Source of the DNA: an uncultured Dehalococcoidales bacterium | Lineage (GTDB): Bacteria; Chloroflexota; Dehalococcoidia; GIF9; AB-539-J10 | Direction of reading: 5' to 3' | Assembly: GCA_964545665.1 (NCBI GenBank) | Contig: CAZJGF010000002.1 | Location: forward strand, 1-38,061 | Length of the DNA: 38,061 bases | In this document: positions 1 to 38,061 of the stretch, piece after piece | Layout of the letters: every line of letters starts with the position of its first letter | How positions within the stretch are numbered: the first letter of the stretch is position 1 | The notes under the pieces: model-generated | What the model was told of the DNA's origin: nothing | Databases searched by the model: none | What the model saw: only the letters and a program-made list of their open reading frames with translations | Translations under genes and position numbers: made by a program

Positions 1-2
1 TC

Positions 3-185
3 GTCATGCTGGGGCCCACCACTCCTCTATCACCTGTTCTGTTCGATTACGGCGTGGATGTCCTCGCTGGGGTAAAGGTAGTTGAACCCGAGAAGACGAT
101 TCGCTCCATCAGCGAAGGCGCAATCTTCAGCCAGGTGGAAGGGGTAAGACTTGTGACTATGGTTAAGGGCATGAATAATGAGTGA
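3..185 (+). CDS. 3' end of a CDS truncated by the window edge; the tail resembles the C-terminus of DUF364-type (putative metal-chelation, Rossmann-like) proteins
   Basis: Open frame from position 3 to TGA at 183-185 ([60 protein letters not shown]). It overlaps the moaA ATG by 8 nt. The family call comes from memory of the GPS.P..P.LF..GVD.L.G pattern only. Confidence 0.3.
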   Translation, partial: VMLGPTTPLSPVLFDYGVDVLAGVKVVEPEKTIRSISEGAIFSQVEGVRLVTMVKGMNNE

Positions 186-1146
186 GCTTGTTGATTCCTT
201 TGGACGCAGTATAAATTACCTCAGGATTTCAGTTACCGACCGCTGTAATTTACGCTGTATCTATTGCATGCCACCTGAAGGTGTTCCTTCGATACCACAT
301 AGTGAACTACTCTCTTACGAGGAAATCTCAACTGTGACTCGGGTAGCAGCAGGACTGGGCATCAACAGAGTACGACTCACCGGCGGCGAGCCTTTAGTCA
401 GAGCCGAATTGCCCAAACTTGTCGGTATGCTCTCTCAGATAAAGGGAATTGACGAGGTATCTTTGACCACAAACGGGACACTTCTCAGGAAACATGCCTT
501 GGGACTCAAGGAGGCAGGCTTAAGGCGAATCAATGTTAGCTTGGACACGCTTAATGTTGATAAGTTTCGGAGAATCACGCGCGTTGGGGAGTTGGAAAAC
601 ACCCTTGATGGTATTGAAGCAGCCAGAGACGCTGGCTTTGAACCAGTCAAGATAAATATGGTTGTCATGCAAGGGGTAAATGATGATGAGTTGCTGGATT
701 TTGCCAGTATGACCTATAAGGAAGGATGGCATGTCCGATTCATTGAGCTCATGCCCTTCGCTGATATAATAGGAGTTGTGCCGTGCAGCGAAATCCGGCA
801 GCGTATCGGGTCGCTTGGTGCACTTGAGCCATGTGGACTGACTGGCAACGGTCCGGCCAGATACTACCGCTTGCCAGGGGCTAAAGGCACTGTGGGGTTC
901 ATTTGCCCCATTAGCGAGCCTTTTTGTTCCCAGTGTAACCGATTGCGACTCACTTCATATGGACAGTTGTGTCCATGTCTCTTATCAGAGGACGGGATTG
1001 ACCTGAAGGGTCCGTTACGTAGCAACGCCTCAATGCAGGAAATTGAGCGCCTGATTGTCGAAGCGATTATTTCCAAACCGAAACAGCATCGTCTAGCAGA
1101 AGGCATTGTGCGGATGAAACGGAGTATGTCCCGAATTGGAGGTTGA
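178..1146 (+). CDS. moaA: GTP 3',8-cyclase MoaA (radical SAM, molybdenum cofactor biosynthesis)
   Basis: 322 aa. N-terminal radical-SAM motif CNLRCIYC, C-terminal auxiliary-cluster cysteines ([18 protein letters not shown]), and terminal GG. Translationally coupled to flanking genes. Confidence 0.9.
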
Positions 1147-2081
1147 AAATGCCAGAGCCAGTAGAGCGAGTACGCATGATAGACGTCACTGGGAAGGCGG
1201 AAACGGAACGCCAGGCAGTGGCCAAAGCAAAGGTGAAAATGAAGCCCGCCACGTTAGAGCTTATCCGCCGAGGTGAAATGGCGAAGGGAGACGTGCTAGC
1301 TGTGGCACAAACGGCCGGGATTATGGCAGCCAAAGAGACTCCTCGCCTTATACCGTTATGTCACCCACTGCTGCTCACCAACGTTACAGTTGAGTTCTAC
1401 CTCCCCGAGAATGCTGACTTTATTGACATCACCACCAGCGCTAAGGGAGTTGGGAAGACAGGATTTGAGATGGAGGCGCTGGCGGCGGCGACGGTGGCCG
1501 CTCTAACCATTTATGACATGTGCAAGGGGGTGGATAGAGATATGGTTATTGATGGAATCCAGTTGGTAAAAAAGAGCGGTGGCAAAAGCGGAACTTATAT
1601 TGCCACTGAGCATAGAGGAGGTACGGAATGTGGCCAGATAGTCGCCGTTTGTTTGAGCCGGAGGAAAGGACCCAAGAAGCCTGTTAGCCAAGGTCTTCTA
1701 AAAGAAGACTACGGTCTCGTTGGCGACATACACGCTGGCAGCGCCCGCCAGGTGAGTCTACTGGCAATAGAGACAGTCAATAAGATGCTATCAGCCCTGG
1801 AGAGCATTAATCCTGACAGAATGCGCTCTCAGGATATAAAGATAAAACCGGGGGATTCCGCCGAGAACTTGCTCACTGAAGGTATAGACCTGATGTCTTT
1901 ACATCTTGGCACACGAATATACATAGGGCAAGAAGCCATCCTTGAGGTCAGTCAAATCGGAAAGGCATTTCACCGCCCGGGATTTTATCTCCTGCCTCTG
2001 GAGGGAGTATTTGCTCGAGTAGTCCAGGGAGGGGTGGTGCAGCCTGGCGACAGTTTGAGGGTTGAGCTAGATAAGAGATAA
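1143..2081 (+). CDS. moaC: MoaC (cyclic pyranopterin monophosphate synthase) fused to a C-terminal MOSC-like beta-barrel domain
   Basis: The N-terminal ~155 aa carry MoaC hallmarks ([55 protein letters not shown]). The C-terminal ~150 aa ([17 protein letters not shown] ... [11 protein letters not shown] ... [17 protein letters not shown]) look like small MOSC-domain proteins. ATGA overlap with moaA. Confidence 0.8.
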
Positions 2082-2130
2082 GCTAGCCTTCTCTTTCACA
2101 CTGCGGCAGCTAGCATAGATGAGAGCTGGT

Positions 2131-2802
2131 CTAAGAAGGGAGTACGCTTTTGACCAGCTTTCTAGCGATGATTCCGCAGACTTCCCTTATGTCCTCAGCG
2201 GGAAGGTAGTCGCTGATGCCGCTATCAAGCATCATGCTACCTCTGGGGGAAAACTCGTCATCGCCTCGCCACAGGGCTATGGTCACTGGCACACGGCTGA
2301 AAGCGTTGATAACCACAGATACGTCTCCATAATCTGCCTTTTGGCCACCCAGCTTCGCCGCTGCTTCCGGCAGTAGCTCAGGCTCGTCGCCGAATCGGTT
2401 CAAAAGAGGCACCACAGCCAGTTGCTGAAACACGGTGAAGTAGCTAGCGCATCCCGGCAGTTGCCCAAAGGTGATCATTCTGTTGGTGGCAGGGGTGCCC
2501 TTCGCCACCGTCAGATAGTGAAGTATCAGAATCTTGTCCCTCAGTGACAGCCCCTCGCCACTGTCCTGTAAACAAATTTCGCCGTCAGGAATGGTGACCA
2601 CACACGGCTGGCTCATATACTGAACCAGTATTCTGGTAACAGGCCGCTCCTTCACCTTGCTCCTGCCAATGACGTATTGGGCACCAGCTTTGCGACATAC
2701 TTCTGCTACGTCCATATGCAGCAACTGTTCGTAGGCAAGCCTATAAGCGAGCTCATGACCCTGGCCCCGCACGCTGGGCGATGATAAATGCTGCCCTGCC
2801 AT
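2131..2802 (-). CDS. DUF3786-like protein (family often found in Wood-Ljungdahl clusters)
   Basis: The track ORF 2131..2847 overlaps metF by 44 nt. An internal ATG at 2800-2802 lies 1 nt after the metF stop and gives MAGQHLSS.... The motif KILILHYLTVAKG...ITFGQLPGCASYFTVF matches my memory of DUF3786. Function unknown. Confidence 0.5.
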   Translation of the reverse strand: MAGQHLSSPSVRGQGHELAYRLAYEQLLHMDVAEVCRKAGAQYVIGRSKVKERPVTRILVQYMSQPCVVTIPDGEICLQDSGEGLSLRDKILILHYLTVAKGTPATNRMITFGQLPGCASYFTVFQQLAVVPLLNRFGDEPELLPEAAAKLGGQKADYGDVSVVINAFSRVPVTIALWRGDDEFSPRGSMMLDSGISDYLPAEDIREVCGIIARKLVKSVLPS

Positions 2803-2803
2803 T

Positions 2804-3733
2804 TCACCCTGTCGGTCTGGGCCGAGGCAAAAGACCTGCTGCCTCAACTATTTCAGGCACCGCCTCCTCCCATTCAATAGCCATAAGATGAATACCAGCG
2901 ACGCCTTCAATCTGGCGCAGCTCATTAATGATGTCCACACACAGCTTAATCCCCTCTTTCGAGACCTGCTCTTTGGGTACACCGCGGAGGCGCTCAATTA
3001 TCTCATCAGGGACATCCATCCCCGGGACTCTTGTCTTCATATATCTGGCTGCACCTACCGACTTTATCGGAGCAACTCCGGCAAGGATTCTTATCTTCTC
3101 ATGCAGTCCCTTATCACGCAGACGCCTCATCCACTCAGCGAACCTATCCACATTGTAGACAATTTGGGTCTGGATGAAATCTGCTCCAGCAGCTACCTTC
3201 TTGCCGAGACGAACTACTCTAAATTCAAATGGGTCGGCAAAGGGATTAGCAGCCGCTCCTATGAAAAGGCGCGGCTCAACTGTCATCTCCTCGCCGCACT
3301 GGAACTTCTTTTCGTCCCTCATATCTTTTACCACCTGGACAAACTGGATAGAATCGAAGTCAAAGACACCCTTAGCCTCAGGATGATTGCCGAATTTTTG
3401 ATGATCGCCAGTCAGGCATAGGACATTATTCATGCCCAGTGCGGCTATGCCCAATATGTCCATTTGAAGGGCAATGCGGTTCCGGTCTCGACAGGTCATC
3501 TGAACAATGGGGTCTAAGCCTTCCTCCTTGCCTATGAGACAAGCTGCCCAGCTTGGCATGCGCACCATAGCGGTTTGGCCGTCAGTAACATTAACGGCGT
3601 CAACATACTCTTTCAGTATTTTTGCCTTTCTGCGAACCACCTCGGGATCAGCACTTTGCGGCGGTCCCAACTCGCCAGTCACAGCAAATTGTCCAGCCTC
3701 CAGCACCCTTTCCAAGTTACTTCTTGTCTTCAT
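2804..3733 (-). CDS. metF: Methylenetetrahydrofolate reductase, acetogen-type MetF
   Basis: 309 aa MTHFR TIM-barrel pattern (FAVTGELGPP, NVTDGQTAMVRM, QMTCRDRNRIALQ, LCLTGDH, GADFIQTQIVYNV). AGGAGG lies 6 nt upstream of the ATG. Directly downstream of metV. Confidence 0.85.
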   Translation of the reverse strand: MKTRSNLERVLEAGQFAVTGELGPPQSADPEVVRRKAKILKEYVDAVNVTDGQTAMVRMPSWAACLIGKEEGLDPIVQMTCRDRNRIALQMDILGIAALGMNNVLCLTGDHQKFGNHPEAKGVFDFDSIQFVQVVKDMRDEKKFQCGEEMTVEPRLFIGAAANPFADPFEFRVVRLGKKVAAGADFIQTQIVYNVDRFAEWMRRLRDKGLHEKIRILAGVAPIKSVGAARYMKTRVPGMDVPDEIIERLRGVPKEQVSKEGIKLCVDIINELRQIEGVAGIHLMAIEWEEAVPEIVEAAGLLPRPRPTG

Positions 3734-3761
3734 AAATCCCTCCTAATGTTGCTTCTCTGAA

Positions 3762-4493
3762 TCAGAGCCCCAGTGCCTCTATTACCTTCTTCGTCTCCTT
3801 CAGTTTCTCCATAAGGTCAATAGGTTCAACTTCTAGTGTGCGTGGCCTTACTGCCTTGCTCCAATCATGTGGCGCCTTTATTTCCACCAATTCGTCCAAT
3901 GCTCCAAGTTTCTCTAATCTGCGGTAAATCATTACCCAAGCACAGTCACGCGTAGGGTCTACTTCACACTTGCCATCTATAGTCGTTCCACCACAGGGGC
4001 CATTCAGCAACCCCTTGGGACACTGCACCAACGGGCAAATACCAGCGGTTCGCCCCAGTTCGCATGCCCCACACGCCTGGCATTCCTCCTTAAAGCTAGC
4101 CGGACCCCCACCAGAAAACCCCAGAGCATCGTTTGCCGGGTACATAGGCTTTACAATGCCCATTTCCTCCTCCAGATATCCTCTCACCACCTGTGCCCCA
4201 TCGCCACAACTCTGCATTAACATGGCGTCGCACTCTTCTATCTCTCCCCTGTGTTCTTTCAAGAACATGGATGACATAGGAAGGTAGCAGGCAAATACCG
4301 CGAAGGGCAATTTAATCCTGCCTATGACCTCCTTTCCCTCTTTTGCCAGTCTCTCCGCCATTTCATCTATCTCTTTTGGACCGCCAGTATGAAAAATTGT
4401 AGCGCATCCTCCACAGCCCATTAGGACTATTTTTTTCTTACCCCGGAGATACTCTAGAACCTCTTCAAAGGGTTTTGGCGTTTGTGCATTCAT
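3762..4493 (-). CDS. metV: MetV (methylene-THF reductase C-terminal-domain / zinc-ribbon Fe-S subunit)
   Basis: 243 aa. C-terminal Cys pattern CQACGACELGRTAGICPLVQCPKGLLNGPCGGTTIDGKCEVDPTRDCAW is typical of the MTHFR_C/MetV family. AAGGAG Shine-Dalgarno (SD). 28 nt upstream of metF. Confidence 0.75.
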   Translation of the reverse strand: MNAQTPKPFEEVLEYLRGKKKIVLMGCGGCATIFHTGGPKEIDEMAERLAKEGKEVIGRIKLPFAVFACYLPMSSMFLKEHRGEIEECDAMLMQSCGDGAQVVRGYLEEEMGIVKPMYPANDALGFSGGGPASFKEECQACGACELGRTAGICPLVQCPKGLLNGPCGGTTIDGKCEVDPTRDCAWVMIYRRLEKLGALDELVEIKAPHDWSKAVRPRTLEVEPIDLMEKLKETKKVIEALGL

Positions 4494-4584
4494 TCCTTTC
4501 TCCTTAACTTATTTGTTCCGTGCCAAGAATAGGCATCCCGGGCTGACCAGCCGCTTTGAGAGCGCTTCTTGACCTGTGATGAGA

Positions 4585-5235
4585 TTAGCGGAGCCTCCTC
4601 ACTGGCGGGCCTGCAATGAGACTCACGCTCCAATTCTTTGGAGACACAATCCTCTCCAACTTGTCGAGTTGCCCTAATTCAGTCAGTCTCTCAATAATCA
4701 ATTGCCAGACGCATGGAATACTGGGATCAACTTCGCATTGGCCGTCATGCGAGCCACCACAGGGACCGTTAAGCAAATGCTTAGAACATCTGGCAATGGG
4801 ACAGATGCCACCGGTGAACTCTAACACGCACTCACCACATTCAAGACAACGCTCTGCTTCCTTCCACTCAGCATGACTCCCGCCTGAGGACAAGGTATTA
4901 CAGCCAGGATGTACCACCTTGTTTACCACCTCCGCTACAGTTTGCACCCCAGCGCCATCAGTCAGCACTAGCATGGAATCAGCAGCATTGATTTCACTTC
5001 TGTGAGCCCGTAGCGCCAACCTGGTCAATGTGCTATCACACAGCATATCGACGACCGCAGACCCAGTGATGGTTTTGCCCTGCTCTCGCAGAGTTTTCCC
5101 CATTTCCGCTACCTGCTTTTCACCACCACTTTGCCAGCCTTCAGCACACCCTTTACAGCCAATCAGAAAGACATTTGTCTCACCGTCAAGATAACTAAGG
5201 ATTTCTTCAAGTGGTTTCTGCTCCGAAATCAACAT
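4585..5235 (-). CDS. Second MetV-like protein (MetV paralogue)
   Basis: 216 aa with the same architecture as metV (LIGCKGCAEG ... CLECGECVLEFTGGICPIARCSKHLLNGPCGGSHDGQCEVDPSIPCVW). Its ATG (5233-5235) overlaps the stop of the hydrogenase protease (ATGTTGA), with AAGGAG 8 nt upstream. Confidence 0.7.
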   Translation of the reverse strand: MLISEQKPLEEILSYLDGETNVFLIGCKGCAEGWQSGGEKQVAEMGKTLREQGKTITGSAVVDMLCDSTLTRLALRAHRSEINAADSMLVLTDGAGVQTVAEVVNKVVHPGCNTLSSGGSHAEWKEAERCLECGECVLEFTGGICPIARCSKHLLNGPCGGSHDGQCEVDPSIPCVWQLIIERLTELGQLDKLERIVSPKNWSVSLIAGPPVRRLR

Positions 5236-5693
5236 CTTGCCTCTCCTTCACGACCTACATTACCCAACTCCGCCAATATCATCTTCACAATATGCGGCGT
5301 CTTCTCCCGAAGCTCGGGTGATAACTCCAGGCCCCATCCTATCTCCTTAGGCTCAACCGCAATTATGACAGTCTCCGGTACATTACGCCAAGCCTTGGTT
5401 AGCAGCAGATTAGCTACTAGAGTCATCTGGTGAAGGGATAGAATCGGCTGCTGGCCCAAAGCGATATCGCCAAGCTCAAAACGATAGACCTCGCCAGGCG
5501 TTCCTCCTGCTTTGGCAGCGTCCACCACAATCAACCTGTCAGTGTTCTCAGGGAACAACACTTCAGGCGATGTCCCGCCATCTATGACCTCTGTATCGGG
5601 AAGAGGAATTTGCTTCAGAGCCTGGGCAACATGACAGCCTATTCCTTCGTCCTTCAACAATATATTTCCTACTCCGAGAATTGTGGTCCCCAT
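5229..5693 (-). CDS. [NiFe]-hydrogenase maturation endopeptidase (HybD/HycI family)
   Basis: N-terminus MGTTILGVGNILLKDEGIGCHVAQ and later VIDGGT fit the family. The track ORF starts at a TTG (5720) that overlaps the large subunit. I prefer the ATG at 5691-5693, 4 nt after the large-subunit stop. Confidence 0.8.
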   Translation of the reverse strand: MGTTILGVGNILLKDEGIGCHVAQALKQIPLPDTEVIDGGTSPEVLFPENTDRLIVVDAAKAGGTPGEVYRFELGDIALGQQPILSLHQMTLVANLLLTKAWRNVPETVIIAVEPKEIGWGLELSPELREKTPHIVKMILAELGNVGREGEARC

Positions 5694-5697
5694 GCTG

Positions 5698-7257
5698 CTA
5701 ACAGATGCTGTATTTGCCAATGCTATTCCCCTTAGGGCTAACCAGGTGTACAGCGCAGGCTAGGCAAGGGTCGAACGAACGTACAATACGGACAATCTCA
5801 AAAGGGTTAGCTTCATCTTTTATCTTAGTTCCAGTGATAGCCTGTTCTAGGGGTCCAGGTTGGCCTTTATCATCTTCGGGAGAAATATTCCAACTAGATG
5901 GGGTAACAACTTGGTAGTTAGCGATCCTATTCTCCCTTATTTCTATCCAGTGCCCCAAGGCGCCCCTTGCTGCCCCAACCAGACCCATTCCCACTGCTTC
6001 CTCAGGGAGTCTATAGCTTATGTAAGCTGGGTCGCCGGGCTTCAGCTCCAAAACCCAATCAATCATCGAATCAGCTATTAGCTTTGTTTCCAGGGCCCGA
6101 GCAAGGTTACGCCCGGTGACAGAAAACATCGCGGCGGGTTTTACACCTAGCTGCGACAAAGCAGAGTCAAACAATTTCGTGACTTCCGGGTGGCCACCCG
6201 CATAGTTGACCATGATTCGAGCCAATGGCCCAACCTCAAAAGCCATTCCATCATAGCGGGGTGATTTTATCCAAGAGTAGGCTCCTTCCTTTTCCTCGTC
6301 AAGAATAGTGTCTCCCTGCGAGGGATGCTTGCCACTGATGGAGTCAGCGTACCAAGAATGCCTCACCTCTTCGGCAATTTTGCCCGGCTTGAATTCACCA
6401 AAACTAAGGTCAGTAGAAGTTATCCCTGGCTTAAAGAATCTATTCCGCTTGGTGAGGTCTGCTTCCTTTCCATCTAGCTCATAGGACCCATAGGCAAGCA
6501 ACCTGCCACAGCCACCTCCAATCTCAAGGTAATCTGGATAAGCCCGGGCTATCGCTAGTATGTCAGGAAGGTAAACATTGTCAATGAACTGCTGAAGTTC
6601 CTTCAACCTCCACAGAAAGGACGTTATGTTGTCTACAGTGGGAACGGAAGCAACTCCGCCAGGGAGAATCCCCATATTATGAGGCATCTTACCACCGAAA
6701 AGAGAGACAAGTTCCTGCCCTTTACGGCGCATATCGAATGCCTGAACATAGTGAGCTACTGCTTGTTGGTTAACCTTATCGGCCAGGCGATAATCACCTT
6801 CATAACGAGGAACAAACGGTCCCAGCTCACCTCTCTTGATGAAGCTTTTCAGCGAGTCCAGGGCGGGGTCATTGCCTTCATATTCTGCTATCTTGGCCAC
6901 ATCCACATAATCGAGGGCGGCAAGGTGATAGAAGTGAAGGATATGGTCTGCGATATGAGCTGCTCCAAGGATTAGATTGCGGATTATCCTTCCATTATCA
7001 GGTATTCGGTCGGCGATGCCAAAGGCACTATCCAAACTCAGGGCAGCTGCAACAGAATGGCTAGTGGGACAAACTCCACAGATACGCTGAGTTATCCGCT
7101 GGGCGTCACGAGGATCCCTGCCCTTCATGATTAACTCTAAGCCTCGGAATAGCATCCCCGAGCTCTTAGCCTCTTTTACCTCGCCGTCGTCAATCACTGC
7201 CTCTACCTTGAGATGTCCCTCAATGCGAGTTACCGGATCAATTACGATCTTGCCCAT
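5698..7257 (-). CDS. [NiFe]-hydrogenase large subunit, uptake-type (group 1/2-like)
   Basis: 519 aa. N-terminal TRIEGH and RICGVCPTSH. C-terminal DPCLACAVH followed by a 16-aa extension (LVSPKGNSIGKYSIC), a substrate for the adjacent protease. Confidence 0.9.
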   Translation of the reverse strand: MGKIVIDPVTRIEGHLKVEAVIDDGEVKEAKSSGMLFRGLELIMKGRDPRDAQRITQRICGVCPTSHSVAAALSLDSAFGIADRIPDNGRIIRNLILGAAHIADHILHFYHLAALDYVDVAKIAEYEGNDPALDSLKSFIKRGELGPFVPRYEGDYRLADKVNQQAVAHYVQAFDMRRKGQELVSLFGGKMPHNMGILPGGVASVPTVDNITSFLWRLKELQQFIDNVYLPDILAIARAYPDYLEIGGGCGRLLAYGSYELDGKEADLTKRNRFFKPGITSTDLSFGEFKPGKIAEEVRHSWYADSISGKHPSQGDTILDEEKEGAYSWIKSPRYDGMAFEVGPLARIMVNYAGGHPEVTKLFDSALSQLGVKPAAMFSVTGRNLARALETKLIADSMIDWVLELKPGDPAYISYRLPEEAVGMGLVGAARGALGHWIEIRENRIANYQVVTPSSWNISPEDDKGQPGPLEQAITGTKIKDEANPFEIVRIVRSFDPCLACAVHLVSPKGNSIGKYSIC

Positions 7258-7261
7258 TGGT

Positions 7262-8128
7262 TCAAACCTCCTCTGGCAAAGAGGCTGTGCTTAGCTTTTC
7301 ATAAATCGGGGATATGTCAAAGAATTCAGGCTCTGTGCAGCCAATACATGTAGCACCACAACCCACACACCAATTCACTCCGTTGTTCCACAACCTTAAG
7401 GGACAATCAGCATGGGTCACTGGCCCCCTGCATCCTAATTCATAGTTACATCCTGGTTCGCCAAACTTCTTAGCAAACTTATTCTCATCGTAGTAGGCTC
7501 GCCGCGGGCAGTTTTCATGGATTGTTTGACCATAAAAAGCTTTAGGGCGCCTATATTCGTCCAAGTCCTCCGGCTTGGGTAAGCCTGAAAGCAAGATGCT
7601 TGCCACCGTGCCCACAAACCAAGCAGGATGCGGTGGGCAGCCTGGAATATTTACCAATGGAGTGCCGATGCCCCGGGCTCGGAGAACGTCACCAACACTG
7701 AGGCACTGGGTAGGGTTAGGATAAGCGGCAGGGATTCCCCCAAAGGCAGCACATGATCCCAGGGCAATGACTGCGAGGGCATCCTTAGCTAACTCCTCTA
7801 CTCGTGACAGCATGGTGACAGGCTTTCCATCTCTCTCGCTCACTACTCCGTGGATGCCGCCTTTAGCTGTGGGAATAGCCCCCTCTACAATCAAGATATA
7901 ACCACCCCTTTTCTCCTTTGCTGTACCCTCCATAACTTCAATCACGGGCTCTCCTGCCCCTGCCATTACAGTGGAATGGACCCGCAGATTTATATGTTTG
8001 CCTGGAAGAATCTCATCAACTAGGAGGTTTTTGATAGAGGGATTTGTAGTATTGAGAAGTGAGACCGAGCACCCAGTGCAGGCAGCACATTGAAGCCATA
8101 TTGCCGGGTATTCCTTCACCGCCGTCAT
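7262..8128 (-). CDS. [NiFe]-hydrogenase small subunit, no twin-arginine signal (cytoplasmic)
   Basis: 288 aa. It starts directly at the proximal-cluster region (IWLQCAACTGCSVSLLN). Distal cluster region is GCRGPVTHADCPLRLWNNGVNWCVGCGATCIGCTEP. No RRxFxK motif at the N-terminus. Confidence 0.85.
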   Translation of the reverse strand: MTAVKEYPAIWLQCAACTGCSVSLLNTTNPSIKNLLVDEILPGKHINLRVHSTVMAGAGEPVIEVMEGTAKEKRGGYILIVEGAIPTAKGGIHGVVSERDGKPVTMLSRVEELAKDALAVIALGSCAAFGGIPAAYPNPTQCLSVGDVLRARGIGTPLVNIPGCPPHPAWFVGTVASILLSGLPKPEDLDEYRRPKAFYGQTIHENCPRRAYYDENKFAKKFGEPGCNYELGCRGPVTHADCPLRLWNNGVNWCVGCGATCIGCTEPEFFDISPIYEKLSTASLPEEV

Positions 8129-8306
8129 AACGTTCCTGTCGATTCTGGTAGTCTGGTTATTGTACTATCCTTGACAAAAGAAGACGCCTATCTTCACTTG
8201 AATTCTTTCCACAACCGCCACTGCTCTCGGCTACTCCTAACCTGAGAACAACGGCCACCATTTTCATCTCCCCACTTGGCTGAAAACTACCCCCTTCCTT
8301 GTATTC

Positions 8307-8789
8307 TCAACGCAACAGGGCACGGTGCGCCCAGCCGATCTCCTCCAGGACAAGATTTATAACTTCTGGGACAGTCTCTGTTGCCTTTGCTGTCATTTCT
8401 TCGGTAAACTCAGTCACCTGTCCAACCCCTATAGCAAATATCACCATTTCTTTTGGCATTTGATTTGCTGCAAATCTCCGGCCAAACTCAATTGCAGTGG
8501 CGAAGTTCATGCCATGCGGCCAACTGGTCTGATCCACCGTGTTCACCAAATCTTCGAGCCGCAGCTTATATATTCCACCTATGTCTCCACTCCCAGTCTC
8601 AATTGCATCAATTATGATTACCTTGTCGTATCCAGCGATGTTTTCCAACAAACCTAAGCCACTTGTGTCGGCGTCCATCACATCAATCTTCTCGTCGTTA
8701 ATCCTTTTGGCCAACTCCTGAGCAACGTGGACGCCTATGCCATCATCTCCCAAGATTGCGTTTCCTATACCCAGAATAAGCGTCTTCAC
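8307..8789 (-). CDS. [NiFe]-hydrogenase maturation endopeptidase (second copy)
   Basis: 160 aa, MKTLILGIGNAILGDDGIGVHVAQ ... IIIDAI. Immediately downstream of the mvhA-like gene. Confidence 0.85.
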   Translation of the reverse strand: MKTLILGIGNAILGDDGIGVHVAQELAKRINDEKIDVMDADTSGLGLLENIAGYDKVIIIDAIETGSGDIGGIYKLRLEDLVNTVDQTSWPHGMNFATAIEFGRRFAANQMPKEMVIFAIGVGQVTEFTEEMTAKATETVPEVINLVLEEIGWAHRALLR

Positions 8790-8795
8790 TTCAGT

Positions 8796-10265
8796 TCAGA
8801 ATCGGCTCAGCCTTTTTATCTCATTGCTCTCTGAATCGCAAATGACAATCTCCAAAGGCATCTGTCCTGGCAGCGCATGCGTACCACAGGCCATACAAGG
8901 GTCATAGGCTCTGAACGCCATCTCAATCATATTAAGAAGACCATCTGAGACCTCGCCTTTGTGTATAAGTGACTTGGCGGCTTTCTCAACTGACATAACA
9001 ATGGGAGCCATGTTGTTTGTCGTGGCCACAATCAAGTTAACTCCGGTAAGAATCCCCGTCTCATCGGTTTGATAGTGATGGAAAAGGGTACCCCTTGGGG
9101 CTTCTACCACCCCAACGCCCTCTTTGGGAGTCTCAGTCGGCAGATTAACAATATCAGAAGAGGTAAGTTCAGGATCACGAGCAAGCTCCAACACCCTTTC
9201 TGAGGCATACAATGCCTCGACCAGCCGAGCCCAGTGGAAAGCCAGGGTATTATGGACCGGTTTTCCCCCCAGCGTTTCAAACAGTTTTTCATAAGCTTCT
9301 TGTGCCAGCGGCGTGGCCATTCCGTCGGATGCATTCAGCCTGGCCAGCGGAGCTACTCTGTAAATGCCACTATCTTCTCCATCGGTAAATCCCTTCCAGC
9401 CGACGTTTTTAAGATAGCAGAACTTCATATAACTCCAGGGCTCAACGTGCTCCCTGATGTGGTCTAGATATTCCTGGGGCCTGAATTTGGCAAATTCTTT
9501 GCCATCCGGGTCAACCACTCTAATCATGCCATCATAGAAATTCACCTTATTATTCTCATCCACCAGCCCCATATAGTAAGTCCTATGCTTGTAGACATCC
9601 CCGGTAATCAGGTCAACATAATCTTTATTCTTCAGCACTACATCATCAAAAGCCTTGAGGGCAAATTGGCAGAAATCCACTGCATATTCCCCCGCCTCTA
9701 TGAGGGTCTTCCTCTCCTCCTCAGTAATCGCTTTTGACACCCCTCCAGGCAGCCCGCAGCTAGGCATGACCGGCTTCCCTCCGATTATTCTGACAACATT
9801 CCGCAGCCTTTTCCTAGCTTCTATTACTTTCCCACCGACTTCCAGGCCAACTTTGCCAATAACTCCCAAGATATTTCTTTCTGCGGTGGCCGCTGTCGGG
9901 CCAACAAAAAAGTCGGGACCAGCGAGGTAGAAGAAGTGCAATAAATGGTCCTCCGCCTGAAAAGCATTGTACATCAGCCTCCTTATTTTCTTTGCTGTCG
10001 AGGTTGGCTCCACTTTCCAAAGGTCATCCAGGGTCTTGGTCGAGGCCATGTGGTGAGCAGTAGGACACACCCCACAAATCATGGTGGTTATTCTCGGCAT
10101 CTCCTCTGCCGGCCTTCCCTCACAGAACTTCTCAAATCCTCGAAGCTCAGGGATCTGAAGATAAGCCCTATCAACATCTCCGGCGGCATTGAGAAATATT
10201 TCTATCTTGCCGTGCCCCTCAAGTCTGGTTATCGGGTCTATGGTTATTTTTCTCATTCTACTCAT
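8796..10265 (-). CDS. mvhA: F420-non-reducing (Mvh-type, group 3c-like) [NiFe]-hydrogenase large subunit
   Basis: 489 aa. TRLEGHGKIEI, MICGVCPTAHH, C-terminal YDPCMACGTH plus extension. Lies in the mvhD-G-A gene order. Confidence 0.8.
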   Translation of the reverse strand: MSRMRKITIDPITRLEGHGKIEIFLNAAGDVDRAYLQIPELRGFEKFCEGRPAEEMPRITTMICGVCPTAHHMASTKTLDDLWKVEPTSTAKKIRRLMYNAFQAEDHLLHFFYLAGPDFFVGPTAATAERNILGVIGKVGLEVGGKVIEARKRLRNVVRIIGGKPVMPSCGLPGGVSKAITEEERKTLIEAGEYAVDFCQFALKAFDDVVLKNKDYVDLITGDVYKHRTYYMGLVDENNKVNFYDGMIRVVDPDGKEFAKFRPQEYLDHIREHVEPWSYMKFCYLKNVGWKGFTDGEDSGIYRVAPLARLNASDGMATPLAQEAYEKLFETLGGKPVHNTLAFHWARLVEALYASERVLELARDPELTSSDIVNLPTETPKEGVGVVEAPRGTLFHHYQTDETGILTGVNLIVATTNNMAPIVMSVEKAAKSLIHKGEVSDGLLNMIEMAFRAYDPCMACGTHALPGQMPLEIVICDSESNEIKRLSRF

Positions 10266-11242
10266 TTCATCCTCTTTCTTCTCAGTAGCGAAGATGGCAA
10301 GCTGAATCTGTAGAACGTACCCGCCGGGTCTACAATTTGATCAACTAGTTTTTGGACTTCTTCCTCTGTCATCTTCTCTTCGCCTTCAAGTCCCACTATG
10401 GAGGCGATTGCTGACAGTGCTTTCGCCCCTTGGTCTACAACCCCATCTACGGGACCAAAACAGCCCCGGCAGGGCATATTGGCTCTGATGCATGTTTCCC
10501 CACATCCCGAACGGGTGGCGGGGCCAAGGCAAATCAGTCCTTGCACCAGGAAGCATTTCTCAGGGTCGATTTTGATCTGCCACGGCCTTTTTACCGCTGC
10601 TATGGATAATTTCTCCGGTTTTGTCTCATTCCGTGGGCATGTATCGCACAGAGCTTTATTAGGGGCAAGCACCGCCCCTTTCTCCGGCAGATTCCCTGTG
10701 AGAATGGCATTGACAGCATCCATTACTAAATTGGGTGGTGGTGGACATCCGGGGAGGTAGTAATCTACAGGAATGGTTTGGTCCAATGTCTTTACCGTAT
10801 CATAGAATTCCGGTAAGGTAAGCTCACCAATTCCGATATCCGTCTTCTCTTGAGGAAGAGTTCCCTCTGGATTCTCAGTGGACGGAGTCTCTTTATAAGC
10901 TCGGCGAAAGATTGTATCCCTTGTCCAGAAATTCCCCAGTCCGGGTATCCCCCCTAGGTGAGCACAAGAACCAAAGGCGACCACAAGGCCGGATTTCTCC
11001 CTCAGGAGTTTTACCATCTCCTCTTGCTCTTCCAACCTTATGGCCCCGTTTATAAAGCTTACCGCTATCTCCTTATCGCCTAAAGCCTCAATGTCTTTCC
11101 TCTTGAAGTCCAAGGCTACGGGCCATAATACTATATCTACAGCATCCGCTACCTTCAGTATATCTTCATTGAGGTCAACCACTGTCTCTTCACATCCACC
11201 GCAGGAAGCGTTCCAATAGAAAGCAATCTTCGGTTTCGCCAT
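10262..11242 (-). CDS. mvhG: Mvh-type [NiFe]-hydrogenase small subunit
   Basis: I prefer the ATG at 11240-11242 (MAKPKIAFYWNASCGGCEE), with GGAG 8 nt upstream and lying after the mvhD stop. The track start at 11275 would overlap mvhD. No signal peptide. Multiple Fe-S Cys motifs (CPRNETKPEK..., CLGPATRSGCGETC, CRGCFGP). Confidence 0.8.
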   Translation of the reverse strand: MAKPKIAFYWNASCGGCEETVVDLNEDILKVADAVDIVLWPVALDFKRKDIEALGDKEIAVSFINGAIRLEEQEEMVKLLREKSGLVVAFGSCAHLGGIPGLGNFWTRDTIFRRAYKETPSTENPEGTLPQEKTDIGIGELTLPEFYDTVKTLDQTIPVDYYLPGCPPPPNLVMDAVNAILTGNLPEKGAVLAPNKALCDTCPRNETKPEKLSIAAVKRPWQIKIDPEKCFLVQGLICLGPATRSGCGETCIRANMPCRGCFGPVDGVVDQGAKALSAIASIVGLEGEEKMTEEEVQKLVDQIVDPAGTFYRFSLPSSLLRRKRMK

Positions 11243-11246
11243 ATTG

Positions 11247-11672
11247 TCATCTCCGATATGCTGTTTTACCAGCAAAAGGCCCTAGCTCTTTTATTTTCGC
11301 TGTCATGTCATTGGCTACCTGTGCGAAGTGGTTTGCCTCAGAGGCAGATATCCACTCTAGGCTTACTCGCTCCTCGTCAACCCCCAGTTGCTTCATCATT
11401 TTCTTCAGTATAGCAACACGCCGCGCTGCCTTATAGTTCCCCGTCCTGTAGTGGCAGTCTCCAAAATGGCAGCCGCCAATCAATACTCCATCTGCACCCG
11501 TCTGAAGGGCTGCAAGCACAAAGGTGGGCTCAACCATCCCACTGCACATAACTCGAACCACCATCAGATTGGAGGCATACTGAATACGCAACATACCAGC
11601 TAAATCAGCTCCAGCATAGGCACACCAATTGCATAGAAAGGCGACTATCTTCGGCTTGAAACCGCTCATCAT
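11247..11672 (-). CDS. mvhD: MvhD ([2Fe-2S] hydrogenase/Hdr adaptor subunit), copy 1
   Basis: 141 aa. FLCNWCAYAGADLAG, VMCSGMV, GGCHFGDCHY. GGAGG lies just upstream of the tandem ATGs (the second ATG at 11669 is possibly the real start). Confidence 0.85.
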   Translation of the reverse strand: MMSGFKPKIVAFLCNWCAYAGADLAGMLRIQYASNLMVVRVMCSGMVEPTFVLAALQTGADGVLIGGCHFGDCHYRTGNYKAARRVAILKKMMKQLGVDEERVSLEWISASEANHFAQVANDMTAKIKELGPFAGKTAYRR

Positions 11673-11791
11673 TACCTCCTTCCAAATATTGAGTTGTCAG
11701 CCATCTTTCCTGGCCAAACACGTTCGGGCCAGATTGGTCTGCCGCTCCAGCGCAAGTGATAACCTTCAGCCGCTGTCAGGCGAGCGGAGCT

Positions 11792-11822
11792 AGTATAGCA
11801 CATGCGAGGGCAGTCGTATCAA
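11792..11822 (-). promoter_or_regulatory. Candidate sigma-70-type promoter with extended -10 for the mvhDGA operon
   Basis: Minus strand reads TTGATA (11817-11822), 19-nt spacer, TGC-TATACT (-10 at 11792-11797). About 115 nt upstream of the mvhD ATG. Sequence pattern only. Confidence 0.35.
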
Positions 11823-11876
11823 CCTCCCCGTGACCAGCGTAGGAGTCCTCAGCACACATCTTCATGGACCAACCAT

Positions 11877-11906
11877 AGAAGCTAGAGGCAGCTGCCTCTA
11901 GCTTCT
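11877..11906. repeat. Perfect 30-bp palindrome AGAAGCTAGAGGCAG|CTGCCTCTAGCTTCT
   Basis: I verified base by base that the two 15-nt halves are exact reverse complements. It sits ~55 nt upstream of the candidate -35 element in the 498-bp intergenic gap. No T-tract follows on either strand. Confidence 0.9.
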
Positions 11907-12170
11907 GCAAGGCCAGCATCACAGAGAAAGACTGATCCCCGCCAGCCCAGCTGAGCTATACCCCACTCACACAGCGCGTCCTCACTCGACGTATCATCCT
12001 ATGCTGTGGACAACCCTTCTTCCGCTCAATCACCTACCACGCAATGCAAAAAGGGCTAGCCCACAGGAGGCCAAGAATGTGAAGACATTTAGCAGAAAAC
12101 ACAGATTACCAAGAATTTGCTGAGACCACGAGTCCCCTGGTAATGGACTGAATAAAGTGCGATTTCGGTA

Positions 12171-13277
12171 TTACCCGACGGCCGCGAATTCCTCCGGCCT
12201 GAATGTAGTAAGCGGGAGCCCCTCCTCCATATCTTTCCCTGGAAGATAACCATAAGCTTTCTGAACCGATTCGGCTACTCTCAAGGAAATGGCCCACAGC
12301 GGAATACTGGCGGGACACACATCAGAACACATACCACATCCCACACACGATGTGCTTACGTGGGATAGCCTCACCAGGTGGTAGAATATCGTGTCAGGAA
12401 AAGCCTCCACACTTCCCCTTCTTTCTAGCTGTGTTGCGTAGTAAACCGCATCATGTTCACTAGCCTCACTGTCGAAAAAGCATAAGTGGCAATAACAGAT
12501 GGGGCAGACCTTGCTGCAGTTGTGGCAGCCTATGCATTTGCTGAAGGCCTTGTTCAGTTCATCAATACCAAGGTTCCTTATTTCAGTTTCATCAAACAGT
12601 TTCTGCTTCTCACTCTCTCTCTGGCCCCTTATTCGTTCCATTGCTCCAGAATCGAACTCTTCTTCAGTGAACTCTCCCGACATACCTTCAAGCAAGTTCT
12701 CCCCTCTGTCAGTGTTGAGAAGTATCACCGTTTCTCTGTCAATGTCCTTGTTTCCCAGTAAGGACACGGTGATATCAGCAGTGTAAGGTATAAAATGCTC
12801 ACATGCCTTACAGGCAGGCCTTATCCCAGGACTCACTTCACCTTGTTTGACCGCTTCCCAGTATTGAGGTAGCTTTTCCTCAATCTTATCCTCGAGTGCC
12901 AGTTCCAATGGGTAGACTCCGCCACAGGTTGAGCTTATGAGTAACAGGTTGTCAGTGCTCCCCTGCTGCCGCTTCACCAGCTCTACGAATGCTCTTAATT
13001 CGCAAGGTCTTAGCACCACCGCAATCGGTTCAGTGGCTGCTTCCCTTAGAGTAAGAAGGGATAGCAACTTGCCGCTGTTTACCGGCATTAGAGGATACAG
13101 CGGCCGGGCATAGTCGAGTTCATCAGGACTGGAAATAAGGGAGTAAGCCACAGCCCCATTCTCACCGATCTTCCTCAAAGTCAAAACCCCTTCCACCTTG
13201 CCGTTCTCTAGGAGGAATTTGGCCATTTCTTTCACGCTTTGCTCTGGGCTTTCGCTCAACCTTAAGACCCTAGGCAT
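12171..13277 (-). CDS. Fe-S protein of the FlxB/FlxC / AsrA / sulfhydrogenase-beta (HydB) type
   Basis: The track ORF extends to 13343, but the ATG at 13275-13277 has AAGGAG 7 nt upstream and overlaps the upstream stop by 8 nt (ATGCCTAG). Motifs: VVLRPCELRAFVELVK, CIGCHNCSKVCPICYCHLCFFD, CVGCGMCSDVCPASIP. The family name is from memory. Confidence 0.55.
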   Translation of the reverse strand: MPRVLRLSESPEQSVKEMAKFLLENGKVEGVLTLRKIGENGAVAYSLISSPDELDYARPLYPLMPVNSGKLLSLLTLREAATEPIAVVLRPCELRAFVELVKRQQGSTDNLLLISSTCGGVYPLELALEDKIEEKLPQYWEAVKQGEVSPGIRPACKACEHFIPYTADITVSLLGNKDIDRETVILLNTDRGENLLEGMSGEFTEEEFDSGAMERIRGQRESEKQKLFDETEIRNLGIDELNKAFSKCIGCHNCSKVCPICYCHLCFFDSEASEHDAVYYATQLERRGSVEAFPDTIFYHLVRLSHVSTSCVGCGMCSDVCPASIPLWAISLRVAESVQKAYGYLPGKDMEEGLPLTTFRPEEFAAVG

Positions 13278-14427
13278 CTTGCTTCTCCTTGGCAGAAAAC
13301 ACTGAATGGGACTGCTCCACCTCCTGGAATTCGCCTTGCTCAAAAGTCGTTAACGGCAGAGCTTCGTCTATACTCCTACCAGATAGGTAACCGAAGGCCT
13401 CTTGGTTTCTATCACCAACTAGGCTGAAGATTTGCCCTACCGTGATATTCATGGGGCAGGCGTCCTCACACATCCCGCATGACACACAGGAGAGAGACAT
13501 ATGTAACATACGTCCAATATGGAAAAACAGAGTATCGCTGGGAAGCTTCACCACACCTCTTGCCTTTGCCCTCGTAAGGTAATCTTCAAAATTGAATTTC
13601 ATTTTGTCCGAATCGAAATGACACTGGCGGCAGTAACATATGGGGCAGACCCTCATACAGTTGTGGCAGTTTATGCATCTACTAAAGCTTTCTAGTAGCC
13701 TGTCTATACCCTCAATCTCGCTTCTTAGCCCGTTGTGAGACTCGTTCCTTTTCTGCTTTCTTTCCTGAGTCAGCCTCTCCACTCCACTTTCCCAACTCGA
13801 TATATTGTCCTCCATTGAAAGACCGAGCTTGCTCAAGACACTTTCGCCTTTACCGCTGCTGGGGATAAGGACCATAGTGCCATCCTTTGCACCCAAGGTT
13901 CCTACATGCAAGTCTTCAGCACCCGTGGTAGAGAATCTGTCACATATGTTGCACACTGGCCGCATAGGTTCACTATTCCAGTTCCGGGAAGCATCTCTGA
14001 ACGTCCTATCACCGTTTTCGGCGCTCGTGAAATAGTCAGATAGAGGCATTACTCCCGGGCAGTCCACAGTCACAAGGATTATGTCCTCCAGGTTTGCCTG
14101 TCCAAGCTTAGCCAGTTCAACTGTCGCCCTTGCCTCGCAGGGTCGCATCACAGCAGCAATGCTCTTGTTCCCTTTACCACGTCTGGTAATGCTAGAAATG
14201 GCTCTGGCTCCCTGAACTGGCATAATTGGAGGTAACGGAGACGCTGCTTCAAGAAGCGCCTCATCTCGGATCAGTGAGTAGGCGACTGAATCTCCTGCCG
14301 ACACCCTAGTTGGGATGAGGACAGCGTCAAAACAACCTTGGCTTAATGCTTGCTTCATAAAGTCAAGGACCCCTCTTTCCACATCCCCTTCTGACAGGTA
14401 GATTGTTCCCTTCCGAGTAGGTGTCAC
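13270..14427 (-). CDS. Fe-S protein of the FlxB/FlxC / AsrA / HydB-beta type (paralogue of 12171-13277)
   Basis: Motifs AAVMRPCEARATVELAKLGQ, CINCHNCMRVCPICYCRQCHFD, CVSCGMCEDACPMNI. GAGGAG lies 7 nt upstream of the GTG at 14425-14427; the alternative GTG start at 14442 is the one used by the track. Confidence 0.55.
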   Translation of the reverse strand: MTPTRKGTIYLSEGDVERGVLDFMKQALSQGCFDAVLIPTRVSAGDSVAYSLIRDEALLEAASPLPPIMPVQGARAISSITRRGKGNKSIAAVMRPCEARATVELAKLGQANLEDIILVTVDCPGVMPLSDYFTSAENGDRTFRDASRNWNSEPMRPVCNICDRFSTTGAEDLHVGTLGAKDGTMVLIPSSGKGESVLSKLGLSMEDNISSWESGVERLTQERKQKRNESHNGLRSEIEGIDRLLESFSRCINCHNCMRVCPICYCRQCHFDSDKMKFNFEDYLTRAKARGVVKLPSDTLFFHIGRMLHMSLSCVSCGMCEDACPMNITVGQIFSLVGDRNQEAFGYLSGRSIDEALPLTTFEQGEFQEVEQSHSVFSAKEKQDA

Positions 14428-14476
14428 GTTACAACTCCTCACATGTTCCCAATAGTTTGCTCATAAGCCCACATAC

Positions 14477-16174
14477 TTACCTTACTAGTTCCACAACTTC
14501 TTGATAGATCTGCGGGAAGCCAAAATTCTTTACACTGGCAGCTCCAGAGGGACAAGTAGCAGCACAGACCCCGCATCCATGACACAAAGCTTCGTTCACC
14601 ACTGCAATTCTCCTCACTTCGTCAAAGCTGATGGCAGAGTAAGGGCAGACTGAGATACACATTTTGCATCCAGTGCAGAAAGTCTCCGAAATTTCAGAGG
14701 TTCTCACTTCCAACTCCAACTTTCGGCCTGGAACAAGGGATGAGAGTATCTTACCTGCTGCTGCCTCTGATTGAACTATCGTCTCCGAGATATTCTTTGG
14801 CCCCTGGGCACACCCGACCACAAATACTCCCTCCACAGAAGACGCCACTGGACCCAGCAACTGGTGCTCTGCAACAGGGAAACCCTCCTCGTCCAGAGGG
14901 ATACCAAGCATTTCAGCGAACCTATTAGTATCACCGCTGGGTTCCATCGCCGGCACAAGGATTACCATATCTACTGCAAGCTCCTCTTCCGAACCGTTTT
15001 CAGTTTCGTATTTCACAGCTATTGCCTTGGTATTTTGGGTAACCGTAGTCTTCGCAGCGCGTACAAAGTTGATCCCTAAGTCCTTTGTCTCTTCGTAGAA
15101 CTTCTGGTAGGACTTCCCTGGAATGCATAGGTCTGAGTAGAGTTGAGATACCTTTACGTCGGGAAGCTGGGACTTCAACATCCTGGCAAATTTAAGTGAA
15201 TACACGCAGCACACCTTGGAACAATAGCCCTTCTCTTCTCGCCCAACACAATGGATAATAGCCACAGATTCAGGACTCTTGCCGTTTTTGAGCAGAATCT
15301 TCCCCCCACTAGGTCCGCTTGGCATATTCATCTGCTCAAATTCCAAGCTCGTATAGACATCATCACGCTTTCCGTACCCATATTGAGGGAGACCCGTTGG
15401 GTCCATCAAGTCGAAGCCGGTAGCTAAGATGACTGCTCCCACGCTTAGATTCCGCTCCCCATTTTCCCCTTTCTTCGTTACTTTTGCCTCAAAATTGCCA
15501 AAGAAGCCCAAGATTTGCTCAACCTCACTATCAGTAAGCTCTTCGATATTCTTGGCTCCTAGCAGTCTCTTCACTTCTTTTTCTATCAATACTGAGCCAG
15601 AATCCATAGCGGTAAACAGCTTGTCAAACTCCTTTACTTTGCCTCCCAAAGAAGGACTCTTCTCAACCAGATAGACCCTTCTGTCTGGGGAACCAAGCAG
15701 CTGGCTAGCCTTAATTCCGGCAATGCCACCGCCGATTATCAGCACATCGGGACAAACGTCCATCTCCTTCTTTTCCAGAGAAACTTGCCAGCGAACTCTA
15801 CTGATAGCGGCTCTTATTTGCCTTATTGCCTTTTCTGCAGCCTCTTCCTTGTCTGAGGTGACCCAGGCACATTGTTCCCTGATATTCACCATCTGCAATA
15901 GGTAGGGGTTGAGACTAGCTTCCTCACACACATTCATAAAAGTCATTTCGTGCTGCTTAGGAGAACAGGCTGCAAGCACCAAATGGGTCAAGTCATGCTC
16001 CTTGATGCTTTGCTTTAGGAATTCCTTCCCAGCCTCAGAACACAAGAGCCCGTATTTCTCGACAATTGCGACATCACGAAGCGGCGAAACAGCTTCAATT
16101 ACTCTATCAATATTCACATTGTCGGCTATATTAGTGCCACACTCGCATACATATACGCCTATCCTTTTTCCCAT
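14477..16174 (-). CDS. hdrA: HdrA-like flavoprotein: N-terminal [4Fe-4S] domain + TrxR-like FAD fold + C-terminal 2x[4Fe-4S] ferredoxin, but no inserted ferredoxin domain
   Basis: 565 aa. IGVYVCECGTNIA, VLIIGGGIAGIKAS, IIHCVGREEKGYCSKVCC, C-terminal CTGCKMCISVCP...CHGCGVCAATCP. The segment where HdrA normally has TFPTNDC..C plus the inserted ferredoxin is replaced by Cys-free sequence. Confidence 0.8.
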   Translation of the reverse strand: MGKRIGVYVCECGTNIADNVNIDRVIEAVSPLRDVAIVEKYGLLCSEAGKEFLKQSIKEHDLTHLVLAACSPKQHEMTFMNVCEEASLNPYLLQMVNIREQCAWVTSDKEEAAEKAIRQIRAAISRVRWQVSLEKKEMDVCPDVLIIGGGIAGIKASQLLGSPDRRVYLVEKSPSLGGKVKEFDKLFTAMDSGSVLIEKEVKRLLGAKNIEELTDSEVEQILGFFGNFEAKVTKKGENGERNLSVGAVILATGFDLMDPTGLPQYGYGKRDDVYTSLEFEQMNMPSGPSGGKILLKNGKSPESVAIIHCVGREEKGYCSKVCCVYSLKFARMLKSQLPDVKVSQLYSDLCIPGKSYQKFYEETKDLGINFVRAAKTTVTQNTKAIAVKYETENGSEEELAVDMVILVPAMEPSGDTNRFAEMLGIPLDEEGFPVAEHQLLGPVASSVEGVFVVGCAQGPKNISETIVQSEAAAGKILSSLVPGRKLELEVRTSEISETFCTGCKMCISVCPYSAISFDEVRRIAVVNEALCHGCGVCAATCPSGAASVKNFGFPQIYQEVVELVR

Positions 16175-16185
16175 TTCGCAACCTC

Positions 16186-17466
16186 TTATCTTGACAATGA
16201 TAGTAGTCTTCCCACTGCAGCCTCTGCCTGAGCCACTGTGTCTGGAATATCTTTGGGCCCCTGGGCGCAGCCGGCAACAAATATACCCTCTCTTATTGTA
16301 TCGACAGAATCAAGGTCTGGTTCCTTTTCGCTGAAAAAGCCCCCGTCACCTTGGGGAATACCCAACATCTCCGCCAGTTCCAATGAGTCGACCGCCGGTT
16401 CTAGTCCAGGTGACAAGATTATCATGCTCACACTGAGAGTATTCTCCTTGCCATCTTCAGTCTTGTAGTTAACACGCAGTCTCTCCCCTGATTCCGAGAC
16501 TTCGGTTACCGTGGCGCGAATAAAATCAACGCCGCTTTCTCGCACCTCTCTATAGAACCTCTGATAGGCTCTGCCTGGTATAGACAGATCAGAGTAGAAT
16601 TGAGATATCTTTACTTCGGGTAACTTATCCTTAATGAAGCGTGCTAGCTTGGCGGAAGACATGCAACATACTGAAGAACAATACCCCTTTTCCTCCCGCC
16701 CCACGCAATGGATGATCGCCACTGACTCTGGTGCTTTGCCATTGCGGAGAACAATCTGCCCCTGCGTAGGTCCATTGGAGGCACAAATTCTCTCAACTTC
16801 TATGTCAGAGTATACATTGTCAAATTTCTTGTACCCATATTGAGTAATCTTGCTGAGGTCAAGCGGTTTGAAGCCAGTAGCTACCAAGATACCCCCAACG
16901 TTAAGTTCGAGTTTCTCATCCTCCTGCGCGTAATCAATAGCCTCAAACATACAGGCTTCTTGACAGGCCTGGCAATCTTTCCCATTGAAACGGAGACAAT
17001 TTTGAGTATCAATGGCCGGGACGTTGGGCAGAGCCCCAGCACAGGGAATATATATTGCCTTTCTCTTGGTCAGTCCCTCCTCAAATTCGTTGTCCACCTC
17101 CACCGGGCAGGGCTCAAGACAGGCGTTGCATCCAATGCAGTTCTGCATGTCGACATACCTCGCCCTTTTCTTCACTTTCACCGTGAAATCCCCTATGGAA
17201 CCTTCCACAGCCTCAACCTGACTAAGCGTTAGCAGCTCAATGTTCTCATTTTGCAGCAACTCCTGTTGCTTCGGCGCTATCATACAGGTGGCACACTCCA
17301 TGTTAGGAAATACCTGCTCGAACTTTATTACGTTGCCACCAAAGTAACAGTTCTTCTCAACTAGATATACTTTGGCCCCAGAATTGGCCAGAAGCAGACT
17401 TGCTTCAATGCCAGCAATCCCAGCCCCAATCACCAGCACCCGCCTGTCCTCTCCCTTGTTTTCCAT
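16186..17466 (-). CDS. hdrA: HdrA core flavoprotein with inserted ferredoxin domain, lacking the N-terminal Cys domain and the C-terminal ferredoxin
   Basis: 426 aa. VLVIGAGIAGIEAS, FPNMECATCMIAPK, CIGCNACLEPCPV ... CQACQEAC, IIHCVGREEKGYCSSVCC, GIFVAGCAQGPKDIPD. Confidence 0.8.
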   Translation of the reverse strand: MENKGEDRRVLVIGAGIAGIEASLLLANSGAKVYLVEKNCYFGGNVIKFEQVFPNMECATCMIAPKQQELLQNENIELLTLSQVEAVEGSIGDFTVKVKKRARYVDMQNCIGCNACLEPCPVEVDNEFEEGLTKRKAIYIPCAGALPNVPAIDTQNCLRFNGKDCQACQEACMFEAIDYAQEDEKLELNVGGILVATGFKPLDLSKITQYGYKKFDNVYSDIEVERICASNGPTQGQIVLRNGKAPESVAIIHCVGREEKGYCSSVCCMSSAKLARFIKDKLPEVKISQFYSDLSIPGRAYQRFYREVRESGVDFIRATVTEVSESGERLRVNYKTEDGKENTLSVSMIILSPGLEPAVDSLELAEMLGIPQGDGGFFSEKEPDLDSVDTIREGIFVAGCAQGPKDIPDTVAQAEAAVGRLLSLSR

Positions 17467-17490
17467 TATTACCTGTTACCTCCGTCGCTC

Positions 17491-17925
17491 TCATAATAGG
17501 GCCTTTCCCAAGCGACTTGGCCCCAACTTTCTTACCTGCTCGGCAAACCGGTTAGTTACCTCAGCAAACCTCTGCCCTTCTGATGCTGAAACCCAGGCTA
17601 GCATAAACCTTTCCGGTTCCAGTCCCAGCGTTTCCACCGTTTTCTCCAAAAGAGCAAACCTACGGCGAGCATAGTAATTTCCCTCTCGGTAGTGGCAATC
17701 GCCTGGGTGGCACCCAGCAACAAATACCCCGTCAGCCCCCCGTAGGTATGCAGTAGCCATGAGAGCCGGCTCCACCCTTCCAGAGCACATTACTTTGATA
17801 ATCGAAACGGAACCAGGCACCGTTTGCTTCGTTGCCCCAGCAAGGTCAGCAGCCGCATATGAGCACCAGTTGCAGAGGAACCCAACTATCTTGGGTGTGA
17901 ATTCTCCCTCCATGGATATGCCCAC
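17491..17925 (-). CDS. mvhD: MvhD, copy 2
   Basis: 144 aa. FLCNWCSYAAADLAG, VMCSGRV, AGCHPGDCHY. Start uncertain (GTG at 17925 or ATG at 17913). Confidence 0.85.
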   Translation of the reverse strand: MGISMEGEFTPKIVGFLCNWCSYAAADLAGATKQTVPGSVSIIKVMCSGRVEPALMATAYLRGADGVFVAGCHPGDCHYREGNYYARRRFALLEKTVETLGLEPERFMLAWVSASEGQRFAEVTNRFAEQVRKLGPSRLGKALL

Positions 17926-17928
17926 AAA

Positions 17929-18153
17929 CTAGAACTGTATCTGTGCCTTGAACTTTCCTCCCCCCTGGTCAGCGCAGAACAGCAATGTCTTTTTCATCCT
18001 GGCACACCATGCTTCAATATCCTTGGGGAAAGACTCACAATCAGCCAGCACTTCTAATGTATCTCCAGCGGGAATACTCTTGGCCATCGCTGCCACTTTC
18101 AGTACCGGCTGGGGACACTTAAGTCCCAGTACATCCAAAGTGTGTAGTGCCAT
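17929..18153 (-). CDS. tusA: TusA/SirA-family sulfurtransferase
   Basis: Conserved LGLKCPQPVLKV (Cys-Pro-x-Pro) motif. The ATG at 18151-18153 has AGGAGG 5 nt upstream (the track starts at GTG 18159). 74 aa. Confidence 0.8.
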   Translation of the reverse strand: MALHTLDVLGLKCPQPVLKVAAMAKSIPAGDTLEVLADCESFPKDIEAWCARMKKTLLFCADQGGGKFKAQIQF

Positions 18154-18176
18154 GTTCACCTCCTAATTATTTCAGT

Positions 18177-18530
18177 TTAGAAAGAGAAAGTTATGGTGGC
18201 GTCTGATATCGAGGCCAAAAACGTAGTTGCCCCGACAATTTCCACGCCCTCCCTAAAGTCATCGGCTTTAAGGTCCTTGGCATCTAAGGCTAGCTCACAG
18301 ACTAGAATTCGGCCACCCAGATCACGTAGGCCCTGGTATAATTCCACAATGTCCGGCATGCCCTTGGCCTTGATTTTCTCCAACTCGCCTTTCACCATGG
18401 CAGGCGCACCCCCGGGACAGAAAAACACGATCACATCATCGCCGAGGGATGCGGCAGACGAACCGAGAATCATACTTGGGAAAACATTACTGGGTGCGGA
18501 ACCGTTAACTGTAATCGCTACCTTGGCCAT
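18177..18530 (-). CDS. DsrE/DsrF-family (DsrE-like) small sulfur-relay protein
   Basis: 117 aa with size and pattern of DsrE-like proteins (MAKVAITVNG..., FFCPGGAP, ILVCELAL). GGAGG SD. 17 nt upstream of tusA. Confidence 0.6.
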   Translation of the reverse strand: MAKVAITVNGSAPSNVFPSMILGSSAASLGDDVIVFFCPGGAPAMVKGELEKIKAKGMPDIVELYQGLRDLGGRILVCELALDAKDLKADDFREGVEIVGATTFLASISDATITFSF

Positions 18531-18634
18531 GATTCACCTCCTTTCTTGCGCTACAACTTGGAACAGGTACAGTGCTTTATTTGCCTGCCGCTGCTTCCAT
18601 AGCTCTCCACCAGCGGCAAATGTTGGTCGCAGGC

Positions 18635-19066
18635 TCAGAGCCCATTTCGCCTCCTATTAAGTGGGCTGGGGCCAAGTCCCCTTACCGTTTCAGTGAAGCT
18701 CCTGACTGTCTCAGCGAACTTTGGTCCTTCTGAAGCCCCTATCCATTCCAGTCTCAGTCTCTCAGGTTGGATCCCCACCGCCCCAAGGAAAGGCTTCATG
18801 GCCACAAACCTTCTACTGGTGCTCAGGTTACCCTTCATATAATGACAGTCGCCAGGATGACAGCCGGCAACTAGAACACCATCCGCCCCGGCAGCAAACG
18901 CCTTAAATATTAACATGTCGCTGACTCTGCCGGAACACATCACCCTTACCGTCCTCAAGTTTGCCGGATACTGCATCCGTGAGGTACCGGCCAGGTCCGC
19001 AGCGGCATAGGCGCACCAGTTGCAGCAAAAGCCAATGATCACGGGCTCAAAGTCATCCCGGTTCAC
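18635..19066 (-). CDS. mvhD: MvhD, copy 3
   Basis: 143 aa. FCCNWCAYAAADLAG, VMCSGRV, AGCHPGDCHY. GTG start with GGAGG 8 nt upstream. Overlaps the upstream hdrA stop by 14 nt. Confidence 0.85.
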   Translation of the reverse strand: MNRDDFEPVIIGFCCNWCAYAAADLAGTSRMQYPANLRTVRVMCSGRVSDMLIFKAFAAGADGVLVAGCHPGDCHYMKGNLSTSRRFVAMKPFLGAVGIQPERLRLEWIGASEGPKFAETVRSFTETVRGLGPSPLNRRRNGL

Positions 19067-20780
19067 CTATCACGCCTCCTTTCGACTCAACAAACGCTTC
19101 ATTATACCACGGTGCCTCAAGTTGCGCCATAATCTCCTCATTCCTGAAATGATTCATAGTAACGGCACCAGAAGGGCAAGCGGCTCCACAAACTCCACAA
19201 CCCTTACATTGAGCCACGGTGACCCGTGCTACTCTTTTGCCATCTTTGGGCACGAGTTCCATGGCTTCAAATGGGCAAAGAGAAACGCACGTGCCACATC
19301 CTGAGCAGATATCCTCATTAACCGAGGAAGTTATGGCTTCAGGCCTTACATAGCCTGTTCTCAATGGCCCCGCTGCTTTAGAGGCGGCTGCGTAAGCCTG
19401 AGAAATTCCTTCACTCACATCCGTGGGCCACTTTGCAGAGCCACAGATGTAAATACCATCCATAGCAAATTCCACAGGCCGGAGTTTCAAATGTGCTTCC
19501 AGTAAGAAACCAAACTCGTCTAACGAAACTCTAAGCATCTTGGATATTCCCTGGTTATCTTCGCGAGGGATAAGAGGCGTGGTGAGAACAAGCATATCGC
19601 AGGAAAGCTCTAGCTCCGTCTTACGTAGCTCATGGTATACCCTTATTTTCTCAACCTTCCCATTCCCAATGACTTCAGGAGGCCTTTCCAAGCTGTATCT
19701 AATGAATCTAACCCCCCGCTCCATAGCCCCTCGATAGTAATTCTCAAAATCTACACCATAAGTCATAAGGTCACGGTGCAATATCCAGACTTTCGCCCCG
19801 GGGTTTGATTCTTTTATAAGAAAAGCATTCTTAATTGCATTCATGCAGCAGATTCTGCTGCAGTAAGTTCTCTCTGGAACGCGAGCCCCAACACAGTTAA
19901 TCATTACCACGTTCTTGCCCACGGCCTCTCCGTTTTTCATCCGCTCCTCTAGCTCCAGTTGAGTGAGAACGTCAGGCATTTCACCATAGCCGTATTGACC
20001 TATTGGCTTTAATTCCTGAGCTCCAATGGCTACTATGATGGTGCCTACGTTGAACTTACTCTCCTTTCCGTCTTGATCCACAGTGACGTCGAAGTTCCCT
20101 ATGAATCCAGCCACCTCTTTAACCTTAGAAGAAAGATAGGTTTTGATCTTAGAATGATTTTCAACTTTTTCAGCGATTGGATTGGTCAACTTTGTTGCCT
20201 CTTCATTTGTGGGGTAAAGTTTATGAACATTTCGGAGGATCCCCCCAAGCTGTGATTGCTTTTCCACCAAATGGACATCGAACCCTTGCTGTGCCAAATT
20301 CAAGGCGGCACTCATACCTACAACTCCGCCGCCAATCACTAAGGCTGAAGGGGCTACCTTGATCTCCACCTCCTCCAGTGGCTCAAGTAATCTTGCCTTC
20401 GCAACCCCCATTCTGATGAGGTCTTTAGCCTTTTCCGTAGCCTTCTCTGGCTCATTCATATGAACCCAGCTACATTGATCCCTTATATTGACAAACTCAA
20501 AAAGGTATTTGTTTAAGCCCGCTGCTTCACAGGCAGACCTGAAGAGCGGCTCATGGGTTCTAGGTGTGCAAGAGGCGACTATAACACGGTTCAAGCTATA
20601 CTCTTGAATTCCCTTCTTAATCGCTGATATCCCTTCTTCAGAACAGGTATATAGATTATGCTCAGCATGCACCACATTGGGCAGTCCCTTTACATACTCA
20701 ACAACCTCTGGGACATCGACATATGCCCCGATATTCCTGCCACAATGACAGACAAAGACACCAATGCGAGGCTCGTCCAT
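19053..20780 (-). CDS. hdrA: HdrA-like flavoprotein, same subtype as 14477-16174 (N-domain + FAD fold + C-terminal ferredoxin, no inserted ferredoxin)
   Basis: 575 aa. IGVFVCHCGRNIG, ALVIGGGVVGMSAA, INCVGARVPERTYCSRICC, CSGCGTCVSLCP...CKGCGVCGAACP. GGAGG SD. Confidence 0.8.
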   Translation of the reverse strand: MDEPRIGVFVCHCGRNIGAYVDVPEVVEYVKGLPNVVHAEHNLYTCSEEGISAIKKGIQEYSLNRVIVASCTPRTHEPLFRSACEAAGLNKYLFEFVNIRDQCSWVHMNEPEKATEKAKDLIRMGVAKARLLEPLEEVEIKVAPSALVIGGGVVGMSAALNLAQQGFDVHLVEKQSQLGGILRNVHKLYPTNEEATKLTNPIAEKVENHSKIKTYLSSKVKEVAGFIGNFDVTVDQDGKESKFNVGTIIVAIGAQELKPIGQYGYGEMPDVLTQLELEERMKNGEAVGKNVVMINCVGARVPERTYCSRICCMNAIKNAFLIKESNPGAKVWILHRDLMTYGVDFENYYRGAMERGVRFIRYSLERPPEVIGNGKVEKIRVYHELRKTELELSCDMLVLTTPLIPREDNQGISKMLRVSLDEFGFLLEAHLKLRPVEFAMDGIYICGSAKWPTDVSEGISQAYAAASKAAGPLRTGYVRPEAITSSVNEDICSGCGTCVSLCPFEAMELVPKDGKRVARVTVAQCKGCGVCGAACPSGAVTMNHFRNEEIMAQLEAPWYNEAFVESKGGVIGEPG

Positions 20781-20781
20781 T

Positions 20782-22209
20782 TCACCCTCCTCCTGCTATA
20801 ACTTCCGCTACCCTGCCTGCCGCTCCTGACGCCTGGGTTACAGAATCAGGTATATCTCGTGGACTGTGGACATAGCCACAAGCAAAGATGCCGGGCTTTG
20901 TAGTATCCAGCGGTTGCGAAAGCTTATCTGGAGTCCTCACAAAGCCATTTTCGTCCAACTCTATTCCTAGTATTTCTGCTAACTCTTTGGTGATTCGGGG
21001 GACCATCGCTTGCGCCAGAACCACCAGTTCTGCCTCAAATCTTTTTATTCCCCCGGTGGTGGTATCCTCATACCAAATAACAGGGTTATCATTCTCGGAG
21101 TTGACTTCAATCCTGCCAGGACGCCCCCTGATATACGTCACGTTATATTCCTGTTTAGCCCTAACGATATATTCCTGAAATCTCTTGCCTACAGCCCTCA
21201 TGTCCATATAGAGAATTGTGGACTTCGTTCCTGGCTCATGTTCATATGCCATCATGGCTTCCTTGGTGGCATGCATGCAGCAGACGCTGGAACAATATGC
21301 TTTGTTCCTAAGATCGCGGGAGCCAACGCATTGGATGAAGGCTATATTGTGAGGGATTTTCCCATCTGAAGGGCGCTTAAGTGCTCCAAAAGTAGGACCT
21401 GATGCCGCAGTCAGTCTCTCGTATTCTATGGCAGTAATGACATTCTTTATCTTTCCATAGCCATATTCTTCCATTTGTGAGATGTCGTAGAAATCTAAGC
21501 CGGTAGCAACTATTATGGCGTCAACGTCGCGATCCAGGACCTGATCAGTCATGTCATGAACAATTGCCTTCGCTTCACAAGCGTTTTCACACCCCTTACA
21601 TTCAAGCTTCTCTGTGAGTCTCAAGCAGTGATTGGCGTCTCTGACGTTTTTCTTAGGCACTGCTTGAGGGAAAGGTAGATAGATTGCCTTCCTTGGAGAT
21701 AAACCAAGGTTAAACTCGTCGGGCACCAGGATAGGGCAAACATTTATCCTTTTGATAGCATCCTTTTGGCACTTTTCTATGCATTTCCAGCAACCAGTGC
21801 AATCCAAGCCATCGTATATCGGCTTCTCACAGTTACATTCTTCCGCTTGTTCCGTAGAACAGGTTACGCCTATGGAAACCAAGCCATCTCTCCTAAGAAC
21901 ACCAAGTTCTTCAAGTTTATCTAAAGCCCTGTCGTCACATCCTCTGGAGACAACTCCAAACCTTTTCTCAGGCCACTTATCCTTAATTTTACGAACGAAA
22001 GTTGCCAGGTTATATCGTGGCTCAAGTTCCAGCTCCTTAAGCTCCTCCTTTTGGGTGAAGAGATAAGGGCCTACATGTCCCCATCTTCTTCGAAGCCCAA
22101 TGATGCCATCGTAACCGTGGTCTAGAATTTCCTCGGCTGCGGCTATTATTCCCCCCTTATCCAGAATCCTCTCTGCTTCCCCTACTATTCTTTCTCCCTT
22201 CTCAGCCAT
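20782..22209 (-). CDS. Chimera: N-terminal half of a FlxB/AsrA-type protein fused to the C-terminal half of HdrA (inserted ferredoxin onward)
   Basis: 475 aa. The first ~130 aa (FGVVSRGCDDRALDKLEELGVLRRDGLVSIGVTC) parallel the N-termini of ORFs 12171-13277 and 13270-14427. They are followed by CTGCWKCIEKC, CKGCENACEAKAI, ATGLDFYD, IQCVGSRDLRNKAYCSSVCC, GIFACGYVHSPRDIPD. There is no N-terminal GxGxxG FAD motif. Confidence 0.7.
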   Translation of the reverse strand: MAEKGERIVGEAERILDKGGIIAAAEEILDHGYDGIIGLRRRWGHVGPYLFTQKEELKELELEPRYNLATFVRKIKDKWPEKRFGVVSRGCDDRALDKLEELGVLRRDGLVSIGVTCSTEQAEECNCEKPIYDGLDCTGCWKCIEKCQKDAIKRINVCPILVPDEFNLGLSPRKAIYLPFPQAVPKKNVRDANHCLRLTEKLECKGCENACEAKAIVHDMTDQVLDRDVDAIIVATGLDFYDISQMEEYGYGKIKNVITAIEYERLTAASGPTFGALKRPSDGKIPHNIAFIQCVGSRDLRNKAYCSSVCCMHATKEAMMAYEHEPGTKSTILYMDMRAVGKRFQEYIVRAKQEYNVTYIRGRPGRIEVNSENDNPVIWYEDTTTGGIKRFEAELVVLAQAMVPRITKELAEILGIELDENGFVRTPDKLSQPLDTTKPGIFACGYVHSPRDIPDSVTQASGAAGRVAEVIAGGG

Positions 22210-24253
22210 GCTTGTCCCCCTTATAGATTTTCACAGCGCAAACTTTGAACTCAGGGATCTTGGCTTCAGGGTCAAGATTTCTGCTGGTAAGCTCATTGGC
22301 GGCACACTCAGCAAAGTGGAAAGGTATAAATACCACCCCAGGGGAAACTCGATCGGTAACGAAAGCCTTTATCTCAATCTCACCTCGCCGTGATTTCACC
22401 TGTACCTTTTCTCCTTGCACTATAGAGAGTCTCGCCGCGTCTTCAGGATTAAGTTCCACAAAGCCTGTAGAGGCTTCCCTTTCTAAGGCAGGGACTCTGC
22501 GAGTCATTGTCCCAGTATGAAATTGAAACATTACTCTGCCCGTGGTTAGAATGAAAGGATATTCCTCGTCAGGTAGCTCAGCGGGCTGTTCATAATCAAT
22601 GGCAAAGAAGCGTCCTTTTCCCCTGGCGAAGATTTCTTCATGAAGCAATTTGGTGCCGGGGTGTTCTTTGGACGGGCATGGCCAAGCTAACACCTCACCG
22701 CTATCCAATCGCTCGTAGGAAATGCCCCCATAGCTAGGGGTAAGATTCACGATTTCCTCCATAATGGCTTGAGGCGACTCATAATTGAATTGGGTGCTTC
22801 CCATTCTTCTGGCAAGCTCAGTGATTATGACCCAGTCAGGCTTGGAATCACCAATAGGCCCTATTGCCTTCCTTCCCCTTTGGACCCTTCTATCTGTTGC
22901 GGTAAAAGTCCCCTCTTTCTCAGCAAAGGAACAGGCAGGCAGCACCACATGGGCAAATTCGGCTGTATCAGAGAGGAAGCAATCCTGTACCACCAAGAAA
23001 TCAAGTTCACTTAGTGCTTTTCTCACGTGGTTTACATCAGGATCGGAAAGCACAGGATTTTCCCCCATTATATACATCGCCTTAAGCGATCCTTCTAGAG
23101 CAGCATCGATCATTTCGGTTACCGTGAGCCCTGGCTCTTGAGGCAATTCAACACCCCAAGCTTTTTCAAATTTGCCTCTGCTGGCTTCATCCCGAACTGA
23201 TTGATAGCCTGAGTAAACATTTGGCAGAGCACCCATGTCGCAGGCACCCTGAACATTGTTTTGTCCGCGCAGCGGATTCACCCCGGTTGACTTGCGGCCA
23301 ACGTTCCCAGTAAGCATCGCCAGATTGGCGCAAGATTCGACATTATCGGTACCGGTGGTATGTTGTGTGATACCCATAGCATATAGGATGCTTGCTTTTT
23401 CAGCTTCCCCATACCATCGAGCTGCCTTCTCCAGTGCAGCTCGGTCGACCCCCGTTATCTGGCAAACCTTTTCAGGCGAGTATTCTCCAACCTTCCTTTT
23501 GAATTCCTCGAACCCTTCAGTACGCCCAGCGATGAAATCATTATCAGCCAAATTCCAAGAAAGAATGAGGTTCATTATGCCATTAAGCAGGCAAACATCT
23601 GTTCCCGGCCTGTGCTGAAGATGGACGTCAGCAAACTCGACCAGTGGTATGCGGCGTGGGTCAGCCACAATCAGCTTGGCTCCCCTTTCCTTCGCCCGTA
23701 GAACCCTTGAGCTTACAAGAGGGTGCTGCTCCATGGTATTGCTTCCTATCACGAAAATACAGCCCGCTCCTTCTATTTCCGGAATGCTATTGGTCATTGC
23801 TCCACTACCAAAGGAGTTAACTAAGCCTAGCACTGTAGAGGCATGACAAAGTCGAGCACAATGATCAACGTTATTTGTGCCAATAACTGCCCGTGCGAAT
23901 TTCATCATGAGGAAATTTTCCTCATTGGTACACTTGGCAGACGAAAGGATACCTATGGAATCAGCTCCTTGCAGTTGCTTTATCTCGCTCAACCTCCCGC
24001 TCACAATTTCTAAGGCCTCATCCCAGCTTGTCTCTTCAAACTTACCATTTCTTCTTACCAAGGGTGATTTCAGCCGATCACGGTGGTAAATGAAGCCTGC
24101 TGCATTCCTTCCTTTGATACAGAGTTGGCCCCCGCTTACCTCGTCGGTTTTGCAGGGAACCACCCCAGTTATTTCACCGTCCAGAACCTCGAGGTAAAAC
24201 TGACAGCCACAGCCACAAAAAGGGCAAACGGTTAATACCAAGTCACAATTCAC
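22202..24253 (-). CDS. fdhA: Formate dehydrogenase catalytic subunit (Mo/W-bisPGD), cytoplasmic, Cys-type
   Basis: 683 aa. N-terminal [4Fe-4S] motif CPFCGCGCQF...C. Active-site region VDHCARLCHASTV has Cys (TGT, 23846-23848) where Sec-type enzymes have U. No signal peptide. GTG start with a 4-nt overlap with the upstream gene. Confidence 0.9.
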   Translation of the reverse strand: MNCDLVLTVCPFCGCGCQFYLEVLDGEITGVVPCKTDEVSGGQLCIKGRNAAGFIYHRDRLKSPLVRRNGKFEETSWDEALEIVSGRLSEIKQLQGADSIGILSSAKCTNEENFLMMKFARAVIGTNNVDHCARLCHASTVLGLVNSFGSGAMTNSIPEIEGAGCIFVIGSNTMEQHPLVSSRVLRAKERGAKLIVADPRRIPLVEFADVHLQHRPGTDVCLLNGIMNLILSWNLADNDFIAGRTEGFEEFKRKVGEYSPEKVCQITGVDRAALEKAARWYGEAEKASILYAMGITQHTTGTDNVESCANLAMLTGNVGRKSTGVNPLRGQNNVQGACDMGALPNVYSGYQSVRDEASRGKFEKAWGVELPQEPGLTVTEMIDAALEGSLKAMYIMGENPVLSDPDVNHVRKALSELDFLVVQDCFLSDTAEFAHVVLPACSFAEKEGTFTATDRRVQRGRKAIGPIGDSKPDWVIITELARRMGSTQFNYESPQAIMEEIVNLTPSYGGISYERLDSGEVLAWPCPSKEHPGTKLLHEEIFARGKGRFFAIDYEQPAELPDEEYPFILTTGRVMFQFHTGTMTRRVPALEREASTGFVELNPEDAARLSIVQGEKVQVKSRRGEIEIKAFVTDRVSPGVVFIPFHFAECAANELTSRNLDPEAKIPEFKVCAVKIYKGDKHG

Positions 24254-25224
24254 TTGCTTATCTCGGTCCCAACAACGGGCCGCTCCTTCACTCGCTCTAC
24301 AAGCTTGTTTTTTGTCTCTGGATCTAGACCTGGAATGATTTCAAAAATTGACTCAGGGGGTTGACGCTGCATAAGGTGATGGATAGTTCTGAGGGGTATG
24401 TCCACAGGACAAGTTTCTTCACACATGCCGCAGTTAATGCAGCTATCGCCAATGCGGTAAGCTCTTATTATGTGAAACAGGGGCACAGCGGGAGGTATTT
24501 CGCCGGGGGCAATCCACTCCGGGTCTTCCAGCTCAGTCTCACCGTAAATCCATACGGGGCAGACATCACAGCAGCCAAAGCACTTTATGCACTTGCTGAG
24601 TTCCTTCTGCCAGAAGTCTGCTCGTGACTCTTCGTCCATCAGGGCCACCCGCTGGGCCAATATCTCAGGCTCCCTTCCTTCTCGTTCCTCAGGAGGAAGT
24701 TCAACAAATCTTCGCCTCTCGAAGGCAACATTGGTCATGGCATGCCTTTCCTTGTTTTCCTCAACACAGGCCTGGGTGCATTCTCCGCACTGGACGCAAC
24801 TTGTCTCGTCTATTTTGATTCGGTCAACCCATATTTCCCCTTCAAACTCCTTCGAGCCATCTAACTCGGTCTGAGTGCACTCCCCGCACCCGGTGCATTT
24901 ATCCCAATCAACGTGTGTTGCCTTCCTCTTGACTTTGACATGGAAATTTCCTTCCTCTCCTGATACTCCCTCCACCTCGGAATAGGTCAAAAGCTCTATG
25001 TTAGGATGCTGGCTTGCCTCTATCATCTTGGGGGCAAGAATACACATAGCACAGTCATTAGTGGGGAAGGTCTTATCTAGCTGTGCCATCCTCCCCCCAA
25101 TACTGGGAGTCTTTTCCACCAAATACACCTTGAACCCCATATTAGCCAGATCGAGAGAAGCTTGAATCCCAGCTATCCCACCGCCAATCACCAAGACCGA
25201 TTTATGTTCATTTTCCCGGTTCAC
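24250..25224 (-). CDS. Chimera: N-terminal (FAD-binding) half of HdrA fused to the C-terminal Cys-rich half of a FlxB/AsrA-type protein
   Basis: 324 aa. VLVIGGGIAGIQASLDLANMGFKVYLVEK, TFPTNDCAMCILAPK, KCTGCGEC, then CVQCGECTQAC, CIKCFGCCDVCPVW, LFHIIRAYRIGDSCINCGMCEETCPVDIP. The latter part parallels CINCHNCMRVCPICYC...LFFHIGRMLHMSLSCVSCGMCEDACP of ORF 13270-14427. GTG start with a 4-nt overlap. Confidence 0.7.
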   Translation of the reverse strand: MNRENEHKSVLVIGGGIAGIQASLDLANMGFKVYLVEKTPSIGGRMAQLDKTFPTNDCAMCILAPKMIEASQHPNIELLTYSEVEGVSGEEGNFHVKVKRKATHVDWDKCTGCGECTQTELDGSKEFEGEIWVDRIKIDETSCVQCGECTQACVEENKERHAMTNVAFERRRFVELPPEEREGREPEILAQRVALMDEESRADFWQKELSKCIKCFGCCDVCPVWIYGETELEDPEWIAPGEIPPAVPLFHIIRAYRIGDSCINCGMCEETCPVDIPLRTIHHLMQRQPPESIFEIIPGLDPETKNKLVERVKERPVVGTEISK

Positions 25225-26375
25225 TTGTCGCCTCCTAAGGCGTTTGCTACCAGATTTACCAAATCCATAACTTCAATTTTTGGCATTACCCGCTTCTCTT
25301 CCCCTTTGTCTACCATAGCGCATCTGAAATGGATTTGACATTTGGGACAAGAGGTTATAAGCATCTGCGCTCCAGTCGAAGCTGCCTCAGACAACCTCTC
25401 TGTCCTTATCATGTTGGAATATGAGTCGCAATTGGTAAAGGCGCTGGTTCCACAACAAATAGAATCCCATCCGCTATGTTCCATCTCAAGAAACTCTACC
25501 CCTGGAATAGAACCCAGCACCTTTCGGGGTGCATCATAGACACCTAGATGTCTTCCTAATCTACAAGGGTCTTGATAAGTTACCTTCTTATCAATCCAGT
25601 TAAACTTAGCCTCCCCTTTCTCTATCTTCTCAGCTAAGAATTCAGAGATATGTTGTAACTCGCAATCCACACTAAACCCATGATTGGGGTAGTCTAGCTT
25701 GAATGTCCGATAGCCCTCAGGACAGGAAAAGATTATCTTTTTCACCCCAGCCTCTTTTATTAGTTTTGTGTTATGTTCGGCTAAGCTCTTGAAGGTCTCC
25801 ACATCCCCGGTCCAAAGCACATCATGCCCACAGCATTTCTCATCTGGAAGCAATTTGGGCTCTATTCCGAAAAAGTTTAAGATTCTTAAGCTTGCCTCAG
25901 TGATATCAAGAGCCCTAAACTCAATATCCTCAAAGACAGGTTCAAAATATGGAGCGCATCCAACCCAGAACAGGACATCGGAGTCGTCAGAGATACGATA
26001 TTCTTTGGATAGCCATTCCAATCTTCTCTGCTTAATGTCAGGACTTGTCATAAGTCGTGCCAAGGATTGCAGTTGCCCCGAGTGGGCATAAATTCCATGC
26101 TGTCCATTATCTTGGGCTATAGCTCGGGCTTGGCGAATGAAAATAGGAAAATCAACATCGCAGGGGCATCTCTGCTGGCAGGTATAGCAAGTTAAGCAAG
26201 AAAAGAGTTTTTGGTTGAAGACCAATACATCCTCAAATCCCAAAAGGGCGTCTTCAATTATCGCCCGCGGAGAGAAAGATGGATCATATCTGGCAACAGG
26301 GCATACACTAGTACACTTGCCGCATTCCAAGCAGTAATAAGTCTTGGTTTCCTGAATAATGTCTTCTAAATTCAA
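25221..26375 (-). CDS. HdrD-like protein (fused HdrC-type 2x[4Fe-4S] + HdrB-type double CCG domain)
   Basis: 384 aa. CLECGKCTSVCP, CLTCYTCQQRCP, then CCG motifs EKCCGHD and SICCGTSAF with SCPKCQ. TTG start with a 4-nt overlap with mvhD. Confidence 0.75.
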   Translation of the reverse strand: MNLEDIIQETKTYYCLECGKCTSVCPVARYDPSFSPRAIIEDALLGFEDVLVFNQKLFSCLTCYTCQQRCPCDVDFPIFIRQARAIAQDNGQHGIYAHSGQLQSLARLMTSPDIKQRRLEWLSKEYRISDDSDVLFWVGCAPYFEPVFEDIEFRALDITEASLRILNFFGIEPKLLPDEKCCGHDVLWTGDVETFKSLAEHNTKLIKEAGVKKIIFSCPEGYRTFKLDYPNHGFSVDCELQHISEFLAEKIEKGEAKFNWIDKKVTYQDPCRLGRHLGVYDAPRKVLGSIPGVEFLEMEHSGWDSICCGTSAFTNCDSYSNMIRTERLSEAASTGAQMLITSCPKCQIHFRCAMVDKGEEKRVMPKIEVMDLVNLVANALGGDK

Positions 26376-26830
26376 ACCGCTACTTCTTCCCTCCTTAAAG
26401 CTGAAAAGGGTGAGGGGCCCAGTTTCTTAAGTTGGTCGACAAATTCCTCAACTACTCTGGCAAACACTGTTCCCTCAGAAGTAGATATCATTTCACGCCT
26501 CAGCCTTTCATCCTCTAAGCCAAGGGTGTGGACTAGCCTCTTTAGCTTGGCGAACATGGCATCACACTTTACCGGCCCATCAATGTAATGGCAGTCGGTG
26601 TATTTACACCCAGCGACTATAACTCCATCAGCTCCTCTTTCAAAGGCTCTAAGGACATAGTCAGGATTTATCATTCCACTGCACATTACCCTTGCAATAT
26701 AAACATTGGGAGGGTATTGGACCCGGCTTGTGCCGGCCAAATCAGCTGCAGCGTAAGTACACCAGTTGCAGGCAAAAGCAATAATCTGCGGCTCAAATTC
26801 AGCCACGGTAAGCCTCCAGTAAGCCATCAA
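26372..26830 (-). CDS. mvhD: MvhD, copy 4
   Basis: 152 aa. FACNWCTYAAADLAG, VMCSGMI, AGCKYTDCHY. Start is TTG at 26830 or ATG at 26827; it overlaps the hdrL 3' end by ~30 nt. Confidence 0.85.
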   Translation of the reverse strand: MMAYWRLTVAEFEPQIIAFACNWCTYAAADLAGTSRVQYPPNVYIARVMCSGMINPDYVLRAFERGADGVIVAGCKYTDCHYIDGPVKCDAMFAKLKRLVHTLGLEDERLRREMISTSEGTVFARVVEEFVDQLKKLGPSPFSALRREEVAV

Positions 26831-29800
26831 CCAAGCTATCTATTTCCTGCATATTGAAATGCCTGATTGACATTGCTCCCGTCGGGCAAACAACGGCACA
26901 CGCCCCACATCCTTTACACAGGGCTTCATTTACGCTGGAGACCAAAAAAGTCCCATCCTTGCTAATAATCGTGGGAGCGTGGAAGGTGCAAATTTCCTCA
27001 CAGCGTCCACATCCATGACAAATGCTTTCATCCACTTGGGCTATGGCTGCCTCAGTGGTTACCTTGCCTCTGCTTATTAACGACAAAGCTTTGGATGCTG
27101 CGGCAGAAGCCTGGGCCACAGTATCAGGGATGTCCTTCGGTCCGGCACAGCAGCCAGCGATGAAAACTCCGTCTGTGGGCGTGTTTACCGGAGCAAGCTT
27201 GGGATGCGTTTCCAAGAAGAAGCCATCGGCTCTCTGACCTATGGTAAAACGACTGGCGATATCGGCTGCATCAGACCGAGCTTGCAGAGCAGCACAGAGG
27301 ATAACCATATCCACCGGGACACGGATCATCCTCCCCAATAAGGTATCCTCAGCCAAGGCAACTAATTTCCCTCTCTCCTCTTCACTTATGGCCTGATCGG
27401 TTATCTTTGCCACCTTGCCTCGGATAAAATTGACTCCCATTTCCGAAACGTGCTGGTAGAATTCCTCATAGGCTTCTCCAAAGCACCTCATGTCAATATA
27501 GAATTCATATACATCGGCCTTGGTAAACTCTTTTATCAGCTCTGCATACTTGAGACCATACATGCAGCAAACCCTGGAGCAGTACTCATGGTAGTTTTTG
27601 TCTCGACTGCCGACACAGTGTACTATGGCTACACTTCCCGGTTCTCTGCCATCCTTAAGTTGAATTCGCCCCTGAGTTGGCCCGCCAGCACACGTTATCC
27701 TCTCAAATTCAAGTCCGGTTAGAACATTATCATACTTCTTATACCCGTATTGAGTCATGACACTGGGATCAAACTGGTCATAGCCAGTAGCCAGAATGAT
27801 TGAGCCTACCTCTACCTCAGCAAACTCCTCTTCCATGCCATGGTTAATCGCCCCTTGCTCACAGACCTTCAAGCACTCCAAACATTCCGAGCATACGCCA
27901 CAGTTGAGACAGCGTTTAGCCTCCTCTACGGCTGTTTCTTCGTCAAAGCCTTGTTCAACCTCAGCAAAGGAGCTTTTTCTCTGGTCAAGGCTAAGCAGCG
28001 GCATGCTGGCTCTTGCCTTTGGTTTGACTCCTTCCGTCGATACCTGTTCTACCTTTTTGGACGCTATTTGTCTTCCCTCGGTTAGGCTAATACCTTTCAG
28101 ATATCGATCGATAGAAATAGCTGCCTCTTTGCCGGCGGCGATGGCTGCAATTACGTCACCGGGGCCGGAGACCGCGTCGCCACCGGCGAAAACGCCATGG
28201 ATGTTTGTTTGCAAGGTAGGAGGGGCGACTTCAAGGGTGCCCCAACCAGTATAGTCCAATTCTTTAGGCAGCATTGTCTTATCCACAGCCTGACCAACAG
28301 CGATGATAAGATTGTCCACATCCATGGTGAACTCTGAGCCTTTGATGGGTACCGGACGGTTACGGCCGCTAGCATCAGGCGTGCCCAACTCCATCCTGAT
28401 ACACTCAATAGCTGTCAATTGACCATCCTCGGATAGGATTTTAACTGGCCCCGCCAGGAAGTGGATCTTGACTCCTTCTCGCTTGGCTTCCTCAACCTCG
28501 GTCCCGATAGCAGGCATTTCAAGCTGAGAGCGGCGATAGACTACAGTCACCTCTTTAGCCCCAAGGCGTGAAGCTAATCTAGCAGCATCGATAGCGGCGT
28601 TGCCGCCACCAATGACTACCACCCGCTCCCCTAAACTAATCTTCACGCCAGAATTTGCCATTCTGAGAAAGTCGAGGGCATGGATTACTCCGCCTGTTTC
28701 TTCACCAGAGACTCCTGTCTTTTGGCTTTCCTGACAACCGTTGCCTAGTAAAATGGCTGTATATCCCTGGTTGAAGATCTCGCCGATGTCTTTAACTGGC
28801 GTATTTGTCCTGATCTCAACCCCCAGTTCTTGTATGTAATTTATCTCGTTATCCACTATTTCTTTGGGCAATCTGTATGCGGGGATGCCATACCTTAGCA
28901 GGCCACCTGGCTGAGGAAGTGCCTCGAACACAGTGACTGCATAACCCTCCCTAACCAAATCGTAAGCACAGGCAAGTCCGGCAGGGCCAGAGCCAACAAT
29001 AGCCACTTTACCCTCTTTTGTCCTTTCAACTGGAGCTGCTCTTTCCCTCCTGAGCCTCAGCTCATAATCAGCAATGAAGCGCTTCAGGCTTCGAATGGCG
29101 ATGGATTCGTCAAACCGCCCTCGCTCGCAGTCCAGTTCACAAGGATGCGTACAGACCCGTCCAACAACCCCGGCAAAAGGCATTGTCCTTCTGACTACTT
29201 CAAGGGCTTCTTTGAACTTGCCCTGGGAAATAAGTGCGACATAGCCTTGAGCATTGACTCCAGCGGGACAAGCAATGCGGCACGGCGCGGTGCCTCTCTT
29301 GTCAATGGCAAAAGCGGCAGGGACAGCTTGGGGGAGGGGAAGATAAGCTGCCTTTCTCATGTGCAGGCCCATTTCAAACTCGTCAGGCACCTCAACAGGA
29401 CATACTTTGGCGCATTCCCCACATGAGTTACATTTAACAACGTCCACATACCTGGGCTTCTTCCTCACTTTGACTTTGAAATTGCCGATATAGCCTGAAA
29501 CCTCTTCTACTTCGCTAGAGGTCATTAATTCGATGTTAGGGTGATGACCGACGTCGGTCATCTTAGGTGTGAGAATGCATTCCGAACAGTCCAAAGTAGG
29601 GAAAGTCCTGTCAAGCTGAATCATATGTCCACCAATGGATGGTTCCCGTTCCACTACATAGACTTTCTTGCCCCCATCAGCGATATCTAAAGCAGCCTGA
29701 ATTCCAGCGATGCCGCCGCCCACAACCAAGACATTAGGATTCACTGGAACTTCCTTAATCTCCAGAGGCTCATGCCAGTAAACGCGCCTTATTGCAGCGC

Positions 29801-30167
29801 GTACAAGAGCCTTGGCCTTCTCTGTAGCTCGCTTCTTGTCTGCAGCATGGGGCCAAGAACAGTGCTCCCTGATATTGGCATGCTCATATAAGTAAGGATT
29901 TAACCCGGCATCTTGGCAAGCTTTGCGGAACGTAGGTTCATGCATCCTTGGTGAGCAGGAAGCAACCACAACTCGATTGAGCCCTAGCTCTTTGATATCA
30001 TTTTTGATGAGATCCTGCCCGGGATCCGAGCACATATACCTGTAGTCACGCGAAATCACTACATTAGGCAAGGTTGTCGCATATTTGACCACCTCCTCAC
30101 AATCCACTGTACCGGCAATATTTAATCCACAGTGGCAAACGTATACTCCGATCTTTACCTCTTCCAT
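26799..30167 (-). CDS. hdrL: Large HdrA-type protein (HdrL-like): complete HdrA with a GltD/NfnB/SudA-type NAD(P)H:FAD module inserted in the inserted-ferredoxin domain
   Basis: 1122 aa. HdrA parts: IGVYVCHCGLNIA, VLVVGGGIAGIQAA, TFPTLDCSECILTPK, CNSCGECAKVCP, [insert], CLNCGVCSECLECLKVC, VHCVGSRDKNYHEYCSRVCC, C-terminal CHGCGRCEEIC...CKGCGACAVVCP. The insert (aa ~290-750, nt ~27918-29300) reads CRIACPAG...GRVCTHPCELDCERG, KVAIVGSGPAGLACAYDL, RVVVIGGGNAAIDAAR, GVFAGGDAVSGPGDVIAAIAAGKEAA. Confidence 0.8.
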   Translation of the reverse strand: MEEVKIGVYVCHCGLNIAGTVDCEEVVKYATTLPNVVISRDYRYMCSDPGQDLIKNDIKELGLNRVVVASCSPRMHEPTFRKACQDAGLNPYLYEHANIREHCSWPHAADKKRATEKAKALVRAAIRRVYWHEPLEIKEVPVNPNVLVVGGGIAGIQAALDIADGGKKVYVVEREPSIGGHMIQLDRTFPTLDCSECILTPKMTDVGHHPNIELMTSSEVEEVSGYIGNFKVKVRKKPRYVDVVKCNSCGECAKVCPVEVPDEFEMGLHMRKAAYLPLPQAVPAAFAIDKRGTAPCRIACPAGVNAQGYVALISQGKFKEALEVVRRTMPFAGVVGRVCTHPCELDCERGRFDESIAIRSLKRFIADYELRLRRERAAPVERTKEGKVAIVGSGPAGLACAYDLVREGYAVTVFEALPQPGGLLRYGIPAYRLPKEIVDNEINYIQELGVEIRTNTPVKDIGEIFNQGYTAILLGNGCQESQKTGVSGEETGGVIHALDFLRMANSGVKISLGERVVVIGGGNAAIDAARLASRLGAKEVTVVYRRSQLEMPAIGTEVEEAKREGVKIHFLAGPVKILSEDGQLTAIECIRMELGTPDASGRNRPVPIKGSEFTMDVDNLIIAVGQAVDKTMLPKELDYTGWGTLEVAPPTLQTNIHGVFAGGDAVSGPGDVIAAIAAGKEAAISIDRYLKGISLTEGRQIASKKVEQVSTEGVKPKARASMPLLSLDQRKSSFAEVEQGFDEETAVEEAKRCLNCGVCSECLECLKVCEQGAINHGMEEEFAEVEVGSIILATGYDQFDPSVMTQYGYKKYDNVLTGLEFERITCAGGPTQGRIQLKDGREPGSVAIVHCVGSRDKNYHEYCSRVCCMYGLKYAELIKEFTKADVYEFYIDMRCFGEAYEEFYQHVSEMGVNFIRGKVAKITDQAISEEERGKLVALAEDTLLGRMIRVPVDMVILCAALQARSDAADIASRFTIGQRADGFFLETHPKLAPVNTPTDGVFIAGCCAGPKDIPDTVAQASAAASKALSLISRGKVTTEAAIAQVDESICHGCGRCEEICTFHAPTIISKDGTFLVSSVNEALCKGCGACAVVCPTGAMSIRHFNMQEIDSLVDGLLEAYRG

Positions 30168-30185
30168 ATCTACTCCAGCTTGTCG

Positions 30186-31334
30186 CTACATTGCCTCCTG
30201 AACTAATTCTGTAATATCCTTGATTTCAATAGTTTCGCCCTTATCCACTCTCAACTGACTATCTTTCAACATGCACATACAATAAGGACAGGCAACAGCT
30301 AATACCTCGGCTCCAGTTGCCAGAGCTTGTTGTAATCTAAGGTCGGCAAATCTTTCCTCTCTCCTGACACCCATCCATATGCCTCCCCCTCCGCCACCAC
30401 AACAAAGACTGTTTTCCCCGAAATCCGACATTTCAACCAGCTCGAGACCAGGAATGCTCCTTAGGACCTCCCGAGGCTCATCATATATGCCGTTATGCCG
30501 ACCAAGGTAGCATGGATCATGATATGTAACCCTCTTATTCAGTTCCTTGGTAGGCTTTATCCTCTGCTCCTTAATGAGTTCTAATAGAAGCTGGGTAGAA
30601 TGAATCACTTCAAATTTGCCTCCGAACTCCGGGTATTCATTTTTGAAAGTGTGATAGCAATGGGGCGAAGAAACAAGGATTTGCTTGACGCCGCTCTCAA
30701 CAAAAGCAGCAATATTGTTCCTTGCTAGCATTTCGAATACGTCTTCATTTCCCAACTTACGGGTGCTCTCACCACAGCAATTTTCTTTACTGCCCAAGAT
30801 GCCAAAATCCACTTGCGCCTTTTTCAGGATATCCACTGTAGCGAGGGCTATCCCCCTCTCCGCCGGTTCATATATGGAGAAGCAACAAGGGAAAAACGAT
30901 AGTGCAGTGCCCGGACCAGATTTCTTCACTCCCAAACCCTTAGCCCAGTCATCCCGCTTTCCCGGCTCCTGACCGAATGGATTGCCCGCACCAGCGATAT
31001 TCTTGACTGTGATTCGAAGGGCATCAGGAACAGCGCCAACGCCTAAACTAACTACAGCTCGGCGCAACGCCCTCATAATGTCGATTATCTCTACGCCACG
31101 AGGGCAGCTCTGGACACAAGCCCGACAAGTGGCACAAAGCCACAGCTCATCACTCTCAAAATCTGTCGCGCCAAGCTGGGCCTCGTGAATAATACGGCGA
31201 ACAATAAAGCTTCGAACCAGATTCCAGGGACAATTAGCAGTGCAAATGCCACATTGGTAACACAATCTCAGAGGGTCACCACCAGCCTCTAGTATCACGT
31301 TTGTGGCTTCTTTGTAAGGAGCTAGCACCTGCAT
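30186..31334 (-). CDS. HdrD-like protein (HdrC-type ferredoxin + double CCG domain), first gene of the long operon
   Basis: 382 aa. CYQCGICTANCP, CATCRACVQSCP, ENCCGES, SLCCGGGGG, ACPYCMCM. Weak SD; the start is taken from the track. Confidence 0.75.
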   Translation of the reverse strand: MQVLAPYKEATNVILEAGGDPLRLCYQCGICTANCPWNLVRSFIVRRIIHEAQLGATDFESDELWLCATCRACVQSCPRGVEIIDIMRALRRAVVSLGVGAVPDALRITVKNIAGAGNPFGQEPGKRDDWAKGLGVKKSGPGTALSFFPCCFSIYEPAERGIALATVDILKKAQVDFGILGSKENCCGESTRKLGNEDVFEMLARNNIAAFVESGVKQILVSSPHCYHTFKNEYPEFGGKFEVIHSTQLLLELIKEQRIKPTKELNKRVTYHDPCYLGRHNGIYDEPREVLRSIPGLELVEMSDFGENSLCCGGGGGGIWMGVRREERFADLRLQQALATGAEVLAVACPYCMCMLKDSQLRVDKGETIEIKDITELVQEAM

Positions 31335-31366
31335 GGAACTTTGGCCCTGGTCCTATAAGAATCAGA

Positions 31367-31410
31367 CAAAAAATGGAGGAGTAGCTATCTTGAAAACCTT
31401 GTAGCTACCC
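31367..31410 (-). terminator. Hairpin plus T6 tract in the leader of the hdr operon (terminator/attenuator candidate)
   Basis: Minus strand reads GGGTAGCTA-(14 nt)-TAGCTACTCC: 9 bp including one G.U, with the final C of the second arm left unpaired. It is followed by TCCATTTTTTG and lies ~33 nt upstream of the ATG at 31334, downstream of the candidate promoter. Confidence 0.3.
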
Positions 31411-31446
31411 TTTTTCTCCACAGAATGAATTGAAGCACGGCCAGTG

Positions 31447-31476
31447 AGTATAACAAAATATTACTGGTGAAAGCAA
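31447..31476 (-). promoter_or_regulatory. Candidate sigma-70-type promoter with extended -10 for the 16-gene hdr operon
   Basis: Minus strand reads TTGCTT (31471-31476), 18-nt spacer, TGT-TATACT (-10 at 31447-31452). It has the same TGnTATACT form as the candidate at 11792-11800. Confidence 0.35.
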
Positions 31477-31741
31477 ATTCTCGGCGATAGTATGGTTATA
31501 GATGTTTCAAGAACCCTTCTAATGGAGCCCCCTGATCATCTAGGATTAGGAGCATAAGGGAAACTCCTGATTATGCCGCTATTCTGAGGCTCTGCGTGGG
31601 CCAAACCAGAATCGGTCTAAAACAAAGCAGTTGTTATTCTAAGGGAAGAGAGCTAGGTGTCTCACTAAGAATACATCTCCCCCCTTTTGTGCCACTGGAA
31701 CTTTCTGGCTAACTCTTTTACTACAACCCTAACCAACTTGG

Positions 31742-32761
31742 CTATGCCTCAGCCCTTTGTCCCTTTTTACGCAGTGCCTCTCGGCGAGCTGCTAGCTTAG
31801 TCAATTTTTGGTCTAAAGCGTCCTGCATAAACTGGCCAAATTCACAAGCTGAGCATTGGAACAGACGGGTGCAAAGTCGATAAGAGACGTCACCCTTTAG
31901 AGCATAACGGCAAAGTCTCTGACTTCCCGGCAGTTCCTTAAACCTCTCCAGAGCCTTATCGATTTCCGGAGCTTCGCCAGCGGCTATTTTCTCTTGCATC
32001 ATCTGGTCAAACTCGCAGGTAAGGCAGTCATAATTCCGGGTGCAGACCCTGTAAGAGACCATGCCCATCTTTGACCAGACGCACTCATTGACTTTCACCA
32101 CCTGTTCGACAGCAGCCTCATCTTCAGGCACCTCAACCCTTGGCTTGGCCAGTTCTTCCTTCGTCCTTTGGATCCAAACTCGGGTTTCCATGTGGCCCGG
32201 AGCGATATGGAGAATAGACTGGAATTCCCTCAACGCTTTCTCATAGCGGCCTGCCCTGAAGCAAGTTTTGCCTTGCTCGAGGTAAGCAGGGATTTCTTCC
32301 TCAGTTATGGCTATGGTTTGCTCAACCTCGGCTTCTTCGACCACTGAAGCTTCCGTTATCGCTGCTTCAACCTTCGCCTCCTCAGGTTTTACCTCTACCT
32401 GAATAGGGCCGAGAACCTCCTGAATTGATTTTTCCAGAGCATCGGGGGCAAAGGGCTTAACCAAGTAATCAACTGCTCCGATTTTCATTGCCTCTACTGC
32501 TGTCTCCATCGAAGGATAAGCGGTGATGATGATTCCTTTAAGCTTTGGGTTTTGCGCTGTGGCCTCTTTCAGCAGCTCAAGCCCATTTTTCCCTGGCAGC
32601 CTTAGATCAAGAACGACAACGCCAAATCCCCTCTTTCCAATTTCTTGCAACGCCTCTTCGCCTTCCTGGGCAGTTTCCACCTCATAGCCCCTATCCTTAA
32701 GCCAGTCTCGAAGCGACTCGCGCATGATGGCTTCATCTTCAACGATCAATACTGATTTCAT
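31742..32761 (-). CDS. Response-regulator receiver protein with a TPR-like motif and a duplicated C-x12-C-x5-C-x2-C-E-F C-terminal module (no recognisable DNA-binding domain)
   Basis: The ATG at 32759-32761 has GGAGG 8 nt upstream (the track starts 9 nt earlier at a GTG). REC hallmarks: VEDE, VLDLRLPG (acceptor Asp), ITAYPS, VKPF. TPR-like AYLEQGKTCFRAGRYEKALREFQSILHIAPGH. The two Cys repeats are ECVWSKMGMVSYRVCTRNYDCLTCEFDQMMQ and RLCRYALKGDVSYRLCTRLFQCSACEFGQFMQ. Confidence 0.85.
   Translation of the reverse strand: MKSVLIVEDEAIMRESLRDWLKDRGYEVETAQEGEEALQEIGKRGFGVVVLDLRLPGKNGLELLKEATAQNPKLKGIIITAYPSMETAVEAMKIGAVDYLVKPFAPDALEKSIQEVLGPIQVEVKPEEAKVEAAITEASVVEEAEVEQTIAITEEEIPAYLEQGKTCFRAGRYEKALREFQSILHIAPGHMETRVWIQRTKEELAKPRVEVPEDEAAVEQVVKVNECVWSKMGMVSYRVCTRNYDCLTCEFDQMMQEKIAAGEAPEIDKALERFKELPGSQRLCRYALKGDVSYRLCTRLFQCSACEFGQFMQDALDQKLTKLAARREALRKKGQRAEA
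32360..32761 (-). repeat. REC-plus-linker coding repeat, copy A (paralogous to 34629-35030)
   Basis: Protein segments are collinear and highly similar, including the linker VLGP(I/V)QVE(V/I)(K/R)PEE(A/T)KVEAA. In a 61-nt stretch aligned by eye (32701-32761 vs 34970-35030), 53/61 positions match. Confidence 0.8.
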
Positions 32762-32819
32762 TTCTTCCACCTCCTTTCACCCTTTGGTGTCGCAGTCTTT
32801 CAGCCAACTCCTTTCGTTT

Positions 32820-35030
32820 TCACATCAGCACTCCCTCAATTTCAGCCGTAATCTGCTCAGTGGTAGAGTTACTGATGGTAATGGCCTCACTAGGGCAGGC
32901 AGCACTACATGCACCGCATCGCTTACATTTAAGGTCATCTATAACTGATACTACCCCTTTATTAGATTCCACTAGTTTGATGGCGTCATAGCTACATACG
33001 GCGGCACAAATTCCACAGCCACTGCACACATCCTGGTTGACTTCAATTTCTGCTATCTCAGGCTGAACTCCCAGTGCCACACATGCTTTACAGCTCTTAC
33101 ATGGACCGCAGTCCAGACACCTCCTGGCCTCTTCCACTGCTTCTTCCAAGGTGAACCCCTTTTTAAACAGTTCAAAGTTCATCCTCTCTAGTAACCATTC
33201 CGATTCAGGCTGAGGCTTGTATTCCATAAGCTTGGGGATAGCAGCGGCTTCATACTGCTTCTCTCTACCCAGCTTCAGGTCTTCACCCCTCAGGTAGCGG
33301 TCGATGGACTCCGCTGCTATCACCCCATCTCTCATTGCTTCTGCGGCAAAACCTACTCGTCTCACATCGCCGCCGACAAAAACCCCTTCCTTACGATTGC
33401 TCATGAGAGTGAGGGGATCGATATCGAGCCTGCCTCTCTCATTCACCAGCCCTTCTTGGGAAAAGAATGTCCGCTCTGGACCTTGCCCTATAGTAACCAG
33501 CAGCACATCGCCCTCAAGATATATTGCAGCGCTGTGGTCAAACTTAGGATTAAATCCGCTTTCGTCAAAGACCGAGGTGCATCGGGGACACTTTATTTTC
33601 TTGAATTTCCCATCCTCTCCGATTATCTCTTCTACACCTCGGGAGTAGTATATCTTTAATCCTTCCTCAGTAGCGCCTTCTATCTCCTCCACATCGGCCG
33701 GAATCCCATCCTTGGAAGATTTATCTTCATTTTCGAGGCAGACAATGGAAACATCTGCACCAAGCCGCCGTGCACTCCTTGCTGCATCAAATGCCACATT
33801 GCCACCGCCTATCACTATCACTCTCTCCTCTCGGAAGAGTTGCCGAAGGAGCTCTTGACAAAGCCTGTTTTGGTTCAGCTCGAAAAGGAGATGCAAACCA
33901 AAGGCGACTCCGCCGAGGTCTGCTCCATTTATTAGCTGCCCCTCCATACTCAGGGGTCTGGGAGAAGGAGTACCAGTAGCAATGAACACAGCTCGGTACC
34001 CCTCACTCTTAAGGTCATCCAGCGTTTCCCCGCCATTGCCCATTGTTGCTCCAAACTCAACATCAATATGGGCAATCCTTGCCAGATTATCTAAAGTGTT
34101 ATCTATAATATTGGTGGGAAGACGATATTGGGGGATATATCTCAACGCGCCTCCCAATTGTGAGCTCCTTTCCAGAATAGTCACCCGATAGCCCTTTTTG
34201 CTCAGTTTGTAAGCACACATCAGCCCTCCGGGGCCCCCACCGATCACCGCAACCTTTTCTCTGGTAGGATAGGGAAGTGGCGGTTTGGTTTCTAGATATG
34301 GAAGATAATGATCGGTGAGGAATCGTTTAAGCATCGTTCTTCTTATTGCCCCCGTCTGGTCTTTGTAATTGCATTCCTTCTCACAAAGCCCACAAATATA
34401 GCTGCATACCGTGAATAGAGGATTCTTGTCATAAATTTCATCACCTATCTCTATTATCTGGTTGTAAGCTCTCTCAGCATCCAAAGGAAGATACGCTATC
34501 ATTGTGTTAGTGCGCTGAATAGGCTCTCCGATAGGACAAGCTATCTGACAAGGAGGCAGACATACTTTCCCGGTTGCCTCGTCAATCACCTCCTCAACCA
34601 CCTCCTCAACTGCTGGAACTTCCACCACGGCTGCCTCAACCTTGGTCTCTTCAGGTCTTATCTCCACTTGAACCGGGCCGAGAACCTCCTGAATTGGTTT
34701 TTCCAGGGCATCAGGGGCAAAAGGCTTGACTATGTAATCGACTGCCCCGATTTTCATCGCCTCCACTGCAGTCTCAACCGAGGGATAAGCAGTAATAACA
34801 ATTCCCTTAAGCTTAGGGTTCTGCACCGTGGCCTCCCTCAACACCTCGAGCCCGTCTCTTCCTGGTAGCCTCAGATCGAGAACCGCAACACCAAATTCTC
34901 TCTCCCCAATCTTCTGCAATGCCTCTTCACCTTCTTCGGCAGTGTCCACTTCGTAGCCATCTTCTTTAAGCCAATCTCGGAGCGATTCTCGCATGATGGC
35001 CTCATCCTCAACGATCAATATTGGTTTCAT
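32820..35030 (-). CDS. Receiver (REC) domain fused to a GltD/NfnB/SudA-like FAD/NAD(P)H oxidoreductase and a C-terminal 2x[4Fe-4S] ferredoxin domain
   Basis: The ATG at 35028-35030 has AGGAGG ~9 nt upstream (the track starts at TTG 35060). REC: IVEDE, VLDLRLPG, ITAYPS, VKPF. Then CLPPCQIACPIG, CSYICGLCEKEC, KVAVIGGGPGGLMCAYKL, RVIVIGGGNVAFDAARSA, GVFVGGDV...AMRDGVIAAESIDRYL, RRCLDCGPCKSCKAC, CSGCGICAAVCS...CKRCGACSAACP. Confidence 0.85.
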   Translation of the reverse strand: MKPILIVEDEAIMRESLRDWLKEDGYEVDTAEEGEEALQKIGEREFGVAVLDLRLPGRDGLEVLREATVQNPKLKGIVITAYPSVETAVEAMKIGAVDYIVKPFAPDALEKPIQEVLGPVQVEIRPEETKVEAAVVEVPAVEEVVEEVIDEATGKVCLPPCQIACPIGEPIQRTNTMIAYLPLDAERAYNQIIEIGDEIYDKNPLFTVCSYICGLCEKECNYKDQTGAIRRTMLKRFLTDHYLPYLETKPPLPYPTREKVAVIGGGPGGLMCAYKLSKKGYRVTILERSSQLGGALRYIPQYRLPTNIIDNTLDNLARIAHIDVEFGATMGNGGETLDDLKSEGYRAVFIATGTPSPRPLSMEGQLINGADLGGVAFGLHLLFELNQNRLCQELLRQLFREERVIVIGGGNVAFDAARSARRLGADVSIVCLENEDKSSKDGIPADVEEIEGATEEGLKIYYSRGVEEIIGEDGKFKKIKCPRCTSVFDESGFNPKFDHSAAIYLEGDVLLVTIGQGPERTFFSQEGLVNERGRLDIDPLTLMSNRKEGVFVGGDVRRVGFAAEAMRDGVIAAESIDRYLRGEDLKLGREKQYEAAAIPKLMEYKPQPESEWLLERMNFELFKKGFTLEEAVEEARRCLDCGPCKSCKACVALGVQPEIAEIEVNQDVCSGCGICAAVCSYDAIKLVESNKGVVSVIDDLKCKRCGACSAACPSEAITISNSTTEQITAEIEGVLM
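34629..35030 (-). repeat. REC-plus-linker coding repeat, copy B (paralogous to 32360-32761)
   Basis: See copy A. The plus-strand shadow ORFs 32724..32948 and 34993..35307 both begin MMASSSTIN because they are antisense to the shared VEDEAIM codons. Confidence 0.8.
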
Positions 35031-35145
35031 TGCCTTTGCCTCCTCTTTCTTGTTTGTCAAGATTGCTTGTCTGTCTATCTTTCAGCTCCTTTCATCTTTT
35101 AGTATGCCAACTTCTTCCCTTTGGGTTGTTCCCACCTTGCTGATA

Positions 35146-35161
35146 TGCAATTTTCTTGCCA
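35146..35161 (-). promoter_or_regulatory. Sigma-54 (-24/-12) promoter upstream of the two REC genes
   Basis: Minus strand reads TGGCAAGAAAATTGCA, against the consensus TGGCACG-N4-TTGCA. GG and GC have the exact 10-nt separation, with one mismatch in the -24 hexamer. About 115 nt upstream of the ATG at 35030. Confidence 0.6.
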
Positions 35162-35194
35162 AAATAGAAAGCTACCCAAATTTTCTGGGTAGCT
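35161..35194 (-). terminator. Rho-independent terminator candidate after the EBP remnant
   Basis: Minus strand reads AGCTACCCA-GAAAATT-TGGGTAGCT: a perfect 9-bp stem with a 7-nt loop, followed by TTCTATTTT. The T-tract abuts the -24 element of the sigma-54 promoter. Confidence 0.5.
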
Positions 35195-35252
35195 TTTGTT
35201 GCCAAGGAAGACCAAAGACTTGTAATACTTTTGCAGCCTGTAAAGACATTGG

Positions 35253-35611
35253 TCACACAGTGTCTATTTTCTTTACGCCACGACCATTGCCTCTCGCCTT
35301 GTTGTAGAGTGTCATTCTGGTGATTCCTAAGATTCTAGCCGCCACGCTACAATTTCCTCCAGTTTCACAGAGGACATTCAATATATGGCTTTTCTCCACC
35401 CCTTTAGGGCCCCCCGCGGTACAGTTGCGCGAGCTGGCGGCATATTTTCATGAAGTGAATCGACAACTGTGACAAGGCCAGCTTCGGCTAGGATGGTTGC
35501 CCTTTCGATAGCATTTTCCAACTCACGAACGTTTCCCGGCCAGTCATAATCGAGCAGAAACTCTGTTACCTTTCGGGAGAATCCAGCGACCTCTTTTTGA
35601 TACTCCGAGGA
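35253..35611 (-). pseudogene. 3' remnant of a sigma-54 enhancer-binding protein (NtrC-family AAA+ activator), 5'-truncated and frameshifted
   Basis: Minus-strand translation gives [47 protein letters not shown].... After a -1 shift near the C6/G6 homopolymer at 35410-35415 it continues [37 protein letters not shown] (Fis-type HTH), with a stop at 35253-35255. An in-frame TGA at 35612-35614 and the rpoN-like stop at 35662 leave no room for Walker A/B. The track lists no ORF of 60 aa or more here on this strand. Confidence 0.7.
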
Positions 35612-35661
35612 TCAGCCGCTGCGTCTTGGGGCTAAAGACCGGACTCATTTGCATGTCTTCT

Positions 35662-36765
35662 CTAGTTCTTAGAGGAGTTCTTTCTCTTCCATGCTGGAGC
35701 TATCTTCAACTCCTTCCTTAGACTTGCTACCAAGCGGCGGGAAATAGAAACACCAAATGCTTCTTGCAACTTGTCCTTAATTGCTTCGTCCGATAGGGGC
35801 TCCGTCTCAGCTTCAAGGAAGCGTCTGACTAGTTCCTTCTTAAACCTTCTTGGTCGAGGGAAGAAATCCTTGAGGGCTTTCTCTTCGCCCCAGGGTGTGT
35901 CTAAGCTTCTGCCCCTGATGGCACGGCTAATTGAGCTTGGAACAACTTCAATCTTTTCGGCCAGCTCCCGTTGACTGAAGGGTAGAAGTGCTTTGGTATC
36001 ACCGGATTCGAAGTAGAGCGCTTGTTGTTCCACGATACCTTGCAGTATCCGAGTTATCGTGTCCTTACGGCTATTGATTAGCTCCAGTCTTTTGAATAGC
36101 TGCCTGATTTCCCCCACTTCAGCACCACCAATAGCTCCATTCCCTCTCAATTCCTCAAACCTTTCATAGTCAATCGAATATCTTCCCCGGGCAGAAGAAG
36201 GTGAGAAATAACCAATGACAAATCCCGCTGGCCCCCTTTCCACCGCGGCAACCTTGGAATAGCGAATTCCATGCTCCGGACTAAGTGCAGTGGGGTGACA
36301 GAACTCACTCATAATGGAGAACTCATCGACAAGGCTGTTTATTCTCCGAACCTCCGAAAGTTCTAGATTGCATTCTTGGGCTATCTTCTCCAGGCTTATT
36401 TCCTCTTCAGGATATAAGAAATATCGCTTAAAGTTTTCCAGCCCCAGTTTCTGTATCTGACGGACAACGTCTTCCTTATCTAGCAGAAGAGATTCGACGT
36501 GAGGAGATCCTGCGCCAACTACAATCTCCTCATTAAGCTGATAGAAACGAGACGAAATGTCTGTCTTAGGGTATTTCTGGTAGCGTACTATTTTCGCCTC
36601 CCGATATAACTTTTTGAATAGGGGACTATTTTCTAGCTCTCTGATGAGCCTGTTAAACTCGTCTTCAGGCATTTCCAGCAAACTGGCCTGTTCCAATCGG
36701 GCAATAAGTTTGAACTCTTGCCGCGCTTGCAGAGATTGTGTTTGCTGAATCTCCAACGTACCCAT
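35662..36765 (-). CDS. rpoN: Short, divergent sigma-54 (RpoN)-like protein
   Basis: 367 aa. Region-I-like Gln/Leu-rich N-terminus (QQTQSLQARQEFKLIARLEQASLLEMPEDEFNRLIRELENSPLF). DNA-binding region RKDTITRILQGIVEQQALYFESGDTKALLPFSQRELAEKIEVVPSSISRAIRGRSLDTPWGEEKALKDFF. RpoN-box-like ISRRLVASLRKELKIAPAWKRK, against the canonical ARRTVAKYRE. No SD before the ATG. Confidence 0.7.
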   Translation of the reverse strand: MGTLEIQQTQSLQARQEFKLIARLEQASLLEMPEDEFNRLIRELENSPLFKKLYREAKIVRYQKYPKTDISSRFYQLNEEIVVGAGSPHVESLLLDKEDVVRQIQKLGLENFKRYFLYPEEEISLEKIAQECNLELSEVRRINSLVDEFSIMSEFCHPTALSPEHGIRYSKVAAVERGPAGFVIGYFSPSSARGRYSIDYERFEELRGNGAIGGAEVGEIRQLFKRLELINSRKDTITRILQGIVEQQALYFESGDTKALLPFSQRELAEKIEVVPSSISRAIRGRSLDTPWGEEKALKDFFPRPRRFKKELVRRFLEAETEPLSDEAIKDKLQEAFGVSISRRLVASLRKELKIAPAWKRKNSSKN

Positions 36766-36775
36766 TTGTATAAAT

Positions 36776-36805
36776 CTTTTACATCATATCGTACTGCATT
36801 GTCAA
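36776..36805 (-). promoter_or_regulatory. Possible sigma-70 promoter giving a nearly leaderless rpoN-like mRNA
   Basis: Minus strand reads TTGACA (36800-36805), 18 nt, TAAAAG (36776-36781). The ATG begins 11 nt after the -10 hexamer and lacks an SD. Weak -10; speculative. Confidence 0.25.
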
Positions 36806-37055
36806 AAGGACTATTTTTGCTGGAATGTCACTGCTGTCTAACCTTCGTGGTAGTTGAGCTGAGGTAACTGGCAAAGCTATTATTAGACAGCCTCTCCGAA
36901 TGTGTCAGGCACTATGTCCATGAGGTTTTGAAGTTAATGTGTCCCAGGCGAAATCACCTTTCAGAAGCGAAGCAGCAGCAAGCTCTTACCATCGCTAGAG
37001 AATTAGCGTCACTCTGGACAAGTAAGTTTGATCCACCTTGTTTGCTGTTCTAGAA

Positions 37056-38060
37056 CTAGCATGGAAAGGGCTTCTCACCCAAAGCCATGCGGCAAAGGTC
37101 AATCAAATATATTTGCGGCAAGCCGCGCTCCTCACAACCCTTTCTAAGAGCTAGCTGGCACCAGGGACAGATGAATGCCATGGCTTCAGCTCCATGTTCC
37201 TGTGCGTCAGTAAGGTTCATGTCCTGGACTTTGCTGGCCAATTCTGGCTTGAGACGGCCAAAGGAAAAGGTGCAACAGAGCGCATCCTCACGGTCATGCT
37301 TCCTGGCCACTCGCTGCACGCCAATCAGGTCAAACAGTTCATCTATCCAGGGATCTAGCTCTGGTGTCCATCTCCCTGAGCAAGAACGCTGGTAGGCGAT
37401 CTTCCTATTCAGCTTGGTAATGCCGCCCTTATGCTCCTTAAGATAGTTCAACACATATTCAACAATGTGAATTGACTTGAAGGACGGTTTCACACCATAA
37501 TCTGCTGCTATCCTATTTGCCATAGCATAACATTCGTCATGCAGAAAGATAATTTCCCTGGCGCCCAGCTTAGCCAAGTTATCGAAGAACCTGTGCACAT
37601 TTGCTTTGACAACGCTCTCCAGAGCTGCGTGGAGGTAAACCACGTAGCACCAATAATCGCCTCCCTTGACTATTGTCAGGCCCTCGAACATTTTGCTCTC
37701 GAGTACCCCCTCAGAAAGCACAGGCCCAGCAATACACACGGAAAGGACAGGTTTGTCATGATCTCCCTTGATTACTTCGTTAGGGACTTCCATTCCTCTA
37801 TCAAGAAAAGCGCGCGTCTTTTCCGGTATAACTAACGCTCCGGTCTCTTCTTGAAGCCGCATGATCAAATCGTAAGGATTAGCCCCCGTGGGGCAATACT
37901 CGTTGCAGGCCAAGCACGTGATGCACTCCTTTAGAATCGGAGCCTCTTTGCCTTCCGTTAAGGCAATGAACTCTCTGATAGCCCGGTCCCTATCGTAATC
38001 AACGTACTGGCATTTCACCAAGCAATCCCCGCACAGATTACACTTTGATCTATCAAACAC
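37056..38060 (-). CDS. HdrD/GlpC-like Fe-S CCG-domain oxidoreductase, possibly 5'-truncated by the window edge
   Basis: 334+ aa. CNLCGDCLVKCQ and CITCLACNEYCPTG ferredoxin motifs. C-terminal CCG-type motif DALCCTFSFG with ICPWCQ. The first CCG domain appears degenerate. The track start is a GTG 1 nt from the window end. Confidence 0.65.
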   Translation of the reverse strand: MFDRSKCNLCGDCLVKCQYVDYDRDRAIREFIALTEGKEAPILKECITCLACNEYCPTGANPYDLIMRLQEETGALVIPEKTRAFLDRGMEVPNEVIKGDHDKPVLSVCIAGPVLSEGVLESKMFEGLTIVKGGDYWCYVVYLHAALESVVKANVHRFFDNLAKLGAREIIFLHDECYAMANRIAADYGVKPSFKSIHIVEYVLNYLKEHKGGITKLNRKIAYQRSCSGRWTPELDPWIDELFDLIGVQRVARKHDREDALCCTFSFGRLKPELASKVQDMNLTDAQEHGAEAMAFICPWCQLALRKGCEERGLPQIYLIDLCRMALGEKPFPC

Positions 38061-38061
38061 G

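Follow-up and report, generated by a model that had tools for sequence, protein, structure and literature searches.

The gene described here lies on the minus strand of the window (the whole stretch of 38,061 nt that was analysed) and fuses a complete response-regulator receiver (REC) domain to an NfnL-like/ferredoxin flavoprotein. The protein may well be a response regulator that has a subunit of an electron-transfer enzyme as its output in place of a DNA-binding domain. The explanation that we favour as a whole, with a probability of about 0.5, is that it would serve as the flavoprotein partner of a hydrogenase and be switched by phosphorylation of its REC domain, on a signal delivered by a regulatory module. 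The fusion gene is genuine and conserved in uncultured Dehalococcoidia; the features that bear on its function are collected in Table 1.

Table 1. Coordinates of the REC-fused gene, its domains and the relevant neighbouring features in the window.
Feature	Position	Strand	Basis or remark
REC-fused NfnL-like/ferredoxin flavoprotein gene	32820..35030	-	ORF, Pfam, >115 full-length homologues
REC domain, aa 1-118	34677..35030	-	Pfam 1.5e-29; key residues invariant; dN/dS 0.07; structures 1ny5/1zy2
Conserved tail LGPVQVEIRP and acidic E/V-rich flexible linker, aa 119-146	34593..34676	-	pLDDT 27-41; tail in all REC-cassette paralogues
NfnL/GltD-type module, aa 147-590	33261..34592	-	Pfam, structure matches, motif alignment
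Cys5 motif, C638-x2-C641-x2-C644-x2-C647-x2-C650	33081..33119	-	invariant in 36/36 family members
2x[4Fe-4S] ferredoxin domain, aa 660-720	32871..33053	-	Pfam Fer4_7; 5odc_A 571-649, 9sfi_A; HdrL 1036-1117 at 32%
mvhD-mvhG-mvhA, group 3c-type [NiFe] hydrogenase	8796..11672	-	MvhA vs 5odc_F 5e-114
HdrD-like CCG protein, HdrL (1122 aa, NfnL-like insert keeping VYRR) and MvhD	26372..31334	-	candidate electron-transfer partners
Second REC-cassette protein: TPR, 2x C-x12-C-x5-C-x2-C-E-F	31742..32770	-	REC 82% aa identity over 125 aa
Predicted sigma54-type -24/-12 promoter TGGCAAGAAAATTGCA	35146..35161	-	1 mismatch to consensus; ~115 nt upstream of ATG
Intrinsic-terminator hairpin, 13-bp stem and T tail, end of lost ntrC	35168..35196	-	inverted repeat kept in L004/L005
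Frameshifted 3' remnant of NtrC-type sigma54 activator (AAA+ lid, HTH_8)	35292..35611	-	tblastn, two frames
Compact sigma54-like protein, 367 aa, head of regulatory module	35662..36765	-	only Sigma54_DBD recognised; orthologues in L003-L007

The 736 aa protein is encoded by a single uninterrupted ORF, which is open from 35060 to 32820 and displays neither stops nor frame breaks. We placed the true start at ATG 35030 because the orthologues all open with MKPIL and a GGAGG lies 9 nt upstream. Pfam recognises Response_reg (4–113 aa, 1.5e-29), Pyr_redox_2 (259–569 aa, 3e-33, 116 bits), Pyr_redox (403–480 aa) and Fer4_7/Fer4 (669–718 aa), while Fer4_20 (157–241 aa) stays under its gathering cut-off (23.9 bits against 25.8) and covers profile positions 27–107 only. 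No NCBIfam model exceeds its curated cut-off: NF009410 (PRK12771, 'NAD(P)-binding protein', GltD-like plus ferredoxin) scores 321.7 bits over residues 157–688 against a cut-off of 516. Homologues bear only automatic source names ('FAD-dependent oxidoreductase', 'NADPH-dependent glutamate synthase beta subunit-like oxidoreductase/CheY-like'), so that the architecture does not turn out to be a common one with an assigned function. The AF2 model of the protein is of moderate quality (pLDDT 75.7, pTM 0.65); it gives no confident REC–enzyme interface and a disordered linker (pLDDT ~30). This is the Glu/Val-rich linker reported in an earlier sequence-only reading of this DNA. An Rfam scan of the window returned no matches.

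That reading had also described a complete REC domain with an acidic pair, an acceptor Asp within VLDLRLPG and the T and K positions, and these are found as E8-D9, D52, T80 and K102, together with Y99. All of them are invariant across 21 homologues and at least 90% conserved across 122, and the acceptor Asp stands up to alignment. The match to PF00072 reaches 102.9 bits for a gathering cut-off of 30.2; the closest structures are NtrC1-type receivers (1ny5, 6e-22, and 1zy2), and NCBIfam likewise places the domain nearest to NtrC-family receivers. With a dN/dS of ~0.07, compared to 0.17–0.19 for the enzyme part, the REC domain is under strong purifying selection, and it is complete and almost certainly phosphorylatable at the predicted acceptor Asp. 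A pseudo-receiver was discarded on the grounds of the invariant phospho-chemistry residues and of this dN/dS.

The redox core carries the FAD motif VIGGGPGG and a second dinucleotide Rossmann motif, GGGNVAFD, and both these and the C-terminal 2x[4Fe-4S] ferredoxin had been anticipated from the sequence. The GltD-type region was likewise expected to hold two N-terminal clusters; the ligands C161 and C165 (C161-x3-C165-P) and C209/C213/C216/C220 are indeed there, but the set is incomplete on its own, as the leading CxxC that is usual in Fer4_20 comes behind the flavin domains here, at C638/C641. The NADPH 2'-phosphate motif, V-Y-R-R, belongs at the end of strand beta2. In 36/36 family members it is replaced by VCLE-x2-DKSSKDGIPA, with an insertion of 4–5 residues, while the HdrL insert keeps VVYRRSQLEMPA. 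This replacement, which is a motif argument only, makes the use of NADPH doubtful and favours NAD(H) or a different ligand. Two further cysteines, C431 and C484 (KCPRC), are invariant in the family.

In structure, the core comes closest to NfnL itself and to the NfnL-like domains of NfnABC/StnABC, with TM scores of 0.72–0.74 normalised to NfnL. In NfnABC/StnABC, the NfnL-like domain is a NADPH:FAD:[4Fe-4S] input or bifurcating module (PMC11829005). Within the window, the core aligns with the insert of HdrL (gene at 26799..30167) at 34% identity over 529 aa (E 1e-63), the Cys motif AVEEARRCLDCGPCKSCKAC has its counterpart in HdrL as AVEEAKRCLNCGVCSECLEC in the alignment, and the ferredoxin tail matches the C-terminal ferredoxin domain of HdrL/HdrA (32%) as well as 5odc_A. 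The paralogy to the HdrL insert, already noticed from the sequence, is thus borne out. HdrL aligns by its insert and C-terminal ferredoxin domain only, and the HdrA N-terminal Cys domain and thioredoxin-reductase-type FAD domain are absent from the REC-fused protein.

In order to place the gene in its genomic context, we mapped its neighbours by tblastn with window queries over 50 loci (+/-10 kb). In ~30 of these, mvhG-mvhA lie immediately upstream of the enzyme gene and mvhD after it, and the mvhG/mvhA copies directly preceding it are 75–89% identical to those of the window. In L003, L008 and L046, mvhD-mvhG-mvhA are found downstream, which brings co-location with mvhA, mvhG and mvhD to ~33 loci in all. 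REC-bearing copies sit within such hydrogenase operons in L001 and L011-L015, and metVF follows the enzyme gene in many loci, while an HdrA core occurs within 10 kb in only 7 of the family loci examined. The gene order HdrL, REC-enzyme, MvhD, MvhG, MvhA is seen in L003, L008 and L010. In the window itself, the REC-fused gene adjoins regulators and mvhDGA is 21 kb off on the same strand; there are also several HdrA-like genes that lack an NAD(P)H module. No NfnS/NfnA-type partner (FNR-like FAD plus [2Fe-2S]) was detected among the window ORFs scanned or beside the gene in L001-L003. The enzyme core has the look of a flavoprotein that partners an Mvh-type [NiFe] hydrogenase, and mvhGA/mvhD without HdrA or HdrL is its dominant and presumably ancestral context.

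The same layout recurs in >115 full-length homologue clusters from independent assemblies, at 64–92% identity, and the REC fusion is present in 15–17 GTDB species genomes. An assembly artefact joining two genes, which had been raised as a possible refutation, is ruled out by these counts. The core family comprises 51 GTDB loci, nearly all of Dehalococcoidia; homologues come nearly all from Dehalococcoidia/Chloroflexota MAGs, every relative being an uncultured MAG or a metagenome. An origin of the window in Desulfobacterota, at first suggested by HdrL, was discarded on account of these relatives. Members of the family often have no REC domain; such REC-less orthologues of the core are 61–74% identical, and their genes come right after mvhG-mvhA and ahead of mvhD, in most cases without an HdrA close by. 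The N-terminal REC forms are monophyletic in an NJ tree, and the comparison indicates that the N-terminal REC was acquired once and that the C-terminal REC fusion (L046 and P0241) has a separate origin. The core is also found with MvhD/FlpD fused at its C terminus (L024, L025, L027-L029, L039, L043, L044), and MvhD fusions extend to the more distant representatives P0245 and P0265. The earlier idea of a free-standing HdrL NAD(P)H module under phosphorylation control holds for the homology and for the complete REC domain, but the protein is more than such a copy: the NADPH motif is lost and, as judged from these comparisons, the core is a separate family that goes with mvhGA/mvhD.

The gene is preceded in relatives by a regulatory module consisting of a sigma54-like factor, an [FeFe]-hydrogenase-like histidine kinase (HK) and NtrC (in this order in L003 and L005-L007). 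The kinase displays Fer4, Fe_hyd_lg_C, FeS, HisKA and HATPase_c domains and the H-cluster motifs SSSCP, GPCVAKKAE and FFCQGC. It is adjacent to the gene in L003 and L005-L007, L007 having two kinases, while L004 and L047 match the kinase core only; since the kinase varies between loci, the cognate pairing is putative. By tblastn, no kinase was found within 10 kb in ~9 REC-bearing loci adjacent to mvhGA (L001, L011-L015, L017, L018, L049). Domain scans of the ORFs found no histidine kinase in the 38,061-nt window either, as the sequence-only reading had stated, and here a deletion explains the absence: the ntrC remnant corresponds to aa ~336–452 of the L004/L005 NtrC (73.6% DNA identity to L004 over 591 nt), at the place where relatives keep the module, and this comparison indicates a deletion that took out the kinase along with most of ntrC. 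The two REC proteins of the window would be orphans, or they may be served by a kinase elsewhere in the genome; with no kinase and no intact NtrC in the window, control may be lost in this organism. The sigma54 motif upstream of the gene is also found directly after ntrC in L004, L005, L006 and L007. Two other sigma54-like motifs of the window (7590..7605 and 31236..31251) lie within coding regions and were taken as chance. The N-terminal 225 aa of the sigma54-like protein match no Pfam or NCBIfam family.

The REC domain belongs to a cassette that is carried by other proteins as well. The gene for a second REC protein, whose orthologues close the regulatory module in L003 and L005-L008, is probably co-transcribed with the flavoprotein gene, since the gap between them is 49 nt and holds no terminator. 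The REC-cassette paralogues are 82–86% identical, cluster by genome and have the tail LGPVQVEIRP in common, while the REC domain of NtrC is only 44–50% identical to them and forms a separate clade. Neither the Cys-rich C terminus of the second REC protein nor the ~90-aa C terminus of the L005 REC proteins matches a Pfam or NCBIfam family. A homology search with REC only yielded many further cassette proteins, mainly short or truncated ones, which makes it a biased census of the architectures. On a wider view, there are also a 3xREC-HdrA fusion beside a hybrid kinase (P0308/L055) and a REC domain fused to a NuoG/FdhA-type [2Fe-2S] N terminus (P0154).

Our proposal is that the core would occupy, next to an Mvh-type [NiFe] hydrogenase, the place that HdrA has in Mvh-Hdr, and would act as the flavoprotein partner of this hydrogenase. 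Electrons from H2 would pass through the [2Fe-2S] cluster of MvhD and the core's own Fe-S chain to the FAD, and would then go on to a pyridine nucleotide, for which NAD(H) is the probable candidate given VCLE in place of VYRR; the ferredoxin domain would deliver them to ferredoxin or to neighbouring Hdr/MetVF modules, and bifurcation may or may not be involved. Phosphorylation of D52 would alter the alpha4-beta5-alpha5 face of the REC domain, as in NtrC1/DctD-type receivers, and this change would make the subunit alternate between coupling and uncoupling. The likeliest mechanism is that the REC domain dimerises or is released and in this way controls how the subunit docks to its MvhD/Hdr partners. 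The signal would come from the upstream module of the relatives, namely the sigma54-like factor, the [FeFe]-hydrogenase-like kinase as a sensor of H2 or redox state, and the NtrC-type activator. The same module would drive transcription of the gene from the conserved sigma54 promoter, so that H2 or redox status would set both synthesis and activity of the subunit, along with 1–4 other REC-cassette proteins. More tentatively, and with less confidence than in the scheme as a whole, the cassette may have been grafted onto several hydrogenase-, Hdr- and Nfn-type (possibly bifurcating) subunits, namely the Mvh-partner flavoprotein, HdrA (P0308) and the NuoG/FdhA-type protein (P0154), so that an H2/redox-sensing [FeFe]-hydrogenase-like kinase would gate electron flow through phosphorylation.

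Instead of an enzyme under phosphorylation control, the protein could be a redox-sensing signalling protein, whose flavin/Fe-S module would be an input for NAD(P)H, ferredoxin or H2-derived electron pressure and whose REC domain would serve in a phosphorelay, either by draining phosphate or by competing with NtrC as a receiver modulated by redox state. This is compatible with the setting of the gene in L004-L007 and in the window, where ntrC and other REC proteins flank it within the regulatory cluster and it is not part of a hydrogenase operon, with the several single-output REC-cassette paralogues that accompany it, and with an altered dinucleotide pocket and invariant C431/C484, which could point to sensing and not to turnover. 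We nevertheless consider it unlikely. The REC-less orthologues belong to mvhGA-...-mvhD operons, with MvhD fused on in some cases; REC-bearing copies are also found inside hydrogenase operons; all the cofactor motifs and the full ferredoxin domain are kept, as in a working electron-transfer subunit; and, with the REC at the N terminus and a module at the C terminus, receiver and output stand in their usual order. The redox sensor feeding a phosphorelay, which had been offered as an option from the sequence, loses ground for the first of these reasons.

About equally improbable is a stand-alone pyridine-nucleotide:ferredoxin oxidoreductase (NfnL/Xfn-like, or a soluble HdrL input module), which would be phospho-regulated and would work alone or with HdrA paralogues and not as a hydrogenase subunit; this was the principal interpretation of the sequence-only reading. 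The relationship to the HdrL insert with its common post-flavin Cys motif, the NfnL-type domains as best PDB and fold matches, the position directly after hdrL in L003, L008 and L010, and the HdrA-like genes of the window that have no NAD(P)H module all speak for it; yet the window holds no NfnS/NfnA-type partner, the NADPH motif is lost, the dominant context is mvhGA/mvhD without HdrA/HdrL, and the MvhD fusions suggest an MvhD-coupled complex. As for a REC domain that is purely structural or vestigial, or a fusion born of assembly or annotation, the deletion of ntrC and kinase genes, the lack of a kinase in the window and the disordered linker would fit; this is very improbable and already largely refuted by the recurrence of the fusion across clusters and species, the conservation of the phospho-chemistry residues under a low dN/dS, and an independent REC fusion at the other end of the enzyme.

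The hydrogenase-partner reading can be set against known systems. NfnL (NfnB) of NfnSL/NfnAB and the NfnL-like domain of NfnA/StnC (4ylf_B, 5jca_L, 9bov_A, 9n5u_A, 8oh5_C) have the same fold and give the best sequence and structure matches. The FAD Rossmann motif, the second Rossmann motif GGGNxAxD and [4Fe-4S] ligands on either side of the flavin domains are common with NfnL, and an 'EAxRCxxC' segment after the flavin domains is common with NfnA/StnC. In contrast to these systems, the window has neither an NfnS partner nor a Bfu BC core, and the protein differs from NfnL by VCLE-x2-DKSSKDG with its insertion in place of VYRR, the invariant C431/C484, the extra Cys5 motif, an HdrA-type ferredoxin domain, the N-terminal REC and an Mvh hydrogenase as genomic partner. 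With the HdrL of the window it has in common the paralogous redox module, the post-flavin Cys motif and a similar C-terminal ferredoxin domain, but HdrL alone has an entire HdrA core and VVYRRS, while the REC-fused protein has the REC domain, no HdrA core, and a family of its own. The HdrA of MvhAGD-HdrABC (5odc) is comparable through the position beside MvhA/G/D, the occasional MvhD fusion and the homologous C-terminal 2x[4Fe-4S] domain, and the physical position in the complex is presumably the same; the GltD/NfnL-type flavin domain, with a pyridine-nucleotide-type Rossmann site, is however unrelated to the thioredoxin-reductase type of HdrA, and HdrBC is not required in most loci.

On the regulatory side, a canonical REC domain tethered by a linker to a catalytic module is known from regulators with enzymatic output (CheB, PleD/WspR, RpfG), although here the output would be an Fe-S flavoprotein from a complex of energy metabolism, a combination for which the literature searched gave no characterised example. 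As in the H2-sensing two-component control of hydrogenases by the [NiFe] group 2b systems HoxBC-HoxJ-HoxA and HupUV-HupT-HupR, and in the putative sensory [FeFe] hydrogenases of group C1 (HydDB, PMC5037454), the relatives link a hydrogenase-like sensor, a histidine kinase, an NtrC-type activator and sigma54 near hydrogenase genes. They differ in that the sensor is of the [FeFe] type and fused to the kinase itself, in a dedicated compact sigma54-like protein, and in several REC-cassette proteins, among them an enzyme subunit, as putative targets besides the transcription factor. In the open-access literature searched, we found no publication on REC-NfnB/GltD/HdrA fusions, in line with the previous impression that REC fusions to large Fe-S flavoenzymes are uncharacterised.

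For anaerobes at the limit of what thermodynamics allows, subsurface Dehalococcoidia among them, the energy that can be spent is set by flavin-based electron-bifurcating and hydrogenase complexes. To our knowledge, regulation of such complexes is known almost solely at the level of transcription. If the proposal is true, a receiver in the flavoprotein subunit could allow cells to reroute electrons within seconds on H2 or redox signals, which would add a post-translational layer on top of the sigma54/NtrC transcriptional control; the same receiver cassette on HdrA-like and NuoG/FdhA-like proteins strengthens this idea of an electron switch. The family would then stand for response regulators of a hitherto unrecognised kind, with an energy-conserving Fe-S flavoenzyme as their output. 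Concomitantly, mvhGA, the NfnL-like/ferredoxin protein and mvhD, without HdrA, would make up an undescribed set of hydrogenase partners. As metVF follows in many loci, the acceptor that this set uses, NAD(H) or a different one, matters for how H2 may be coupled to the Wood-Ljungdahl pathway.

The REC-enzyme gene, a receiver (REC) domain fused to an Fe-S flavoprotein, lies in a single reading frame (window 32820..35060, minus strand) in which the sequence-only reading had rightly seen neither stop nor frame break; it starts at an ATG (35030) with GGAGG 9 nt upstream, and MKPIL opens all orthologues. The claim of a complete REC holds, with E8-D9, D52 (in VLDLRLPG), T80, Y99 and K102 in place, and so do those of a Glu/Val-rich linker (119–146 aa) and of a C-terminal 2x[4Fe-4S] ferredoxin, which is a standard domain (C669...C712). 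Of the proposed two-cluster N-terminal GltD-type region, the Fe-S cysteines are present while a complete Fer4_20 domain is not. A search of 5.8 billion proteins gave over 115 full-length homologue clusters (64–92% identity), with PF00072 in all homologue clusters except a few short, partly aligned matches, and alignments of 21 and 122 sequences show little or no variation at the REC chemistry residues and 23 cysteines. These domain features are conserved and far beyond chance; given the homologue clusters, the conserved REC residues and the cysteines, the fusion is genuine. By every sequence criterion, the REC domain is a bona fide receiver.

By sequence and by structure the core, i.e. the enzyme without REC, best matches two NfnL-like domains, that of NfnA in NfnABC (9n5u, 9bov) and that of StnC (8oh5_C), followed by NfnL/NfnB (5jca_L, 4ylf_B), then DPD and GltD. 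In the NfnL-like domain of NfnABC, NADPH is oxidised at the FAD and electrons pass to two [4Fe-4S] clusters, the same flavin being the bifurcating one in NfnSL (PMC11829005). Cysteines are found ahead of the flavin domains (C161-x3-C165-P and C209/C213/C216/C220) and behind them ('EEARRC638-x2-C641-x2-C644-x2-C647-x2-C650'), and the CxxC that normally opens Fer4_20 comes from behind the flavin domains, as it does in NfnA and in HdrL, the window's HdrA with an NfnL-like insert. The ferredoxin domain resembles the C-terminal one of HdrA (5odc_A 571–649) and is 32% identical to that of HdrL. The protein likely carries four Fe-S clusters and may carry a fifth. At the strand end where proteins of this superfamily bind the NADPH 2'-phosphate, the HdrL insert reads VVYRRSQLEMPA, and all 36 core-family members examined, with or without REC, have VCLE-x2-DKSSKDGIPA at this position; C431 and C484 (KCPRC) are also invariant among them. 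An acidic residue there favours NAD(H) in Rossmann folds, and the pyridine nucleotide of the core is probably NAD(H). In the AF2 model (pLDDT 75.7, pTM 0.65) the domains are folded and the linker is disordered (pLDDT about 30), with no readable docking site for REC on the enzyme. The protein works like an NfnL-type module but falls outside the NfnL family, having neither the NfnS partner nor the YRR motif of NfnSL; it occupies an HdrA-like position but, lacking the HdrA core, is no HdrA, and it scores under the NCBIfam PRK12771 cut-off.

When one genome was scanned for each GTDB species, 51 core-family loci emerged, almost all in Dehalococcoidia/Chloroflexota MAGs, with a few bins labelled Deltaproteobacteria, Desulfococcus or Planctomycetota; the nearest, L004 and L005, are 82–83% identical to the window's copy, which makes a Dehalococcoidia genome the most likely source of the window. 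REC is N-terminal in about 15–17 of the 51 and C-terminal in one (L046), and about 29 encode a REC-less core (58–78% identity) that begins about 25 residues before CQIACP, leaving no space for REC. When neighbourhoods were mapped by tblastn with the window proteins, mvhG-mvhA stood directly upstream of the core gene in about 30 loci, in copies 75–89% identical to window 8796..11275, and mvhD shortly downstream, followed in many loci by a second MvhD-ferredoxin protein, metV and sometimes metF. The window MvhA, of a group 3c-type [NiFe] hydrogenase, matches MvhA 5odc_F at 5e-114. L003, L008 and L010 have the order hdrL, REC-enzyme, mvhD, mvhG, mvhA, and an HdrA core lies within 10 kb of the core gene in only 7 of the fetched loci. 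Moreover, eight loci (L024, L025, L027, L028, L029, L039, L043 and L044) fuse the core to a C-terminal MvhD (FlpD), as do two remoter proteins (P0245 and P0265, 37–41% identity) among the 50%-identity library representatives. From gene order and these Rosetta-stone fusions we infer that the core is likely the flavoprotein partner of an Mvh-type hydrogenase and a member of its complex, at HdrA's place in Mvh-Hdr.

Two core paralogues are present in each of L028, L029 and L039, one after mvhGA and one MvhD-fused before metV. The window itself carries about 29 kb of same-strand redox genes (2131..31334, minus strand): HdrD-like, HdrL, four MvhD and several HdrA-like genes; an FdhA-like molybdopterin enzyme, FrhB-like proteins and a DsrE-like protein; Mvh and a second [NiFe] hydrogenase, each with a protease; and two MetV, MetF and DUF3786. 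MoaA/MoaC (178..2081) lie on the opposite strand.

In a neighbour-joining tree of cores the N-terminal REC forms make one clade, the two apparent exceptions having truncated or damaged 5' ends, while the Planctomycetota-type L046 and P0241 (58% identity) place REC behind the ferredoxin domain. REC has thus joined the core at least twice, at opposite ends, which argues for functional coupling of the two. Against L004/L005, dN/dS is 0.07 for REC and 0.17–0.19 for the core. REC and a conserved tail, LGP(V/I)Q(V/A)E(I/V)(K/R)P, form a cassette that recurs on several proteins, such as REC-TPR-Cys, whose cassette shares 82% aa and about 77% DNA identity with that of the REC-enzyme. Its output comprises one TPR and two C-x12-C-x5-C-x2-C-E-F repeats, with no known Pfam or NCBIfam family matching the Cys-rich part, and its orthologues close the regulatory cluster in L003 and L005–L008. 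REC paralogues from one genome group together whatever their output, and dS against L004/L005 is 1.1–1.2 for REC and 0.45–0.53 for the enzyme part, more than a twofold excess; together, this suggests exchange or gene conversion of the cassette, and a shared kinase. Searching with REC alone brought up 179 cassette proteins, among them REC-REC. In P0154, on a 784-nt metagenome contig whose end cuts it, cassette and tail are joined to a Fer2_4/[2Fe-2S] N-terminus of the type found in NuoG/FdhA/HydA subunits. A representative search gave P0308 (L055 273..3926; 1217 aa), three REC fused to a complete HdrA-like protein and followed by a REC-PAS-HisKA-HATPase hybrid kinase; P0308 is a further receiver-fused Fe-S flavoenzyme. 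L005 has four cassette proteins plus NtrC. Two of its REC-cassette proteins, near-identical, flank the REC-enzyme gene (9164..9892 and 12272..12982) and share a C-terminal domain of roughly 90 aa that has no Pfam match and by eye looks Lrp/AsnC-type RAM/ACT-like; a transposase (14702..15370) follows the cluster.

Features of the REC-enzyme and of its regulatory surroundings
Feature	Location	Strand	Remarks
REC-enzyme gene	window 32820..35030	-	736 aa
Response_reg	REC-enzyme aa 4-113		Pfam, 1.5e-29
Fer4_20	REC-enzyme aa 157-241		Pfam, weak: 23.9 bits, just under gathering score
Pyr_redox_2	REC-enzyme aa 259-569		Pfam, 3e-33
Pyr_redox	REC-enzyme aa 403-480		Pfam
Fer4_7/Fer4	REC-enzyme aa 669-718		Pfam
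REC-TPR-Cys	window 31742..32770	-	second response regulator, directly after REC-enzyme gene
Candidate sigma54 -24/-12 promoter	window 35146..35161		TGGCAAGAAAATTGCA; after terminator hairpin
Terminator hairpin	window 35168..35196		13-bp stem; after ntrC remnant
Frameshifted 3' ntrC remnant	window 35292..35611	-	last roughly 115 codons; 73.6% DNA identity to L004
Compact sigma54-like protein	window 35662..36765	-	367 aa; only C-terminal Sigma54_DBD recognised
[FeFe]-hydrogenase-like histidine kinase	L005 5700..7643; L003 16744..18696; also L006, L007

In L005 the regulatory genes run sigma54-like protein, histidine kinase, NtrC, REC protein, REC-enzyme, REC protein, REC-TPR-Cys. L007 opens likewise but has a second kinase (422 aa) before NtrC, then REC-enzyme, REC-TPR-Cys and a further REC protein; in L003 and L006 the sigma54-like protein, kinase, NtrC and REC-TPR-Cys are all downstream of the REC-enzyme gene. 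Relatives conserve the sigma54-like protein, region I-like by eye at its N-terminus, at the head of their kinase/NtrC module, and it may thus serve as a dedicated sigma factor. The kinase joins a sensor, an [FeFe]-hydrogenase H-domain made up of Fer4, Fe_hyd_lg_C and FeS, to HisKA and HATPase_c, with the H-cluster motifs SSSCP, GPCVAKKAE and FFCQGC; SSSCP replaces TSCCP, so that the proton-relay cysteine is substituted, a trait typical of HydS-type sensory enzymes. In HydDB (PMC5037454), group C1 enzymes linked to a histidine kinase in this way are entered as putative H2 sensors. The kinase varies by lineage, L004 and L047 matching the kinase core only, and no kinase was found within 10 kb of REC-bearing copies inside mvh operons. 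In the window, about 600 bp separate the sigma54-like gene from the REC-enzyme gene, and this seeming intergenic spacer is not empty: it holds the ntrC remnant where relatives have the kinase and a full ntrC. Hence a deletion, either in this lineage or in the assembly, has removed the kinase together with about 330 codons of ntrC. Taken by itself, the -24/-12 motif lacks significance window-wide (22 matches at up to 2 mismatches, the chance expectation), but it also stands immediately after ntrC in L004, L005, L006 and L007, ahead of whichever REC gene is next, and this shared position points to a sigma54 promoter.

Building on the observed architecture, conservation, neighbourhoods, fusions, deletion and promoter motif, we favour, at a probability of about 0.5, a response regulator whose output is an Mvh-partner Fe-S flavoprotein, its complex membership, substrate, phosphotransfer and effect each being presumed. 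Electrons from H2 would pass from MvhAG via MvhD and the Fe-S chain to the FAD of the core, which would hand them to a pyridine nucleotide (probably NAD(H)) and, by way of the ferredoxin domain, to ferredoxin or partners of the Hdr/MetVF kind. The coupling would be switched when D52 is phosphorylated, most likely by dimerisation or release of REC, following the pattern of NtrC1/DctD-type receivers, the nearest relatives of this REC. The signal would come from the kinase of the upstream module, sensing H2 or redox state, which would also activate the sigma54 promoter via NtrC.

The protein could instead be a redox-sensing signalling protein, or else a copy of the HdrL module or a stand-alone phospho-regulated NAD(P)H:ferredoxin oxidoreductase, as the cysteine arrangement shared with HdrL would allow; we consider both readings unlikely, and to the same degree. 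The gene order and MvhD fusions speak for the Mvh partnership. A vestigial receiver, or a fusion that is an artefact, is highly improbable beside the conserved REC residues and the many full-length homologues. Enzymatic outputs are familiar among response regulators, and in the open-access literature we found no response regulator described with an Fe-S flavoenzyme output. Although we infer the function throughout, the source organisms have not been cultured and the window has lost the upstream signalling genes, the architecture is firmly established, and the genes around it give a coherent, directly testable story.
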